Origin: Nannocystaceae bacterium
GTDB lineage: Bacteria > Myxococcota_A > Polyangia > Nannocystales > Nannocystaceae
Length of the DNA: 50,306 bases
Direction: 5' to 3'
Assembly: GCA_041389865.1 (NCBI GenBank)
Contig: JAWKRA010000004.1
Span: 1 to 50,306, forward strand
In this document: positions 1 to 50,306 of the stretch, piece after piece
Layout: the number at the start of each line of letters is the position of its first letter
Position numbering within the stretch: position 1 is the first letter of the stretch
Made by a program: the position numbers and the translations under genes
Notes under the pieces: generated by a model
Database searches by the model: none
Told to the model about the DNA's origin: nothing
What the model saw: the letters and a program-made list of their open reading frames with translations, nothing else

Positions 1-571
1 CCGCGTGCTGGGCTCGCCGGTAGCTCTCGGCGGCGAACTCATCCTGAACGCCTCGCCCGATCCCGCACTCGCTGGCGCACAGCTCGCCCGCGTTGCCCAT
101 GTGGAAGTCGTTGTACGGATCCCAGAGGCCGTCGTGGACGAGGCCGTCGATGAGCTTGTCATTGCCGAGCCGGTAGCCGCTGCGCGCCTTCGCCAGGTAG
201 TAGGGCGCGTTCGACATGCTCTCCATGCCGCCCGCGACCACGATCTTCGCGTCGCCGGCGCGGATCGCCTGGGCCGCCAGCATCACCGTCTTGAGGCCCG
301 AGCCGCAGACCTTGTTGAGGGTCACGCAGCCGACGCTGTCGGGGATCCCCGCGCCCTTGCTGGCCTGCCGCGCGGGCGCCTGACCGACGCCGGCCGGCAG
401 CACGCAGCCCATCAGCACCTCGTCGACGTCCTTGCCTTCGACGCCCGCGCGCGCGAGCGCGGCTCGGATCGCCACGGCCCCGAGCTGGGGCGCTGCGAGC
501 CCGCTGAGGCTGCCGAGGAAGCTGCCGATGGGGGTGCGCGTGGCGCTGGCGATGACGACTTCGGTGCTCAT
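1..571 (-). CDS. acetyl-CoA C-acetyltransferase (thiolase), N-terminal ~190 aa; the gene runs off the window start
   Basis: Reverse-complement translation begins MSTEVVIASATRTPIGSFLGSLSGL...NKVCGSGLKTVMLAAQAIRAGD...GGMESMSNAPYY, the canonical thiolase N-terminal region with the active-site Cys region. A GGAGAG RBS sits 7 nt upstream of the ATG at 569-571. There is no stop in the window, so it is absent from the ORF track. Confidence 0.8.
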   Translation of the reverse strand, partial: MSTEVVIASATRTPIGSFLGSLSGLAAPQLGAVAIRAALARAGVEGKDVDEVLMGCVLPAGVGQAPARQASKGAGIPDSVGCVTLNKVCGSGLKTVMLAAQAIRAGDAKIVVAGGMESMSNAPYYLAKARSGYRLGNDKLIDGLVHDGLWDPYNDFHMGNAGELCASECGIGRGVQDEFAAESYRRAQHA

Positions 572-801
572 GGGGCTCTCCTCTGCGGCCGGTTTTGCTC
601 CGCGACTGGCTCGCGGGAGTGCGTTATCACGGGGCTCCTGGCAGTCAATCGCTATGTCGGGAGTCTTGTGCTGGCTCACGCGTGCCGCGGTCGCACGACG
701 CGAGTCGACGGGCGCCGAGCGCTCGCTGCCAGCGCGTCGATCGAATTCCCGACCCGCCCCGTTGACTCCGCCCGCGGATTTGGGTACGCACCCCCTCCCC
801 C

Positions 802-875
<74 letters not shown>

Positions 876-902
876 CTCCGCAGGCTCGACGCGAGGCACC
901 GC

Positions 903-1652
903 TCAGGTCGAGCCCACCGGCAGCGCGCGCGGCTGCTTCTCGAGCAGGAAGCGGACCGCGCGATCGAGCACGCCGGGGCGCCACTGCAGGAAGCTGTGGG
1001 CGCCGTAGACCATCTCGGGCTTGGGCGCGCCCGGGAGCTCCGTCTCCGAGACACCGACGAGCCCGTCGTTGTTCTCGGGGATCCAGCGGGCGTAGCCGCG
1101 GGGCTCCTCGTCGCCGACGGGCCGCTTGCCGCCAGCGAGGATGAGCACCTCCGCCGACGCCGGCGCGCGCGGGAGGTCGCGGACCCGCTCGCGCGAGAGC
1201 TCGGTCGCCGCCTTGCCGTACAGCCAGTGAAACGGGCGCAGCGATCCGAACCGCTCGGCCAGGTGCGCGCCGCGGTTAGGCGGCGCCAGCATCACGACGC
1301 GCTGGTGGTGCGACTGCGCCCGCGCCCGCTCGCTCGCCAGGTAGGCCCGCGCGACCAGCCCGCCCATGCTGTGGGTCAGGAAGCCCAGCACCGGCCACGC
1401 CGGCGCGCCCGCGCGCCAGCGATCGAGGAAGTCGGCGAGCCGATCGGCGTGCTCCTCGAGGGTGCCGGCGCGGGTCGGGTAGCCGAAGGTCCGCGCCTCG
1501 AGGCCGTAGAGACGCAGCGCCCAGGCCGTCGGCAGCAGGCCCATCCGCGAGCGCAGCGCGCCGTGGATCAACACGACCGGCAGCGCGCGCTCGGTCACCC
1601 CGCAGGCTCCTGCGACGCCTCGCGCCCCGGGGTCCACGGTCCGCCGCGCCAC
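903..1652 (-). CDS. alpha/beta-hydrolase fold esterase/lipase-like protein
   Basis: LIHGAL...GxSxG nucleophile elbow (HSMGG) and a later acidic/His region. It overlaps the lgt stop by 58 nt, so the true start is probably an internal GTG (VTERALPVVLIHG). Confidence 0.55.
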   Translation of the reverse strand: MARRTVDPGARGVAGACGVTERALPVVLIHGALRSRMGLLPTAWALRLYGLEARTFGYPTRAGTLEEHADRLADFLDRWRAGAPAWPVLGFLTHSMGGLVARAYLASERARAQSHHQRVVMLAPPNRGAHLAERFGSLRPFHWLYGKAATELSRERVRDLPRAPASAEVLILAGGKRPVGDEEPRGYARWIPENNDGLVGVSETELPGAPKPEMVYGAHSFLQWRPGVLDRAVRFLLEKQPRALPVGST

Positions 1653-2506
1653 TGCTGCAGATCTTCACGGCGCGCGCGGCTGTCCCGGAGCTGGTAGGCG
1701 ATCGCCAGGATCAAGCACAGCCCCAGCGCCGAGACCATCGACGTCCGCAGCGGCCCCAGCAGGTCGGGGACCGCGTCGTAGCGCAGCGGCTCCTCGACGA
1801 TCATCCGCGCGATCACGTAGAGCCCGAAGACCGCGAAGAACACCTGCCCCGAGAACCGGCGACGCCTTCGGAGCCACAGCGCGACGAGCAGCGTGATGAC
1901 GGCCATGCCCGCGGCGTAGAGCTGGGTCGGATGCACCGGCGCCGAGGCCACGTCGGAGACCGCGTCCATGCCGTCGAGCGTCACGCGGTGGAACCGGTAC
2001 ACAGGCGTCCCTGCGGGGTAGCGGACCGCGAGGTCGTAGCCGACATCGCGCGGCCCGACGTAGGCGCCGAAGTCCGCGCCGGCCAGGAACGCGCCGATCC
2101 GCTCGATGATGACCCCGACCGAGAACGCCGGCGCGCCGCAGTCCATCACCGCGAACCACGGCAGGCGAGCGCGCGCGCAGTAGATCGCGCTCGCCACGAG
2201 CGCGCAGAAGATTCCGCCGACCACCGAGAGCCCGCCCGCCGGCAGCGCGATGAGCCGCGACCACTCCATCGGCGTCGGCTGCTGCAGCATCCAGTGGGCG
2301 CGGCCGCCGAGGATGCCGGCGACGATCGAGACCACGTAGAGGGTGCCGACGCGATCGGTCGGCAGCAGATCCGCGCGCGCGAGCCGGAGGGTGACGTACC
2401 AGCCGAGCAGCAGCGCGAGGCCCATCAGCGCGCCGTAGGCCTGCACCTCCCAGCCGGCGCCAGGGACAGTAAAGAGCGTTGGGTGCACGGGCCCTGGGAG
2501 TACCAC
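1595..2506 (-). CDS. lgt: prolipoprotein diacylglyceryl transferase
   Basis: Polytopic membrane protein with the Lgt signature HPTQLY (APVHPTQLYAAG) and a conserved N-terminal HPTLF...YG.MxxLG region. Confidence 0.8.
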   Translation of the reverse strand: MVLPGPVHPTLFTVPGAGWEVQAYGALMGLALLLGWYVTLRLARADLLPTDRVGTLYVVSIVAGILGGRAHWMLQQPTPMEWSRLIALPAGGLSVVGGIFCALVASAIYCARARLPWFAVMDCGAPAFSVGVIIERIGAFLAGADFGAYVGPRDVGYDLAVRYPAGTPVYRFHRVTLDGMDAVSDVASAPVHPTQLYAAGMAVITLLVALWLRRRRRFSGQVFFAVFGLYVIARMIVEEPLRYDAVPDLLGPLRTSMVSALGLCLILAIAYQLRDSRARREDLQQWRGGPWTPGREASQEPAG

Positions 2507-2549
2507 GCTCGCGCGCCGAGTTCAGCGGGCCGCGAGCGAGCGGCGGCGG

Positions 2550-2921
2550 TCAGTCGGCGTAGACCGCCTCCTCCTTCTCCTGGGCCTCCTTGCACTGAAT
2601 GCACAGCGGGGCCTCGGGCCGGGCCGCGAGCCGCTTCTGCGAGATCGGCTCGTCGCACTCCTCGCAGATGCCGAAGGTGCCCTCGTCGATCTTGCGCAGC
2701 GCGAGCTCGATCTTGTCCATCAGGAAGCGCTCGCGGCCGCGGAGCCGAAACGAGAACGCCTGCATGTACTCGCTCGAGGCCTGGTCGACCTCGTCGAAGC
2801 GGTCGTCTGGGGACAGGATCATCTCGGACTCGAGGGTCTTCTGGGCCGCGTCAAACAGGATGCGGCGCTTCTCCTCGAGGATCTTGCGGAACTTCTCAAG
2901 CTGAGTCTTGTTCAGGGCCAT
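2550..2921 (-). CDS. dksA: DksA/TraR-family RNA-polymerase-binding C4 zinc-finger protein (124 aa from the internal Met)
   Basis: MALNKTQLEKFRKILEEKRR..., coiled-coil tip DEVDQAS (DxxDxA) and C-terminal CEECDEPI...CIQC zinc finger. The upstream 71 codons of the ORF are Arg/Pro/Ser junk. Confidence 0.75.
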   Translation of the reverse strand: MALNKTQLEKFRKILEEKRRILFDAAQKTLESEMILSPDDRFDEVDQASSEYMQAFSFRLRGRERFLMDKIELALRKIDEGTFGICEECDEPISQKRLAARPEAPLCIQCKEAQEKEEAVYAD

Positions 2922-3009
2922 CGTCGCGAACGCGTCCTTTTTGAACACCCGCTCGGCCTCGCCGAAGTCGCCGTGGACGGGGCTAGGGAAGGTATCGCAG
3001 TCCGCGGGA

Positions 3010-3951
3010 TCAGGTAAACACCCCTTGCACGAAGAACGCGAGCAGCTCATCGGCGACGGCCTCGATGTCGGTGAGCGCCGCGGACGGCCGGGTCGGCCCT
3101 GGGGTCGCCGACGTCGACGATGCAGGGCGATCACGCGCAGGGGCCGCGTCGATCGCAGCGGCCCGTCGCGCCTCGAGCATTCTTCGAAGGATCTCGCGCA
3201 GCGCCCCCAGGGCGCTCACCGCAATGATGTGACGATCGCAGCGCCGCGCGATCCCGAGCGCGTGCCCGACCTCGACGGCGCGCTCGATCAGCGCGACCAC
3301 CTGATCGAGGAACAGCTCAACTTGCGCGCGCGTCTCCGGGTCAAACGACGCCGGGTCGCGCAGCATGATGTCGGCGAGATCGGAGTCCTCGACGACCACC
3401 GCCATCACTCGGCGGAAGTTCGCGCGCATCTGCTCGAGCGGCTCGCCGTCAGCGGGGTCGAGCGAGATCCTGCGGACGCTGCCGCGGATCCGCTCGAGGA
3501 ACGACTCGCACAGCTCGGCCAGCAGCTCGCGGCGGTTTTGGAAGTAGAGGTAGAAGGTCCCGCGAGCGATCGCGGCGGCGTCGATGATGTCGCGGGTCGA
3601 GGCCGCGTGATAGCCCTTCTCGCGAAACACCCGCTTGGCCGCGCGGAGGATCGCGTCGCGCCGCTGTCGCCTCCGCCGCTGGGCTCGCGACGCGCGGCCG
3701 TCGGTGACCTCGTCGTCGTCATCGCCCGCGATCTCTTCGAACGACGACGATCGTTCGCGCTCGTCCTCGTCACCGATCGTTGCCACAGCACCGGATTCGC
3801 CCGGCTCGCTGCGCGCCTCCGGGCGACGCGCCGCGTCGCGCTCGTCGGAGTCGCCCGCTCGCTCCGAATCGCGCGCCTCTCCTTGCCCTGCACAGGTCGT
3901 CTCCGAGCGCGCATCTGCGAGCTGTGACGAGTCGTGTCGGTTGACAGGCAA
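3010..3951 (-). CDS. TetR/AcrR-family transcriptional regulator with a long, very acidic N-terminal extension
   Basis: HTH region RRDAILRAAKRVFREKGYHAASTRDIIDAAAIARGTFYLYFQNRREL. The first ~95 aa (DEDERERSSSFEEIAGDDDDEVTD) are low-complexity acidic. The start is uncertain and may be an internal non-ATG codon. Confidence 0.65.
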   Translation of the reverse strand: MPVNRHDSSQLADARSETTCAGQGEARDSERAGDSDERDAARRPEARSEPGESGAVATIGDEDERERSSSFEEIAGDDDDEVTDGRASRAQRRRRQRRDAILRAAKRVFREKGYHAASTRDIIDAAAIARGTFYLYFQNRRELLAELCESFLERIRGSVRRISLDPADGEPLEQMRANFRRVMAVVVEDSDLADIMLRDPASFDPETRAQVELFLDQVVALIERAVEVGHALGIARRCDRHIIAVSALGALREILRRMLEARRAAAIDAAPARDRPASSTSATPGPTRPSAALTDIEAVADELLAFFVQGVFT

Positions 3952-4006
3952 ATGCCGGCTACCCTACCCTGGAAGCCGAGAGACCACCAGGGGAGCCTGT
4001 CGTTCA

Positions 4007-4222
4007 ATGTCGAAGTCGGATAAGCGTAAGCAGTCACTCTACTTTCCGGAGACCATGCTCAAGGAGATCCAGGAGGAGGCTGCGCGTCAAGACCGATCCC
4101 TCTCTTGGATCGTCCAGAAGGCCTGGAAGATCGCGCGACGCGAGATCATGAAGTATCCCAGCGTCAACGACATCCCCGACGACGGCCCGGACGACGAGCG
4201 CGGCCGGAACGAGGCCTCGTAG
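4007..4222 (+). CDS. small ribbon-helix-helix (CopG-like) protein, 71 aa
   Basis: MSKSDKRKQSLYFPETMLKEIQEEAARQDRSLSWIVQKAWKIARREI: a beta-strand then two helices typical of RHH. A GGGGAG RBS sits ~12 nt upstream. The rest of the long ORF upstream is Ser/Arg junk. Confidence 0.55.
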   Translation: MSKSDKRKQSLYFPETMLKEIQEEAARQDRSLSWIVQKAWKIARREIMKYPSVNDIPDDGPDDERGRNEAS

Positions 4223-4343
4223 TCAAGCCCGACCGGGTCCCCGATCACGCCCTCGGCTCCTATCGCGACCGAGGGCGTTGTCTATCGCGGTGAGCGAGCG
4301 ACACAATTAGAGGGGAAACCCCGATCTGACACGGGGCGATGCC

Positions 4344-5252
4344 ATGGAACCAGGCACGCAAGACTCCCTGATCGAGCGCCCGGACGGCGCGCAGCTGCGG
4401 GTCATCCAGATGGGACAGCCGCTCGCGGAGGGCGGCCTCGCAATCCTCATCCTCGACGGCATCGGCTGCTCTGGCTGGGCGTTCGAACGGATCCTGCCGA
4501 CGCTCGCCGCCGAGTTCCCGGTGATCTTCGTGCACCATCGCGGCCACGGCGGCGCCCCCACGCCGCCGCGTCCGTGGGCGCTCGACATGGCGGTGCTGGC
4601 CGATGACGCCGCCGCGATCGTCACCCAGCTGGGCGCGGGGCGGGTCGTCGCGGTCGGCTTCTCGATGGGCTTTCAGGTCGCGCTCGAGCTGTGTCGACGA
4701 CACCCAACGCTGGTCGCCGGGCTCGTCTCGATCGCCGGCGCCGGCGGCCGCGTGCTCGACAACTTCCTGCGCACCAAGGCCTTCAGCTTCGTGCTCCCGG
4801 TGCTCACGCTCTCGGCCCGCGTCGCCGGCGAGTGGACCCAGAAGGTCTGGAAGACGCTGACGCGCTCGACCCTCGCCCACGAGATCGCGCTGCGCTTCCA
4901 GGTCAACGCCGACGTCCTGAACCCCGCTGACCTCGACCTCTACGCGCGCCAGATCTCGCAGGTCGACCCCGAGCTCTTCATCGAGCTCCTGGCCGCCGCC
5001 CACCGCCACGACGCCGCCGACCTGTTCCCGCGGATCGACATACCGACCCGCGTCCTCGCCGGCGCGCGCGACTCGTTCGTCCCGCTCGAGACCCAGCGCG
5101 CGATGGCGTTTGCGATCCCCGACGTGCAGTGGCGGGTGTTCCCCGAGGCGACCCACGCGCTCCCGGCCGAGTTCCCTGAGCGGGTCTCCGCCGAGCTCCT
5201 CGACCTCGTCCGCGAGGTCGCCGGGCGCAAGGCGCTCGCGTCGGCGACCTGA
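4344..5252 (+). CDS. alpha/beta-hydrolase fold protein
   Basis: LILDGIGCSGWAFERIL..., nucleophile elbow GFSMGFQVALE (GxSxG), C-terminal His region (EATHALP). Confidence 0.7.
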   Translation: MEPGTQDSLIERPDGAQLRVIQMGQPLAEGGLAILILDGIGCSGWAFERILPTLAAEFPVIFVHHRGHGGAPTPPRPWALDMAVLADDAAAIVTQLGAGRVVAVGFSMGFQVALELCRRHPTLVAGLVSIAGAGGRVLDNFLRTKAFSFVLPVLTLSARVAGEWTQKVWKTLTRSTLAHEIALRFQVNADVLNPADLDLYARQISQVDPELFIELLAAAHRHDAADLFPRIDIPTRVLAGARDSFVPLETQRAMAFAIPDVQWRVFPEATHALPAEFPERVSAELLDLVREVAGRKALASAT

Positions 5253-5304
5253 ACCTTCGGCCACCTCGCCACCGCGCGCGGCCCCGCTGCGGTATCTTCG
5301 AGGC

Positions 5305-5892
5305 ATGCCGCGCTCGCCGCTCATCAGCCCCGCGACGCTCCGCACCGCCGTCTGTCTGATCGCCGCGGCGCTCGCCTTCAACGTCATCAACCTGCTCGGC
5401 GTCGTCGCCCGCGGCGCGATGATCGAGCTCGTGCCCGTGACCACCGGCGTGCCCACCATCGTCGGAGACATCGAGTACACGGCGCTCGGCCTCGCGCGGC
5501 TCCTCGCGGACGAGGTGATGAGCACACGCTGGCGGGCGCTCTTCAGCGTGATCGCGGCGACGGCCGTGCTCGCCAAGCTCGCGCTCGTGCTGCTCGCGCT
5601 GCTCTGGGCCTCGCGCCCGCGCCTGTCGCTGCTGCCGCCCGTGATCGTCGCGCTGCTCGGCCTCGGCTGCAGCGTCGCCGCCTCGCTCCTGAGCGTGCTG
5701 CAGACCCAGCGCGTCGGCCTCGACAGCATCGAGCGCCTCGCCGAGCTGTCGATCGCCACCACCGTCGGCGACCTCGTCGCGCGGCTCCTCAGCTGGCTCC
5801 TGAGCGTGGCGCTGCTGCTGTACCTGTTCGCGCGGGCCACCTCGGCGCGCGTCGACGACGGCGCGCGCGGGCCCGAGACGTCGGCCCCGTAG
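5305..5892 (+). CDS. hypothetical integral membrane protein (about 5 TM segments)
   Basis: Start taken at MPRSPLISPATLRTAVCLIAAALAF. Several hydrophobic helices (LALVLLALLWA, VIVALLGLGCSVAASLL, LLSWLLSVALLLYLF). No recognisable family. Confidence 0.5.
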   Translation: MPRSPLISPATLRTAVCLIAAALAFNVINLLGVVARGAMIELVPVTTGVPTIVGDIEYTALGLARLLADEVMSTRWRALFSVIAATAVLAKLALVLLALLWASRPRLSLLPPVIVALLGLGCSVAASLLSVLQTQRVGLDSIERLAELSIATTVGDLVARLLSWLLSVALLLYLFARATSARVDDGARGPETSAP

Positions 5893-6305
5893 ATCACGAG
5901 ACTCGCCGTCACCTGTCCCAAAGAACATATGATCACGACGCAGGCGGCGGCGCTCCACCGACGTGCATCCCTCGAATCGCGCCCGCGATCCCAGGCGGCA
6001 GCGTCGAATGGGGACCCGCAGCGGCGCTGCGTTCGGAGCGTGTCCGAGGACGGCGTTTCATGCCACCAGGCGCGTCGTGACCGAGGAGCCGAGACAACGG
6101 TGAGCGGGCTTTCCTTCGAGGCTTCGGCGACAAAGAGCGCGGCCTCCTGGTGGCGCGGGGCCTCGTGGGGAATCCTCGGACGCACTCCAAGGGGTCTCCC
6201 AACCTTCGAAGCGAGGGCATTCAAGGGTGCGGAGATTCAGGGCGGAAGAGGCGACGAGAGGCGACGGCGGGGTCTCCAGGCCTGGGGTGTTACCATCCGG
6301 CCCCA

Positions 6306-7286
6306 ATGGCTCCCTCGATCCCGCTACCATCTGTGCCCCCCGCGGTCGAGCGCATTGAACAATTGGCCCGACCTCATCGGGAATTCCGCGACTTCTGGTG
6401 GGTCGAGGGCGGCCCGCCGCTCTCCACGAAGCTGCGCTATCTGCTGCGCTACCAGTTCAAGCCCTATTACTTCGTGCGGCCGCCCGGATGGCGGGTGGCG
6501 CTGCGCGGCCTGAGCTGGAAGCAGCGCCCGCCGCCAGACTTCGCCTCCATCGGGGCGGTGCGCTCGGGCACCTCCGCGCTCTCCGAGTACATCTTCCAGC
6601 ACCCCAGCACCGTGCTGCCGCTGGCGAAGGAGCCCAACATCACCGTGCCGTGCGTCAAGCAGGTCTGCTCCTACTTCCCGACCCGGGCCGAGCGGGCGCG
6701 CGTGGCGAAGCGGTACGGCGTGGCCATCAGCGGCTACTGCACCCCCGTCGGGCCGCACCTGTCCTGGCCCTACCTGGCCCGGGGCGTGAACCCGAACATG
6801 AAGGTGGTGCTCATCCTGCGCGACCCGGTCAGCCGGGCGTTCTCCCAGTGGAAGTGGGATCGGATGAAGCGCAGCTGGTTCGCGCGCGACCCGTTCTGGT
6901 CGCAGATCCCCAGCTTCGAGCGGGTCTTCGAGATCGAGCGGATGGACATGGCGGAGGGCGGCGTGGGCTGGCCGACCCTGAGCGGGCTGAGCGGGCTGCT
7001 GCGCCAGAGCATCTACCTGCCCTTCCTCAAGGTCCTCACCGACGTCTGGGACGCCGACAAGCTGCTCATCCTCTGCGCCGAGGAGTTCTTCGCCGATCCG
7101 GTGGCCACCACGGAGCAGGTCTACGAGTTTCTGGGCCTGCCCCCCTGCACGCCCGAGCGGGTCGTCGAGCGCAACGCCGGCCCCCAGGAGTCCCTAGACC
7201 CCGCGCTGCGGGCACGCATGAGGGAGTTCTTCCAACCCTACAACGAGCGCCTCTACGAGTTCCTGGGTCGGGACCTGGGCTGGTGA
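6306..7286 (+). CDS. sulfotransferase-family protein
   Basis: PAPS 5'-phosphosulfate-binding-like motif GAVRSGTSAL and 3'-phosphate-binding-like LILRDPVSRAFSQW. Start taken at the internal Met (MAPSIPLPS). Confidence 0.6.
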   Translation: MAPSIPLPSVPPAVERIEQLARPHREFRDFWWVEGGPPLSTKLRYLLRYQFKPYYFVRPPGWRVALRGLSWKQRPPPDFASIGAVRSGTSALSEYIFQHPSTVLPLAKEPNITVPCVKQVCSYFPTRAERARVAKRYGVAISGYCTPVGPHLSWPYLARGVNPNMKVVLILRDPVSRAFSQWKWDRMKRSWFARDPFWSQIPSFERVFEIERMDMAEGGVGWPTLSGLSGLLRQSIYLPFLKVLTDVWDADKLLILCAEEFFADPVATTEQVYEFLGLPPCTPERVVERNAGPQESLDPALRARMREFFQPYNERLYEFLGRDLGW

Positions 7287-7381
7287 GCCGCTCCCGCCGG
7301 CGGCCGGTGCCCGCGCGATCTGGCTGTTGCTGCGCCGCCCCGACCGAGGCCCGCCGCGTGGCGCTTGGTGGCGCCGCCGCT

Positions 7382-7548
7382 CGCTCCTTGCCCGAAGTAC
7401 AGCCCGGTCCATCGACGCTTCGGCGCCTCGATCACGACGCTCCTGGCGGCACAGCCCGCCGCCCGGAGTCCTCGGACTCGCTCCTTGCCCGAAGTACAGC
7501 CCCGTACATCGACGCTTCGGCGCCTCGATACGACCTCCTGGCGGCGCC
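7382..7548. repeat. two copies of a ~68-bp extragenic element (period 100 bp) in a convergent intergenic region
   Basis: TCGCTCCTTGCCCGAAGTACAGCCCGGTCCATCGACGCTTCGGCGCCTCGATCACGACGCTCCTGGCGGC at 7382-7450 and a near-identical copy at 7482-7548 (3-4 mismatches). Each holds an internal inverted repeat CCGAAG...CTTCGG. Confidence 0.7.
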
Positions 7549-7599
7549 GCCCGGGGCCCTCGTACACGCGCTGCGCGTCGCGGTGGTCGCCGAAGGTCG

Positions 7600-8775
7600 T
7601 CACGCCGCGCTGGGCCTGACGCGCTCGCGCTCCGCCCGCGCGGATCGGAGGCGCGCGCGGAAGCGGCGGAGCTCCGCGGCGTACTCCGAGCGCGAACGCC
7701 TCGCCAACGCTCGTATCCGGCGTGGACGCAGCACGACGACCCGCGCGGGCGTGGTCGCAGCGCAGGTGCTGCCGTGGCGGCCGCGGGTCTCGAGCAGCGC
7801 GGTCTCGCCGGCGCAGCAGCCCGCGCCCCCCTCCCCGAGCAGGCCCCCCTCGCGGGTGAACTGCACGCGGCCGTCGACGACGACATACAGATCCTTGGCG
7901 ACGAAGCCCTCGTGGAGCAGCTTGTCGCCCGCGTCGAGCTCGAGGAGGACCCCCTCGCGCGCGAGCTGGCGGAGCGCGGGTCTCGACATGCCCTGCACGA
8001 CGGAGCCGGGCACGAGCGCCAGCCGCTCGATCGCCGCGCGCACCTTCGACGGGTCGCGCACGACCTTGCGATCCGCGGCCATGTGGGCGCGAATCGTGGC
8101 GATCCACGGACCCCCCTGGGGGACGCCCGCGCGCCGCATCGCGCGGACGATCGGGCTGCCGCGGCGCTCGATCTCCGCGAGGTCCCCCGCCAGTCCGAGG
8201 ATTGACACCTCGAGCCCGCGGGTACCTCCCACCAATCGGCCGCCGTGCGCGTCGAAGCCGAGCATGTGATAGCGACGCAGCAGCCCGGGCGCCGAGATTG
8301 CGAACCACACGTCGACGGGGCGCTCGCGCATGGCGGCGACGAGCGCGTTGACGAGCATCGCTCCCGCCGCGTTAGTGCCGCGCAGGCGGGGCTCAATCAT
8401 CACCATCTTGATGTCGCCGACCGTCAGACGATCGACCTCGGGGAGCAGGTCAAGGGAGTGAAAGCGTACGACCTCGGCGGGCGCCTCGCCCGGCCCCCAC
8501 ACGCGGAGGCGCACCGTCCCGAGCGGTCGTCCGGGATCGCCGAGGTAGTAGATCCGCGTGGCCGGATCTTCGTCGATCTCGCTGCAGACGCGCCGGCGCT
8601 TCATGTCGACCTCGGGGTGATCGAGGTTGGACTGCTCCTGCGCGTAGACCCGGTAGCGCAGGCGATAGATCGCCTCGCGCTCGCGGGCGGTCGTGGCGAG
8701 GCGCGCCCGATAGCGGCGGCAGATCAGCTCGTCAAACAGGAGGCCCCTGAGCTTGGTACGTACGATCGATAGCAC
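7600..8775 (-). CDS. two-domain protein: N-terminal GNAT-like N-acyltransferase (N-acyl amino acid synthase/FeeM-like) fused to a C-terminal cyclic-nucleotide-binding (cNMP) domain
   Basis: The N-terminus (AIYRLRYRVYAQEQ...YYLGDPGRPLGTVRL...MLGF) matches the autoinducer/N-acyl amino acid synthase GNAT pattern. The C-terminus (LLELDAGDKLLHEGFVAKDLYVVVDGRVQF...GEGGAGCCAGETALLETRGRHGSTCAAT) matches a Crp-type cNMP-binding fold. Confidence 0.6.
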   Translation of the reverse strand: MLSIVRTKLRGLLFDELICRRYRARLATTAREREAIYRLRYRVYAQEQSNLDHPEVDMKRRRVCSEIDEDPATRIYYLGDPGRPLGTVRLRVWGPGEAPAEVVRFHSLDLLPEVDRLTVGDIKMVMIEPRLRGTNAAGAMLVNALVAAMRERPVDVWFAISAPGLLRRYHMLGFDAHGGRLVGGTRGLEVSILGLAGDLAEIERRGSPIVRAMRRAGVPQGGPWIATIRAHMAADRKVVRDPSKVRAAIERLALVPGSVVQGMSRPALRQLAREGVLLELDAGDKLLHEGFVAKDLYVVVDGRVQFTREGGLLGEGGAGCCAGETALLETRGRHGSTCAATTPARVVVLRPRRIRALARRSRSEYAAELRRFRARLRSARAERERVRPSAA

Positions 8776-9587
8776 GGTTCACCTGCGTGGAGGGTGGAGG
8801 CACCAGCAACCTATCGAAATGTGCGCCGGAGATACAGTGGGGCCGCCATCGACGATGCCTGCGATGGCGGATGAATCGAGCGCGCGTCACGACGCCGTGC
8901 TCGCCCGACGACTCACCAGACTTTGAGGGAGTACACGCCTTCGTCTCCGGGCGAGAGCATGTCGGGATATTTCGCGCGGCCCCAGCTACCCTCACGAATG
9001 TCGTGATCCTCTACAACGTGGAGCTCGATCTCGCGAAGGTGGAGGAGGCGCTCGCGACCTGCGAGCAGGCGGCGTGCGGCACGTACAGCATCTGCCTCGG
9101 CCCGAGGCTTCTACCTCCACGGCGAGGTGGTCAACGAGCTCACGTGCTCGTCGTAGGGCTGCGACGCGAGCTCTCGAGCTGCCCCTTCGAGGCACCGAGG
9201 CCGCTCGAGGGTCGTCGCGCGGCACCGTCGCGACGCAGGGCGCGTCGAGGCACGCGGCGACCCGCGTCCGTGGCCCGCAGGGCCGCTGCGCGGAGGCCCT
9301 CGAGCCCGTCGCTGCCCGTGACCACGCGGGTCTCCCGAGCCAGCGTCGACGCAGACGTCGGCTCGCGCAGCACCGCTTCGATGACGAGGAGGTCGCCGCG
9401 TTCAACGCATGACCGATCGGACATGCACTAGAAGACATTGGTCTTCGCGCGCGGCCGCCCCCTTCGTCCCCGCGCCTCGCGCGAGCGGCCCTTGCGACGC
9501 GAGCGCGCACGCGCGTTCGCCCCGAGCGCGTGACCAGAGCGCCGCGGGAGCTCATCATGAGCCGTCGGTTCGCCGACAGCTCGCGCC

Positions 9588-10127
9588 ATGTCCACCTACA
9601 CCGACGAAACCGTTGACGATCCCGAGAGCCCGCCCTCGATCGCACCGTACGCGGACACGGTCCAGCACCCCGGGGTCGAGACGCCGGGCGCCCCGACGAT
9701 GCGCGCGCGCGTCGATCGCTACATCGTCCTGTCGCTGCTGGGCGCCGGCGCGATGGGGGTCGTCTACGCCGCCTACGATCCCGAGCTCGACCGCAAGGTC
9801 GCGCTGAAGCTCGTCAAGCAGCGCGACGACGCCAGCGGCCGGAGCCAGGACCGACTGCAACGCGAGGCCCAGGCGCTCGCCAGGCTCGACCATCGCAACG
9901 TGGTCCGCGTCTACGACGTCGGCGTGCACGAGGCGCAGCTCTTTATTGCGATGGAGTTCGTCGCCGGACGAACGCTCCGCGCGTGGCTGAAGGACGACCC
10001 TCCGCACCCGTGGCGAGCGCAGCTGCGCACGTTCATCGCCGCCGGTCACGGGCTCGCGGGGGCGCACGCGGCCGGCCTGGTGCATCGCGACTTCAAGCCC
10101 GACAATTTTGCAGTGGGAGGAGTCTAG
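9588..10127 (+). pseudogene. truncated Hanks-type Ser/Thr protein kinase (subdomains I-VIb only)
   Basis: LGAGAMGVVYAAYD (Gly loop), VALKLV (Lys), catalytic loop HRDFKPDNF, then a stop 5 codons later. No DFG/APE subdomains follow in any frame. Downstream sequence drops in GC and carries palindromes. Confidence 0.6.
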
Positions 10128-10781
10128 GTGGCAAAATTCTGACACGATTCGGGAAATCAGGTGGGTCGAGCCTGGATCGATCCTGAATCGATCCAAAATC
10201 CATCCGAATCAGGGAGATCGCTCCCGCTCCTGGACGCGAGCCGACGCGGAGAACGTCGTGCACAGCGAGCTCGCCGGCCGCTCATCGATCCCAAAGCGAA
10301 ACTCCGGCGCGCACAGGTGCGCGGCCAGCAGGCGTGACGGATCGACGCGGGCGTCCTCGCGCAAGAGCTGGGTCTCGCGGAAACGAAGCTGCATGACGAG
10401 CTCGGTGTCGCGCCGAACGGACTGCGACGATCCGAAAGGCCGCTCTGCCGTGATGGTGCTTCAGGCCGCGTTCGAAAGCGGCGTCGAGTTCACGAAGCGG
10501 CGCGCGTTGGGGTTGGCTCGCGAACGGCGACGTGCTCGACCGCCGAACCACCGAACCACCGAGCTACTCGCTGGACAACCGAATCCATCGACCGCCGAAC
10601 CTCCGAATACGAGCGAATCGCGTCGTCGAACCCACGTCGAGCTCGACGTACGCGACCAGCAGCCTACGCGCTCGCCACGTCCGCGAGCCGCAGGCTCTAC
10701 TTCTTCCGATTGATCCGCTTGACCACCGGGGTCACAGTCGACGCCGGAGTGAGCGACGCGGACGCGCCGGTCTGCGGCTCT

Positions 10782-11471
10782 CTACGGACCCGTGACGCGC
10801 TGCTTCAGCCGCTCCGCTCGCCTCAGCAGATTTTCTCGACTCCCGCGGTCACTCTCAGCGGTGATCGTCACGACGAACGAGCCATCGCGCTCCGAGACGC
10901 TCGCCTGAACCCCGCGCGGCACGAGCGGGCAGTAGTCCATCTCAGGCATCTCGTGCCCCGCCGCCGCGCTGCGGGCGATGTGGCAGTCGACGAGCTGCAG
11001 CAGCCCCGTCTTCGAGAGCCCAGGGACGGTGCGAAATACGATCTCCACGGGCTGCTTGGACTCGAGCGTCGGCACCGCGACGCTCGCGATGTCCGGCCAG
11101 TGAAAAAACGGGCTGAGGTCGCGATCTCGCTCGTCGATCCCTGCGCACGCCTCCTCCTCGGCCACACGAAGCTTCTCTGCCGCGGCGCGATGCTTCTGCG
11201 CGAGCTGGCGATGCTGCTCGGCCTCTCGCTTGTGCTCTTCGGTCGGGTTGCTCCACGTCGTCCAACAGAACGCAGCGCCGCCGCAGTCCTGGGTGGTCTC
11301 CTCACGTGTTGGGTCGTACTGCTGCTCGTGCTCGTCAGCCTGCACCTGCTCCGCCTGAGCGACGCGCTCGTGCTCCGCGACGCTCATATCGTGTGGTTTC
11401 GTGCCCGCGGACGCGCAGCCGCTCACGAGGAGCAGGAAGACGGCGCTTGTGGCGTTCTTGCAATGTCTCAT
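10782..11471 (-). CDS. hypothetical lipoprotein
   Basis: Signal peptide with lipobox (FLLLVSGCASAG), charged coiled region, conserved Cys pairs. No family recognised. Confidence 0.55.
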   Translation of the reverse strand: MRHCKNATSAVFLLLVSGCASAGTKPHDMSVAEHERVAQAEQVQADEHEQQYDPTREETTQDCGGAAFCWTTWSNPTEEHKREAEQHRQLAQKHRAAAEKLRVAEEEACAGIDERDRDLSPFFHWPDIASVAVPTLESKQPVEIVFRTVPGLSKTGLLQLVDCHIARSAAAGHEMPEMDYCPLVPRGVQASVSERDGSFVVTITAESDRGSRENLLRRAERLKQRVTGP

Positions 11472-11596
11472 GATCTCTCCTGTCGTTGGTCGTTGGTCGT
11501 TGTTGTCAGTAGTCTGTGTCGGTTCGCACGCAAGGAGCGCTGCTCACGGGGCCGTTCGGACTCGCGTTCGTGGCTGTCCTTGAGTACGGTTATTGA

Positions 11597-12229
11597 ATGG
11601 AGATCGACTTGAGCGCGCCACGAGGCGAGCGTCACGAACCCGGGCTCTCTCAGGAGGCTTCGACGCTGCTCGCCCGCCACAGGGATGAGCTCCTCGCGTT
11701 CATCGAATCGCGAGTCAGAGACCGGGCGCTCGCGGAGGACGTGCTGCACGCCGCGTACGTGCGGGCGCTCGAGAAGGGCTGCCTCGTCCACGACGACGAG
11801 CGGACGCTCGCTTGGTTTCGTCGGGTGCTCCGCAACCTCGGCGTCGATCTGCTGCGACGACGCGACGCCGGTCGCCGGGCGGTCGAGCTGTGGAGTCGAG
11901 ATATTGAGCGATGCACGCCTGGCCTCGACCGCGGCGACTCTCGAGACCCATGCCAGTGCGTCGAAGAGCAGCTCCCGCGCTTGCGATCCTCGTACGAGGT
12001 GGTCCTTCGCCGCGTCGCCTGGAACAGGGAGGCGATCGCCACCATCGCCTGTGATCTCGGCGTGAGCGCGAACACCGTCCGCGTACGCCTCCACCGCGCA
12101 CGCGCGGCGATGCGTCGATCCCTGCTCGCGGTCTGTGGCGCCGGCGCGCCCGGGCGCTGCTCGGACTGCCGCTGTAGCGAGTCGATGACCAGCGTCGAGG
12201 CGCCTGCGGCCGCCCCTCACCGGCGCTGA
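11597..12229 (+). CDS. ECF sigma-70 factor with C-terminal cysteine-rich extension (CorE-like, ECF44-type)
   Basis: Sigma-2 (LLAFIESRVRDRALAEDVLHAAYVRA) and sigma-4 (VVLRRVAWNREAIATIACDLGVSANTVRVRLHRARAAMR) regions, a linker CQC, and a tail CGAGAPGRCSDCRCSE. Confidence 0.7.
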   Translation: MEIDLSAPRGERHEPGLSQEASTLLARHRDELLAFIESRVRDRALAEDVLHAAYVRALEKGCLVHDDERTLAWFRRVLRNLGVDLLRRRDAGRRAVELWSRDIERCTPGLDRGDSRDPCQCVEEQLPRLRSSYEVVLRRVAWNREAIATIACDLGVSANTVRVRLHRARAAMRRSLLAVCGAGAPGRCSDCRCSESMTSVEAPAAAPHRR

Positions 12230-12237
12230 CCGCCGAG

Positions 12238-12815
12238 TCACGGCGATCCCTCCTCCTCCGCGCTTGCGCAATGGGTGCAGACGGAGAAGTAGTAGCCGAG
12301 CGCGAGCCCCATGAACGCGATCCCGGCGAGTCCCTCGAGCGCGGAGAGCAGCTTGGCGAGCGGCGTGACCGGTGTGAAGTCGCCGTAGCCGACGGTCGTG
12401 ATCGTGATGACGCTTAAGTAGAGCGAGTCGCCCATGATCCTGTGAAGCGCGACGACGGGCGACGTTTCGGCTCCGTGGAGCGGCAGGAAGCCACGGATCG
12501 CAGGCGCTCCCGGGCCGACGTGCGCGAGGGTGTAGAGAGCGGCGAAGACCAAAATGAGCGAGGCGTAGGACTGCAGCAGGGCCATGATGCGGAAGCGCGT
12601 GTGATCCCGAATCACTCGGGCGAGCGCGACAGTGAGCCCCACGACGGGCAGGACGCCAGCGCACACGGCGAACAACGCCGCGATCAGAGGCGGTGGCGTC
12701 GAGCTCGCGGCGCTGTACCCCACGAGCCCGAGATACGGGATCGCGCAGAGCATGACCGTGACGAGCAGGGGCTGACCCCGCAGCGCCGACAGGAGCATCT
12801 CTCTACGAATTGCGA

Positions 12816-12819
<4 letters not shown>
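12238..12819 (-). CDS. two-TM K+-channel-like protein (Ion_trans_2) with selectivity filter TVGYGD
   Basis: ITITTVGYGDFTPVT between two hydrophobic helices. Its start codon overlaps the cusA stop (ATGA), so it is translationally coupled to the RND pump. Confidence 0.6.
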
Positions 12820-16676
<3,857 letters not shown>

Positions 16677-16682
16677 GTACGA

Positions 16683-18737
16683 TCAATGATGGTGGCCCGC
16701 GGCCGCGGCCGGAGGGGGCGGCGCGGAGTCGCCGACGCGAACGGTGAGCCGCTCACGCGGCAGCACCGTCCCCCGGAACTCGCCGCAGCGCAGCATCGCG
16801 GCGCCGTAGTAGGGGTTTCGCAGCACCTCGTCGCGCTGGACCCATCGCGCGCCTCGGGAGTCGAACGCCATCGGGCAGTAGGCGACGCGCAGCGGGTCCT
16901 CGATCGGGTTCCCGAATTCCTCGAGCAGCCGCTCGAGCTGAACGCTGACGTGTTCGAACGCGCTGCGGACCTCGGCGATCGTCTCGGCCTGCGCGGCGTG
17001 TCTGGCGTGGCCGCCAAGCTCCGACGCGGTCTTCTGCCACGCCTCTCGCACCGTGCGCGCGCCCGGCGGATCGAGCTCGTTGACCACGGCCGCGAGGCCC
17101 TCGAGGGAGCTTCGGGCGTCCGTGAGATCATCGGCCGCGAGCCGCTCCTGTCCCTCGAGATAGGCGAGAACCGCCGGCGCGATGGTCTCGAGGAACGCGG
17201 GCGTGACCGCCAAGGCGGGCCGCTCGTCGTCCGCTCGGTCGTCGCCGAGCGTCATCATGCTGCGTCCGCCGGAGAGCTGCAGATCGGCGTCGAGCAGGAA
17301 GGTCCCCCGGGTGACCACCCGCTCGCCCTCGTTCAACCCCGCGAGCACAGGGTAAACGGGGCCCGCCTTAGGCCCCAGTCGAACCTCGCGCAGCTCGTAG
17401 GTCGGGCGCTCGGCGTCGGGGACCTCGACGTAGACGACCGAGCGTCGCCCCGTGAACATCGGCGCGGTGCTGGCGACGACGAGCTGACTCTTGGATTTTT
17501 CGGCGCCCGCGTGGATCACCGCGGACGCGAACATCCCTGGTCGAAGCTGGCCGTCGCGGTTCTTGACCTCGACGCGGACCCGGGCCGTACGACTGCGCTT
17601 GTCGACGACGGGATCAATGAACCCGACCTTGCCGACAAAGACCTGTCCGGGGACAGCCTCGACGGTCAGCTCGACCTCCTGGCCGACGTGCAGGTGCGCG
17701 AGGTCGGACTCGTAGGCGTCGATTTGCACCCAGACCTCGGAGAGGTCGGCGACGCTGTACAGGGGCGCGCCAGGGGTCACGTACTGACCCTCCTCGACGT
17801 GTCGCTCGAGCACGGTGCCGCCGAACGGGGCGTGGATGTCGACGTGCTTGGGCGCCTCGCCGGTGCGCTCGATGCTCTCGATCACCTTGTCGGAGACGCC
17901 CAGGAGGCGCAGTCGCGTGCGCGTGGCCTCGAGCGTCGACGCGCCCAGGCCGGCGGCGCCGTGCAGCCCCTTGCTGAGCTTCTTGGCCTGCGACGCCGCG
18001 AGCACGAGCTCCCGCGTCGCCGTGTAGATCTCGGGGCTGTACAGCTTGGCGACGACGCGGTTCTTGGCGATCCGCGTGCCGGTCGTGCGCACCAGCAGGC
18101 GGTCGATGCGGCCGCCCGTCCACGGCGTGATGGTGCGCAGCCGCGACTCATCATGATCGACGCGGCCGAGCAGCCTGATCTCGGCGCGCGGCTCGGTGCG
18201 CGTGACCGGCTCGGTCTCGACCTGCGCGAGCGCGCGGGCGCGAGGAGAGAGCGACACCTGCCCGCGGTGCTCCACGTGGTCCGAACCATCTGAGGCCTTC
18301 ATCGTCGCTGGTATCAGCTCCATCCCGCAGATCGGGCACGAGCCCGGCTCGTTCATGCGGATCTGCGGGTGCATGGAGCAGGTCCAAACCTGCTGCGCTG
18401 CGGGCTCGGTGACGTGGTCGGCGTGCTCGCCAGCCGCGGGCGCAAGAGGCTCCGCTCCGAAGCGCGATCCGAGGAACAGGCCTACGGCCAGCGCCGTGAG
18501 CAGGCTAACCGAGCTCCCCGCGATCCGCAGCCCGAGCGCCGCCGGCCCGCGGCGCGCTGGCGCGTCTCTGTACACGCGCTCCAGCAATCGGTCGCGCCAA
18601 CGATGAGACCCGCGCGCACCTGTAGCGGCGCGCGGCTCATCGAGCGTCGACGTGTCCGTCTCACGCGGCATGGCGTGATCCACCTCGTGCTCATCGGCTG
18701 GGTTAGGCGCTTCGGGACCCGTGTTCGTGTCGTTCAT
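16683..18737 (-). CDS. cusB: CusB-like RND periplasmic adaptor (membrane fusion protein) with N-terminal heavy-metal-binding domain and C-terminal DUF3347
   Basis: WTCSMHPQIRMNEPGSCPICGMEL (HMBD), biotinyl/lipoyl-like plus beta-barrel MFP core, C-terminal AYCPMAFDSRGARWVQ (DUF3347 signature). Six-bp gap to cusA. Confidence 0.8.
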   Translation of the reverse strand: MNDTNTGPEAPNPADEHEVDHAMPRETDTSTLDEPRAATGARGSHRWRDRLLERVYRDAPARRGPAALGLRIAGSSVSLLTALAVGLFLGSRFGAEPLAPAAGEHADHVTEPAAQQVWTCSMHPQIRMNEPGSCPICGMELIPATMKASDGSDHVEHRGQVSLSPRARALAQVETEPVTRTEPRAEIRLLGRVDHDESRLRTITPWTGGRIDRLLVRTTGTRIAKNRVVAKLYSPEIYTATRELVLAASQAKKLSKGLHGAAGLGASTLEATRTRLRLLGVSDKVIESIERTGEAPKHVDIHAPFGGTVLERHVEEGQYVTPGAPLYSVADLSEVWVQIDAYESDLAHLHVGQEVELTVEAVPGQVFVGKVGFIDPVVDKRSRTARVRVEVKNRDGQLRPGMFASAVIHAGAEKSKSQLVVASTAPMFTGRRSVVYVEVPDAERPTYELREVRLGPKAGPVYPVLAGLNEGERVVTRGTFLLDADLQLSGGRSMMTLGDDRADDERPALAVTPAFLETIAPAVLAYLEGQERLAADDLTDARSSLEGLAAVVNELDPPGARTVREAWQKTASELGGHARHAAQAETIAEVRSAFEHVSVQLERLLEEFGNPIEDPLRVAYCPMAFDSRGARWVQRDEVLRNPYYGAAMLRCGEFRGTVLPRERLTVRVGDSAPPPPAAAAGHHH

Positions 18738-20161
18738 CGCAACTCCTTGGATGCCCGGACCGGGCGGCCGACGACCTGCTCGAGCTCAGCCCAGGCGATC
18801 GCCGCGTCGACGCGGGCGCGCAGCGCCATCAGCCGCAGGTCAAGCAGCTCGCGCTCCGCCATCAACACCTCGACCACGCTCGCGCGGCCGCTCTGGTAGC
18901 TGGCCTGGACGGCCTCGTAGGACGTCTCGGCCAGCGGGATCATCGTTGTGTCGTAGAGCGCGACCCGGCGGTCCGCGTCGCGCAACCTCGCCATCACGCG
19001 TTCGAAGTCCTCGACGGCGTGGTTGCGAGCGGCGAGCTCACGCGCGCGAAACATCCGCGAGCGGGCTCGCGCCTCATCCTCGCCGGCGCTGTAGGAGCCG
19101 AACGAGAGCGGCACCTTGATGGCCGCCATGCCCATGACCGCGTCCTTGCCAGAGTCGGGCATCGTGGGATCAGCGGCCGGTCCGGTGATGATCCAATCGA
19201 CGCCCAGGCCAAAGCTCGGGAACCGATCGGCTCGTGACTGCCGGACGCGCTGGTCGCTCGACTCGGACATCAGCGCCAGCGCCCGCACGCGTGGGTGCGA
19301 GGTGGCGGCGAGCCGCAGCGAATCGTCGTCCTCGCCCGGGACTCCGATCCGCGGCGTCGCGGTGTCGATCGGGGTCGCAGCGCCATCGGGCGCGCCCACC
19401 ACCCGCACGAGCGCGGCCGCGGCGGTCCGCGCGTCCTCGTCGAGCGCGGCGAGGTGGTCCTCGGCGCGGGTGACCCGGAGGTTGATCTGCGTGAGGTCAG
19501 AGAGAGCGGCCGCGCTGGCCTCGACGCGGACGCGCACGAACTCGGCGACGGTCTGCAAGAGCGAGAGCTGCTCGGCCTCGACCTCGCGCGTGCGCTTGAT
19601 CAGCCACAGGCGCCAGTACACCGCCGACACCTCGGCCGCGATCCGGAGCGCGTGGGCTTCGAATTCGCGCTGGGCAGCCCGCGCGGCCAGGGCCTCCGCC
19701 TCACTCGCGGCGGTGAGCTTCGTCGGCCATGGGAACCACTGCTGGAGCCCGAGCTTGTGGCGCTGCGGGCCGACGCGCGTCTCGACGCTGCGGATGAACC
19801 CCGCGTACGAGATCATCACCTCGGGGAGCCGACGAACCATGCGCGGCCGATAGGTCGCGGCCCGCCACGCTTCGAAGCTAGCCCGCAGCTCCGGACTGTG
19901 CTCGAACGCGTACTGCTGGTAGCGCAGCAGCGTCCCGTCGAACGACGCGGTCGACGGCGTCGGCTGCTGCGCTGCGCCATCGTCGACGGGGCGAGCAGGC
20001 AGCGGGGCGAGCTGACGCTCGACACGCGCCGCGTCGCGTCGCGTCGCGCGTTCGACGGTGCCGGCGCACGCAGGGCCAGCGCTCGCGAGCGCGGCGGCCA
20101 GCAGGGGCCAGGGAAAGACCGTCCGCCCCGCTCGAGCGGACGTCGGTTGTTTGGATGACAT
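18734..20161 (-). CDS. cusC: TolC/CusC-family outer-membrane efflux protein
   Basis: Start taken at the internal Met (MSSKQPTSARAG) with a signal peptide. Two TolC-like repeats. The 4-bp overlap with the cusB start indicates a cusCBA operon. Confidence 0.75.
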   Translation of the reverse strand: MSSKQPTSARAGRTVFPWPLLAAALASAGPACAGTVERATRRDAARVERQLAPLPARPVDDGAAQQPTPSTASFDGTLLRYQQYAFEHSPELRASFEAWRAATYRPRMVRRLPEVMISYAGFIRSVETRVGPQRHKLGLQQWFPWPTKLTAASEAEALAARAAQREFEAHALRIAAEVSAVYWRLWLIKRTREVEAEQLSLLQTVAEFVRVRVEASAAALSDLTQINLRVTRAEDHLAALDEDARTAAAALVRVVGAPDGAATPIDTATPRIGVPGEDDDSLRLAATSHPRVRALALMSESSDQRVRQSRADRFPSFGLGVDWIITGPAADPTMPDSGKDAVMGMAAIKVPLSFGSYSAGEDEARARSRMFRARELAARNHAVEDFERVMARLRDADRRVALYDTTMIPLAETSYEAVQASYQSGRASVVEVLMAERELLDLRLMALRARVDAAIAWAELEQVVGRPVRASKELR

Positions 20162-20249
20162 GGAAGAACCTGTTCCTCGCGCTGTGATGCTCTCAAGACC
20201 CCACGCCGCCCGCGTACACGAGGGCGGCGACAGCTCAAGCGCGGCTGGT

Positions 20250-20654
20250 TCACAGCAAGTAGGAGCAGTTCTGCTTGTAGAGGCCCACGCGGTCTGGTGG
20301 ACCTCGTGCCCGAGCGCGCGCGAACGAGGCGCGCGCGACCGGACGGGCCAATGGCGCTGTGTGTCGGACGTGAGACACCCGCGCGACCGACGGGGACGGC
20401 TCTGGATCGTCGAGCACAGCCGACGGCGCGCCCGCGCGGGACATGTCCGAAGAGCAACACGGCTCACGCTGGACGGAGGCCGCCTCGCGCCCCTCCGGGT
20501 CGCGGTGCTTGCAGCAGCAGCACGACTCCACCGCTGTGGTCGGGCACGCGCGCGTCGGCGTGCCTGGCAGCGTGAGGGCGATCGCCATCAGCACGCCGAG
20601 CAGACGAGCCCACCACGGCGTCGTGCCTCTCGCTCGGCTCGCGGCGTCGCTCAC
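20250..20654 (-). CDS. candidate small secreted Cys-rich protein (CCCC motif) directly upstream of cusC
   Basis: N-terminus MSDAASRARGTTPWWARLLGVLMAIALTLPGT looks like a signal peptide, followed by ACPTTAVESCCCCKHRDPEG...PCCSSD. High GC3 in the first ~80 codons. The C-terminal third is low-complexity, so its extent is uncertain. Confidence 0.3.
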   Translation of the reverse strand: MSDAASRARGTTPWWARLLGVLMAIALTLPGTPTRACPTTAVESCCCCKHRDPEGREAASVQREPCCSSDMSRAGAPSAVLDDPEPSPSVARVSHVRHTAPLARPVARASFARARARGPPDRVGLYKQNCSYLL

Positions 20655-20763
20655 CCTGACACCGTACCTAACTTTGGCGTGCTCGAATGAAGTGAGGCCG
20701 CGTGAAGTGAATCACGTACCGCGATGAGGTGTAATGATCAGGGACTTCGCTCGTTGAGAGCGT

Positions 20764-21234
20764 GTGGAGGACACCGTTCAAGCAGCACGAGACGTAGCAC
20801 AACGCCAGCGAAGGGCCCTCTGGCTCTCGATCGCGCTGTCGATGCTCGGCGAGCTGACCATCCTGCTCGTCTGGGGCATTTTCCTCTACCCCGCGGGCGA
20901 TCTTGCGACGAAGTTCCTGTGGACCGTCGTTGTTTGCGGACTCGGCATGGGCTCGACCATAGGAGCGCTGCTCGTGCTGCTCGTGGTCGGGCGGCTCTGG
21001 GGCGCCGCCGCGATCGCAGCGTCGACCGTGCTGTCGACCCTCGTGCTCGGCGTCGGCTGCAACCTGCTCTGCTTTCAGCTCGACACGCACTTCTTCCACT
21101 CCTTCGGCGGCGCCGAGAACTCCGGGCTCTTCCTCTGGAACGGCGTGTTCATGGCGGCGGTCGGCGGGGCGATCACCGGATGGTTGGTGTTCACGGACTC
21201 CGGAGCGCGCATCCTGACGCGGTTCGGAGTATGA
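20764..21234 (+). CDS. hypothetical integral membrane protein (4 TM)
   Basis: Hydrophobic helices LWLSIALSMLGELTILLVWGIFLY, FLWTVVVCGLGMGSTIGALLVLLVV, etc. Confidence 0.5.
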   Translation: MEDTVQAARDVAQRQRRALWLSIALSMLGELTILLVWGIFLYPAGDLATKFLWTVVVCGLGMGSTIGALLVLLVVGRLWGAAAIAASTVLSTLVLGVGCNLLCFQLDTHFFHSFGGAENSGLFLWNGVFMAAVGGAITGWLVFTDSGARILTRFGV

Positions 21235-21343
21235 GCGAGGTGCGTTTACAGCGGAGTCCTGTGATCATTCCGTCGAGCCACGTATCGTCGGCGGGTCGCT
21301 TGATCGTGCGCGGCAGGATGAGCTCGAACCCCGGAGGCAAACG

Positions 21344-21997
21344 ATGAACCCGATGCGATTCCTCAAGCCAGCCCTGACCCCCTCCGCGCGACGCGGGCTC
21401 GCGACGCGGTTCAATCGGTCCGAGATCGCCGACATCCTCGACGACACGTTCGCCGCGTATGACGAGCAGCGCCCGCAGCTCATCCGCGAGCCGTCCGCGG
21501 GCGGTCGCCTCATGGTGCACCTCGCGGCGCTGACGGTCGGCCTCTACCGCGCGATCACGGCTCGGGGAGTCTGTGAGGACGAGGCTCGCGCCCTGACGGC
21601 CGCCGTGACCTGGAGGATCTACGAGAAGATGGCGTCGATCCCCTCGGCGCTCGCGCGGGTCAGCGCGCACACAGCCTTCGACTTCCTCAAGCGCGCGACG
21701 GACCTCTTCCGTCGCTTCCCGTTCAGCGCGCCGTCCTACGTCATGGAGGACGTGGCGAGCAATGACGACGTGGTCGCGTTTGATGTTCGCCGCTGCCCCG
21801 TCGCCGAGCACTTTCGGTCGCAGGGGCTCGGCGAGCTGTGTGTCGCGTCGTGGTGTAACCTCGACGTTCCGCTCGCCCAGCGGTGGGGCGCGCAGCTCGA
21901 ACGCAGCCGCACCATCGCCGGCGGCGCGAGCCACTGCGACTTTCGCTGGCGCGTCATCGCAGCCGATCAGCAAAGCGCCGCCGGAGATCGCTCATGA
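21344..21997 (+). CDS. L-2-amino-thiazoline-4-carboxylic acid hydrolase-like (ATC_hydrolase family) protein
   Basis: C-terminal conserved pattern RCPVAEHFRSQGLGELCVASWCNLDVPLAQRWGAQLERSRTIAGGASHCDFRW. Confidence 0.55.
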   Translation: MNPMRFLKPALTPSARRGLATRFNRSEIADILDDTFAAYDEQRPQLIREPSAGGRLMVHLAALTVGLYRAITARGVCEDEARALTAAVTWRIYEKMASIPSALARVSAHTAFDFLKRATDLFRRFPFSAPSYVMEDVASNDDVVAFDVRRCPVAEHFRSQGLGELCVASWCNLDVPLAQRWGAQLERSRTIAGGASHCDFRWRVIAADQQSAAGDRS

Positions 21998-22076
21998 GCG
22001 CGCGAGGCCTGGTCGACGCGCCGCGGGCGATGACACGTCGGGCGGCGGTCGCTGCCGCTACGACGAGGGGGAGCGC

Positions 22077-22757
22077 ATGAGCGGGATCCAGACCGGCTCC
22101 AAGACGTGTGGGTGTGGTCGCGGCGCCCACGAGACGCGCCTCGTCGCCGTCACCGGGGGACCGGGCGCGGGGAAGACCGCCATCCTCGAGATGGCGCTTC
22201 GTTCGTTCTGCGCCCACGTGGGAGTCCTCCCCGAGGCAGCGAGCGTTGTGTTCGGCGGCGGGTTCCCGCGACACAGCACCGACATCGCTCGCCGCGCCGC
22301 GCAACGAGCCATCTACCACGTCCAGCGGGAGATCGAGGCGGTCGTCGTCGGTGAGCGTCAGGTCGCCGTTGGTCTCTGCGATCGCGGGACCGTCGACGGC
22401 GTCGCCTACTGGCCTGGCTCGGCCGCTTCGTACTGGGAGGAGCTCGGGACCACCGCGGAGGCCGAGCTCCGACGCTACGCAGCGGTCATCCACCTCGAGA
22501 CGCCCGCCGCAGATCAGGGCTACAACCATCAGAACGCCCTGCGGGTCGAGTCGCCGACCGAGGCTCGCGCGCTCGATCGACGGATCCTCGCCGCCTGGGC
22601 GGGTCACCCCAACCACGCGGTCGTATCGAGCGCCGACGACTTCGTCCAAAAGGCCGCGCGCGCGCTCGAGCTCGTGCGCGCCCAGCTCTCGCCGTGCTGC
22701 CACGGGCACGCGCTCCCCCACGAATCACGACCGGAGCGCGAGCGCGATGGAGCGTGA
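22077..22757 (+). CDS. P-loop ATPase (AAA_28/NadR-like predicted ATPase)
   Basis: Walker A VTGGPGAGKTAIL, Walker B-like AVIHLET. GGGGGAG RBS upstream. Start at internal ATG 22077. Confidence 0.55.
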   Translation: MSGIQTGSKTCGCGRGAHETRLVAVTGGPGAGKTAILEMALRSFCAHVGVLPEAASVVFGGGFPRHSTDIARRAAQRAIYHVQREIEAVVVGERQVAVGLCDRGTVDGVAYWPGSAASYWEELGTTAEAELRRYAAVIHLETPAADQGYNHQNALRVESPTEARALDRRILAAWAGHPNHAVVSSADDFVQKAARALELVRAQLSPCCHGHALPHESRPERERDGA

Positions 22758-23005
22758 GCGATCGGATCCGACCTCGGGTTGGTCCAGCGGATCGATGCGC
22801 GTTGGGGGCGACACCCGCGGCTCTACGCCGCGCAGGACGCGATCACGTTCCTCGGTCGCGCCCACGCGATCCCGCGTCGCGCGGTGGGGGCGGCGGGCGT
22901 CGGCCGCGACCTTGTCGCGGATATCCGACGAGTGTTCGGGAACATCTCGGTCGAGTCCGCTATTTTCGGCACTTTCTCCGTCGCAACCGCCACACGTGAG
23001 GACGA

Positions 23006-23647
23006 ATGAAAGACGCTTCGAACGAACTCCGGACGCGTAGCACCGCGCTCGCGCGTCAGCGCTACGACCGGATCGCGCCGGTGTACGACCTCGTCGAGTG
23101 GTTCATGGAGCTGCGCGCGTCCGGCTGGCGCCGTCAGCTCTGGAGCCTCGTCGAGGGAAAGCAGGTGCTCGAGATCGGCGTTGGGACCGGCGCGAGCCTG
23201 CGTCATCACCCGAGCGGGGCCCGCATCGTGGCGATCGACATCTCGGAGCGCATGCTTCTCCGAGCGCGCCGTAAGGCCGAGCGCCTCGGCGTCGGGTCGA
23301 CGCTGATGCTCGGTGACGCGCAGGAGCTCCCGTTCGCCGACGACTCCTTCGATTCGGTCATCTCGAGCTTCGTGTTCTGCTCGATCCCCGACCCTCTGCT
23401 CGGCCTCCGCGAGGCGCGACGCGTGCTCCGGCCCGGCGGGCGCCTGCTCCTACTCGAGCACGTCCTCTCGGAGCGCCCCGTGCTCCGCCAATTGATGCGC
23501 TGGATGGATCCGATCGCGAGTCGGATCTCCGGCGCGCACATCGACCGCGCGACCGTCGCGACCGTCGAGGAGGCAGGCTTTGTCGATGTTGAGACCATCG
23601 ATCGATCGCTTGACGTGGTCAAGCAGATCACGGCGTACTCGCCTTGA
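23006..23647 (+). CDS. class I SAM-dependent methyltransferase (Methyltransf_11-like)
   Basis: Motif I VLEIGVGTGAS, post-I acidic IVAIDISE, motif II FDSVISSF, motif III LRPGGRLLLLEH. Confidence 0.7.
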   Translation: MKDASNELRTRSTALARQRYDRIAPVYDLVEWFMELRASGWRRQLWSLVEGKQVLEIGVGTGASLRHHPSGARIVAIDISERMLLRARRKAERLGVGSTLMLGDAQELPFADDSFDSVISSFVFCSIPDPLLGLREARRVLRPGGRLLLLEHVLSERPVLRQLMRWMDPIASRISGAHIDRATVATVEEAGFVDVETIDRSLDVVKQITAYSP

Positions 23648-25664
<2,017 letters not shown>

Positions 25665-25668
<4 letters not shown>

Positions 25669-25934
25669 AACCCGAGATGCGGCGACGAGTGTCTCGTCGG
25701 GCGCAGAGAATGGACGCGGAGCGTAAGCGTGCGGGTGGATTCTGGCGTGGCCTCGGCTTTGTGGGTGCGATCGGCTGGATGCTCATCTTGCCGATGGCGG
25801 CCGGCGGATTCGCAGGACACACCGCCGACATGCACGTGGGGAGCGGCGTGACGTTCGCGCTGGCTGGACTCTTGCTCGGTTTGTGCATCGGCGCCTACAC
25901 TGTGTGGCGATTTGTAGTTCGGAGCGTGCTATGA
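25665..25934 (+). CDS. N-ATPase accessory membrane protein (AtpQ/AtpI-like)
   Basis: Basic N-terminus then two TM helices (GLGFVGAIGWMLILPMAAGGFAG, VTFALAGLLLGLCIGAYTVW). Confidence 0.5.
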
Positions 25935-26203
25935 TGATCCTCCAGTGGATTGGAGCATGCGCCTGGGGCGTCGCAGTCGCCTGCCTCTTCATGCTCGCGT
26001 TGCGAAGAGAGATCGACAGAATGCTGGCTCGAGAACGCGACGGTCCACGGCACCGACGACTACGCCGCTCATTGCGTTGGGTCTGCGTCTCATCCGCGCT
26101 CGCGCTACCCGCGCTCGCGGGAGCCGTCGGGCTCGGGACGTTGATCGCGTTCGTCGTGACCCGAAGCGCGTGGCTCCGACGGGAGGTGGTCCGTGGATCT
26201 TGA
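25931..26203 (+). CDS. N-ATPase accessory membrane protein (AtpR-like, Arg-containing)
   Basis: MMILQWIGACAWGVAVACLFMLALRR... and a second TM helix. ATGA overlap with the previous gene. Confidence 0.45.
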   Translation: MMILQWIGACAWGVAVACLFMLALRREIDRMLARERDGPRHRRLRRSLRWVCVSSALALPALAGAVGLGTLIAFVVTRSAWLRREVVRGS

Positions 26204-26891
26204 CGCCATCTTTCCGTATTCGGTCTTTCGCCTGTGGGGGGTCGAGGTTCACGACAGCGTCGTTGTGACGTGGGGCTTGATGGCGGTGTTGGCCCTGCTG
26301 AGCTGGATAACGACTCGTCGACTCGCTCAACAGCCTGGCGCGCTTCAGAACGCGATGGAGGCGATCGTCGAGGCCATTGAGTCGCTGGTCTCGGAGGTCA
26401 CGCCCTACGATCCGCGGTATTTTATACCGTTTATCGGGACGCTCGCCATCTATCTCGTCGCGGCGAACACCGTATCAGTGGCGCCGGGCATTGGTTCGCC
26501 GACGAGGGACCTGAACACGCCGCTCGCGCTCGCGCTCGTCGTGTTTCTGTCGGTTCACATTTACGGATGGCTCCTGATCGGACCACGCCGGTACCTCCGG
26601 GCCTACGTGCAGCCGTCGTGGCTGCTCCTGCCATTCAACGTCATCAGTGAGGTGACCCGCACCATCGCGTTGGCGCTGCGCCTGTTCGGCAACATGCTCT
26701 CCGGTGAGCTTGTCGTGGCCATCCTGCTGCTGTTTGGCGCGCTTCTCATACCTGTTCCGATGCAGCTCTTCGGGCTGCTCATCGGCGCGATCCAGGCCTA
26801 CGTCTTCACGCTGTTGGCGATGGTCTACATCTCAGCCGCGCTCGGCTCCCCGGAACAAGCCCTGTCCGAGAATAGGAGAAACACGAAATGA
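26193..26891 (+). CDS. atpB: F-type ATPase subunit a
   Basis: Conserved a-subunit helix with the essential Arg (LALRLFGNMLSGELV). Confidence 0.75.
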   Translation: MDLDAIFPYSVFRLWGVEVHDSVVVTWGLMAVLALLSWITTRRLAQQPGALQNAMEAIVEAIESLVSEVTPYDPRYFIPFIGTLAIYLVAANTVSVAPGIGSPTRDLNTPLALALVVFLSVHIYGWLLIGPRRYLRAYVQPSWLLLPFNVISEVTRTIALALRLFGNMLSGELVVAILLLFGALLIPVPMQLFGLLIGAIQAYVFTLLAMVYISAALGSPEQALSENRRNTK

Positions 26892-27151
26892 ACGCTCTCA
26901 GCGTCGTTGTTGCAATCAGCGTCTTTACCGCGGGTATCACCATAGCGATTGGTGGCTACGGCCCGTCACGTGGGGAAGGAGAGGCGCTGGCGCGGGCGTT
27001 GGACGCCATCGCGCGCCAACCTGACGAGGCCGATCGCATCAGCCGAACGCTATTCGTCGGAATGGCGATGGTCGAGTCCACGGCGATCTACGCGCTGGTC
27101 ATATCGCTGATCCTGCTGTTCGCCAATCCCTTGCTCGAGCTCGTCCGGTGA
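26888..27151 (+). CDS. atpE: F-type ATPase subunit c (Na+-binding-type helix 2)
   Basis: Loop ARQPD, helix 2 VESTAIYALVISLILLFANP with the ESTxxY Na+-ligand set, as in Ilyobacter c-subunits. Confidence 0.75.
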   Translation: MNALSVVVAISVFTAGITIAIGGYGPSRGEGEALARALDAIARQPDEADRISRTLFVGMAMVESTAIYALVISLILLFANPLLELVR

Positions 27152-27867
27152 ACGTCTACCTGCCGACGGTCTTGTTTCAGAGCATCAATTTCTTGGTGCT
27201 CGTGGTCATCCTGTGGAGGCTGCTGTTTCGACCTCTTCGCGTTCACATGCAAGGGCGCGCCCAGAGGATCGCGGACGGCCTGGTCGCGGTCGAGACGGGA
27301 CAGCGAGAGATCGCTACGATGCGGGAAGAGGTGCAAATGGAGCTCGAGCGGGCAGGTGCGTCTAGGGAGGAGACGCTGCGAGCCGCGCGGGCGCAGGGCG
27401 AAGCGGAGCGCCACCTGCTGCTTGAGAACGCACGCGCGGCTGCACGGGCGGAGCGAGATCGCCTGCTGTCGACAGTCGCAGATAAACAGACCCAGCGCGA
27501 GGCGGAGTTCCTTCGATCGCTTACGCCGCAGCTCCAGACGTTGGTGGCGAGAATCATCGATGAGCTCGCTGACGCTGCGAGCTTTCACCGCGTCAGCTGT
27601 GAGCGCTTCGCGGTGTTCCTGTCCGAGCTGCCCCCAGCCCTGTGCGCCGAGCTCGCAGCCGAGACGAGCGAATCGATCGAGCTCGTCGTTGCCCGCGAGC
27701 CGATCCCCGAGGTGCTGCGCCTGGCGGTGGCGCGGCTCTCTATGGTGCCAACGGTGACACGGGTCGACCCCGACCTGCTGGCCGGCGCCAAGTTGATCGC
27801 CGGTGAAATGGTGCTTGACGGCAGCGTACGCGGTCAGATAGCGCGTACGATTGGAGATGTATCTTGA
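27148..27867 (+). CDS. atpF: F-type ATPase subunit b (C-terminal region delta-like)
   Basis: N-terminal TM helix, long Ala/Arg/Glu-rich coiled coil. The C-terminus (LLAGAKLIAGEMVLDGSVRGQIARTIG) resembles a delta/OSCP C-terminus. Confidence 0.65.
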   Translation: MNVYLPTVLFQSINFLVLVVILWRLLFRPLRVHMQGRAQRIADGLVAVETGQREIATMREEVQMELERAGASREETLRAARAQGEAERHLLLENARAAARAERDRLLSTVADKQTQREAEFLRSLTPQLQTLVARIIDELADAASFHRVSCERFAVFLSELPPALCAELAAETSESIELVVAREPIPEVLRLAVARLSMVPTVTRVDPDLLAGAKLIAGEMVLDGSVRGQIARTIGDVS

Positions 27868-29369
27868 GCTCCGAGCCGACCGGGGGGCGTCTTCCGACGT
27901 TCGCGGCTCGACTCGACGTCGCCGCCCGCGGCTTTCGCTTCGCACCCGAGATCCGCAGGCAAGGCCGCGTGCTCGCAGTCGGCGACGGGGTGGCCCTCGT
28001 CAGTGGGATGCCTGATGTCGCGTTGTCGGAGATCGTGCTGGTCGCCGGCTGGCTCCCAGGCGTAGTGCTGGATCTTCGCGAGTCGACGGTCGGCGTCGCC
28101 CTGCTCGAGTCGCCTACGACTTCACTGGTCGGCGCGCCGGTCACTGGGAGCGGTGAGGTGATCTCCTGCTTCGTCGGCGACGAGCTCCTCGGACGAATGG
28201 TCGACGGACTCGGACGCCCTCTGGACGGCGGCAAGCCCTGGTCGAGCGCCGAGCGCTGGCCCGTCGAGCGAGCGGCGCCAGCATTGGTGGAGCGCGCGGC
28301 TGTGCGAGAGCCGCTGCTCACCGGCGTTATGGTCGTCGACGCGTTATTCCCGATCGGGCGAGGGCAACGTGAGCTCATCGTGGGCGATCGCGGGACCGGA
28401 AAGTCAACCCTTGCGATTGACGCTGTGATCAATCAGCGCGACACGGGCGTACGGTGCGTGATCGTCTCGATCGGGCAGCAGTCGTCGTCGGTCGTCCAGC
28501 TGATCGAGCGGCTGGCGAAGCACGACGCGCTCGGGCACACGGTGGTCGTAGTAGCTCCGGCCGCGAGCGCGCCTGGTCTACGATTCATCGCACCGTACGC
28601 TGGATGCACGATCGGGGAGTTCTTCCGCGATCGCGGTGAGGACGCGCTCGTCGTTTTCGATGACCTGACTCAGCACGCGATCGCGTACCGCGAACTGTCG
28701 CTGCTCCTGCAGCGTCCGCCTGGACGAGAGGCGTACCCCGGAGACATCTTCTTCATCCACTCGCGCCTCCTCGAACGAGCTACGCGACTCAGCGACGCGC
28801 GCGGCGGAGGATCATTGACGATGTTGCCGATCGCGGAGACCCACGCAGGCCGCATCAGCGACTTTATCCCTACGAACTTGATCTCTATTACCGACGGTCA
28901 GCTCTACCTCGAGCCGACGCTCTTCGATCGCGGGATCAAACCGGCCGTTGATGTGGGCCTCAGCGTGTCGCGGGTGGGCGGGCGAACACAGCGCCCAAGT
29001 ATGAAAGCCGTCGCTGGTAGGCTGCGGCTCGACGCGGCGCGGTTTCGGGAGGTCGAGGTATTCAGTCGATTCGGGGGCCGCGTCGAAGCTTCGACACAGA
29101 AGCTCTTGACGCGCGGAGAACGCGCGCGAGAGCTGCTCAGACAAGGCCCGGGCGATGCGAGGTCACCGGCCGAACAGGTCGCATTGCTCGTCGCGCTCCA
29201 AGAGGGCAGGTTCGATGAAGTCGAGGTTCCGGACGTGCCTGCGGTCGTCGCTCGCTTGCGTGCTCGCCTGCGATCGTGTGATCCGGTTCTCCTGACAAAC
29301 CTCGATCATGGGCCTCCACCGACCGCGTCAGAGCGATCAGCGATTGTCGCGCTCTTCGAGGACACGTGA
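27864..29369 (+). CDS. atpA: F-type ATPase alpha subunit
   Basis: Walker A GDRGTGKST, downstream conserved regions, characteristic alpha C-terminal domain. Confidence 0.85.
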   Translation: MSSEPTGGRLPTFAARLDVAARGFRFAPEIRRQGRVLAVGDGVALVSGMPDVALSEIVLVAGWLPGVVLDLRESTVGVALLESPTTSLVGAPVTGSGEVISCFVGDELLGRMVDGLGRPLDGGKPWSSAERWPVERAAPALVERAAVREPLLTGVMVVDALFPIGRGQRELIVGDRGTGKSTLAIDAVINQRDTGVRCVIVSIGQQSSSVVQLIERLAKHDALGHTVVVVAPAASAPGLRFIAPYAGCTIGEFFRDRGEDALVVFDDLTQHAIAYRELSLLLQRPPGREAYPGDIFFIHSRLLERATRLSDARGGGSLTMLPIAETHAGRISDFIPTNLISITDGQLYLEPTLFDRGIKPAVDVGLSVSRVGGRTQRPSMKAVAGRLRLDAARFREVEVFSRFGGRVEASTQKLLTRGERARELLRQGPGDARSPAEQVALLVALQEGRFDEVEVPDVPAVVARLRARLRSCDPVLLTNLDHGPPPTASERSAIVALFEDT

Positions 29370-30292
29370 TGGAACAGGCCGCGCTGGAGCGAAAGCTGGG
29401 TAACGCCAAGGCGCTGCGTGACATCATGGTGACCATGCGCTCGCTCTCGGCAGCTCAGCTGCGCCGTGGCCAGGCCGCGCTCGAGGCGATTCGGCAGTAC
29501 GAAGAGACGATCTGCCGCGGTCTACTGCGATCGCGCTATGAGCCGCCTTCGCGCACGACACCGGATCGCGTACTGATCATCGTCCTCGGAAGCGATCAGG
29601 GTATGTGCGGCGGACTGACGCAACGCCTCGTAGATCGCGCCATACTCCGTATCGAGAGACACTCCGCCGTGACCCGTATCCTGGCTGTCGCCGGGCGACG
29701 TGCTCAAGCGTATCTCGAGGCGAGAGGACAGAGGGTCGACTATCGATACGAAAGCGCTGTCTCTGTCCGCGGTGTAGACGCGGTCGTCGAAGCGTTGGCC
29801 GAGCATATCGAGAAGGAGCTGCCAGGTGGTCCCTGCTGTCGCGTAGAGGTCGTATACACCCGTCAATCCGGCGAGTATGGAGGTTCGGCCAGCGCGCTGT
29901 GCATCTACCCCCCGCAGCCGAGAATCCCTGACGGCGCGGTGCTTCCTCGCTTCGATCCCCAGAGCTACGAGCTGCTCGCGGACGTGTTGGCCGCATCGCT
30001 GCCGGAGTGGAGCTACGCCGCACTGTATCGCTGCGCGCTCGAGTCGTTAGCCGCCGAGCACGAGGCGAGGATGCGGACGACGGACGCAGGCGTCCATACG
30101 CTCGATCGCCGCCTCGACGAGCTCCGCCTCAGCCTTAATCACTTGCGGCAGGAGTCCATCACCAATGAAATCCAGGAGTTGGTCGCAGGCGCCGGGAAAT
30201 CAATACTCAGCCGCCAGCGGGATCCTCGTACCGACGCTCAAATAATGAGGCTTCGGCATCCGCGCGAATCATCAGAACCCCGTGAGTCTTGA
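29366..30292 (+). CDS. atpG: F-type ATPase gamma subunit
   Basis: N-terminal coiled coil (LRDIMVTMRSLSAAQLRRGQAALEAIRQYEETI) and C-terminal helix (ESITNEIQELVAGA). Confidence 0.7.
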   Translation: MMEQAALERKLGNAKALRDIMVTMRSLSAAQLRRGQAALEAIRQYEETICRGLLRSRYEPPSRTTPDRVLIIVLGSDQGMCGGLTQRLVDRAILRIERHSAVTRILAVAGRRAQAYLEARGQRVDYRYESAVSVRGVDAVVEALAEHIEKELPGGPCCRVEVVYTRQSGEYGGSASALCIYPPQPRIPDGAVLPRFDPQSYELLADVLAASLPEWSYAALYRCALESLAAEHEARMRTTDAGVHTLDRRLDELRLSLNHLRQESITNEIQELVAGAGKSILSRQRDPRTDAQIMRLRHPRESSEPRES

Positions 30293-30550
30293 TCGATGCG
30301 AGCGTCCATGGACAGCACAACGCGCCCCCACGCATCTCAAAACCATCGCGCGCCGGAACCGTCGAGCATGCGGCGAATCCGCCACAGATCAAAGCGCCTA
30401 CGGAAACGCTGTACTCAGGTCGAGACGGCGTCTGGCGGCTCAGGACGCGCCCATGGGGGTCGTGACAAATCCCCTGACGAAGGGAATTTTCTCGATTCAC
30501 ACTTCACGACCCTTCCGATTGACGGGCGCCAGCACACTGTTCTCTGGCGA

Positions 30551-30567
30551 TTGGCACGCCAATTGCT
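30551..30567 (+). promoter_or_regulatory. sigma-54 (RpoN) -24/-12 promoter: TTGGCACG-N4-TTGCT
   Basis: Exact match to the TGGCAC-N5-TTGC(A/T) consensus. It lies in a lower-GC 300-bp intergenic region about 100 bp upstream of the DUF2933 gene. Confidence 0.45.
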
Positions 30568-30666
30568 CGACCTAGACCGACTTGGACGCTGGGCCAAGAG
30601 ATGAACGAGCACGAGCGACGAATTCGGTCGCTTCGGACGACCCCGAGCCTTTCAGGGAGATACCCA

Positions 30667-30915
30667 ATGGATGAACACTCGACGAAGTTCCGTCTCAGGC
30701 TCCCCGTATGGCTTGGAGCGTGCGCGTTCTTGGTCATTGCGGTGTTCCTCCTCTGGGGAGAGCACGAGGCCCACATACGCGGCGCGCTCCCGTATCTGGT
30801 GCTCCTGGCCTGTCCGGTGATCCATATTCTCATGCACGGCAGTCACCGAGGACGCGGTCACTCCGATGGCGACCGCGGGCACTGCGATCCCAAGGAGAAG
30901 GGAGGTCCGCGATGA
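30667..30915 (+). CDS. DUF2933-family small membrane protein with His-rich tail
   Basis: TM helices plus HILMHGSHRGRGHSDGDRGHC. Start taken at MDEHSTKF. Confidence 0.5.
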   Translation: MDEHSTKFRLRLPVWLGACAFLVIAVFLLWGEHEAHIRGALPYLVLLACPVIHILMHGSHRGRGHSDGDRGHCDPKEKGGPR

Positions 30916-31571
30916 ATCACGCGCACGGTGCCCCGGCCTACGGCCTCTGGGGTTTGGTCCTCATCAATTCAGCAGTGTTCATCATCTTCGCCTTCAGCTT
31001 CTTCAAGCCGAGGACGAAGCGCGACTGGCGGACCTTCGGATCGTTCTCCGGGTTTATCATCGCGCTCTTCGTCGAGATGTACGGATTCCCGCTGACGATC
31101 TACCTGCTCTCCGGTTGGCTGCAGAGCAAGCTCCCAGGTGTCGACCTCCTCTCGCACGACGCCGGGCACCTCTGGTACGCGCTCCTTGGGCTCAAGGGCG
31201 ATCCCCACACGAGCCCGATTCACCTCGCGGCCAACCTCCTCATTGTAGCAGGCTTCATCGGCCTCTCGGCGTCGTGGAAGGTGCTCTGGTCGGCCCAGCG
31301 TGAAGGCCGTCTGGCAACGACCGGCACCTACGCTTACGTACGCCACCCGCAGTATATCGCCTTCATCGCCATCATGCTCGGCTTCCTGGTGATGTGGCCT
31401 ACACTGATCTCGCTGCTGATGTTCCCTGTGTTGGCGTTCATGTACATTCGCCTCGCGCGTCGTGAGGAGCAAGAGGTGGCTGCCGAGTTCCCGAGCATCT
31501 GGCCCGAGTACGCGGCCCGAACTCCACGCTGGATCCCGCGCCTCGCTGGGCGCCGGTTCGCGTCCCGATGA
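30912..31571 (+). CDS. isoprenylcysteine carboxyl methyltransferase-family membrane protein (CzcN-like)
   Basis: Multi-TM with ICMT/PEMT C-terminal signature YVRHPQY...E. ATGA overlap with the DUF2933 gene. Confidence 0.65.
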   Translation: MNHAHGAPAYGLWGLVLINSAVFIIFAFSFFKPRTKRDWRTFGSFSGFIIALFVEMYGFPLTIYLLSGWLQSKLPGVDLLSHDAGHLWYALLGLKGDPHTSPIHLAANLLIVAGFIGLSASWKVLWSAQREGRLATTGTYAYVRHPQYIAFIAIMLGFLVMWPTLISLLMFPVLAFMYIRLARREEQEVAAEFPSIWPEYAARTPRWIPRLAGRRFASR

Positions 31572-31680
31572 ACACGACTCATTTAATCCCAGCCGAACGC
31601 CGGTGCTGCTCGGACGCGCTGCGCCATGGGCCCGCGCTGACGGTCGCCACCCTGCACTGCCCAACCCTGTGAAGAGAGCC

Positions 31681-33045
31681 ATGACCACCACCATCCATTT
31701 CCTCGGCGCCGCGGACACCGTGACCGGCTCCCGGTACCTCATTGAAGCAGAAGGGACTCGCGTCCTGGTAGACTGTGGTCTGTTTCAAGGCTACAAGAAG
31801 CTGCGCGAACGGAACTGGGCCGCGCTACCGTTCAGCGCATCGTCGCTCGACGCCGTGCTGCTAACGCACGCGCACATTGACCATTCCGGGTACCTTCCGA
31901 AGCTCTGTCAGATGGGCTTCTCCGGGAGGGTCTATTGCACCACCGGGACACGCGACCTTCTGCATGTCTTGCTCCCAGACTCCGGATACTTGCAAGAAGA
32001 GGACGCCCGACGGGCCAATCAATATGGCCACACGCGCCACCGCCCAGCGCTGCCGCTCTATACGAAAGAGGACGCTGAGCGCTGCCTGAAGCAGCTCGAG
32101 CCGCGGCCGTTCTACGAGCGCTTCGAACCTGCGACCGGTCTCTCTGCACGGTTCACCCGCGCGGGACATATCCTCGGGTCGGCCTGTCTGGCGCTACGAC
32201 TGGGTGATAGAACCGTCACGTTCACCGGCGATGTCGGCCGTCCGAATGATCCGATTATGAAGCCAGCAGATCCGCTGGAGCCGACCGACTACTTGGTCAC
32301 CGAGTCGACGTACGGTGATCGACGACACCCAGCCGAGGATGTGACGAGCGCGCTCGCTCAGATCATCCGCGAGACCGCGGAGCAGGGGGGTGCCCTCCTC
32401 GTGCCGGCCTTCGCGGTCGGTCGCGCGCAACACCTCCTACACATCGTCGCGCAGCTCAAGTTGAAAGGCGCCATCCCTGACATTCCGGTGTTTCTCGACA
32501 GCCCGATGGCGATCAGCGCGACCGGGATTTTTTGCAGACACAAGGAGGATCACGGACTCTCCGACGATGCGTGTCACCTCATGTGCTCGAGCGCCCAATA
32601 CACGCGAACTCCGGACGACTCGAAGGCGATCGACCGGCGTTCGGGCCCGATGATCATCATCGCCGCGAGCGGTATGGCGACAGGCGGTCGAATCCTTCAT
32701 CATCTCCGACGCTTTCTCCCGGGGGAGAGGAACACGGTCCTTATTGTCGGCTACCAGGCCAGCGGAACGCGCGGACGCGCGCTCGCGGACGGAGCGGATG
32801 AGGTGAAGATCCACGGGCAATACGTCGCGGTGAAGGCTCGGGTCGTCCAGGTGCAGGGCCTCTCAGCGCACGCCGATTATCGGGAGATGATCGGCTGGCT
32901 CGCCGCGGGCAAGCTCGCTCCTCGACGAGTCTTCGTGACCCATGGCGAGCCGGCCGCTGCCGACGCGTTCCGCCGCCGCTTGAGAGATACATTCGGTTGG
33001 GACGTCACTGTCCCCGACGACAGGTCGGTGTGGACGCTGGAGTAG
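31681..33045 (+). CDS. MBL-fold metallo-hydrolase with beta-CASP/RNA-specificity domain
   Basis: LTHAHIDHSG (HxHxDH), later GHILGSA, ESTYG, and C-terminal SAHAD motifs. Confidence 0.7.
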   Translation: MTTTIHFLGAADTVTGSRYLIEAEGTRVLVDCGLFQGYKKLRERNWAALPFSASSLDAVLLTHAHIDHSGYLPKLCQMGFSGRVYCTTGTRDLLHVLLPDSGYLQEEDARRANQYGHTRHRPALPLYTKEDAERCLKQLEPRPFYERFEPATGLSARFTRAGHILGSACLALRLGDRTVTFTGDVGRPNDPIMKPADPLEPTDYLVTESTYGDRRHPAEDVTSALAQIIRETAEQGGALLVPAFAVGRAQHLLHIVAQLKLKGAIPDIPVFLDSPMAISATGIFCRHKEDHGLSDDACHLMCSSAQYTRTPDDSKAIDRRSGPMIIIAASGMATGGRILHHLRRFLPGERNTVLIVGYQASGTRGRALADGADEVKIHGQYVAVKARVVQVQGLSAHADYREMIGWLAAGKLAPRRVFVTHGEPAAADAFRRRLRDTFGWDVTVPDDRSVWTLE

Positions 33046-33304
33046 CGCTGTTCTGGAGAACGCGACATGACATCTCTCGCAACTCTGCCTGCATCGACGG
33101 GTTCCATCTCGACGCTTTCGGGCGCGGGCCATGAGTGTGATCCCGCGGGGCGCCTGCGCCCCGCGAGGAGCTTCGAGTTGGGGCCCGCTCTTGGATGGCT
33201 GCGCTCGGGGTGCCCAGCTCGGGTCGCGGGGCTTGACGACGTCGCCTACAAGAGGACGGAAGAGACCGGCAGCCACGACGCGCCGCGTGCCCTCCTCGGT
33301 GTAG

Positions 33305-34438
33305 TTGCTTCGGATCGGAGTCGCCATGGAAGCACTTCAAGGTGAGCGCGCGCGCACGAATCGTCGCCCTGTCATTGTGGTCGGGGGCTACGGGCAGGTC
33401 GGCCGACGAATCGCGCGGGGCTTGATCGACTGCGCGCGTGAAGTCGTCGTCGCCGGGAGGAGCGAGCGGCGCAGCCGACGAGCGGCGCACGAGTTGGGGT
33501 GTCGCGGCGCGACCCTCGACGTTGGCGAGCCGGGCACATGGGCATCCGCAGTCGGCGTCGCCGGAGCGGTCGTCGTGTGCGTCGATCAGACCGACGACGC
33601 GTTCGCGCGCTGGGTGCTGGAGCGCGGCGTCGACTATATCGACATCACCGCAGGGGACGCGTTCCTCCGCAAGGTCGAGCGACTCGACCCGATCGCGCGG
33701 GGGGCTGGATCGACAGCGCTGCTTTCTGTAGGCCTCGCGCCCGGAGTCACCAACCTGCTCGTCAAGGATTGCGTTGACAGGCTGGACTCCGCCGAGCACG
33801 CCCGCATCGCCCTGCTCCTTGGCGTGGGCGAGCGGCACGGTGACGCGGGCATTGAGTGGACGCTCGATCAGCTCGCGCGTGTTTCGCCGATCGCGTCGCT
33901 CGTCCCGGTTCGCTATCCTGGGAGCGCGGCGTCAACCGTAGCGGTGCCCCTCGAGATCGCCGACCAACACGTCGTCTTGCGTACGCAGCAGCTGCGGTCC
34001 GCTGAGACAGTCGTGACCCTCGAATCGTCGCGCTGGACGCGGGTCGCGGTGGCGCTCGGCCCGTCGCTGCGTTGGTCGTCCGTCCGCGCGCTCGTCCGCT
34101 ATCTCCTCCCGCGCGTTCGCCTGGGTTCGGAGCGATGCGCCGTCGTGGTTGAGGTCCGCGGCGCGCTCGCAAGCGCGCCGCATGTGACTCGCGGCGGCTT
34201 CGTGGGCGCACGAGAGGTGGAGGTGACGGCGCGTGTCGCCGCGAAGATCACAGACGCGCTCGCCGAGCGCCGGCGTCCGGGTGTGTTCCACATCGATCAG
34301 TTGTTCGACCTGAAGGACATCCGAGCCCACGTCGACGGACGGTGGGAGTTCAGCGATCGCGCGTCATCGACCCTCGGGCCCGAAGTGTCACCGCGCTGGG
34401 GTCGATCCCGATCGAGCACAACGACTGCTGGGTCGTGA
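33305..34438 (+). CDS. saccharopine-dehydrogenase-like NAD(P)-binding protein
   Basis: Rossmann motif VVGGYGQVGRRIARGL, followed by the Sacchrp_dh-like C-domain. Confidence 0.6.
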   Translation: MLRIGVAMEALQGERARTNRRPVIVVGGYGQVGRRIARGLIDCAREVVVAGRSERRSRRAAHELGCRGATLDVGEPGTWASAVGVAGAVVVCVDQTDDAFARWVLERGVDYIDITAGDAFLRKVERLDPIARGAGSTALLSVGLAPGVTNLLVKDCVDRLDSAEHARIALLLGVGERHGDAGIEWTLDQLARVSPIASLVPVRYPGSAASTVAVPLEIADQHVVLRTQQLRSAETVVTLESSRWTRVAVALGPSLRWSSVRALVRYLLPRVRLGSERCAVVVEVRGALASAPHVTRGGFVGAREVEVTARVAAKITDALAERRRPGVFHIDQLFDLKDIRAHVDGRWEFSDRASSTLGPEVSPRWGRSRSSTTTAGS

Positions 34439-34466
34439 CGCGCGAGGCCGACGCGCCTCGTCGGCG

Positions 34467-35846
34467 TCAACGCGTACGAGCGGCCGAGGGCAGTCGACCC
34501 CCGACCCAGTACTCGAGCTGCGCGCGCGCGATCCAGTAGTCGCGCAGCGCCTCGGCGTACTCCTGCTGCGCGTGGACCTGCTCCGAGCGGGTCGAGAAGA
34601 GCTCGTACGCGCCGACCAGCATGCCGTTGTACTCGCGGAGGGTCTGCTCGTAGATCTGCTCGTGCCGCGGGAGGACGGCGGTCCGCATGTAGTCGACGCG
34701 ACGCCGGGCAGCGACGAGCGCCGCGCGACCCTCTCGCATCTGCGAGCGCGCGACGATGGCCGCGTGCTGGTAGAGGTGCTGCGCCTGACGAAGCTGCGCG
34801 CGCAGCTTGGCGAGGTCGGCGTGCCCAGGATCGAAGAGCGGCAGCTCGACTTGCAGGGACGGGCCGACGACCCACTCGTGACCGATGTCATCGCCCACCT
34901 CGTTGCGCCCTTCGACGCCCACGTCGATGTTCGGAACGATCCCCCGCCGCCGCAGCGCGAGCGCGTAGTCCACCGCGTCGACGTGAAACCGCGCCGCCGA
35001 CACGTCGAGCCGCTCGCGGATCCCGTGCTGCTCGAGCGCCGAAAGGTCGCCGTCGGCGGGCATCTCGGGGGACGCGGCCGCCATCGTCCAGCGCGTGTCA
35101 TCGCCCCAGAGCCCCATCAAGCGGTTGATCTGCTCGCGCGCGCTGACGACTTCGAGCTCGCGCTCGAGCAGCGTCATGCGGGCCTCGTCGAGGGCTGCTG
35201 CGACCTCGGCTCGCTGCAGCGGGCTGATGTTCCCGGCCTCGCGCTGCCGCGTCGCCAGCTCGTCGGCGACCTCGGCCGCCTGCACCCGCTCGCGCTGCAG
35301 ACGCGCGACCGTGACGGCCGCGGCCAGCTCGGCGTAGGCGACCTTGACGTCGCGGACCAACGTGAGCGCCTCGCCGCCGACGGTGAGGATCGTGCGCTGG
35401 AGCGCGGCCTTGGCCACGCGCCGCTTGGCGGGGATCAGGAACACGCTCAGGAGGCTCTGGGAGAGGGACACCCCGCCGCCGAGGCCGTTTCCGCGGGTCG
35501 AGATCAGCAGGTCTCCGCCGATCGTGGGGTTTTGCAGCAAGCCGGCCTGCACCAAGTCCGACTGCGCGACGCCGAGCTCCTCCATGGTCGCAAGCAGGCC
35601 GCGGTTGTTGATCACAGCGATGCGCAGGGCTGCCTCGAGGGTCAGGGGCTCGGCCAGGAGCGTCTCTACGCGCGCGCGCACCTCCGCGTGGCTGCGGGCC
35701 TCGGCCGCGACAGCGTCGTCGATGCCAGCGCGCTCCTCGAGCACCGCGGAGACCTCGGCGGCCGCCGCCGTGGGTCGGGTCGTCGCGCAGCCCGAGAGCG
35801 CGAGCGCGAGCGCGGCGATCGTCGTCTTGAGGAAGGCTCGCATCAC
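34467..35846 (-). CDS. TolC-family outer-membrane efflux lipoprotein
   Basis: Lipobox ALSGC. Two OEP repeats with conserved LTLEAALRIAVINNRGL... pattern. Confidence 0.75.
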   Translation of the reverse strand: MMRAFLKTTIAALALALSGCATTRPTAAAAEVSAVLEERAGIDDAVAAEARSHAEVRARVETLLAEPLTLEAALRIAVINNRGLLATMEELGVAQSDLVQAGLLQNPTIGGDLLISTRGNGLGGGVSLSQSLLSVFLIPAKRRVAKAALQRTILTVGGEALTLVRDVKVAYAELAAAVTVARLQRERVQAAEVADELATRQREAGNISPLQRAEVAAALDEARMTLLERELEVVSAREQINRLMGLWGDDTRWTMAAASPEMPADGDLSALEQHGIRERLDVSAARFHVDAVDYALALRRRGIVPNIDVGVEGRNEVGDDIGHEWVVGPSLQVELPLFDPGHADLAKLRAQLRQAQHLYQHAAIVARSQMREGRAALVAARRRVDYMRTAVLPRHEQIYEQTLREYNGMLVGAYELFSTRSEQVHAQQEYAEALRDYWIARAQLEYWVGGRLPSAARTR

Positions 35847-36160
35847 TGCCCTCCCTTCGGCGCGCCGTGACCCGCGTGCTCGTCCGTGGTCGTCGCGTCG
35901 GCGGCGGGCTTCGTGGCGTCACGTTCGGCGGCTCCGTGACCGCCGTGATGGTGGTGGCCGTGACCCGCGTGGCCGCCTTCGTCGAGCGCGACCCCCTCGA
36001 ACGCCGAGCGCTCGGTCGGATCGGGACCTGGCTGCCACGCGCTCGCTGGTGCGTCGGGGTTGCCGGCGTCGCGCTCGGGCGGCAGCGGCTCGAGGCCAGG
36101 CGCGCGGCACCCAGCTACAAGGATCACCATCAGCAGCAACACTCTACAGAAGGATGCCAT
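35843..36160 (-). CDS. small His-rich lipoprotein (putative periplasmic metal-binding)
   Basis: Lipobox LVAGC, then HAGHGHHHHGGHG and HAGHG clusters. ATGA-type overlaps with both neighbours. Confidence 0.5.
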   Translation of the reverse strand: MASFCRVLLLMVILVAGCRAPGLEPLPPERDAGNPDAPASAWQPGPDPTERSAFEGVALDEGGHAGHGHHHHGGHGAAERDATKPAADATTTDEHAGHGAPKGGQ

Positions 36161-37496
36161 CTCGCCTCAATTCCTCGGTCGTCGCCGCGACCGCTTGGGT
36201 GCCCTTGGGGTTTACGTACCAGCCCGGATCGCCGTCGCCGGTGAGATCGTCGCGAACCTTCAGAATCGTGAACATCCCGCCCATGGTGATGGCGTCGTGG
36301 GGGCCGCGCGCGCCGACCATGGGGATCGAGTTGGCCGGGACCTTCATGCCCATGCTCCCCATCTCGCCCATGCCCTCGTGCCCCATGGTCATGTACCCGG
36401 GCGCGACCCGGCCGGCGCGACGATCGAGGTCACCAGGCTTGACGCCGATGAGGTTGGGCAAGTCGTGGCCCATCTGGTTCATGACGTGGTGGGTCATGTG
36501 GCAGTGCATCGCCCAGTCGCCCGGCGCGTCGGCGACGAACTCGACGTCGCGCGTGGACCCGACGGGCACTAACACGGTGGTCTCGGGCCACTGCGCGGGC
36601 GCGGGGATCGTGCCGCCGTCGGTGGCCACCACCTTGAAGTAGTAGCCGTGGAGGTGAATCGGGTGGTGATCCATGGCGCTCAGGTTGCCGAAGCGCAGGC
36701 GCACGCGCTCGCCGGTCTTCACCACCAGCGGCGCGGTGCCGGGGAACGCCCGCGCGTTGAAGGTGAGGACGTTGAAGTCCGACATCTCGTTGGGATCGGG
36801 GCGACGGGTCCCCGGCGCGATCTTCCACTCGCTGAGCATGAGCACGAAGTCGCGATCGACGGCGTAGCCGGCCGGCGGGCGACGGGGGTGGACGACGATC
36901 ATCCCCATCATGCCCATCGCCATCTGCGTCATCTCGTCGTGGTGCGAGTGGTACATGAAGGTGCCGGACTGGCGGAAGGTCCACTCGTAGCGGAACGTCT
37001 CGCCCGGGGCGATCGTGCGTTGATTGAGGCCGCCGACGCCGTCCATGCCGTTGGGCAAGAACACGCCGTGCCAGTGCACCGTGGTGGGCGCTGGCAGGCG
37101 ATTGGTCACGTACACGCGCACGCGGTCGCCCTCGACGGCCTCGATGGTCGGCCCGTGCACGCGGCCGTTGTAGCCCCAGCAGCGCGCCTCGAGCCCCGGC
37201 GCGAAGGTGTGCTCCACCTCCTCTGCGATCAGGTGGTAGACCTTGACGCCGTCGACGATCTTCCACTCGAGGGTCGCGCCGTCGGGAGTGATTGTGGGGC
37301 GGTAGTGGGTGCCGGGGAGACCGGGCGTCTGCGACGAGCCCTCGCCGCTGTAGCTGCGCTCCCACCGACGCGCGCCGCCGGGCGCGGCCTCGGCCGATCG
37401 CGCTGCGAGGAGGGTTGCGCCGCCAGCGAGCGCGGCGCCAGAGAGCAGCGCCGCACGACGGCCGAAGCGACTCGGGGAGTCGTTGCCATTCGTCAT
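36144..37496 (-). CDS. multicopper oxidase, Tat-exported (CueO/CopA-like)
   Basis: Twin-arginine leader SRFGRRAALLSGAALAGG. Copper sites HWHG, HSHHDE, HCHMTHHVMNQM. Met-rich segment MTMGHEGMGEMGSMGMK. Confidence 0.8.
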   Translation of the reverse strand: MTNGNDSPSRFGRRAALLSGAALAGGATLLAARSAEAAPGGARRWERSYSGEGSSQTPGLPGTHYRPTITPDGATLEWKIVDGVKVYHLIAEEVEHTFAPGLEARCWGYNGRVHGPTIEAVEGDRVRVYVTNRLPAPTTVHWHGVFLPNGMDGVGGLNQRTIAPGETFRYEWTFRQSGTFMYHSHHDEMTQMAMGMMGMIVVHPRRPPAGYAVDRDFVLMLSEWKIAPGTRRPDPNEMSDFNVLTFNARAFPGTAPLVVKTGERVRLRFGNLSAMDHHPIHLHGYYFKVVATDGGTIPAPAQWPETTVLVPVGSTRDVEFVADAPGDWAMHCHMTHHVMNQMGHDLPNLIGVKPGDLDRRAGRVAPGYMTMGHEGMGEMGSMGMKVPANSIPMVGARGPHDAITMGGMFTILKVRDDLTGDGDPGWYVNPKGTQAVAATTEELRRDGILL

Positions 37497-37742
37497 ACTC
37501 GTGGTTGATATCTACAGTCGGTTCGTCGCGCAATCGGATCGACGCTCGTCCCTCGAGTGCGCGTGCTCTCGCGGCTCCCGACGCGCGCTTCGATCCTTCC
37601 GCGTCCGCGGCGCGATCGAGGGAGTCGTCGAATTCGCGGCCCTGAGACCCCGTGGCGGTCGATCTCTACGACCCGCCGTTGCCCGAGATCGGGGGTGTAA
37701 TGCCCGGCGGGGTCGTCCGTCAGCCCGGGTGAGGAGCGACCC

Positions 37743-40145
37743 ATGCCCAGAGACACCCATCGTTGTTGCAGCCACGGCGCGCACCATCACACCGACGAAG
37801 CTGACCGTTGTCATCACGACTCGAGCCATCACCACCACGGCCACGTCGCGTTGGATCCGGTCTGCGGGATGACGGTCGAGGTCGACGCGGACACGCCGAC
37901 GCACGTCCACGAGGGGCGCACCCACTCCTTCTGCAGCGTCCGCTGCCGAGAGACGTTTCGCCGCGACCCCGCGCGCTACACCAGCGCCGCTCCGGCCACG
38001 CCCGCGCCGCCCGCTGATCCAGCGCAGGAGTACACCTGCCCGATGCACCCTGAGGTCGTGCAGCTCGGCCCGGGGAGCTGTCCCAAGTGCGGCATGGCCC
38101 TCGAGCCACGAGTCATCTCGTTGACGACGACGGAGGCGCCGGACCCCGAGCTCGTCGACCTGTCCCGGCGCCTGCTCGTCAGCCTCGCGCTCACCCTGCC
38201 GGTGTTTGCGATCGCCATGTCCGAGATGATCCCAGGGCTCGCGCTCGCCGAGCTGCTGCCCGCGCGGATCGTGACGTGGACGCAGCTGCTGTTGGCGACC
38301 CCGGTGGTGCTCTACGGCGGCTGGCCGTTCTTCCAGCGCGGCTGGGCTTCGCTGCGCTCGCGCCACCTCAACATGTTCACGCTCATCGCCCTGGGCACCG
38401 GCGCCGCCTATCTCTACAGCCTGGTCGCCGCGCTCGCGCCGGGGCTGTTCCCCGTGAGCATGCGCGGCCACCACGGCGAGGTCGGCGTGTACTTCGAGGC
38501 CGCGGCCGTGATCACCACGCTCGTGCTGGTCGGCCAGGTGCTCGAGCTCAAGGCCCGCGGTCGCACGTCGAGCGCGCTGCGAGCGTTGCTCGGTCTCGCG
38601 CCGCCGACCGCTCGCGTGCTCCGGAGCGGCGGCGTCGAGGAGGACGCCCCGCTCGCCGACGTCGTCCCCGGTGATCGGCTGCGCGTTCGGCCAGGTGAGA
38701 AGGTGCCCGTGGACGGGGTCATCGAGGAGGGCAGGAGCCACGTCGACGAGTCCATGATCACCGGCGAGCCGCTCCCCGTGGCCCGCGCTCCCGGGGATCG
38801 GGTCACGGGCGGCACCGTGAACGGGGCTGGCGGCTTTGTCATGCGCGCCGATCGAGTCGGGTCCGACACACTGCTCGCCCAGATCGTGCGCATGGTCGGC
38901 GAGGCGCAGCGCAGCCGCGCCCCGATCCAGCGCCTCGCCGATCAGGTCGCCGCTTGGTTTGTCCCGGTCGTGATCGCGATCGCGGCCCTCAGCTTCCTCG
39001 CTTGGCTGCTCCTGGGCCCTGCGCCAGCCGTAACCTACGCCCTGATCAGCGCGGTCGCAGTGCTGATCATCGCCTGCCCCTGCGCGCTCGGCCTGGCGAC
39101 GCCCATGTCGATCATGGTGGGGACCGGGCGCGGAGCCGCGGCCGGCGTGTTGATCAAGGACGCCGCGGCCCTCGAGACGCTCGAGAAGATCGACACCCTG
39201 GTGGTGGATAAGACCGGCACGTTGACCGAGGGCAAGCCGCGGCTCGTCTCGATCGTGCGCGCGCCGGGGTTGGACGAGGAGGAGCTTCTGAGCCTCGCCT
39301 CGAGCCTCGAGCAGGCCAGCGAGCACCCGCTGGGCGCGGCGATCGTCGCGGCCGCCGGCGCGCGGGGGTTGGCGCTGGCGGGCGTGGGCGAGTTCGCCTC
39401 GCGCACCGGGATGGGCGTCACCGGAGTCGTCGACGGACGCATGGTTGCGATCGGCAACCGCAGGCTCTTGCACGAGATCGGCGTCGACCCGCGCGCCCTC
39501 GAAGACGACGCCGATCGCCTGCGCGCGTCCGGGGAGACCGCGATGTACGTGTGCGTCGACGGGCGAGCAGCCGGAGTCTTCGGGGTCGCCGATCCGATCA
39601 AGGCCTCGACCCCCGAGGCGCTCGCCCGCCTGCGCGAGGACGGTGTGCGCGTCGTGATGCTCACCGGGGACAGCCGCGCCACCGCCCTGGCTGTGGCCCG
39701 CACCCTCCGCATCGACGAGGTCCACGCCGAGATCCTGCCCGAAGGGAAAGGTGCGTTGATCGCCCGTTTGCAAGCCGAGGGCCGCCGGGTCGCCATGGCC
39801 GGCGACGGCGTCAACGATGCCCCAGCGCTGGCCCGCGCCGACGTGGGAATCGCCATGGGCACCGGCACGGACGTGGCCATGGAGAGCGCCGGCGTGACGC
39901 TCGTCAAGGGCGACCTCCGGGGGATCGCGCGGGCCCGTCGCCTGTCTCGCGCCACCATGCGCAACATCCGACAGAACCTCTTCTTCGCCTTCGCCTACAA
40001 CGTCCTCGGCGTGCCGATCGCCGCCGGGGCCCTCTACCCGATCTTCGGCCTGCTGCTCTCGCCGATGATCGCCAGCGCGGCCATGAGCGCGAGCTCGGTG
40101 TCGGTGATCGCCAACGCGCTGCGCCTGCGTCGGCTGGCGCTGTAG
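37743..40145 (+). CDS. copA: copper-translocating P1B-type ATPase with His-rich + YHS/TRASH-like + HMBD N-terminal domains
   Basis: N-terminus [24 protein letters not shown]; DPVCGMTVE...[10 protein letters not shown]; [26 protein letters not shown] metal site [27 protein letters not shown]. Confidence 0.85.
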
Positions 40146-40277
40146 TCATCGGTCGTAGACTGATTGGTCCTCGCGCTCGCGCCTCCTCGGCGCGAGCGCG
40201 TCCGTTTTGTTGGCGCCCGAGTCGGCCGCCTCACGTAGAATGGCCGACACGAGCTCGCTGCAGCATTGAGGAGATCA

Positions 40278-40840
40278 TGAGCGCGTCCGCAACCTCCGAT
40301 GTCGCCCAGGTGCTGGTCGAGAACCATCGCCACTTCCTCCGCTTCCTCGAGCGGCGGGTCGCCACGCGCGAGGCCGCCGAGGACATCCTGCAGTCGGCGC
40401 TCGCCCGCGGGATCGAGCGCAGCGGGGAGCTGCGCGATGAGGAACGCAGCGTCGCGTGGTTCTACCGGCTCCTGCGCAACGCGCTCATCGACCACTATCG
40501 CCACCAGGACGCCGAGCGTCGGGCGCTCTCACGCCACCTGGCCGAAGAGGTGGCCCGTGGCGACGCGGACCTGGCGCTCGAGCAAGCCGTCTGTCAGTGC
40601 TTTAGGGCGCTGGTGGACACGCTGACTCCGGCGTACGCCGACGTCCTCCGCGCCGTCGACCTCGGCGAGGTCTCGATCGCCGACTATGCGGCGGGTGCGG
40701 CCATCACCGCCAACAACGCCCGAGTCCGCCTGCACCGCGCGCGCGCGGCCCTGCGCAAGAGCCTCGAGCGCATGTGCGGCACTTGTACGACGCACGGGTG
40801 CCTCGACTGCTCGTGCAAGTCCGCGTGTAGCTCGACGTGA
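40278..40840 (+). CDS. ECF sigma-70 factor with C-terminal cysteine-rich domain (CorE-like)
   Basis: Sigma-2 and sigma-4 regions, a linker CQC, and a tail CGTCTTHGCLDCSCKSAC. Sits between the Cu-ATPase and a multicopper oxidase. Confidence 0.75.
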
Positions 40841-41046
40841 GTTGGTGGCCCGACCTCGGCGGGTTCGCTACCGGCTCCGATAGTGTCGCCGACGAGCCCG
40901 CGGCCGGGCGAGCGTTGGCGCCGACGAGGGTCCCCTTGGCACCCCCTCCGGAGTATCGCCGTTTACCCCGGGGAGAGACCGGATCCTTCAACACCCCCCG
41001 CTTCGGCCCGCGCTCGGATACGCTATTCGATTGGGAGACACCCACC

Positions 41047-42459
41047 ATGAACGCCCGTCGGATCGCCTTTCTGATGAGCTCGATCGTCGTCGCCTGCGGA
41101 GACGTCGACGGAGCCGAGGCGCCGATCGAAGCTCCGATCGGCGCGCGGCCGCTCATCGACGTCGACCCCGCCGCGGATCGCATTGAGGTGAGCCTCGTCG
41201 CCGGGCCCGCGAAGTGGACCTACCTGCCGGGGAAGGCCGCCGCCGATGTGTGGGCCTATCGAGACGACAACGACCCCGCGGATTTGGGGCAAATCCCGGG
41301 CCCCGCGATCGTCGGCCGCGTCGGCGATCACGTCACCGTCCACTTCCGCAGCGAACTCCCCGAGCCGACCACGATCCACTGGCACGGCCTGCGGGTCGCC
41401 GCCAGCCACGACGGCAGCAACGTCTCTCAGTCGCCCGTCGAGCCGGGCGGCGCGTTCACCTACGAGTTCACGCTGACCGACGCAGGGACCTTTTGGTTCC
41501 ACCCGCACCTCGACGGGGATGTCCAGATCGAGCGTGGCCTCTACGCGCCCATCATCGTCCGCGGCGACGACGAGGTCGGGGCCGACGCGGATCGTCTGCT
41601 GGTCCTTGACGACGTGAAGCTCGAGTCCACCGGCGCGCTCTCGACGACGATCACCTCGCTTGATCTGATGGTCGGCCGCCAGGGGAACGTGCTCCTCGTC
41701 AACGGCGCTCGTCAGCCGCGCCTCGACGCTGCCGTCGGGGCACGCGAGCGTTGGCGCCTCCTCAACACGGCCAACGGGACATACTTCAACGTCGCCCTCC
41801 CAGGGCGCTCACTTCGCGTCATCGCCTGGGACGGCGGGCTGCTGCCCGAGCCCTATGAGGCGGACTCGCTGCTAATCGCGCCCGGCGAACGCTACGAGCT
41901 CCTCGTCGATCTCGACGGCGTCGAGGGAGATGAGATCGAGCTGCGGACGCTCCACTACGATCGTGGCCACGAGCTCCCGGATCTCGGCCCTCGCACGCTC
42001 GCCACCTTCGTCCTCGGCCCGCCGCCGACCCATCCTCGGCCGGACGCGCCCGCGCGCTGGGGGACCGTCGCGCCGCTCCCGGACACCGCGACGCGTCGGG
42101 AATTCGTCCTCCGCGAGGAGGAGCCAGCCGATCCGAGCGCCGAGCCCCGCTTCTATATCAACGACGAGGCTTTTCCGCTGACGACGCCCGTCATCAGCAA
42201 CCAGGGCGATCTCGAGATCTGGGAGCTCCGCAACGACGCCGAGATGGACCACCCCTTCCACCTCCACGGCACCTTCTTCCAGGTCCTGGACGCCCCCCAC
42301 CTCGGTTGGAAGGACACCGTCAACGTGCCGATGAAGTCGACCGTACGCTTCGCGGTGCGGCTCGATAACCCCGGAGAGTGGATGTTTCACTGCCACATCC
42401 TCGAGCACGCCGAGCGCGGCATGATGGGCGTGCTCCACGTGCTCGAGGCTTCACCATGA
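41047..42459 (+). CDS. multicopper oxidase lipoprotein (three cupredoxin domains)
   Basis: Lipobox VVACG. HWHG, HPHLDGD, HLHGTFFQV, HCHILEHAERGMMG. Confidence 0.75.
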   Translation: MNARRIAFLMSSIVVACGDVDGAEAPIEAPIGARPLIDVDPAADRIEVSLVAGPAKWTYLPGKAAADVWAYRDDNDPADLGQIPGPAIVGRVGDHVTVHFRSELPEPTTIHWHGLRVAASHDGSNVSQSPVEPGGAFTYEFTLTDAGTFWFHPHLDGDVQIERGLYAPIIVRGDDEVGADADRLLVLDDVKLESTGALSTTITSLDLMVGRQGNVLLVNGARQPRLDAAVGARERWRLLNTANGTYFNVALPGRSLRVIAWDGGLLPEPYEADSLLIAPGERYELLVDLDGVEGDEIELRTLHYDRGHELPDLGPRTLATFVLGPPPTHPRPDAPARWGTVAPLPDTATRREFVLREEEPADPSAEPRFYINDEAFPLTTPVISNQGDLEIWELRNDAEMDHPFHLHGTFFQVLDAPHLGWKDTVNVPMKSTVRFAVRLDNPGEWMFHCHILEHAERGMMGVLHVLEASP

Positions 42460-42908
42460 GGAACCCCATGCACAGACACGTCACGATCATGCTCCTGCTC
42501 GCGCTATCCACCACCAGCTGCGGAGACGACGGGACGGGCAGCGCGAGCGAGAATTCGACCGCCGTGATGACAACCGACGTTGCGACGTCAACCACCGACG
42601 GCGGCACCGAGACGGAGAGCACGAGCGACGCCGTCCTCCCGCCTGCAGCGCCCACGGACCTCAAGGCCAGCATCCTCGAGGGCGGCGTGCACCTCACGTG
42701 GAAGGACGTTGCCGAGGATGAGGACAACTACATCATCGAGAACAAGGTCGAGGGTGGCGAGTTCACGCTGGTCATCGAGCTCCCCTTCGACTCGGTGACG
42801 TACCACGACACCGGCGTGACGGCCGCGACCAGCTACACGTACCGCGTCAAGGCGGTCAACGCTGGCGGCGAGGCCGCGTCGAGCGAGGTGGTAGTCGCGG
42901 TGCCCTGA
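42456..42908 (+). CDS. lipoprotein with fibronectin type III domain
   Basis: Lipobox TTSCG, Thr/Ser-rich linker, FN3 pattern PAAPTDL...VHLTW...YIIE...YHDTGVTAATSYTYRVKAVNAGG. Confidence 0.5.
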   Translation: MRNPMHRHVTIMLLLALSTTSCGDDGTGSASENSTAVMTTDVATSTTDGGTETESTSDAVLPPAAPTDLKASILEGGVHLTWKDVAEDEDNYIIENKVEGGEFTLVIELPFDSVTYHDTGVTAATSYTYRVKAVNAGGEAASSEVVVAVP

Positions 42909-43034
42909 GCGACGCTGCGAGCCCACCAGCCGCCGGGCGCAAGCGAGCGCGCATCGAGGTCGACGTCACGCTCGTCCGGTCGCACGCGACGAAGGGGCCA
43001 GAACCAAGCGGCGTCTCCTGTAGACTCTCCTCCT

Positions 43035-44150
43035 GTGCTCGACACGAGGCTCGGCGCGAAAGCGGCAGCTGCCTGGCTCGCAGCCGTGCTCGTCTGCGGC
43101 TGTGCCGAATCGCCGCGCGAGCACACGCTGCGGATCTGGGGCGAGGCCTACGTCGAGGAGGAGATCCCAGCCGCCGACGTGATCGACGGCTGGTCGATCG
43201 TCTTCGACGAATTCCTGGTCGCCGTCGGCGAGATCCACGTCGTCGCGGACGGGGGCGTCGTCGATCTTCCGGGCTGGTACGCCTTCGATTTGACGGTCCC
43301 CTCCGGCGGCGCGGGCTTCGAGGTCGCCGCGTTTGAAGCGACAGGCGAGCTGCAGCGGGTGGACTACCGGCTCGGGCGGCCCGGCGAGATCATCGGCGGC
43401 AACGCGACGCCGGAGCAGGCCGCCCGCCTCGTCGCCGACAGGACCACGCTCTCCGTTCGAGGTCACGCGACCCGAAGCGACGAGGTGTACACATTCGCCT
43501 GGGACTTCGCCCTCGAGCTCGGCTCGCGCTGCGCGCTTGGCCAGGCGATCGCCACACCCGGCGATGATGGGCCGGTGATCACGATACACGCCGATCACCT
43601 GCTCCTTGACGATCTCGAGCTCGCCCCCGACATCGCCTTTGACGCGATCGCGGAGGCCGACGCCGACGGCGACTACACAGTCACCCGGGAGGAGCTCGCC
43701 AACGTCGACATCAGCGCGTTCCCGCGCTACCAGTCTGGCTCCTATGGAATCCCAGACCTCTGGAACTACATCGGCCACCTCGCGGGGACCCTGGGGCACA
43801 TCGACGGCGAGGGCGGGTGCGATCCCGAGTATGTCCCGGACGACTACCGCGCCCTCGAACCCCCGTCACACGGGGAGCACGCTCCCGCGCTCTTCGAGGC
43901 TCATTGCGCCGCATGTCATGGCTCGGACGGTCAAGGAGCAGGTCCTCTAGGACAGGTTTCGTGGCCGACGGCGTCGGACCTGACGCGGCTGCCACCGTCC
44001 GCCCTCGACCAGCGCTACCTCTACTTTCGCATCCTCGAGGGCGGCGCGTTCTTCCCCTACAATTCGGCGATGCCGGCGTTCGAGAGCCTGATTACCGAGG
44101 ACGAGGCCTGGGAGCTCGTCGCGCATGTGCATGCATTGAACGCCGGGTAG
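43035..44150 (+). CDS. lipoprotein with C-terminal mono-haem cytochrome c domain
   Basis: Lipobox LVCGCA. Haem-binding CAACH followed by a distal Met region (PYNSAMPAF). Confidence 0.55.
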   Translation: MLDTRLGAKAAAAWLAAVLVCGCAESPREHTLRIWGEAYVEEEIPAADVIDGWSIVFDEFLVAVGEIHVVADGGVVDLPGWYAFDLTVPSGGAGFEVAAFEATGELQRVDYRLGRPGEIIGGNATPEQAARLVADRTTLSVRGHATRSDEVYTFAWDFALELGSRCALGQAIATPGDDGPVITIHADHLLLDDLELAPDIAFDAIAEADADGDYTVTREELANVDISAFPRYQSGSYGIPDLWNYIGHLAGTLGHIDGEGGCDPEYVPDDYRALEPPSHGEHAPALFEAHCAACHGSDGQGAGPLGQVSWPTASDLTRLPPSALDQRYLYFRILEGGAFFPYNSAMPAFESLITEDEAWELVAHVHALNAG

Positions 44151-44264
44151 CGCGTAAGTCTCAAACTGCACCCGCGAGCCCGGTGCGGCGAGCACAGGTG
44201 CTTCGGCCGCGAAAGCGGACGTCCATTCACGATGGGCGTTCGTCCGTGACTCCTCGCGTCGCGC

Positions 44265-45080
44265 TCAATCGACCGCGAAGCTGTAGGACGCCCAAAAGCT
44301 CTCCCAGTCCGTGTGCGTGCACTCGTCGCATGGCCGCAGGTGAACGAGGCGCACGAGCCACACGCCGGGGTCGGTGAGCTCGATCCGCGCGACGCCGCGG
44401 CGATTCGTGCGTGCTCGTGCCGTACGCACGCCGCCGCCGGGTAGTCGCACATGCGCCGTCACGGGCGCCCGGGGGAGCGGTGCGCCCTCGAGGAGGACCT
44501 GAACCCGTAGCTTGTCGCCCCGCGCGGCGGCGTATGGATCGTCGAGGAGGACGATTTCGATCGGATGCCCGAGCACGACATCGTGGACCGGCGCGCGATT
44601 CGAGGCAGTGGTCGTCAAGGCCTTGATCGACCGCATGTAGCACTCCCGCTCCTGCGCTCGGTGACCCCTTCGCGCGCGCAGCTCGATGATCTCAGTGAGC
44701 CCCTCGTGCTCGAGGTAGTGGGTGAAGCGGTCGTCGGGGAGCTTGATGTCGACCCAGCGTCGCTCCATCGCCCACATGGCCTGGCCCGTCGCGCCGGTCG
44801 GGTAGCCGTCGAGCACGGGCGGGTCGCCAGCCGCACGCGCGCGCATTAGATCGACGATCCCGTCGGCGGTCACGAGCTCGAAGCGTCGAGTCCTCTCCGG
44901 TTGAAAACCCCGGCGCTCGGCGGCCACGAAGTCGTCGCCGACGCGTAGCTCGAGGGTGATCTTGGCGCGTGCGTCCGGGGTGTAGTCCGACGCCTCGAGC
45001 CAGTAATCGTGGGCCTTGATCGCACGAGGTGTCAACAAGAGCAGCGCCGCAGTGACCGCGAGTGATACCCGTCGAATCAT
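44265..45080 (-). CDS. DUF4198-family periplasmic protein
   Basis: Signal peptide then AHDYWLE N-terminal motif typical of DUF4198. Confidence 0.5.
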   Translation of the reverse strand: MIRRVSLAVTAALLLLTPRAIKAHDYWLEASDYTPDARAKITLELRVGDDFVAAERRGFQPERTRRFELVTADGIVDLMRARAAGDPPVLDGYPTGATGQAMWAMERRWVDIKLPDDRFTHYLEHEGLTEIIELRARRGHRAQERECYMRSIKALTTTASNRAPVHDVVLGHPIEIVLLDDPYAAARGDKLRVQVLLEGAPLPRAPVTAHVRLPGGGVRTARARTNRRGVARIELTDPGVWLVRLVHLRPCDECTHTDWESFWASYSFAVD

Positions 45081-45206
45081 GGGCGCGACTCTATAACTAC
45101 CCGCGATAAGACTTCAAGAGTCGTCGCTATACGACTGTACCCGAGCGCGGTTATTGGTGATAGCAACTCGCGGAGGGAGACGTCACGACGCGGGGCCAAC
45201 CTCGAC

Positions 45207-45569
45207 CTACGTAGCCAAGAACACGTGGACGCCACCGGTCCGGCGATCCTGTAGGGCCCAGAGCCGCCCCTCATCGATCCAGAGTTCGGCGATCCGCTCG
45301 ACGTCGACGAAGGGCAGGACCCAGTCGGGGAGCTCGAGCTCCTCCGCGAGCTCGCGTTCGACGTACGCACTCACGGAGCTGTGGACCCCGCACCAGACCT
45401 CGAGCGCCGCGAAGATCGCCGCGGCGTCATCACCGAAGTGGCGTCTCAACGCGTTGCGTGCCCTCGTCTGCGGTCGACCCGATGTCATCTCGCGCCCCCC
45501 GAGCAACTGGGCGCCCGCACGTCCGTATGCGGGCACCCCCGATCGACGCGCACGTCCGTGTGCGCCCAC
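45207..45569 (-). CDS. hypothetical protein (the start may be the internal Met at 45488)
   Basis: A conserved-looking C-terminal region (ELELPDWVLPFVDVERIAELWIDEGRLWALQD) with high GC3. No family assigned. Confidence 0.35.
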   Translation of the reverse strand: MGAHGRARRSGVPAYGRAGAQLLGGREMTSGRPQTRARNALRRHFGDDAAAIFAALEVWCGVHSSVSAYVERELAEELELPDWVLPFVDVERIAELWIDEGRLWALQDRRTGGVHVFLAT

Positions 45570-45587
45570 GAGCCACTGCGCCAGCTC

Positions 45588-46283
45588 CTACTCATCCGCG
45601 CCCCGTAGTGCTTCCGCCAGCCCGATCAGCTCGTGCGGTCCGAGCTCGGGCGCCGGCAGCCGTCGGTACAGCAACGACGCCTGCGGGATCGGGGGATCCT
45701 CGTCGTGTGCCCGCCGCGGAGTGTCATGTCCGGGAGGACAGTCGAAAACACCGAGCTCCAACCACGCCGGCCCGACCTCGCTGCAGGAGCAGGGGTTGCT
45801 CCGCGCGTAGTGAGCACAGCGCGGGGCCAGGAAGCCCTCGACGTTTCTGCGCGCGCGGGCAAGGCGAACTCGGTACGCGCCCTCCTCGATCTCGAGCATC
45901 GCGGCCGCCTGCGCCGGGTCGAAGCCCAGCACGTCGGTCAAGACGAACGCGACGCGGAGCGAGCCGCTCAGGCAGCCGAGGACGCGAGCGAAGCAGGTCC
46001 GTTTGGCCTCCCAGGCGAGCGACTCGATCGCCGCGATCGCTACCGTGATCTTCGGGCGTTGGCGGAGATCGTCGTCGAGGATCGAGAAGGTCGTGGTTCT
46101 GCGCTGCTCCTTCGCCACCGTTCGCGCCATCGCGGCGATGAGCGTCGAGAAGCGGGCGCCGCTGCGGGCTCGCGCTGCGGACCGGACGACGGCGCTCACG
46201 AGCTCGAGCGCCTCGGCCCTCGATCCTGTAAAGAGGAAGGCGCACCGGTGCAGGTCGCGGACGACGACGCGAAGGTCAGCCAT
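45588..46283 (-). CDS. ECF-like sigma factor with ~75-aa Cys-containing C-terminal extension
   Basis: Weak sigma-2 (LHRCAFLFTGSRAEALELVSAVV), clear sigma-4 (RVAFVLTDVLGFDPAQAAAMLEIEEGAYRVRLARARRNV), tail CAHYARSNPCSCSE...FDCPPGHD. Confidence 0.5.
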   Translation of the reverse strand: MADLRVVVRDLHRCAFLFTGSRAEALELVSAVVRSAARARSGARFSTLIAAMARTVAKEQRRTTTFSILDDDLRQRPKITVAIAAIESLAWEAKRTCFARVLGCLSGSLRVAFVLTDVLGFDPAQAAAMLEIEEGAYRVRLARARRNVEGFLAPRCAHYARSNPCSCSEVGPAWLELGVFDCPPGHDTPRRAHDEDPPIPQASLLYRRLPAPELGPHELIGLAEALRGADE

Positions 46284-46758
46284 GATCGCCTCCGAGCGCA
46301 GGCGATGAGCGCTGCACGAACGCGAGCGCTCCCTCGGGCACGAAATCGACGGGGAGCGCACCGGCGGGGACTTCGGCGACGGCCTGGGCTTGATACCCGC
46401 GCTCGGTCTCGAAGATCAGCAGGGTCCGACTCGCGTTGCGGAAGAACAGCGCGAAGCGGAAGCAGAACCAGCCGTCGCCGGTCTCGGCGTCGAGCAGGTC
46501 GGCCGCTTCGGCGAGGATGTTGCGACGGGGATCGTCGTCGTCCTCGAGCTCGCCGTGGGTGGCGCCATCCCAGGGGATGAGGCACGGGCGACCCTGGACG
46601 TCCTGGACCGCGTAGCAGGCTCCGCGCGCAGTCGTGTAGGTGACGACCGCGCCGTGCCGTCGAAACCCGGGCTCGGCAGGCGGACGTTCGTTGGCCGCCT
46701 CGCCGCTGCGCAGCCACACGAGGTGCGGGCTGCCAGGACCGACGACCGTGGCGGTCAC
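46276..46758 (-). CDS. hypothetical protein (acidic, no TM) at the head of a three-gene minus-strand cassette
   Basis: High-GC3 ORF overlapping the downstream sigma gene by 8 nt. No recognisable motif. Confidence 0.4.
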   Translation of the reverse strand: MTATVVGPGSPHLVWLRSGEAANERPPAEPGFRRHGAVVTYTTARGACYAVQDVQGRPCLIPWDGATHGELEDDDDPRRNILAEAADLLDAETGDGWFCFRFALFFRNASRTLLIFETERGYQAQAVAEVPAGALPVDFVPEGALAFVQRSSPALGGDHG

Positions 46759-47015
46759 GGGCGGGTTCCTCCGGTACGCGAGGGCGCTGTAATGCCGACG
46801 ATCCAGACGGCGGCGCCGAGAACACGCGCTTGGCCTCGTCGAGTGGCGACGCGCTGGCGCGACGCGTCAGCGTAGGTGTTGCAGCCGCGTCGGTGGCGCA
46901 GCCACTCGGCGACGCCCCTTCGAGTCCGATAGTTGTCGGCGTTCGTCACCTCCGGGTGACCGCTCTCGGTAGCGAACACACGGAGCGACGCGTCGTGACG
47001 GTGTGTGGTGACCAT

Positions 47016-47114
47016 ACACAGAGCCTAGCGCAGGTTTCGTATATCATGTATACGTTTAATCATAAATTATCCGAATTGTGGGCGCGTTCGCGCGTCACGG
47101 GGCGCGTTCGCGCG
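47016..47114. promoter_or_regulatory. AT-rich divergent promoter/operator region with a 15-bp direct repeat
   Basis: A ~30% GC stretch (ATATCATGTATACGTTTAATCATAAATTAT) in a 70% GC background. An imperfect palindrome TGTGTGGTGACCATACACA sits at about 47004-47022. GGGCGCGTTCGCGCG occurs twice (47080-47094 and 47100-47114), 20 bp apart. Confidence 0.5.
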
Positions 47115-47360
47115 GGTGATATCCTGCCGCGGGTGACGAGCGATCAGTGTCGCGCCGCACGGTCCTTTCTCCGATGGACGCTCGATGACCTCGCCGAGCG
47201 GGCTGGCGTCTCGCGAACCGCTATCTACTCCTTCGAGGCCAACCGGCGGACGCCGCACAAGGCGACTGTGCAGGCGATACGCCACGCGTTCGAGCAAGCA
47301 GGGGTCGAGTTTTTGGACAACGGCGATGGTCCTGGACTTCGGGTAAAGCGGCGGGGCTGA
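47046..47360 (+). CDS. XRE-family helix-turn-helix transcriptional regulator (the start may be GTG at 47133)
   Basis: HTH LDDLAERAGVSRTAIYSFEANRRTPHKATVQAIRHAF. It diverges from the minus-strand cassette across the AT-rich region. Confidence 0.5.
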   Translation: MYTFNHKLSELWARSRVTGRVRAGDILPRVTSDQCRAARSFLRWTLDDLAERAGVSRTAIYSFEANRRTPHKATVQAIRHAFEQAGVEFLDNGDGPGLRVKRRG

Positions 47361-47399
47361 GGCGCAGATGCTCGGGGGTGCCCCGTCCGGGGTCGGCAA

Positions 47400-49300
47400 T
47401 GCACCGGCCTGACCGCACCTCCGAGCCGTGTCTCGATGACGCACGTTCGCCGACGCGCCAACGGTTCGGCGAGCACTCGGGTCGGCATCGGCGACGCGCA
47501 CCCGACCCGCATCTCCGGCAGTCACCTCGGCGATGCCCACCCCCGTCGGTATGGCGATGCACACGACCGCATCGCCGAGCCCTGCCTCGCCGACTCACGT
47601 TGTCGATCCTCGAGGGCGCGCGCCGAAGGCCCGCATCGACTCAGCGATATATCGCCCGGCGATCGAGGCCGCGCCGAGCTGCTCGGCCGCCGAGCTGTAC
47701 CCTATCAACGCACGTTCGCCGGGCGCTTATGGACACCCGAGTCGTTCGGCGCTCCCGATCGCCTGTTCGGCGATGCCCGGCGACCGCATCGCCGAAACGT
47801 ACGTCGCTGGCGCACGTACGCGGACGCGTCAACGGCTCGGCGAAGCACCGCGTCGGCCCGGTGAAGCACGCCTCCGAGCACATCTCAGCTCCGCACCTCG
47901 GCGATGCCCATGGTCTCGAAGCGCCTCGGCGGTTCGGCGTTGATGCGCCTGCTCGGCGAAGCACACGCCCGACCGCATCGCCGAGCCGCGCCTCGACGAC
48001 GCACGCCGACGCGCCGGTGGTTCCACGAGAACTCGGCTCGGCGAACCACACTACCGAGCGCGTCGCCGAGCCGTACGCCGACGACCCACGTCCGCCGAGG
48101 CGACCTGGCTTGGCGAGAGCTCGGCTCCGAGCTGCCCCCGAGCACGGAACAGCTCGGCGGGACGCAGCATGACACTTCGCCGACTTCAACGGCGCACGTA
48201 CGCCGACGCGCCGGTAGTTCGGCGAGAACTCGGCTCGGTGAAGCACACTCCCGAGCGAATCGCCGAGCCGTACGCCGATGACGCACGTACGCCGAGGTGA
48301 TAGCGGCCCGCTCGGAGATGAGCCCCGACTACAGCGCGGCGAAGCCCAGTCGTCACGAGTCCGACCGCGTTCATGATCGTCCACACGAGCTCGGCGCGAC
48401 GTCACCGAGAGCGAGCACGACGCGGCACCGATCTTCGGCGCGCTCGAGATCGTTACCCAGGGGATCACCGACCGATGGAGCGCGAGCGACCCGGCAGCCC
48501 AGATCTACAACTCGGAAACTCGGCTCCCAAGCTCGGTCGCCCGGTGCTCAAGTTCGGCTCGGTGCCGTAAAACCCGGCTCGGCAACTTGGAAACCGGCTC
48601 CCAAGCTCAGATGCCGAGATACCGCAGCGCCGATCCTCGAGACGGTGGCGCGATGCCGGGCGATGCTCAACGAGCTTGTTCGGCGCGGAGTCGCGTGGTG
48701 GTCATGGTCTCCCGAGCGGCAAGCGCGTAACTCAGGTCGGTCGGAGCTCGGAAGCTCGGAAGCATGGCTCCTTGAACACTCGGCTCGGCAGTTCAACTCG
48801 GCGGCTCGGCTCAACTCGGCGGCTCGGCAGCTCAACTCGGCGGCTCGGCCCTATAGCCCGGCTCGACAACTCGGAAGCTCGGCTCGAGATCTCGCTTTCC
48901 GAGCACAAGCGCGCGACTCGGCGGACGGCACCTCGGAGACCGCTGTGATCTCGGTCGGCGCGGAGCCAAGGCTCGCCAAACGCGGTCGCCCGGTGCTCAA
49001 GTAGAGCTCGGCGCAGAAAACCCGGCTTGGTACCTGGGAGACCTGGCTCCAAGCTCGGATGCCGAGACACCCGCAGCGCTGGGTTCGGCGCGGAGTCGCG
49101 TGGGGGTCTTGGTCTTCCGACGCTCAAGTCGGTCGGAGCTCGGTAGCTCGGACGTTCGCCATTAACGCTCGGCTCGGCAGTTCAACTCGGAAACTCGGCC
49201 CAAAAACTCGGATCGGTGATTCGGCAACTCGGCAACTCGGCTCGGCGACTCGGAAACTCGGCTCGACGACTCGGAAACTCGGCTCGAGGCACCGTCGAGG
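47400..49300. repeat. gene-free region of nested degenerate direct repeats and heptamer microsatellites
   Basis: A ~110-bp unit occurs at about 47997-48105 and again at about 48187-48297, about 85% identical. A ~220-bp unit occurs at 48534-48795 and again at 48981-49185; the second copy carries a deletion. AACTCGG-type heptad arrays lie at 48786-48850 and 49165-49290. Recurring 17-mers include CACCTCGGCGATGCCCA and GACCGCATCGCCGAGCC. ORFs on both strands are Arg/Ser/Pro-rich junk. Confidence 0.65.
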
Positions 49301-49849
49301 AGTTGATTCGCGGCTTCTACCGCGTTGCTAATCAACGTTTTACAGAGGTCACCTGCGTCCTCGAGCGTGAGGACTCGGTCACCGGCACGATCACCAGTGC
49401 CGCCGGGTCCGCCTGGTCGAACAGTTCGGGCGTTGAAGCGCTGGGCGATCTCGGTGAGTCGACCCGGTTGGTACGAACTCGCGCGGTCGCTCGGCGACCC
49501 GAGCGCCGAGCGGACTCGTTGGACGTGTGCCGGTTCGGGGGTCGGGTGACGGTGTTGCCGAGCCGAGTTCCATGGTGACCGGAAGTTGGCAAGCCGAGTT
49601 CTCCGGGCTCTTGGGCTCGGCGCCGACCGAGATCTCAGTGACCTCCGCGATGCCGCCCGCCGATTCTCGCGCGTGTGCTCGGGCGAGGAGTCGGCGCGTG
49701 GTATCGATCGACTGCGGGACCGTCTGGCGACCTCCCTGATCGCCGACGTGCACGCGATTCCGAGATTGAGGCTACGGAGCTTCGGTAAACGAGCGTCAAG
49801 ACACCCCGCATCGCGCTTCTTATCGATGTCGCGCAATGTGTGGGGATGT

Positions 49850-50306
49850 GTCCATCAATATCCCGTTTGAATACATGAGGAGATCTCTTATGGGAGATCT
49901 CTTCATGGGTGGAATCGCTCAATTATTGATGCTCGAAATCGCGCGACACGCAAAATTTAAGGTGTCCGACGGCCGGTTGTCCGAAAGGTCAAGTGGCGAT
50001 TTTGATCGAGCGCAAATTTGCGCAAAAGGCCCAACATAAAATCGGGGTTCTACGGGATCCGAGATGAGCAGATTTGCGCTTCGTTTGCCGCATTCAAATG
50101 CCGGAAAAATGCGCAAATTCGTGAGTCACCAGCACACCGTCGACTGCAAGCGGCGTGATAATTCGAAAGGCCAGCAGCCCGTCGAGACCCGTTTGCATAA
50201 TTCAAAATCGGTAAAATCGCGCAATCTACAAGTCTGTCAATAGAGCGCTCGACGTGGTCGATCGGTCATGTCATTTTGCGGCATTCAAATGCCGCAAACG
50301 TAACAC
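49850..50306. other. lower-GC (~45%) terminal segment dense in palindromes and hairpins
   Basis: GGAGATCTCTT x2 (49879-49889 and 49893-49903). A perfect palindrome GCGCAAATTTGCGC (50010-50023). Hairpin GCGGCATTCAAATGCCGC (50278-50295) with a near copy at about 50088-50104. Several TTTGCGCAAA-like motifs. Confidence 0.5.

What the first reader, a model, noticed from the sequence alone, without database searches (positions are those of the whole stretch)
7600..8775. Fusion of an N-acyl amino acid synthase-like GNAT domain with a cNMP-binding domain
The N-terminal 200 aa resemble acyl-homoserine-lactone/N-acyl amino acid synthase (FeeM-like) GNAT proteins (RYRVYAQEQ start). The C-terminal ~130 aa form a Crp-type cyclic-nucleotide-binding domain (GETALLETRGRHGSTCAAT). 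Such a fusion would place synthesis of an N-acylated signal or lipid under direct cAMP/cGMP control. The convergent neighbour is a sulfotransferase, raising the possibility of sulfated acyl products.
Basis: partly seen in the sequence, partly recalled or inferred. Interest (0 to 1): 0.55.

Follow-up and report, generated by a model that had tools for sequence, protein, structure and literature searches.

The report
N-acyl amino acid synthase with sensor domain
The gene really does encode a lipid-amide-making enzyme fused to a cyclic-nucleotide-sensor domain, and it belongs to a widespread, unstudied family, but in this copy the sensor has lost the key residues that normally hold the nucleotide's phosphate.

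Summary

The fusion is not a one-off. 125 of the best 150 hits in an exhaustive profile search are 340-460 aa, and those aligned share the two-domain layout. No curated family or paper describes it.

In a soil-metagenome subclade the gene sits in a conserved cassette:
- an OxzB/Rv1355c-like oxidase-ThiF oxazolone synthetase (48/56 loci);
- a CNB-patatin phospholipase (46/53 loci);
- often a class III cyclase.

This supports N-acyl amino acid synthesis under cNMP control for the family.

The window protein is a derived orphan. The phosphate-binding Arg-Thr/Ser is His334-Gly335 (Arg in 126/132 relatives). Its CNB domain evolves faster than its GNAT domain. No cassette partner lies within the 50 kb window. 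The sulfotransferase neighbour is convergent and is absent beside the five relatives whose contexts were examined.

Verdict: the domain calls are right. Direct cAMP/cGMP control is doubtful for this copy, and the sulfation idea is unsupported.

The parts
7600..8775 (-). Whole gene, 391 aa plus stop; GTG start at 8775
   Evidence: ORF list; GC3 0.89; 100 % identical database protein P0001 and orthologs at 76 % and 51-56 % identity
8713..8775 (-). N-terminal helix, aa 1-21, preceding the catalytic domain
   Evidence: AF2 N-domain model, helix 2-21, pLDDT 82-88
8188..8712 (-). FeeM/LuxI-type GNAT N-acyltransferase domain, aa 22-196
8014..8187 (-). Helical linker, aa 197-254, beginning with the conserved D198...S207-P208 motif
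   Evidence: AF2 helices 199-204, 210-215, 224-235, 242-249; D198 conserved in 126/132 and S207 in 110/132
7621..8013 (-). Cyclic-nucleotide-binding-fold domain, aa 255-385
7756..7821 (-). Phosphate-binding cassette region, aa 319-340: GCCAGETALLETRGRHGSTCAA
   Evidence: Translation; family consensus is G-x-x-F-G-E-[VIM]-A-[FL]-[FL]-x3-4-G-x-R-[TS]-A-[ST]-V
7771..7776 (-). His334-Gly335, replacing the canonical PBC Arg-Thr/Ser
   Evidence: Translation; this column is Arg in 126/132 relatives and the next is T62/S40; His occurs only in the window protein and P0002; HMMER aligns the His to the Arg of PycTIR 'KRSAT'

Best explanation
The gene encodes a soluble two-domain enzyme. The N-terminal domain is a FeeM/OxzA/TyzA/LuxI-type GNAT. 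It most likely transfers a fatty acyl group from acyl-ACP or acyl-CoA to the alpha-amino group of an amino acid, giving an N-acyl amino acid (a lipid signal or lyso-aminolipid). This activity is inferred, not shown. The C-terminal CNB-fold domain is an allosteric regulatory module joined by a helical linker of about 55 aa. In the family as a whole it is a canonical cNMP sensor, and by analogy with cAMP-activated MtPat (Rv0998) it probably gates the acyltransferase. In the window lineage (this MAG and the Polyangia MAG protein P0002) the gene is an orphan. It is detached from the oxazolone-synthetase, CNB-patatin and cyclase partners seen in another subclade. Its phosphate-binding Arg-Thr/Ser has become His-Gly. 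Classical cAMP/cGMP binding is therefore probably weakened or lost, and the domain is either retuned to another ligand or acts without a ligand. The acyltransferase domain itself looks intact and functional.
For: Shown:
- Domain identity by sequence and fold.
- No canonical CoA P-loop: the sequence reads R130-L-R-G-T-N-A-A-G, as described for carrier-protein-dependent GNATs such as FeeM (PMC11685415).
- The two-domain architecture recurs. 125 of the best 150 hits in an exhaustive search of 1.84 billion representatives are 340-460 aa. All 132 aligned members carry the CNB motifs G323 (131/132) and R40 (125/132).
- All database relatives with precomputed Pfam carry PF21926, and all but two (P0168, P0169) also carry PF00027.
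- The family PBC is canonical.
- Soil subclade cassette: an FDO+ThiF 'Rv1355c family' gene overlaps the FeeM-CNB start by 4 nt in 48/56 loci. A CNB-NTE_Ploop-patatin gene lies within 3 kb in 46/53 loci, in three different arrangements. A class III cyclase is present in 26/80 loci.
- OxzB, TyzBC and TrzS enzymes use N-acyl amino acids made by a FeeM-fold acyltransferase (PMC10404671, PMC12856293, bioRxiv 10.1101/2020.06.11.147165).
- Other members are fused to SAM methyltransferase, class I/II aminotransferase or GGDEF domains, or sit beside a fatty-acid desaturase, an AAT amidase, a PUFA-type PKS or a PlsC acyltransferase.
- Window-specific: His334-Gly335. dN/dS for GNAT is 0.20 against 0.39 for CNB (window vs P0002), whereas canonical-PBC orthologs give 0.14-0.22 against 0.15-0.27. 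Between the two subclades GNAT identity is 65-72 % but CNB identity only 41-46 %.
- No FDO, ThiF, patatin, cyclase or PlsC homolog in the 50 kb window or around its close relatives.
Against: - No biochemical data exist for any member.
- Acyl donor, amino-acid acceptor and ligand are all unknown.
- The Nannocystaceae clade deviates at several family-conserved GNAT positions (E121D, R124M, C161S, R175D, Y177H, P191S), so its substrate, or even its activity, may differ.
- His can still hydrogen-bond a phosphate, and Arg333 lies next to it, so residual cNMP binding cannot be excluded.
- The CNB domain is still under purifying selection (omega 0.39, below 1).
- The 80 cassette loci come from one subclade of related organisms, so the counts are not independent events.
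- The dN/dS values are simple Nei-Gojobori pairwise estimates in 70 % GC DNA with few sequences.
- The full-length AF2 model was too poor (pLDDT 68, pTM 0.58) to show how the two domains contact each other.
Confidence: 0.6

Rival explanations
1. One reading: this very protein is a classical cAMP- or cGMP-activated N-acyl amino acid synthase, with Arg333 and/or His334 still holding the cyclic phosphate.
For: The CNB fold is intact, with G319, G323, E324 and A326 conserved. An Arg sits one position before the His. The domain is still constrained (omega 0.39). The rest of the family looks cNMP-responsive.
Against: The equivalent Arg is present in 126/132 relatives, and a basic residue at -1 is common alongside it (R 43, K 18), so Arg333 is not a compensating novelty. 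The Thr/Ser and Ala of R-[TS]-A are also changed, to Gly and Ser. CNB divergence from canonical orthologs is accelerated. From general knowledge, mutating this Arg in PKA, CAP, HCN and MloK1 lowers affinity by orders of magnitude. No cyclase was found among the window genes scanned with Pfam, and the soil-subclade cyclase probe found nothing in the window.
Confidence: 0.22
2. The enzyme is the first step of a membrane aminolipid pathway. It would be OlsB-like, making a lyso-aminolipid that is then O-acylated, rather than making a diffusible signal.
For: Weak OlsB and Acetyltransf_5 similarity in many members. One distant member (L095) has a divergent PlsC-type acyltransferase next to it, like the olsB/olsA pairing (PMC11631085). 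Patatin phospholipase linkage would fit lipid remodelling.
Against: OlsB NCBIfam scores are far below cutoff (15-36 bits against 350). No PlsC homolog in the window or near close relatives. The dominant partner in the best-sampled subclade is an oxazolone synthetase, not an O-acyltransferase.
Confidence: 0.15
3. The GNAT domain is a LuxI-type acyl-homoserine-lactone synthase that uses SAM, so the product is an AHL quorum signal.
Against: No Pfam Autoind_synth hit at E<=1. FeeM is the top fold hit and the Pfam family assigned. The operon partner in relatives needs an N-acyl amino acid with a free carboxylate.
Confidence: 0.06
4. It is a cNMP-regulated protein acyltransferase like mycobacterial Pat (Rv0998), modifying lysines of target proteins.
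Against: Domain order is reversed. The GNAT belongs to the FeeM/LuxI subtype and lacks the acetyl-CoA P-loop. NCBIfam Pat scores 13 bits against a cutoff of 460. Neighbours and fusions point to small-molecule lipid chemistry.
Confidence: 0.04
5. It is an effector of a Pycsar-like anti-phage system whose CNB domain senses cCMP or cUMP.
For: The CNB domain's best sequence matches in the PDB and PADLOC are the PycTIR sensor domains (8JSK E=1.6e-4; PADLOC E=8e-9).
Against: The similarity covers the CNB domain only. No PycC-type cyclase is adjacent in the window or in any of the examined contexts. The cyclases near soil relatives are class III STAND-type regulators. The effector domain is biosynthetic, not toxic.
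Confidence: 0.03

Closest known systems
[quoted passage not shown]
   Different: FeeM is a single-domain protein of about 190 aa with a dedicated ACP (FeeL). Here a linker of about 55 aa and a CNB domain are appended, and no ACP gene is adjacent. Direct sequence similarity to FeeM itself is undetectable.
OxzA / TyzA / TrzA N-acyltransferases of acyl-oxazolone pathways (P. rubra oxzAB; M. tuberculosis tyzACB and trzAS = Rv1356c-Rv1355c)
   Same: Relatives of the window protein occupy the OxzA position. They overlap an FDO+ThiF 'Rv1355c family' gene by 4 nt in 48/56 loci. TyzA is likewise reported to resemble FeeM and BjaI by fold (PMC10404671).
   Different: The three pathway papers read never mention a cyclic-nucleotide or cNMP domain. 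In the soil fusion the FDO precedes ThiF, the reverse of Rv1355c. The window gene itself has no FDO/ThiF partner within 50 kb.
MtPat / MsPat (Rv0998, MSMEG_5458), the cAMP-activated GNAT protein lysine acetyltransferase
   Same: It is the only characterised case of a CNB domain allosterically controlling a fused GNAT. cAMP relieves autoinhibition (PMC8556138). It serves as the template for the proposed mechanism.
   Different: Domain order is opposite (CNB N-terminal). It is an acetyl-CoA-dependent protein acetyltransferase with a canonical P-loop. There is no sequence membership (13 bits against a cutoff of 460).
LuxI-family AHL synthases (LasI, TofI, BjaI, RpaI)
   Different: No Autoind_synth Pfam match. 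No evidence of SAM use. LuxI proteins have no CNB domain.
Ligand-divergent CNB-fold domains (KCNH CNBHD, trypanosome PKA-R, CRP/FNR members such as CooA and Dnr)
   Same: The CNB fold is retained while the phosphate-binding Arg is lost, as in the window protein. Several of these are fold hits (6SYG, 6FTF, 2Z69).
   Different: Those are channels, kinase regulators or transcription factors. Here the altered CNB domain is attached to a biosynthetic acyltransferase. The comparison rests on general knowledge of those proteins, not on a test made here.

Membership tests
FeeM-type N-acyl amino acid synthase (Pfam PF21926) | Match to the family HMM above the gathering score | tested here: met
   39.7 bits against a cutoff of 27, aa 35-179
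FeeM-type N-acyl amino acid synthase (Pfam PF21926) | GNAT fold of the FeeM/LuxI subtype | tested here: met
FeeM-type N-acyl amino acid synthase (Pfam PF21926) | Degenerate CoA P-loop (no Q/R-x-x-G-x-G/A) | tested here: met
   The sequence reads R130-L-R-G-T-N-A-A-G. The family conserves only R132-G133. The criterion is taken from PMC11685415.
FeeM-type N-acyl amino acid synthase (Pfam PF21926) | Catalyses acyl-ACP/CoA-dependent N-acylation of an amino acid | not testable with these tools
   Needs an enzyme assay or LC-MS
Functional cyclic-nucleotide-binding domain (PF00027) | HMM match and eight-stranded beta-roll fold | tested here: met
Functional cyclic-nucleotide-binding domain (PF00027) | PBC Gly-Glu that contacts the ribose | tested here: met
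   G323-E324 are present
Functional cyclic-nucleotide-binding domain (PF00027) | PBC Arg that binds the cyclic phosphate | tested here: not met
   His334; Arg in 126/132 relatives; aligned to the Arg of PycTIR
Functional cyclic-nucleotide-binding domain (PF00027) | Thr/Ser-Ala following the Arg | tested here: not met
   Gly335-Ser336, against T/S in 102/132 and Ala in 110/132
Functional cyclic-nucleotide-binding domain (PF00027) | Measured cNMP binding | not testable with these tools
   Needs ITC, DSF or a co-crystal
Acyl-oxazolone pathway acyltransferase (OxzA/TyzA/TrzA) | Adjacent FDO (nitroreductase superfamily) and ThiF-like cyclase gene or genes | tested here: not met
   No tblastn hit in the window or in the loci of close relatives. 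The feature is met in the soil subclade (48/56 loci).
Acyl-oxazolone pathway acyltransferase (OxzA/TyzA/TrzA) | Sequence relationship to OxzA, TyzA or TrzA | not tested
LuxI-type AHL synthase (PF00765) | Match to the Autoind_synth HMM | tested here: not met
   No hit at E<=1; only profile-level similarity to BjaI and TofI at E=3e-5
OlsB ornithine-lipid N-acyltransferase (NF052554 / PF13444) | HMM score above the cutoff | tested here: not met
   15.1 bits against 350 for the window protein; at most 36 bits in relatives
OlsB ornithine-lipid N-acyltransferase (NF052554 / PF13444) | Adjacent OlsA/PlsC-type O-acyltransferase | tested here: not met
   No PlsC homolog in the window; present only beside L095
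PEP-CTERM/exosortase-associated N-acyl amino acid synthase (TIGR03694) | HMM score above the cutoff | tested here: not met
   19.8 bits against 112, covering aa 23-51 only
MtPat-type cAMP-regulated protein acetyltransferase (NF058543) | N-terminal CNB, C-terminal acetyl-CoA GNAT, HMM above the cutoff | tested here: not met
   Domain order is reversed; 13.1 bits against 460
Pycsar effector | Adjacent PycC pyrimidine cyclase | tested here: not met
   No adjacent cyclase in the window or in any of the examined contexts. Only the CNB domain matches the PycTIR models.

The most novel reading that the evidence does not exclude
The FeeM-CNB family may be the output arm of a self-contained 'second messenger to lipid signal' module. 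A dedicated class III cyclase would make a cNMP that simultaneously switches on two enzymes: a CNB-gated N-acyl amino acid synthase feeding an oxazolone synthetase, and a CNB-gated patatin phospholipase. This would be the first direct allosteric control of N-acyl-amide or acyl-oxazolone production by a cyclic nucleotide. The window protein would then be a derived orphan whose sensor has been retuned, through Arg-Thr to His-Gly, to a ligand other than cAMP/cGMP.
Probability: 0.3. Interest if true: 0.7.

Novelty: new variant of a known kind. Interest (0 to 1): 0.5.

Why it matters
N-acyl amino acids and acyl-oxazolones (tyrazolones, tryptazolones) are recently recognised bacterial lipids, found among others in M. 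tuberculosis. The papers read here say that their function and their triggers are unknown. A family in which the committing acyltransferase carries its own cyclic-nucleotide sensor would give a concrete, testable regulatory input for these lipids. In one subclade that enzyme travels with an oxazolone synthetase, a CNB-patatin lipase and a cyclase, which strengthens the case. The family would also extend the very short list of biosynthetic enzymes directly gated by a CNB domain, of which MtPat is the only GNAT example. The window copy, with its naturally 'mutated' phosphate-binding cassette, is a ready-made contrast to canonical orthologs. Comparing them would show what the sensor domain does.

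Tried and rejected
- **Sulfotransferase link.** Rejected. The orientation is convergent. The convergent neighbour of the 76 %-identical ortholog shows no similarity to it. No sulfotransferase appears in the other annotated contexts.
- **SDR plus 116-aa ORF upstream (L005, L008).** This looked like a conserved operon, but the two proteins are 79 % identical, and only 3 of the 80 metagenome loci have it. It is lineage-specific.
- **Pycsar, MtPat, LuxI, OlsB and TIGR03694 membership.** All fail a defining test.
- **Technical failures.** The afdb50 fold library was unavailable.
- **Genome-contig scan with clade-specific patterns.** It found only 2 loci, so taxonomy beyond Nannocystaceae/Polyangia and one Alphaproteobacteria MAG remains thin.
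- **Promoter and terminator scan of 7100-9700.** Nothing found. This is uninformative for a 70 % GC myxobacterial genome.
- **Inverted-repeat search for ends of the metal-resistance island.** No convincing terminal repeats.
- **Literature.** Searches for FeeM or N-acyl amino acid synthase together with cyclic nucleotide gave no relevant paper.
Full report

Yes. A 391-codon ORF runs from a GTG at 8775 to a stop at 7600-7602 on the minus strand. Its composition is that of a real gene in a genome of about 70 % GC: GC3 0.89 and GC2 0.52.

Pfam finds FeeM (PF21926) at aa 35-179, E=5.4e-10, 39.7 bits against a gathering cutoff of 27. It finds cNMP_binding (PF00027) at aa 279-360, E=7.3e-10, 39.1 bits against 27.5.

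The identical protein is on record as a 'cyclic nucleotide-binding domain-containing protein' of a Nannocystaceae MAG. It occurs on a second contig, GCA_020431275.1. The convergent neighbour at 6150-7286 (+) is a Sulfotransfer_1 protein.

**2. The two domains by fold**

A profile of the N-domain finds BjaI and TofI at E=3e-5, with the conserved R/E/D/D/R positions aligned. The usual CoA P-loop (Q/R-x-x-G-x-G/A) is absent; the sequence reads R130-L-R-G-T-N-A-A-G. This is described as a hallmark of carrier-protein-dependent GNATs such as FeeM (PMC11685415).

No curated subfamily claims the protein. OlsB, TIGR03694 and Pat models all score far below their cutoffs, and Autoind_synth does not hit at all.

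**3. The fusion is a family, not a one-off**

The word-indexed search found only seven clusters, all Nannocystaceae/Enhygromyxa-like and all carrying both domains. An exhaustive HMMER search of 1.84 billion representatives with that profile found 115 proteins at E<1e-30. Of the best 150, 125 are 340-460 aa. In the listing most of these align in one stretch from about residue 15 to about 370.

Names given by sources are domain-level only: 'CRP-like cAMP-binding protein' and 'predicted GNAT family N-acyltransferase'. Nearly all sources are metagenomes, plus one Alphaproteobacteria MAG.

A few members carry a third domain: a SAM methyltransferase (three proteins), a class I/II aminotransferase, or GGDEF.

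Literature searches pairing FeeM or N-acyl amino acid synthase with cyclic nucleotide found nothing relevant.

**4. What the family does: evidence from neighbours**

Around the window gene and eight other first-sampled loci, nothing is conserved. Several neighbours are nonetheless lipid-related: a fatty-acid desaturase, an AAT amidase and a PUFA-type PKS.

A metagenome scan with a sub-alignment returned 80 loci of one subclade, at 43-77 % identity to P0163 and about 0.70-0.73 GC in the four loci measured. These share a cassette:

- **Upstream gene.** A 657-694-aa gene overlaps the FeeM-CNB start codon by 4 nt. It has an N-terminal FMN oxidase of the nitroreductase superfamily (NCBIfam Acg/Rv3131 family, E=3e-43). 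It also matches 'Rv1355c family protein' at E=3e-43, and has a C-terminal ThiF domain (E=1e-24).
- **Downstream gene.** A 608-615-aa CNB + NTE_Ploop + patatin phospholipase starts 5-29 nt after the stop.
- **Cyclase.** A class III cyclase with NB-ARC/TPR domains often follows.

The counts are as follows:

| Feature | Loci with feature / loci with enough flank |
|---|---|
| ThiF gene directly upstream, same strand | 48 / 56 |
| Oxidase (FDO) part upstream | 40 / 46 |
| Patatin gene within 3 kb downstream | 46 / 53 |
| Cyclase anywhere in locus | 26 / 80 |
| Cyclase, loci with at least 4 kb on both sides | 11 / 19 |

The patatin linkage occurs in three arrangements: same strand downstream, convergent, and upstream.

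In a subgroup at about 44 % identity the patatin gene is convergent and has two CNB domains. One locus (L095) has a divergent PlsC-type acyltransferase.

FDO+ThiF enzymes (OxzB, TyzB/TyzC, TrzS = Rv1355c) convert N-acyl amino acids into acyl-oxazolones. Those N-acyl amino acids are made by a FeeM-fold acyltransferase (OxzA, TyzA, TrzA = Rv1356c) (PMC10404671, PMC12856293, bioRxiv 10.1101/2020.06.11.147165). None of those papers mentions a cyclic-nucleotide domain.

In this subclade, therefore, the FeeM-CNB protein occupies the OxzA position. It travels with a second CNB-enzyme and a cyclase. That is good indirect support for 'N-acyl amino acid synthesis under cNMP control' at the family level.

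One caveat applies: the 80 loci are related to one another, so the counts are not independent. The persistence of linkage through three rearrangements, and down to 44 % identity, argues for functional coupling.

**5. The window copy is atypical**

In 132 aligned members the phosphate-binding cassette is canonical: F-G-E-[VIM]-A-[FL]-[FL]-x3-4-G-x-R-[TS]-A-[ST]-V. The Arg column is Arg in 126 of 132. The next column is Thr in 62 and Ser in 40, and the one after is Ala in 110.

The window protein reads G-E-T-A-L-L-E-T-R-G-R-H-G-S-T. It has His334 at the Arg column, Gly335 at the Thr/Ser column and Ser336 at the Ala column. Only it and the 76 %-identical Polyangia MAG protein P0002 have the His. 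HMMER independently aligns that His to the Arg of PycTIR's 'KRSAT'.

The change is not a sequencing error. It is present in two assemblies and in P0002. Arg333 is not an obvious compensation, because a basic residue at that position is common alongside the canonical Arg (R 43, K 18).

Pairwise Nei-Gojobori estimates give the following:

| Comparison | GNAT omega | CNB omega | GNAT identity | CNB identity |
|---|---|---|---|---|
| Among canonical-PBC orthologs (P0003/4/5) | 0.14-0.22 | 0.15-0.27 | 85-89 % | 80-81 % |
| Window vs P0002 | 0.20 | 0.39 | 85 % | 75 % |
| Between the two subclades | 0.24-0.30 | 0.42-0.97 | 65-72 % | 41-46 % |

The acyltransferase domain is thus conserved. It retains all near-invariant family residues except P191. 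That change, like several other deviations, is shared with other Nannocystaceae-clade members rather than unique to the window protein. The sensor domain has diverged fast and lost its phosphate-binding residues, yet it is still under some constraint.

No FDO, ThiF, patatin, cyclase or PlsC homolog lies in the 50 kb window or near its close relatives.

**6. The sulfotransferase**

It is convergent, so it is not co-transcribed with the gene. The convergent neighbour of P0002 shows no similarity to it. The contexts of the E. salina-type orthologs and of the other family members examined list no sulfotransferase. The 'sulfated acyl product' idea has no support.

**7. Mechanism**

Shown:
- the domain identities;
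- family-wide conservation of a canonical PBC;
- operon linkage to an N-acyl-amino-acid-consuming enzyme, a CNB-patatin lipase and a cyclase in one subclade;
- the degenerate PBC and relaxed CNB evolution in the window lineage.

Inferred:
- the enzyme N-acylates an amino acid using acyl-ACP or acyl-CoA;
- the CNB domain gates it allosterically, by analogy with cAMP relief of autoinhibition in MtPat (PMC8556138);
- the His-Gly substitution weakens or redirects ligand binding. This rests on general knowledge that the PBC Arg is critical in PKA, CAP, HCN and MloK1, and that CNB folds lacking it bind other ligands or none.

**8. Comparison, novelty and verdict**

The protein works like a FeeM/OxzA-type N-acyl amino acid synthase with an MtPat-like regulatory logic. 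It is a Pfam-level member of the FeeM family, but it is not a member of the LuxI, OlsB, TIGR03694, MtPat or Pycsar families. I found no paper describing the fusion.

I rate it a new variant of a known kind. Interest is moderate (0.5). The family-level cassette is the more exciting lead. The window copy is chiefly useful as a natural PBC-mutant contrast.

Noticed in passing
window 9588-10127 (+), junction near 10108: A Ser/Thr kinase gene stops in the middle of its catalytic loop (…HRDFKPDN|FAVGGV*), and only 129 of 263 Pkinase positions are present. In another contig carrying the identical FeeM-CNB protein (L001), the same gene continues normally (…HRDFKPDNVMIGD) up to the contig end. Either an island has inserted here or the window contig is chimeric at this point.
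   Followed up: partly
window ~10100-44200: From the kinase break onward lies a lower-GC stretch (0.62-0.69 in several 2-kb windows) that looks like a copper/heavy-metal resistance island. It contains an ECF sigma factor (11597-12229), a CusA-like RND pump (12816-16676), a CusB-like HlyD with HMBD (16683-18737), two OEP outer-membrane factors (18734-20467 and 34467-35846), two multicopper oxidases (36144-37496 and 40837-42459), a CopA-type P-type ATPase (37743-40145) and a cytochrome c (43035-44150). No terminal inverted repeats were found.
   Followed up: partly
L017-L085 (e.g. L043 4001-12865; L039 41-4010): A conserved metagenomic cassette: an FDO+ThiF (Rv1355c/OxzB-like) gene, then FeeM-CNB, then CNB-NTE_Ploop-patatin, then a class III cyclase with NB-ARC/TPR domains. 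In the FDO+ThiF gene the oxidase precedes ThiF. The first two genes overlap by 4 nt. It looks like a cNMP-wired acyl-oxazolone and phospholipase module.
   Followed up: partly
L095 5369-9357 (also L088-L090, L093): In a subgroup at about 44 % identity the FeeM-CNB gene is flanked by a convergent 737-aa patatin protein with two CNB domains. In L095 there is also a divergent PlsC-type acyltransferase (PF01553), which is reminiscent of olsB/olsA aminolipid pairs.
   Followed up: partly
P0053, P0121, P0147, P0057, P0061 (proteins): Three-domain variants of the FeeM-CNB module exist. A SAM methyltransferase is fused at the N-terminus (P0053, P0121) or the C-terminus (P0147). P0057 has a C-terminal class I/II aminotransferase, and P0061 a C-terminal GGDEF domain.
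   Followed up: partly
window 8776-9587: An 812-bp gap lies between the FeeM-CNB start and the divergent kinase gene. It has no ORF with a Pfam hit (ORF 8787-9431 gave none), no gene was called there in L001, and there are no sigma-70-like promoter matches.
   Followed up: partly
L005 6800-7974 and L008 3292-4469: In two related loci an SDR/KR gene and a conserved 116-119-aa ORF with no Pfam hit lie immediately upstream of FeeM-CNB. L008 also has a CNB-patatin, a Crp and a cyclase nearby. Only 3 of the 80 metagenome loci share the SDR and small-ORF pair.
   Followed up: yes
family alignment, column of window S161: About 77 % of family members (102/132) have a Cys in the motif F-x-x-C-x-P-G-L of the GNAT domain. 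The Nannocystaceae clade has Ser, Ala or Gly instead. The possible catalytic or regulatory role of this Cys is unknown.
   Followed up: no
window 1595-2506 (-), 2550-3215 (-), 3010-3951 (-), 4344-5252 (+): The side of the gene facing away from the island carries ordinary core-type genes: Lgt, a DksA-like zinc-finger protein, a TetR regulator and an alpha/beta hydrolase. Nothing here is obviously linked to the acyltransferase.
   Followed up: partly

Follow-up and report, generated by a model that had tools for sequence, protein, structure and literature searches.

A 134-codon open reading frame (ORF) on the minus strand of the window (the whole 50,306-nt stretch analysed here, from a Nannocystaceae bacterium) is a real, conserved gene, and we think that its product is probably a leader (arrest) peptide of the same kind as CruR, CutF and SilD, which senses metal, acts in cis and gates the cusCBA genes behind it. 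The gene has a family signature, conserved synteny, a fixed spacing between its cysteines and an RGPP motif, and no predicted fold. By analogy with known arrest peptides, the small peptide would arrest its own ribosome and metal would modulate that arrest; modelling of the mRNA suggests that the output would be the unmasking of the cusC Shine-Dalgarno (SD) sequence. Since release of the ribosome would unwind the SD helix and a ribosome held at RGPP would not, the most likely sign, a deduction from geometry, is that metal relieves the arrest and so lets cusCBA be translated.

Table 1. Features of the small gene, its mRNA leader and the operon that follows, in window coordinates
Feature	Position	Strand	Basis
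Small ORF, 134 aa, GTG start, TGA stop, first cistron	20250..20654	minus	conservation and ORF listing
Export signal, residues 1-36	20547..20654	minus	predicted: AlphaFold2 helix and family heuristic
Putative metal-binding Cys cluster C37-x7-CCCC(45-48)-x17-CC(66-67), residues 37-67	20454..20546	minus	conservation
Linker, residues 68-116	20307..20453	minus	length kept, sequence variable
RGPP, residues 117-120, predicted ribosome-arrest motif	20295..20306	minus	conservation and literature
C-terminal tail DRVGLYKQNCSYLL, residues 121-134, and stop	20250..20294	minus	conservation
Predicted anti-SD UGCUCCUAC, codons Cys130-Ser131-Tyr132	20259..20267	minus	partition function
GC-rich intergenic hairpin CGCCGCCC-N10-GGGCGGCG	20204..20229	minus	sequence and fold prediction
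Putative cusC SD, GAGGAA	20173..20178	minus	predicted to be base-paired in the free mRNA (P unpaired 0.05)
cusC-like outer membrane factor, 475 aa, Pfam OEP	18734..20161	minus	Pfam; 79% identical orthologues
cusB-like adaptor, 684 aa, N-terminal HMBD, C-terminal DUF3347	16683..18737	minus	Pfam
cusA-like RND pump, 1286 aa, ACR_tran	12816..16676	minus	Pfam and TM4 signature

The small gene, its family and its operon

The frame runs from a GTG at 20654 to a TGA at 20252-20250. The letters quoted from it in the first-pass annotation (WWARLLGVLMAIALTLPGTPTRA, CPTTAVESCCCCKHRDPEG and PCC) were found exactly as given, and the high GC3 reported for its early part was recovered, with values of 0.80-0.95 over codons 1-75 and of 0.70-0.80 thereafter. 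Among the three minus-strand frames, GC3 is highest in that of the small ORF, with the exception of ~20360-20420; a plus-strand ORF at 20443-20727, which carries the mirrored GC3 signal, was dismissed as an antisense artefact. cusC does follow on the same strand, as had been stated, at a measured distance of 88 nt to its ATG at 20161 instead of 89 bp. Because 44 ORFs of at least 40 aa overlap 5 kb here, at a window GC of 68%, the length of the small ORF is by itself no evidence; it is conservation that raises it above chance.

Such conservation was found at two orthologous Polyangia/Myxococcales loci (L001 and L002), where the ORF is in frame, has the same start and the same stop, contains no internal indel and keeps 8/8 cysteines at an identity of 47-51%, compared with 79% for the CusC orthologues. 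The check that had been proposed, conservation of the ORF and of its Cys positions at related loci, thus came out positive. Substitutions between the orthologues (48/41/54 over the three codon positions) are not enriched at the third position, a count that is uninformative because the linker is saturated. Codons at conserved residues, those of the RxPP motif included, vary synonymously among the relatives, and therefore it is the peptide that is under selection. The family comprises 1,075 cluster representatives (50% identity) at E<=1e-3 and 233 at E<=1e-10, nearly all of 120-140 aa and matching end to end; its signature is an export signal, C-x9-CCC and then CC, a linker, R[GA]PP and a 15-residue tail ending in ...HCSLLI. 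Pfam and NCBIfam searches with the window protein, 9 members, 102 members and the family consensus returned nothing above a curated cut-off, tblastn of the consensus against plasmids gave no match, and a metagenome scan with a back-translated DNA pattern gave two loci only. The protein had been called unannotated. This is right for the window protein itself, since a look-up of its exact sequence found no record, but not for the L001 orthologue, which carries the NCBI label hypothetical protein; annotation pipelines call this small gene only inconsistently.

The first-pass annotation had also allowed for a non-coding artefact, i.e. a chance ORF in GC-rich DNA. Spurious ORFs are plentiful here, and the codon-position counts and a word-index search with the single small-ORF sequence (0 matches) could be held in favour of this view. 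But the frame, start and stop shared by the orthologues, their invariant cysteines, the more than 1,000 database relatives of equal length, the synonymous variation and the fixed gene order leave it with practically no chance of being correct; we reject it and take the ORF for a genuine small coding gene.

The identity of the downstream cus genes was borne out by their domains, namely OEP, HlyD_D23+HMBD+DUF3347 (in the cusB-like product) and ACR_tran, and the cusA-like pump has a TM4 signature, AIGTMVDMGIVFTEN, of the Cus type. Gene order supports placing the small gene as the first cistron of a cusCBA-type operon: it lies directly upstream of an OEP-family (CusC-like) gene in 13/13 loci, window included, with CusB (HMBD) and CusA next in line wherever the contig reaches. 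The synteny set consisted of the window, L001, L002, L003/4, L005/6, L007, L010, L011, L012 and the P0010 and P0185 contigs, together with L008 and L009, where the same arrangement was judged by eye. The gap between the two genes, which are on the same strand, is 78-160 nt (88 nt here). Upstream neighbours of the small gene differ from locus to locus; a divergent 156-aa membrane protein was dropped as a component of the system, being conserved solely in the nearest relative. The neighbouring ORFs that were tested include no regulator of the CusRS or MerR type, and the window's cus operon has no cusF gene. The small protein itself is unrelated to CusF (Pfam PF11604), as had been suspected: it has no Pfam match, and its sequence is built on Cys and not on a Met/His/Trp Cu(I) site.

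Cysteine cluster, arrest motif and mRNA leader

Residues 1-36 comprise an n-region with Arg, a hydrophobic core (WWARLLGVLMAIALTLPG) and T-R-A preceding Cys37, and may be either a signal peptide or an N-in signal anchor. AlphaFold2 places a helix at residues 14-28 (pLDDT ~91). By a heuristic, 186 of 188 family members have a strongly hydrophobic 12-mer ~11 residues ahead of the first Cys, preceded by K/R in 175 and followed by small-x-small in 180 of the 188. Among 102 sequences C47, C48, C66 and C67 are invariant and C37 and C46 at least 90% conserved, and C-x9-CCC occurs in 135/174 members. These family features and the Cys conservation support the earlier reading of a probable export signal followed by a conserved Cys cluster. 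The linker that comes next keeps its length, the spacing from CC to R being 50±1 residues in 145/174 members (49 in the window), and no column of it is conserved in the 102 sequences (pLDDT 54-68). With the 102 sequences AlphaFold2 reached a pTM of 0.27 and was confident of the N-terminal helix only, so that no globular fold is predicted for the small protein. The low-complexity tail described in the first-pass annotation corresponds in part to this variable linker (residues 68-116), but the last 18 residues are among the most conserved of the protein.

Within these last residues, P119 is invariant and R117 and P120 are at least 90% conserved (102 sequences); of 201 members, 88 have RGPP and 80 have RAPP. 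R[GA]PP stands 15±1 residues ahead of the C-termini of the family; counted back from the end, P119 and P120 of the window protein are residues 16 and 15. No tetrapeptide is avoided more strongly in bacterial proteomes than RGPP, the cause being translation arrest; RGPP and RAPP are the most robust of the EF-P-resistant arrest motifs, avoided in proteomes and enriched near the C-termini of small secreted proteins encoded upstream of metal genes, and the same paper covers their arrest activity and the CruR toeprint (PMC12992588). A second GPP is found 11-13 residues from the end in most family members and is absent from the window's own clade. The tail has the family consensus xxGPPLFIxHCSLLI followed by the stop. 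Y126, K127, Q128, C130, S131, L133 and L134 are invariant in three orthologues, C130 and L133 are at least 90% conserved among the 102 family sequences, and so is a His/Asn-Cys dyad at 5 residues from the C-terminus. Such peptide-level conservation beyond the motif is not explained by a model of RxPP arrest alone. Moreover, RxPP is lost in ~12% of members and the conserved tail is still present there, which may hint at a role for the completed protein.

At the RNA level, the cusC SD is predicted to find its partners at -11..-7 from the small-ORF stop, with a pairing mass of 0.94, as compared with a mean of 0.07 in shuffles. Across the loci, the downstream gene's SD is predicted to be paired in 11/11 (P unpaired 0-0.17). 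Its partner is the segment -15..+18 around the small-ORF stop in 8/11, where the stop-proximal pairing mass is 0.36-1.00 compared with 0.04-0.08 for shuffles, and 3/11 are without this pairing; when duplexes only are ranked, the stop-proximal window comes out on top in 4/11 loci and in third place in another one. With a ribosome masked at the stop, which is UGA in 11/11 loci, the SD is predicted to open in 8/11. A mask at RxPP leaves the predicted SD accessibility unchanged in every locus, and we discarded on this ground the possibility that an RGPP-arrested ribosome directly melts the SD helix (the strict CutF/SecM geometry). The single-sequence fold of the leader has a z of -1.4, not significant by itself. 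Rfam, terminator and promoter scans of the leader revealed nothing relevant, the intergenic hairpin had no intrinsic-terminator score, and in a search for Rho-utilisation-like C>G bubbles a C-rich stretch was found to overlap the Pro/Leu codons of the tail.

As a metal-sensing arrest peptide, the product would act while it is being made. Its N-terminal signal would send the nascent chain towards export and the ribosome would stop at R117-G-P-P120, with the Pro119 codon expected in the P site and the Pro120 codon in the A site. By then the Cys cluster (C37, C45-48, C66-67), 52-82 residues towards the N-terminus, would have left the ribosome tunnel and reached or passed the translocon, where it could bind Cu(I)/Ag(I); bound metal would alter the folding of the chain or the pulling force on it, and in this way the duration of the arrest. 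The mRNA would read the output through the pairing of the cusC SD with codons 130-132 of the small ORF. While arrested at RGPP, 54 nt before the stop, the ribosome would leave this helix intact and the pump OFF, and a released ribosome reaching the UGA would unwind it and turn the pump ON; the released ribosome would also shield the naked tail and leader RNA from Rho.

Alternative readings

The finished protein could instead work in trans, as an exported or membrane-anchored Cys-rich binder of Cu(I)/Ag(I) (a chaperone, a buffer, a pump accessory or a substitute for CusF). We consider this unlikely, although it would account for an export signal combined with 7-8 conserved cysteines, for the lack of cusF in the operon, and for a conserved tail that has Cys130 past the arrest motif even in members without RxPP. 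Besides, multi-Cys periplasmic copper proteins exist, such as CopG and Csp1, and SilD is annotated as a 'copper/silver resistance protein'. However, the 102-sequence alignment yielded no predicted fold, the linker keeps its length and not its sequence, the gene opens the operon in every case and has a structured leader of 78-160 nt, and the protein evolves fast overall when compared with CusC. As arrest makes RGPP the most avoided tetrapeptide, a structural reason for keeping it in >80% of members is improbable (PMC12992588), and CutF was undetectable in vivo and had no action in trans (PMC9973294). The 'periplasmic metal-binding chaperone' suggested in the first-pass annotation is the weaker reading, because R[GA]PP, the fixed-length linker, the absence of a predicted fold and the first-gene position match the CruR/CutF leader peptides.

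Another possibility, in our view quite unlikely, follows the logic of CutF and SecM: the pause itself would turn the pump ON, at the second GPP or during termination at UGA, and metal would prolong it. The tail (…HCSLLI) would then be in the tunnel and the ribosome would sit over the anti-SD. The masking predictions agree with this, stop-codon masking raising SD accessibility in 8/11 loci and RxPP masking in none, as do the peptide-level conservation of the tail to its last residue, common to SilD, the at least 90% conserved His/Asn-Cys dyad, the invariable UGA stop, and the precedent of CutF, where Cu prolongs a stall that melts an SD-shielding stem-loop. Yet the second GPP is missing from the window's clade, UGA is anyway the commonest stop in high-GC genomes, we know of no arrest peptide with the tail of this family, and the reading is purely inferential. 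Furthermore, RxPP acts at the peptidyl-transferase centre and not within the tunnel, according to two papers (PMC10951233, PMC12992588). A trans-acting membrane regulator, a CzcI-like metal sensor or anti-sigma-like protein signalling to a transcription factor, is very improbable. One N-terminal hydrophobic helix and a periplasmic Cys region are predicted, and a regulatory role in metal sensing has been suggested for CzcI, encoded upstream of czcCBA (PMC9973294), but no sigma factor or regulator is conserved beside the small gene, whose upstream neighbours vary, a cytoplasmic domain is absent, and RxPP and the length ruler would be left unexplained. The metal-sensing arrest peptide, which we favour, might also take the form of a two-stage nascent-chain switch, distinct from CruR and CutF and probably including SilD/CusD; we put this forward tentatively and judge it rather unlikely. 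Stage 1 would be the release of the EF-P-resistant RGPP arrest by metal on the exported CCC/CC cluster, and in stage 2 the 15-residue tail (…GPPLFIxHCSLLI-UGA) would pause the ribosome at the stop, over the anti-SD. Arrest-controlled translational coupling would thereby gate translation of the RND pump, and the His-Cys dyad of the tail may be a second metal sensor, inside the tunnel.

Implications and closest known systems

Textbook control of the Cus, Czc and Sil metal efflux pumps is transcriptional, by two-component or MerR-type regulators. If our reading is true, a whole clade of Myxococcota (Polyangia) gates cusCBA via a nascent exported peptide that reports metal to its own ribosome. The CruR/CutF principle, recent and with two experimentally studied examples, would then reach RND efflux and another phylum, and would come with another metal motif (CCC/CC) and with RGPP, the strongest of the known arrest motifs. 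The fixed 50-residue ruler would provide a natural system for ligand-dependent folding force acting through translocon and tunnel, and SilD/CusD, long named yet uncharacterised, would gain a testable function. The family numbers more than 1,000 sequence clusters, and none of its members passed a Pfam or NCBIfam cut-off.

RAPP/RGPP arrest peptides include ApdA, ApdP and SecM-like proteins, as described in PMC7897499, PMC10951233 and PMC12992588. They are small secreted proteins with R-[AG]-P-P close to the C-terminus, encoded ahead of a same-strand gene, and this layout is found here (RGPP at 117-120 of 134, a predicted export signal, cusC 88 nt on). They monitor Sec/YidC activity without a metal motif, whereas the window family carries a Cys cluster; their motif is normally nearer to the stop, and none has an HC-containing tail. 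The motifs in the name of the NCBIfam model NF047658 (HYC_CC_PP; 131 positions) mirror the Y-x-C, CC and PP of the family. It matched 3/102 members weakly and collinearly (residues 41-91 of P0015 with model positions 41-90), with a best score of 15.1 bits against a cut-off of 28 bits and a best E of 1.6e-4, and gave no match with the window protein or the family consensus.

CruR (Bp2923) of Bordetella pertussis, of the Pfam family DUF2946, is the exported product of a small uORF heading a metal operon; the CXXC-to-RAPP spacing is 45±2 in DUF2946/CruR, and a 5-residue change impaired regulation (PMC9426467). The distance from the Cys motif to R[AG]PP is thus fixed in both cases, at 45 residues in CruR and ~50 in the window family; both have a long GC-rich leader, and in both binding of metal to the nascent chain is proposed to relieve arrest. 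In contrast, CruR has CXXC where the family has C-x9-CCC and CC and no CXXC, and its RAPP stands 3 residues before the C-terminus and is not followed by a conserved tail, as against 14-16 residues and a conserved tail. Downstream of CruR is a TonB-dependent importer, repressed by copper through Rho, and here an efflux pump, for which induction is expected. PF11162 (DUF2946; gathering threshold 23.7 bits) did not match the window protein at E<=5 and matched 4/102 members weakly (best E 0.037; P0034 at 11.5 bits, below 23.7). The window protein and its family thus stay below the curated thresholds of DUF2946 and HYC_CC_PP; no homology to CruR/CutF was found by these profile comparisons, and the resemblance is architectural.

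CutF of Rhodobacter capsulatus senses Cu as a nascent, Sec-exported chain; it has a Cys motif and a Pro-rich stall in its C-terminal part, it acts in cis only, and a helix in its mRNA shields the SD of the next gene (PMC9973294; bioRxiv 10.1101/2025.02.05.636593). CutF and CruR have opposite regulatory signs. CutF-like genes were defined by a length of <150 aa, a signal peptide, PP near the C-terminus and a same-strand neighbour, and most often precede OEP genes (PMC9973294). The window protein essentially fits this operational definition: it has 134 aa, a same-strand OEP gene 88 nt on, and a Cys motif (C-x7-CCCC...CC) whose CCC and CC show little or no variation across the family; the position of its PP is borderline, most family members satisfying this point through the second GPP. 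The text supplements of PMC9973294 list no Myxococcota. CutF differs in its CxxxC and EF-P-sensitive PPP, against a CCCC/CC cluster and EF-P-resistant RGPP, in its downstream gene, a multicopper oxidase instead of OEP, and in its geometry, since the stalled ribosome melts the stem-loop there and the predicted SD partner is 40-60 nt past the arrest site here.

SilD and CusD are the products of the first genes of silDCBA and cusDCBAF in Cupriavidus metallidurans CH34 and are nodes in the CutF-like network (PMC9973294). The host is a betaproteobacterium, whereas the window family belongs to Myxococcota, and SilD differs in having CxxxC-H, RPPP and 12 residues after the motif where the family has CCC...CC, R[GA]PP and 14-16; in an hhalign comparison only the last 12 columns aligned (probability 3%, E 0.013). 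As in the window, however, silD (pMOL30) is a small gene close to an OEP gene (72 nt upstream) of a Cu/Ag HME-RND pump. The two proteins are of similar length (131 and 134 aa), and both have an export signal that ends, or is predicted to end, just before the first Cys. Their cysteines run parallel (30, 50, 65 and 69 in SilD; 37, 45-48 and 66-67 in the window protein), and the linker has 46 residues to R-P-P-P in SilD and 49 to R-G-P-P here. By eye the tails are alike, PLAILHCCFRI-stop in SilD and PPLFIxHCSLLI-stop in the family, and in the silD leader part of the SD is predicted to pair with the bases immediately following the stop.

The small ORF and the genes around it

At 68% GC the window is crowded with chance ORFs, so that the small ORF by itself proves nothing. 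It reads as the first-pass annotation had given it, with the sequence quoted there, and lies directly upstream of cusC as claimed, but the gap to the cusC start is 88 nt instead of 89. The high GC3 of its early codons is likewise found (0.80-0.95 over codons 1-75 in the ORF frame, falling to 0.70-0.80 past codon 75). A 94-aa ORF on the plus strand was rejected as an antisense artefact, its high GC3 only mirroring that of the small ORF because the two share third codon positions. Conservation in orthologous loci, on which the first-pass annotation had let the gene stand or fall, is what was observed: a genome scan with CusC as query found two such loci (CusC 79% identical), in a Myxococcales MAG and a Polyangia MAG, and both keep the ORF in frame, at the same site and with the same start and C-terminus. 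The three orthologous proteins share merely 47-51% identity, without internal indels; all eight Cys, the RGPP motif and the last residues are invariant. A profile built on these three led to eight database proteins, and a second profile, made from those eight, was run against 1.84 billion cluster representatives. Matches at E<=1e-3 numbered 1,075 and those at E<=1e-10 numbered 233; nearly all are 120-140 aa long and align end to end. Source-named members all come from Polyangiaceae, Polyangia or Myxococcales MAGs and are annotated 'hypothetical protein' without exception. Synonymous codons vary freely at the conserved residues, which argues that selection acts on the peptide. That the small ORF is a real gene we hold to be virtually certain.

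In every locus inspected, the family gene stands directly 5' of OEP-CusB(HMBD)-ACR_tran genes on the same strand, with gaps of 78-160 nt (OEP, CusC-like outer-membrane factor; HMBD, heavy-metal-binding domain), and HMBD-CusB goes with it in nearly all related loci; genes farther upstream vary. The CusA-like pump of the window exceeds the ACR_tran model by about 240 aa, contains additional hydrophobic sequence at about residues 540-700, and likely starts at an ATG 7 codons inside its TTG-started ORF. Its TM4 signature, AIGTMVDMGIVFTEN, is what we take to be the Cus (Cu/Ag) type among HME-RND signatures. The neighbouring ORFs of the window that were tested included no regulator of the two-component or MerR type. 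A divergent 156-aa multi-helix membrane protein, without Pfam match and 67% identical in L001 (one of the two closest orthologous loci), was discarded as a part of the system, being missing from other family loci. In L002, the other orthologous locus, the small ORF's divergent neighbour encodes a lipoprotein-like product with an FTCPM motif, resembling HMBD or DUF3347 by eye. In some family loci a further RND system lies directly 5': CzcB-ACR_tran together with a CDF transporter and a thioredoxin-like protein on the contig of family member P0010, an additional OEP and a PAS-GGDEF-EAL protein in locus L012. Elsewhere in the window, the ATC_hydrolase-like and AAA_28 ORFs overlap by ~235 nt in different frames; the latter probably starts farther downstream.

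Coordinates of the features discussed (window unless a locus is named)
Feature	Position	Strand	Remark
Small ORF, 134 aa	20654 to 20250	-	GTG...TGA; sequence reading
OEP-family protein, 475 aa	ATG at 20161	-	88 nt past small ORF
CusB-like adaptor, 684 aa	16683-18737	-	Domain matches: HlyD_D23, HMBD (N-terminal), DUF3347 (C-terminal)
CusA-like ACR_tran pump, 1286 aa	12816-16676	-	Domain match
Antisense ORF, 94 aa	20443-20727	+	
Divergent membrane protein, 156 aa	20764-21234	+	
ATC_hydrolase-like ORF	21344-21997	+	
AAA_28 ORF	21762-22757	+	
ATP synthase gene cluster	23672-29369	+	
ATP synthase alpha/beta-type subunits	23672-25264 and 27864-29369	+	
ATP synthase A chain	26193-26891	+	
FeeM-like N-acyl amino acid synthase domain and cyclic-nucleotide-binding domain	7600-8775	-	One protein
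silD	L013 (pMOL30 sil locus) 20024-20419	-	Annotated 'copper/silver resistance protein'
Lipoprotein-like protein	L002 2761-3306	-	
Second RND system	L012 716-2101		

Peptide anatomy and leader RNA

The family proteins begin with an Arg-containing N-terminus and a strongly hydrophobic helix (186/188 members), followed after about 11 residues by [YF]-x-C-x-M, then by C-x9-CCC (135/174) and, 16-20 residues after CCC, by CC[ED]. A linker comes next, whose length is 50+-1 residues in 145 of the 174 members (49 in the window) and in which no residue is conserved. It leads to an arrest-type motif, [AS]-R-[GA]-P-P (among 201 members, 88 have RGPP, 80 RAPP and 4 RSPP), and to a tail of 15+-1 residues up to the stop, xxGPP[LI][FY][IV]x[HN]C[SA][LFY]L[ILST]. 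In roughly 12% of members RxPP is gone and GPP and the tail are kept, while the clade of the window has lost GPP and keeps RGPP, so that at least one PP motif lies in every member's last 20 residues. The subgroup P0184-P0199 has QAPL in place of RAPP and retains GPPLFIVHCAFLS; such a natural 'arrest-motif knockout' with a tail would be useful experimentally. AlphaFold2, run with 102 sequences, gave a pTM of 0.27 and no confident structure apart from the N-terminal helix (pLDDT ~91). The stop codon is UGA in all 11 family ORFs with DNA (L001-L012), which may be mere high-GC stop-codon usage; it is UAG in silD (L013 20024-20026).

Neither an intrinsic terminator (terminator scan) nor a match to an Rfam family was found in the leader between small ORF and cusC, whose single-sequence fold z-score is -1.4. 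The OEP gene's Shine-Dalgarno sequence (SD) comes out as base-paired in the predictions for every one of the 11 loci with DNA (P unpaired 0-0.17), and for 8 of these the partner lies at -15 to +18 around the stop codon of the small ORF; in the window the predicted partner is codons Cys130-Ser131-Tyr132. The pairing mass between SD and partner is 0.36-1.00 vs 0.04-0.08 in dinucleotide shuffles, and when duplexes alone are ranked, the stop-proximal segment takes first place in 4/11 loci and third place in one other. With a ribosome masked at the stop, predicted SD accessibility goes up in 8/11 loci; with one masked at RxPP, it goes up in none of the 11. On these predictions, the end of the small ORF would sequester the SD.

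Proposed arrest and release, and the alternatives

The first reading, a small secreted Cys-rich protein, holds insofar as the gene is real and conserved and has an export signal and a Cys cluster, but a folded chaperone fits much worse than an arrest peptide, because export signal, metal-type Cys cluster and RGPP are combined, because the linker is conserved in length like a ruler yet free in sequence, without a fold, and because the gene is a first cistron with a structured leader. A cis-acting, metal-sensing arrest-peptide function thus seems to us moderately probable. The finished protein may have a role of its own, the main reason being the conservation of its tail; alternatively, the functional pause would sit at the end of the small ORF and involve that same tail.

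If arrest occurs at RGPP, geometry suggests the sign of the response. The arrest site lies 54-60 nt 5' of the stop and the predicted SD partner at the stop, so an arrested ribosome would leave the SD sequestered, with tail and leader RNA naked (pump OFF), and a ribosome released from RGPP would unwind the SD helix (pump ON). Since an efflux pump must be metal-induced, metal should relieve the arrest; metal binding would do so as proposed for CruR of Bordetella pertussis. Relief through a metal-dependent folding force is physically plausible by analogy: Zn-dependent folding of ADR1a reportedly frees SecM arrest.

Known families and closest systems

No model in Pfam or NCBIfam is matched by the window protein or by the family consensus. 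A handful of members align collinearly, below threshold, with NF047658 HYC_CC_PP (15 bits vs a cut-off of 28) and DUF2946 (11.5 vs 23.7), and membership in either was rejected because the curated cut-offs are missed. In CruR (DUF2946), copper relieves a RAPP arrest that governs downstream genes (PMC9426467), and arrest and toeprint were later demonstrated directly (PMC12992588). RGPP and RAPP, both resistant to EF-P, are more robust than any other arrest motif; proteomes strongly avoid them, and they are over-represented close to the C-terminal end of small secreted proteins encoded 5' of metal-related genes (PMC12992588). CutF, from Rhodobacter, senses Cu as a nascent chain exported by Sec, and its C-terminal Pro-rich stall opens a stem-loop covering the SD of the next gene (PMC9973294; bioRxiv 10.1101/2025.02.05.636593); OEP is the commonest gene after 'CutF-like' genes (PMC9973294). 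The small ORF answers to most points of the operational CutF-like definition and, judged by sequence, to that of an RGPP arrest peptide.

In position and architecture, SilD/CusD of Cupriavidus metallidurans comes closest, both being nodes of the CutF-like network (PMC9973294). SilD, which matches no Pfam or NCBIfam model either, closely parallels the small ORF in layout: a signal peptide, Cys 30, 50, 65 and 69, a linker of 46 residues, RPPP, and a tail, RPLAILHCCFRI, that ends at the stop and to which the hhalign alignment of family and SilD is confined. Its tail codons AUC-CUC-CAU (CCUCC) form a perfect anti-SD facing the silC SD GGAGG, and the silD-silC leader shows similar predicted SD pairing. 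Within the class of metal-sensing leader peptides, which was recognised recently, the small-ORF family is a putative new Myxococcota branch, large and uncatalogued, and distinctive in its Cys motif and arrest-site geometry.

Follow-up and report, generated by a model that had tools for sequence, protein, structure and literature searches.

The analyzed stretch of DNA (the window) comprises 50,306 nucleotides of a contig from a Nannocystaceae bacterium, and the gene cluster studied here lies between positions 34467 and 44150 (Table 1). The genes and domains named in an earlier note on this DNA were all found in their places by Pfam and NCBIfam searches.

Table 1. Features of the copper gene cluster and a related sigma factor gene in the window
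Feature	Position	Strand	Basis or context
Second, variant CorE-like sigma factor	11597-12229		beside CusCBA-type pump, 26 kb upstream
OEP/TolC/NodT-like outer-membrane efflux lipoprotein, 459 aa	34467-35846	-	PF02321 OEP, E=3.9e-32
His-rich lipoprotein, 105 aa, with HAGHGHHHHGGHG and HAGHG	35843-36160	-	ORF and sequence
Two-domain multicopper oxidase, CuoB type, 450 aa	36144-37496	-	Cu-oxidase_3, Cu-oxidase_2 (Pfam)
Divergent intergenic region, 246 bp	37497-37742	.	sequence
Predicted CorE-family promoter of ATPase gene	37696-37721	+	family motif
Cu-exporting P1B-1 ATPase, 800 aa	37743-40145	+	TIGR01511; E1-E2_ATPase, Hydrolase, HMBD, YHS (Pfam)
Intrinsic-terminator-like hairpin between ATPase and sigma genes	40172-40210	+	hairpin scan, RNA fold
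CorE-like (ECF44/ECF238) sigma factor (predicted), 187 aa	40277-40840	+	Sigma70_r2, r4_2 (Pfam); TIGR02937
Three-domain multicopper oxidase lipoprotein (CueO/CuoA-like), 470 aa	41047-42459	+	Cu-oxidase_3, Cu-oxidase, Cu-oxidase_2
fn3-domain protein, lipoprotein-like signal	42456-42908	+	PF00041, E=1.2e-7
Lipoprotein, ~370 aa, C-terminal mono-haem cytochrome c domain (CAACH)	43035-44150	+	PF13442, PF00034

Gene content and transcription units

The final gene of the minus-strand operon encodes the outer-membrane efflux lipoprotein, the N-terminal signal of which ends in LALSGC; in about 12 CorE-like loci, a relative of this protein adjoins an oxidase of the CuoB type. The His-rich lipoprotein, the gene of which overlaps those on both sides, has no match in Pfam or NCBIfam, and a similar lipoprotein rich in His and Gly stands ahead of the OMP and CuoB orthologues in locus L057 of Pyxidicoccus fallax. 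The CuoB-type oxidase contains the motifs HWH (141), HSH (183), HLH (281) and HCH (331) and a Met-rich C-terminal tail, GYMTMGHEGMGEMGSMGM, with 9% Met in the last 110 residues, and is 51-75% identical to the OMP-paired oxidases of CorE-like loci. Its homologues are matched by GYMTMGQ, the translation of the Myxococcus xanthus primer SeqSDM, which presumably lies in cuoB. Tat export of the oxidase, proposed in the earlier note, is suggested by an RR-containing signal (SRFGRRAALL); no match to a Tat model was reported, so the assignment is motif-based.

On the other side of the intergenic region, which is one nucleotide longer than the 245 bp first given, the ATPase scores 598.5 bits with TIGR01511 (cut-off 397) and combines a His-rich N-terminus and YHS and HMBD metal-binding domains with the signature residues CPC445, DKTGT489, YNVLGVP752 (YN(x4)P) and MSASS781 (M(xx)SS). 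The three-domain oxidase has the lipobox IVVAC and scores 214 bits with the CueO model, which is under the cut-off of that model. The first 4 nt of the fn3 gene are shared with the end of the oxidase gene, and the NCBI gene call begins 12 nt downstream. In the last lipoprotein, the cytochrome c models cover residues 285-368, the N-terminal ~280 residues being without assignment; cytochrome c domains come after CuoB-type oxidases in loci L033, L062 and L067.

The cluster had been described as two divergent, tightly built operons. Tight structure was confirmed for the minus strand, where genes overlap by 4 and 17 nt, but not for the plus strand, where the successive gaps are 131, 206, -4 and 126 nt. 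The 131-nt gap contains, 3' of the ATPase gene, a hairpin whose 12-bp stem (11 of the pairs being G-C) closes a loop of 5 nt, with the U-tract UCCGUUUUGUU behind it. The RNA of 40146-40215 folds at -34.6 kcal/mol (z = -3.6), and none of 200 shuffled sequences folded equally well. The 206 nt ahead of the three-domain oxidase gene show no coding GC3 signature, i.e., they are non-coding. Since this hairpin, which resembles a terminator, stands between the ATPase and sigma genes, the plus strand is likely to consist of several transcription units rather than a single tight operon, and a description as two divergent operons is too simple.

The compact grouping of resistance genes, in an order unlike that of the relatives, might suggest a horizontally acquired mobile copper-resistance island. 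We consider this very improbable: the GC content of the cluster (0.68-0.73) is that of most of the window, the flanking ORFs have no integrase or transposase domains, the flanks contain no tRNA genes (the sole one of the window, at 802-876, is far off), and the only direct or inverted repeats found there were chance GC-rich matches. The locus is a gene cluster rather than a demonstrable mobile island.

The sigma factor and its predicted metal-binding residues

The sigma factor gene starts at 40277, the previously proposed start at 40278 being out of frame, whereas the C-terminus CGTCTTHGCLDCSCKSAC and the linker CQC reported earlier are both exact in the translation. The protein, which is 100% identical to that of a Nannocystaceae MAG, has sigma-2 and sigma-4.2 as its only Pfam domains, and its TIGR02937 score exceeds the cut-off. 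The linker CxC corresponds to C106/C108, and the C-terminal CGTCxxHGCLDCxC domain (CRD) comprises C167, C170, T171, H173, C175, C178 and C180, with an additional, non-conserved C184. In an alignment of the 119 closest homologues, the eight residues C106, C108, C167, C170, H173, C175, C178 and C180 are invariant (119/119), and A, T or S, but in no case C, stands at position 171. Conservation of the C-terminal cysteines had been set beforehand as a test of the CorE proposal, which it withstood.

The CRD of M. xanthus CorE (C-x2-C-x4-C-x2-C-x-C) was rebuilt from published mutagenesis primers, and the comparison with CorE covers the CRD only; within it, the Cys spacing is identical. C175 is the equivalent of CorE C189, the main activating residue (PMC3107203). 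The choice between copper and Cd/Zn is made by the residue A185 in CorE and C174 in CorE2 (PMC4937300). Because Thr, not Cys, occupies this position here, the protein is predicted to be of the CorE (copper) type and not of the CorE2 (Cd/Zn) type. Among M. xanthus proteins, the nearest relative found (P0034) is encoded away from the corE locus, and the sigma factor is no more than a putative orthologue of CorE itself. No protein with an anti-sigma-like domain is encoded next to the sigma gene, and a copper ATPase adjoins this gene in 43 of the 80 related loci, in several phyla. The CorE architecture proposed in the earlier note is supported, the protein having a CxC linker and the CRD cysteine pattern, with metal genes around and no anti-sigma-like neighbor; judged by its sequence, the protein has every feature of the CorE-like (ECF44/ECF238) group.

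A CorE-like fold could nevertheless serve another signal, such as Zn/Cd, Ag or the thiol redox state, linkage to copper genes being only partly informative. Cd and Zn elicit a weak response from CorE itself, a single-residue change moves specificity and the residue here is Thr instead of Ala, C184 is an extra cysteine, and two close relatives (P0002 and P0004) have non-metal gene surroundings. This reading appears quite improbable, however, given that the position equivalent to CorE2 C174 has no Cys, that the ATPase predicted to be under its control is a P1B-1 Cu(I) pump of the CPC type, and that copper ATPases are the commonest neighbors across the family.

The family promoter motif

Comparison of the 80 related loci yielded the motif TGTAA[G/T]-N16-CGT[C/T], with 86 sites in 71 loci, versus 1.4 sites in shuffled sequences. 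It was found upstream of 39 of the 43 linked ATPases within the scanned span, and three more lie just beyond it; in the first set (TGTAAG with CGT nearby), the spacing is identical at all 37 ATPase sites. The window contains one strong copy, directly ahead of the ATPase gene, which scores 25.7 bits with the PWM, compared to a null maximum of 11.4 +/- 2.2 (highest null value, 19.5). The predicted promoter consists of the -35 element TGTAAT (37696-37701), a 16-nt spacer and the -10 element CGTC (37718-37721); it ends 21 nt upstream of the start codon (ATG, 37743), which is preceded by the RBS GAGGAG (37732-37737). One should bear in mind that the -35 element of the published CorE site is described with AAC, compared to TGTAA[G/T] here, and that the sameness of the two motifs is unproven.

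The divergent intergenic region had been proposed as the likely home of the regulated promoters, and this is supported on the ATPase side only; on the oxidase side (minus strand of 37497-37742), the best PWM score was -6.1 bits. A search for a motif shared with the region upstream of 41047 had also been suggested; the best score in 40841-41046 was -8.2 bits. The best scores ahead of the sigma gene (40146-40276) and the cytochrome c gene (42909-43034) were -0.6 and -7.7 bits, respectively. With a relaxed pattern (AA[CGT]-N15-18-CGT), no additional credible site emerged: the regions ahead of the oxidase operon, the second oxidase and the sigma gene gave no match, and the cytochrome c gene had a single loose one upstream that lacks TGTAA. 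These scans make it unlikely that the sigma factor acts as master regulator for the entire 10-kb cluster, i.e., for both divergent operons (from 37497-37742) and the second oxidase operon (from upstream of 41047), although such control would have parallels: M. xanthus CorE governs cuoB (from a promoter upstream of the OMP gene), copB and copA (PMC3107203), and in related loci the motif often stands ahead of OMP/CuoB-type operons or occurs as divergent pairs (L033, L036, L054, L057; the CuoB-type operon bears it in L033, L054 and L057).

The variant sigma factor at 11597-12229, for which the protein database yielded a single close relative, is 39% identical to the sigma factor of the cluster and has the sigma-4 segment ANxxRVRLHRARAA in common with it; in principle, it could use the ATPase promoter too.

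That the variant, alone or together with the sigma factor of the cluster, reads the ATPase motif, leaving the latter with other or no local targets, would be compatible with this similarity and with the presence of both genes inside the same 30 kb. We regard it as a very remote alternative, in that the motif co-occurs with canonical CGTCxxHGCLDCxC sigma factors in 71 of the 80 loci, and a protein with one close relative cannot account for a motif conserved across phyla.

Proposed mechanism and comparison with known systems

The explanation that we consider probable as a whole, and the best available, is a CorE-type single-protein metal sensor, most probably of copper, that drives the P1B-1 ATPase promoter. 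By analogy with CorE, the metal would be held in the cytoplasm by the linker CxC and the C-terminal Cys/His cluster, and the metal-bound form would guide RNA polymerase to TGTAA[G/T]-N16-CGT[C/T] promoters. As the ATPase promoter is the one clear target in the window, the direct output would be the export of cytoplasmic Cu(I). The sigma gene lies behind a terminator-like hairpin and has no motif ahead, so that it is probably transcribed separately, without autoregulation, and possibly together with the genes that follow it (three-domain oxidase, fn3 and cytochrome c). Periplasmic copper would be handled by the divergent module (CuoB-type oxidase, His-rich lipoprotein and outer-membrane channel) and the second oxidase; neither has a recognizable CorE-type promoter here.

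Among NCBIfam models, the best match of the sigma factor is SigZ of Bacillus subtilis (ECF238 subgroup 9; 88 bits, far under the SigZ cut-off of 169-212 bits). SigZ was grouped with CorE2 in ECF238 by Casas-Pastor et al. (PMC7826278); reviews state that the CxC motif and a full CRD are missing from former members of ECF24, SigZ among them. CorE2 of M. xanthus (MXAN_5263; Cd/Zn-responsive) shares the family, the essential CxC motif and the CRD, and its lack of autoregulation agrees with the motif-less upstream region of the sigma gene; it differs in the CC pair C173-C174, which confers Cd/Zn specificity (C170-T171 here), and in its regulatory target, which is a CDF transporter rather than a P1B ATPase. 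M. xanthus copper region 2 (the curA operon with CuoA, CopA and the cytochrome c MXAN_3414, and the CorSR two-component system) also has a three-domain oxidase, a PF13442 cytochrome c and a copper ATPase, which are grouped here with the CorE module; in the cluster, by contrast, neither a CorS/CorR two-component system nor a sigma-54 activator or promoter was found.

Compared to CorE (MXAN_3426; ECF44, merged into ECF238), the sigma factor has Thr and not Ala as its specificity residue and a short CRD tail (7 residues past the last conserved Cys) with the extra C184 and no equivalent of C206. The gene order is ATPase-sigma with a divergent oxidase/OMP module, in contrast to OMP-cuoB-corE in M. 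xanthus, and the oxidase operon has no motif ahead. Common to both are the ECF core with the linker CxC, the CRD pattern C-G-T-C-x-x-H-G-C-L-D-C-x-C with equivalents of CorE C181, C184, C189, C192 and C194, a residue other than Cys where CorE has A185, the absence of an adjacent anti-sigma-like protein, and a P1B ATPase, a CuoB-type oxidase and an OMP as neighbors. The cluster is an ordinary new member of the already known CorE-type system.

Sigma factor, neighbouring genes and transcription units

The sigma factor consists of sigma-2 and sigma-4.2 domains only (PF04542 and PF08281, both passing gathering scores), as expected of a group 4 sigma factor, and it scores 54.1 bits with TIGR02937, against a cut-off of 42.9. 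A protein of a Nannocystaceae metagenome-assembled genome is 100% identical to it. We aligned the sigma factor with its 119 closest database homologues, which were not selected by motif. C106, C108, H173 and the five Cys residues of the C-terminal Cys-rich domain (CRD), namely C167, C170, C175, C178 and C180, the conservation of which the earlier note had named as a check, are invariant in 119/119 homologues; C184 is not conserved. The residues C106-Q-C108 form the linker CxC, which is essential in CorE and CorE2 (PMC4937300). C175, within HGCLDC, is the equivalent of CorE C189 / CorE2 C178; a Cys in this position is essential and characterizes the delta-proteobacterial and acidobacterial members, and CorE C189 is the key activating residue (PMC3107203). 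The specificity for copper versus Cd/Zn is decided by a single residue, CorE A185 / CorE2 C174 (PMC4937300). At this position, T171 in the window protein, 88 of the homologues carry A, 30 carry T and 1 carries S, and Cys is absent; by its non-Cys specificity residue, the sigma factor is predicted to be of the copper (CorE) type, not of the Cd/Zn (CorE2) type. A copper-specific sensor of the CorE type would be expected to be switched on by Cu(II) and off by Cu(I), and to bind DNA in a copper-dependent manner.

No anti-sigma gene adjoins the sigma gene: the neighbours encode the ATPase and a multicopper oxidase, and the gaps of 131 and 206 nt contain no ORF. The best NCBIfam match of the sigma factor is SigZ, under the SigZ cut-off. 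SigZ and CorE2 are both placed in ECF238 in the current classification (PMC7826278), and reviews treat the CxC-bearing former ECF44 as a distinct subset of ECF238. As far as can be judged from the sequence, the protein has every feature expected of a CorE-like (ECF44/ECF238) sigma factor; the domains, the CxC and the CRD spacing all agree with the proposed CorE-like identity, which was right at the level of family membership.

P1B-1 Cu(I) ATPases are characterized by CPC in TM6, YN(x4)P in TM7, M(xx)SS in TM8, DKTGT and N-terminal metal-binding domains. The ATPase of the cluster has CPC445, YNVLGVP752, MSASS781 and the phosphorylation site DKTGT489, scores above the TIGR01511 cut-off and contains HMBD and YHS domains; these signatures point to a Cu(I)-exporting (CopA) pump of the P1B-1 type. 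Both oxidases carry all four His copper motifs (HxH, HxH, HxH, HCH) and Cu-oxidase Pfam domains above threshold, and both stay below the equivalog cut-offs for CopA, CueO and laccase. In the first, CuoB-type oxidase, the four motifs lie within 331 residues, and the protein has a Met-rich tail.

Coordinates of the sigma factors, the copper cluster and other metal-related genes in the window
Feature	Position	Strand	Evidence or context
Second CorE-like ECF sigma factor, 210 aa	11597-12229	+	39% identical to the 40277-40840 protein
Potassium-channel-like / ion-channel-domain gene	12238-12819	-	next to second sigma gene, follows CusCBA-type operon
RND pump, 1286 aa	12816-16676	-	CusCBA-type heavy-metal operon
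CusB-like fusion protein with HMBD and DUF3347	16683-18737	-	CusCBA-type operon
OEP	18734-20467	-	CusCBA-type operon
Possible small Cys-rich ORF with CCCC	20250-20654	-	precedes CusCBA-type operon
OEP/TolC-like lipoprotein (OMP)	34467-35846	-	ORF listing and profile searches
His-rich lipoprotein	35843-36160	-	ORF listing
Multicopper oxidase, two-domain (first, CuoB-type)	36144-37496	-	ORF listing and profile searches
Copper P1B ATPase	37743-40145	+	ORF listing and profile searches
CorE-like ECF sigma factor, 187 aa	40277-40840	+	
Three-domain multicopper oxidase lipoprotein (second)	41047-42459	+	ORF listing and profile searches
fn3 protein	42456-42908	+	ORF listing and profile searches
Cytochrome c lipoprotein	43035-44150	+	ORF listing and profile searches
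DUF4198 periplasmic protein	44265-45080	-	same four-ORF group as third sigma
Third, divergent sigma-like protein	45588-46283	-	only sigma-4.2 detected; C-terminal extension with CAHYARSNPCSC

The ORF listing and profile searches reproduced the gene content named in the earlier note, and the C-terminus of the sigma factor and its linker CQC had been quoted exactly; the sigma start given as 40278 is out of frame, and the ORF begins at 40277. The tight operon structure that had been described holds for the minus strand, where the genes overlap by 4 nt and 17 nt and the trio plausibly forms one operon, but not for the plus strand. There, a 12-bp hairpin with 11 GC pairs (fold energy -34.6 kcal/mol, z = -3.6), followed by UCCGUUUUGUU, is located 27 nt past the ATPase stop codon; the gap between the sigma gene and the second oxidase gene (206 nt) has no coding signature, and another gap of 126 nt precedes the cytochrome c gene. 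A GTG at 40837 was considered as the oxidase start, which would give a long ORF overlapping the sigma stop codon, and was rejected: GC by codon position is 0.64/0.67/0.77 in this extension versus 0.73/0.46/0.87 in the gene proper.

The cluster had also been called an island. The hallmarks of a mobile genomic island are an integrase or transposase, a boundary formed by a tRNA or by direct repeats, and a change in base composition; we found no tRNA genes, integrase/transposase genes, compositional shift or genuine repeats at the cluster borders, and "island" should therefore be read as "cluster". Apart from GC-rich chance matches, the repeat search returned only the HxHxH coding segments, which are homologous between the two oxidases; the inverted repeats found in the divergent region are weak and short.

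Related loci and a candidate family promoter

Scanning species-representative genomes, we obtained 80 loci with sigma relatives 50-60% identical to the window protein, from Myxococcota, Acidobacteriota, Gemmatimonadota, Planctomycetota, Nitrospirota and others. When the window proteins were mapped onto these loci, the copper ATPase was found to adjoin the sigma gene in 43/80, and the pair of OMP and CuoB-type oxidase was present in about a dozen; CusBA-type pumps are frequent. The closest sigma relatives by sequence, the proteins P0002 and P0004, are located in unrelated contexts. In three acidobacterial loci (L033, L062 and L067), a cytochrome c domain is found directly downstream of the OMP/CuoB-type oxidase pair, which suggests that CuoB-type oxidases and a c-type cytochrome are functionally linked.

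For motif discovery, 6-mers in the upstream sequences of the 43 ATPase genes were counted and examined for strand asymmetry. TGTAAG is present in 36 of these upstream sequences on the sense strand versus 1 on the reverse strand, and TGTAAG-N16-CGT[C/T] has one and the same spacing in all 37 aligned sites. The broader pattern TGTAA[G/T]-N16-CGT[C/T] has 86 occurrences in 71/80 loci, compared to 1.4 in Markov shuffles, and its carriers span Myxococcota, Acidobacteriota, Gemmatimonadota and Planctomycetota. It is followed by ATPase genes, by sigma genes or genes just upstream of them, by OMP/oxidase operons and by unidentified genes. Columns beyond the search pattern are conserved as well, and the motif, a candidate promoter, has the form of a typical ECF -35/-10 pair.

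The window has one outstanding match, the ATPase site, which comprises TGTAAT (37696-37701), 16 nt and CGTC (37718-37721), with GAGGAG and the ATPase ATG after it. With the core position-weight matrix, its score is 25.7 bits, against a null maximum of 11.4 +/- 2.2; the top value among 100 simulations was 19.5. The regions preceding the oxidase operon, the sigma gene, the second oxidase gene and the cytochrome c gene score at or below 0. Of the two places where the earlier note had suggested looking for a shared motif, 37497-37742 carries one on the ATPase side; nothing comparable was found on the oxidase side or upstream of 41047. A sigma-70 consensus scan of 34000-46500 gave 0 matches, a TAGAAT hexamer that precedes the sigma gene lacks a -35 partner 16-18 nt away, and nothing in the intergenic regions has both GG and GC at the right spacing for a sigma-54 promoter.

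It should be noted that an imperfect inverted repeat at 37710-37742 (+), with 16-nt arms that are 75% complementary, extends across the predicted -10 element and 5' leader of the ATPase gene and across its ribosome-binding site, and that many myxobacterial loci share the conserved ATPase leader CAGCCCGGGTGA(A/G)AGGAG. Another, weak copy of the motif, TGTAAT-N16-CGTT at 20730-20755 (+), scores 10.2 bits, within the null range. It directly precedes an ORF for a 156-aa membrane protein (20764-21234, no Pfam match), which has no homologues in the 80 related loci; an ATC_hydrolase-family gene (21344-21997) also follows. Given the spacing of this copy, the mRNA would be almost leaderless.

The most economical reading is that the sigma factor would act as a CorE-type cytoplasmic sensor, with the copper ATPase as its direct local target. 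Expression of the sigma gene does not seem to depend on the motif. In several relatives, the oxidase operons are co-transcribed with the ATPase gene or carry their own copy of the motif, and the window is therefore an exception. Overall, the earlier note was largely right in what it observed; the regulatory scope is narrower than proposed. CorE-type sigma factors are unusual as one-protein metal sensors. Across the 80 loci compared, the candidate promoter TGTAA[G/T]-N16-CGT[C/T] is sharply defined. It suggests that the copper ATPase is the core of the family regulon, and it allows predictions of the regulon and designs of biosensors for this family to be tested in a straightforward way.

Other sigma factors in the window

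The second CorE-like ECF sigma factor keeps the linker CxC (CQC) and has a variant CRD, CGAGAPGRCSDCRC (C-x7-C-x2-C-x-C), without equivalents of C170 (CorE C184) and H173. Its single close relative in the database, protein P0129 (63%), shares the variant. We tentatively consider a reading that is unlikely on present evidence: the window would have a pair of CorE-like sensors that differ in their metal-binding domains, with the canonical sensor connected to the cytoplasmic copper pump alone, and the rare variant, beside the CusCBA-type envelope pump, responding to another metal or redox state and using another promoter; the CuoB-type oxidase operon would have been freed from CorE control. If this were true, labour would be divided between cytoplasmic and envelope efflux in a single locus, and a variant that senses another metal or redox state through another promoter would be a natural example of CRD re-tuning.

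The third sigma-like protein belongs to a minus-strand group of four ORFs (44265-46758), which also includes ORFs of 160 aa and 120 aa and the DUF4198 gene; this group may form a further metal-related unit under ECF control. An F-type ATP synthase operon (+) extends over about 23672-31000, starting with the beta subunit (23672-25264) and including the a subunit (26193-26891), in the lowest-GC stretch of the window (0.61-0.66, from 23.6 kb to roughly 31 kb). Its gene order presumably resembles that of the N-ATPase type.

Comparison with CorE and CorE2 of M. xanthus

A PDB search with the sigma factor gave SigW as the best match (E=2e-4). To our knowledge, only two CorE-type sigma factors have been studied, both from M. 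xanthus, and no structure has been solved. A peptide query for CorE matched 7 short fragments, none of which is CorE.

The best M. xanthus match, P0034, is a full-length CorE-like sigma factor at 10001-10615 of locus L081 (M. xanthus CP017169.1, 1.16 Mb). Its Cys numbering, with a +7 offset, made it a candidate for CorE. This candidate was rejected: the offset reflects the conserved CxC-to-CRD spacing only, and the gene adjoins two MbnP/MauG-type pairs and a Csp copper-storage gene, not cuoB. No TGTAA-N17-CGT was found near P0034 in L081. By its position and a 67-aa fragment (P0121), P0034 may correspond to MXAN_0974, which in strain DK1622 is described as a truncated protein with sigma-4.2 and CRD.

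CorE was compared through its CRD only, rebuilt from the published site-directed-mutagenesis primers as QLEVSCGTCASHGCLDCTCATQG...AGGCGSAKA. The CRD of the window sigma factor, SLERMCGTCTTHGCLDCSCKSAC, has a Cys spacing identical to that of this rebuilt CRD. The identical spacing sets the residue equivalences: window C167, C170, C178 and C180, all family-invariant, correspond to CorE C181, C184, C192 and C194, window C175 to CorE C189, and window T171 to CorE A185.

The primers of the CorE paper were also searched against all loci, and only SeqSDM and LcsBECFK gave informative matches. These single out the oxidase homologue of locus L057 from Pyxidicoccus fallax. We infer that the SeqSDM primer lies in cuoB, and we identify L057 as the putative orthologue of the MXAN_3424-cuoB region; the copB EMSA probe had no match in the loci searched. 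The gene order in L057 is His-rich lipoprotein, OMP, oxidase. On the basis of the primer matches and this gene order, the minus-strand trio of the window corresponds to the MXAN_3424-cuoB module with the order permuted.

According to its published description, the CorE promoter contains AAC in the -35 element and, at a distance of 16-18 nt, a G in the -10 element; the family motif fits this description in spacing, but its -35 element is not AAC. CorE and CorE2 are reported to show weak or absent autoregulation (PMC4937300), and the motif-free sigma gene in the window agrees with this. The biology of the window is expected, not surprising, and adds a Nannocystaceae member to a known system.

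Follow-up and report, generated by a model that had tools for sequence, protein, structure and literature searches.

A 2.5-kb stretch of nested, degenerate CTCGG-rich repeats in a Nannocystaceae genome, tentatively read as satellite-like DNA

The locus and its coding potential

Near the end of the window, namely the whole stretch of 50,306 nucleotides that we analysed, a Nannocystaceae genome carries about 2.5 kb of nested, degenerate and non-coding repeats of a CTCGG-rich unit (47361-49850; hereafter, the block). The block is flanked on one side by a gene for an XRE-family HTH protein, which lies at the edge of a cluster of copper-resistance genes, and on the other by palindrome-rich DNA of low GC. 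The XRE gene (47046-47360, + strand, starting at 47046 or 47136) stops where the block starts, and an ECF-type sigma gene also lies upstream of the block. A previous reading, made from the letters alone (the sequence-only reading), had placed the repeats after such a regulator cassette, and both genes are indeed there, the XRE gene being taken only as context of the block. The upstream region of the XRE gene itself has AT-rich palindromes and no CTCGG. On the other side of the block, DNA of about 50% GC (49850-50306) contains 27-nt inverted repeats at 50082-50108 and 50274-50300, and the window ends at 50306. More broadly, rearranged DNA borders the region, namely a truncated kinase at 10103, a chimeric island and the low-GC segment.

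The sequence-only reading had seen no credible ORF in the block, and this was borne out by three kinds of evidence. First, GC3 periodicity is absent in all frames from 47361 to the window end. Second, all 18 block ORFs have codon scores from -0.12 to -0.77 bits per codon, whereas 12 real genes that were held out range from +0.06 to +0.56. Third, Pfam gave zero matches for nine block ORFs and none for the six-frame translation of the block at E<=0.1, and the translations of the six longest block ORFs, joined as a single query, retrieved nothing at E<=1e-3 from 5.8e9 proteins; the conserved protein for which the sequence-only reading had left room was thus sought in both collections and not found. 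In tblastn, the genes downstream of the XRE homologue in another locus (L100) matched only at E>=0.5, and a tblastx comparison of the window with L100 and L101 gave too much noise in this GC-rich DNA to be used. A repetitive protein-coding gene or pseudogene was rejected, with no frame-consistent repeats, no codon bias and no protein homologues; moreover, since the indels between the two largest units of the block, A and B, are not consistently multiples of three, a reading frame is not kept.

Repeat units, arrays and the CTCGG lattice

The alignments confirmed that the repeats are degenerate and nested, as the sequence-only reading had held, and resolved them into the following layers. First, the type-I region (47390-48306) holds at least five diverged copies of an ~85-nt unit, with starts at 47390, 47761, 47950, 48035 and 48232, within a higher-order period of 371 bp (47390 to 47761). 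Most of these copies include the palindrome CTCGGCGA-N(9-32)-TCGCCGAG, a hairpin pattern found five times in the 0.5 kb of 47767-48266 versus four times in the other 47 kb. The youngest type-I duplication (47999-48300, + strand) consists of two 105-nt copies, 47999-48103 and 48196-48300, which are 88% identical and correspond to the duplication of ~110 bp noticed before. Second, unit A (48486-48935, + strand) and unit B (48936-49330, + strand) of a ~400-450-bp repeat are 79% identical, with indels of 1, 3, 5, 11, 13, 16 and 44 nt. Matches of 80-93% at a ~447-bp period (48527 to 48976, 48569 to 49017, 48678 to 49083 and 48731 to 49123) uphold the period claimed by the sequence-only reading, but not its ~220-bp unit, which is really larger.

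Third, A and B carry young tandem arrays at matching positions, both on the + strand. That of A (48781-48894) has periods of 18, 21 and 39, the consensus CGGCTCGGCAGCTCAACTCGG, 88% matches and a score of 106-119; that of B (49168-49286) has 3.1 copies of the 21-bp unit TCGGCGACTCGGAAACTCGGC at 93%, with CTCGG on an 8/13/21-bp lattice. Since these matching positions hold different 21-mers, each array would have been locally homogenised after the A/B duplication. Fourth, a decayed CTCGG array in A (48569-48623, + strand) has its partner in B at 49017-49071, where CTCGG is mutated to CTTGG or CCTGG and the motif is not conserved. Fifth, the left arm of an inverted repeat (48899-48985, + strand) matches, at 80% over 89 nt, a right arm (49594-49682, - strand) that is a partial inverted copy of a unit start. 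At long range, 47393-48888 aligns with 47767-49288 at 61% over 1.6 kb; this self-alignment and the inverted repeat go beyond what had been described before. Identity by layer is 88-93% in the 21-bp arrays, 88% in the 105-nt pair, 79% between A and B, ~63-71% among type-I units and 61% over the whole block. As to the recurring 17-mers previously listed, CACCTCGGCGATGCCCA (47523 and 47894) and GACCGCATCGCCGAGCC (47565 and 47971) do occur twice each, whereas GACGCACGTACGCCGA is of 16 nt and exact only once (48280), its other copies having one or two mismatches.

The inverted repeat, of ~87 nt, brackets 48899-49682, the hairpin units are similar to REP-type palindromes, and the region borders the rearranged DNA mentioned above. 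The block could therefore be wreckage, either of a decayed repetitive-protein gene or of nested non-autonomous mobile elements of a MITE- or REP-like kind. We consider this quite unlikely, as no protein remnant was found in any frame, no target-site duplication surrounds the inverted repeat, nothing similar to the units or arrays is present in the remaining 47 kb of the window, and the window showed neither a RAYT nor a transposase gene. A MITE in particular was rejected, the inverted repeat being present without target-site duplication and without another copy in the window. The mobile-element graveyard offered by the sequence-only reading thus found no homology support, the six-frame Pfam search being empty, though low-GC palindrome-rich DNA abuts the block.

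The motif itself, CTCGG or CCGAG, is present in 84 copies in 2.49 kb versus ~16 expected from the rest of the window, that is, a 5-fold enrichment of the pentamer, and the heptamer AACTCGG is enriched ~70-fold, with 15 of the 17 forward copies of the window inside the block, in keeping with the heptamer arrays of the sequence-only reading. Spacings of CTCGG peak at 8, 13, 21, 42 and 63 bp, and the 8-13-8 lattice has three matches versus none in 100 shuffles. The arrays run head to tail in one orientation and are then followed by inverted copies, with the CCGAG orientation prevailing over 49499-49760. Between units A and B the CTCGG columns are 89% conserved versus 73% for other columns (p ~0.001), a difference that the aligner may inflate by anchoring on the motif.

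These features bring to mind a cis-acting protein-binding array, in which a small RHH- or HTH-type protein would cooperatively coat the more than 80 CTCGG boxes of the 8/13/21-bp lattice, and which would serve as a putative centromere-like, iteron-like or titration site of the metal-resistance island or of the low-GC element. We regard this as the chief rival of the satellite-like reading proposed below, yet as rather doubtful. Enrichment, spacing, head-to-tail and then inverted orientation, motif columns more conserved than spacers, and the adjoining AT-richer, palindrome-rich segment all speak for it. Other RHH-type arrays are the omega heptads of pSM19035 and the MetJ metboxes. A precedent is parH of TP228 (also OF), bound by ParG, which has 20 degenerate ACTC boxes with regular 4-bp spacers, direct and inverted, and a ParG dimer on each (PMC3130281). 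Like parH, the block has numerous degenerate short boxes every 8 bp in direct and inverted orientation, and its box contains ACTC; however, parH is of ~100 bp (PMC3130281), with AT-rich spacers and beside parFG, whereas the block, which at 2.5 kb is ~10-20x larger, mixes spacings of 5, 8 and 13, has spacers rich in GC and comes with no par gene among those scanned.

Further observations count against a binding array. The window genes scanned include none for ParA, ParB, an RHH protein or Rep, DnaA boxes are not enriched, and the fossil arrays decay freely. The XRE protein is an unlikely binder, given the AT-rich, CTCGG-free palindromes upstream of its own gene, and homologous XRE loci are without the block. 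To our knowledge, the block also exceeds other plasmid centromeres or iteron sets. In sum, the boxes of the regulator binding-site array suggested by the sequence-only reading are there, but no partner gene is visible in the window.

Agreement among assemblies and tests for RNA

Three other assemblies, from different samples, reproduce the parts that they cover without any indel. Coverage is without gaps and extends over 47361-50076 in L001, which ends at 50076, and over 47361-48696 in L103 and L107. The four assemblies, including that of the window, agree base for base in the block except for two SNPs, are all at least 99.87% identical over the aligned stretches, two of which end at 48696, and do not differ in copy number. 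The block is real, stable and not an assembly artefact, which was how the sequence-only reading might have been overturned. The one observation in favour of mis-joined or collapsed repeats is that L103 and L107 both stop at exactly 48696, within the longest exact stretch common to units A and B; with the agreement of four assemblies from different samples against it, such an origin is extremely improbable. The same shared stop gives a hint, and only a hint, of the recombination hotspot proposed before, which it does not demonstrate. Two further contigs, L104 and L106, part from the window at 46091, continue as low-GC pseudopilin-like DNA and were taken for metagenome chimeras. Of five SNP sites among the strains, two (47713 and 47771) are located in the block, which is ~2.5x the density outside; these are small numbers, but they fit relaxed constraint.

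Beyond these strains, the block is absent downstream of the XRE gene in the two closest homologous loci (68-69% amino acid identity), and a nucleotide extension past the XRE stop in a homologous locus was only apparent, not real homology. Homologues of the 160-aa neighbour are found only in the same species or on very short contigs; the gene is also on record on a Nannocystaceae contig of 120,879 nt. Searches of phages and plasmids by blastn, PLSDB plasmids among them, gave no match, JGI metagenome contigs yielded nothing either for the palindrome at the end of the window or for the DUF4198 protein, and pattern scans of a viral contig collection gave nothing relevant.

A structured ncRNA locus had also been offered by the sequence-only reading. 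In this case the block would yield one or several ncRNAs, for instance tandem small RNAs or an XRE transcript with a far-reaching 3' end, and the hairpins of the type-I region or of 49430-49620 would be functional structures or protein sponges. The block does lie directly downstream of the XRE gene, on the same strand and with no terminator between them, and type-I windows reach fold z-scores of -2 to -3.5. In addition, a long imperfect hairpin, G.U-rich and strand-specific, spans 49430-49620 (+ strand), with -101 kcal/mol and z -3.1 on the + strand versus z -0.2 on the - strand. One compensatory T-A/C-G change occurs at a stem position, and two changes, namely one strain SNP and one repeat-copy difference, give G.U on the + strand.

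However, the Rfam scan that had been proposed gave zero block matches at gathering thresholds (Rfam 15), and at E<=5 it returned noise only (mir-486, sR34 and gyrA, at 16-20 bits). The promoter and terminator scan found nothing promoter-like or terminator-like within the block, its single terminator-like match being in the low-GC flank. By eye, an ECF-type promoter (AAC-N17-CGTC) matched in one or two type-I copies without being conserved, and no sigma-54 match was seen. Mean fold z in sliding windows is ~-0.6 on both strands, shuffled sequences are more structured than the arrays, the type-I palindromes fold as well on one strand as on the other, single units only have z -0.2 to -2.1, and the sole strong hairpin, that of 49430-49620, is not significant after the ~88 windows tested. 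An origin as ncRNA is therefore disfavoured, and we judge it as improbable as wreckage.

Comparison with known repeat systems and interpretation

Several known systems share one or another trait with the block. CRISPR arrays are likewise gene-free direct repeats, but no near-identical 23-50-nt repeat at regular spacing exists here: a CRISPR-like search gave only 28-32-nt words in three copies that are irregularly spaced (39 and 350 nt), the would-be 'spacers' are repeats too, and Pfam scans of the main ORFs of the window found no cas genes. The sequence-only reading was thus right that this is not a CRISPR array. An integron cassette array or CALIN was rejected, with zero RYYYAAC...GTTRRRY core pairs 50-150 nt apart on either strand. 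As in REP/BIME elements, imperfect GC-rich palindromes of ~30-40 nt cluster outside genes, namely the five type-I copies of the hairpin pattern; those of the block, however, are embedded in longer tandem units, lack a conserved GTAG head and a RAYT gene, and are not dispersed, since the other 47 kb have only the four bare-pattern matches and zero matches to the units. As to partition centromeres (parS, parC, parH and sopC), the block has repeated boxes, and the genes for a parA-type ATPase and a centromere-binding protein that would adjoin them were not found among the genes scanned upstream.

Plasmid iterons, such as those of RK2 oriV, F, P1 and R6K, resemble the block in its two sets of three to four 21-bp direct repeats, which fall within the 17-22 bp and helical phase of iterons (48781-48894 and 49168-49286), beside an AT-richer segment. 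Unlike them, the block has neither a rep gene nor a DnaA-box cluster and resembles no PLSDB plasmid: the window genes that were scanned gave no Rep-family match, DnaA boxes number 10 in the whole window versus 6.7 expected without clustering, and of the attributes of an iteron origin other than the repeats only the AT-richer flank is present.

Bacterial intergenic minisatellites or VNTR share with the block head-to-tail degenerate copies outside genes, short periods (8 and 21 bp) in longer ones and local homogenisation, although its size of 2.5 kb and its layering, with at least four levels of period and one inverted copy, go far beyond the usual, and no variation in copy number was seen among the four assemblies. 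We tentatively read the block, with a little less than even confidence, as lineage-specific, non-coding, satellite-like DNA that slippage and unequal recombination generated next to low-GC DNA rich in palindromes. A CTCGG-rich seed may have been amplified repeatedly: slipped-strand mispairing would have produced the 5-, 8-, 13- and 21-bp arrays, unequal recombination first the ~85-105-nt units and then a period of 371 bp and units of ~400-450 bp, one copy being inverted, and point mutations and small indels would have eroded the copies. Repeats within repeats of differing ages are expected from such birth and decay, and the decay of older arrays without motif conservation was likewise counted in favour, as were the lack of coding, promoter and Rfam signals in the block, its absence from the two closest XRE loci and the empty searches of the phage, plasmid, viral and metagenome collections. 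The same holds for comparable 21-bp CTCGG minisatellites, which other Myxococcota carry at unrelated intergenic sites (L059, L065, L048, L031 and L051). We infer that a dedicated sequence-specific function is absent, and the block would matter biologically mainly by providing a substrate on which recombination and slippage can act.

Four observations sit uneasily with satellite-like DNA. First, the 8/13/21-bp lattice (two helical turns) and the domains of one and then the opposite polarity look like designed binding arrays. Second, copies that are 60-80% identical imply an old structure, which survived bacterial deletion bias. Third, the same copy number in four assemblies is unusual for a freely slipping minisatellite. 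Fourth, the higher A/B conservation of CTCGG columns may be weak evidence against it. Overall, the sequence-only reading stands as to a non-coding, degenerate, nested and non-CRISPR block, while none of the four functions it had offered was demonstrated.

Bacterial genomes seldom keep 2.5 kb without a gene. The block therefore illustrates the satellite-like birth and decay of repeats in a large myxobacterial genome with a clarity that is rare, unless it is a binding array that has gone unrecognised. It is an orphan, with neither homologue nor partner gene found in the data searched and no sign of conservation. In practice, assemblies break here, and recombination may reshape the edge of the copper-resistance island. 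If it were true that a protein coats the CTCGG lattice, the block would count as a new centromere-like or titration site of very large size, and would gain sharply in value. A repetitive element was reportedly described in Myxococcus xanthus in 1991; our literature search on myxobacterial repeat elements found nothing usable.

A scan of a genome collection with the CTCGG 8-13-8 pattern retrieved 93 stretches, none related to the block beyond the pattern itself and none from the source genome. It is tempting to speculate, unlikely as we hold it to be, that the block is an unusually large cis-acting lattice coated by a putative small protein, as a centromere-like, silencing or titration site of a mobile metal-resistance island, and that the related 21-bp CTCGG arrays of other Myxococcota are smaller sites of the same system.

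Repeat layers and coding status

The block of nested repeats begins at the stop of the XRE gene and occupies window positions 47361-49850, and its repeats are real, being far above chance expectation. CTCGG/CCGAG occurs 84 times in these 2.49 kb, against about 16 copies expected from the remaining window, and 15 of the window's 17 forward copies of AACTCGG fall inside the block. A CTCGG lattice with 8-13-8 spacing matched three times in the block versus none in 100 shuffles, while same-strand distances between CTCGG copies peak at 8, 13, 21, 42 and 63 bp. The duplications listed in the sequence-only reading were all recovered at or near the places it had assigned them, except that GACGCACGTACGCCGA is exact in one place only.

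This block is non-coding, in agreement with the earlier claim that it holds no credible ORF. First, the window has a GC content of ~69% and its genuine genes carry a strong third-position GC signal, which is absent in every frame from the XRE stop (47360) to the window end. Second, a codon log-odds score, trained on 13 confident window genes, was below zero for 18 of 18 block ORFs (-0.12 to -0.77 bits/codon) and above zero for all 12 held-out genes used as a test (+0.06 to +0.56 bits/codon). Third, Pfam returned only chance-level, non-significant matches for block ORFs (E 0.05-0.16). Neither a six-frame Pfam search of 47361-50306 (zero matches at E<=0.1) nor a comparison of the six longest translated block ORFs with 5.8 billion proteins (zero matches at E<=1e-3) revealed the conserved protein that the reading had allowed for.

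In the type-I region (47390-48306), a ~85-nt unit is present in five or more copies within a 371-bp higher-order period. The copies at 47999-48103 and 48196-48300, which are 88% identical, form the youngest pair, the remaining ones being ~63-71% identical. Most copies contain a palindrome, CTCGGCGA...TCGCCGAG, whose loop measures 9 to 32 nt, a pattern matched five times in 0.5 kb of this region versus four in the other 47 kb. Farther downstream, units A (48486-48935) and B (48936-49330) are 79% identical, and the indels between them (1 to 44 nt) preserve no reading frame. Both contain a young 21-bp tandem array (internal identity 88-93%), whose 21-mer differs between units, and an older array whose CTCGG motifs have eroded to CTTGG, CCTGG or CTCAG; copy ages are layered, the A and B arrays were homogenised independently, and the older arrays have decayed freely. 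An inverted copy at 49594-49682 is 80% identical to 48899-48985 in the opposite orientation, and the CCGAG orientation predominates over 49499-49760. Since 47393-48888 aligns with 47767-49288 at 61% in a whole-block self-alignment, all layers probably descend from a single CTCGG-rich ancestor.

Assembly support and strain variation

An assembly artefact is essentially excluded. The contig JAGQIN010000070.1 (L001; MAG GCA_020431275.1) matches window 37123-50076 with 2 mismatches and 0 gaps, and two ENA contigs from other samples (L103 and L107) match from 45.6/45.7 kb as far as 48696, again ungapped, at 2-4 mismatches. Annotation places the organism among the Myxococcales / Nannocystaceae. Over the parts they cover, these assemblies do not display the artefact that the sequence-only reading had considered, and, to 50076 in the former and 48696 in the latter two, such near-identical sequences have no indel in the block. 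Of the five SNP sites at which the four assemblies differ, the block contains two, both C/T (47713 and 47771). L103 and L107, from different samples, both terminate exactly at 48696, within the longest exact stretch shared by A and B (21 nt, 48678-48698 = 49083-49103). This may reflect A/B recombinants in those populations, which would fit the recombination hotspot previously proposed, or an A/B copy-number polymorphism; alternatively, it may be mere assembly-graph ambiguity. Two further ENA contigs (L104, 790-1265; L106, 790-829) match the window as far as 46091, where they pass into low-GC DNA encoding a pseudopilin-like protein, and are probably chimeric metagenome joins.

Origin of the block and competing explanations

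The block is a real, complex intergenic tandem repeat, unusual for a bacterium, and an orphan. Phage and plasmid records held no similar DNA, and nothing was found in scans of JGI metagenome contigs and viral contigs. Usable relatives of the XRE protein number only two (68-69% identity); at both loci the block is absent downstream, and homology ends at the XRE stop codon. A CTCGG-lattice scan of a genome collection gave 93 stretches, alike in pattern only. Several of these come from MAGs of other Myxococcota and are minisatellites located between genes, with a 21-bp unit that holds two CTCGG. The array with most copies (~13; L059, 560-860) agrees with the window's 21-mer at 18/21 positions, about what ascertainment would yield by chance; comparable arrays occur in L065 (5440-5700), L048, L031 and L051. 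At the two loci whose neighboring genes were checked, L059 and L065, these genes are unrelated to one another and to those of the window. Several Gemmatimonadales contigs (L010, L019, L054, L081 and L091) contain short runs of the octamer GGCTCGGC as well, two of them (L010 and L054) near contig ends.

We tentatively favor an origin as satellite-like DNA, which repeated slippage and unequal recombination would have made and later erosion of copies would have blurred, and we infer that the block lacks sequence-specific function. The main rival, a protein-binding lattice, is less probable. Boxes 8 bp apart, in direct as well as inverted orientation, are like the ParG-coated ACTC boxes of TP228 parH/OF (PMC3130281), and CTCGG columns show greater conservation than spacers do (89% vs 73%). 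However, parH spans ~100 bp, one order of magnitude less than the 2.49-kb block, the lattice is absent from the loci of the XRE relatives, and no partner gene was seen among the window genes scanned, which included no partition, replication, transposase, integrase or cas gene; DnaA boxes were not enriched. A giant CTCGG binding lattice would raise the importance of the block if true, but we consider it improbable. A decayed gene, or small mobile elements reduced to wreckage, would be a more doubtful source still, weaker than the satellite or lattice readings.

A structured ncRNA, another option of the sequence-only reading, is likewise weaker than those two and has little probability. Rfam gave no match at gathering thresholds over the block, only noise at E<=5; a scan for sigma-70-like promoters found none, and the only hit resembling a terminator falls beyond the block, in its low-GC flank. 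Folded singly, type-I units did not outperform shuffles on either strand (z -0.2 to -2.1), and sliding windows have a mean z of ~-0.6 on + and - strands, with direct-repeat arrays less structured than shuffles. A long imperfect G.U-rich hairpin at 49430-49620 (+ strand, -101 kcal/mol, z -3.1; - strand, z -0.2) cannot be called significant, because ~88 windows were tested and it has no homologue for covariation.

Neighboring genes and low-GC DNA

Upstream of the block lie genes for a Cu-ATPase, multicopper oxidases, cytochrome c, a DUF4198 protein and an ECF-type sigma, followed by a 160-aa orphan and the XRE gene, so that the block does come after an XRE/ECF cassette, as had been noted. The sigma gene (45588-46283, - strand) has a weak region-2 match and a C-terminal Cys-rich tail, CAHYARSNPCSC, by which we take it to resemble copper-sensing CorE-type sigma factors, a likeness that would fit the copper genes around it. 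The 160-aa orphan (protein cluster P0009) is also found on a 120,879-nt Nannocystaceae MAG contig (MEZ4426209.1, R3A51_00805), to which the window may belong. The XRE upstream region (47016-47135) contains a perfect palindrome, CGTATA-TCATG-TATACG, and two direct copies of GGGCGCGTTCGCGCG, probable operators, both without CTCGG. Farther left, the window has a Cus-type efflux system as well as an ATP-synthase operon (23672-30292; alpha/beta, a and gamma subunits), possibly of N-ATPase type, whose GC of 62-66%, lower than its surroundings, suggests horizontal acquisition.

Downstream of the block, the flank at 49850-50306 is palindrome-rich with a GC of ~50%, and looks MITE-like, transposon-end-like or paired-operator-like. 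In it the 24-nt near-palindrome TTTGCSGCATTCAAATGCCGSAAA occurs three times, along with the palindrome GCGCAAATTTGCGC, two copies of GGAGATCTCTT and a ~219-bp segment (50082-50300) bounded by 27-nt inverted repeats (50082-50108 and 50274-50300); its single-stranded DNA fold has a z of -4.1. It had no match in viral or JGI collections, and L001 ends within it at 50076, the window end being 50306.

At 9588-10220, a Ser/Thr kinase gene is cut after HRDFKPD(N) at ~10103 and gives way to low-GC DNA, which includes the inverted repeat AATTTTGC...GCAAAATT and three tandem copies of TGGATCGATCC. In an XRE-homologue locus of another Myxococcales MAG (L101, 1532-2255), a homologous kinase (73% nt identity) is cut at the identical codon, there by an IS21-like element (IstB) whose end lies at that point. 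There, only 800 bp separate the kinase from the XRE homologue, whereas in the window kinase and XRE lie 37 kb apart, with metal-resistance genes in between.
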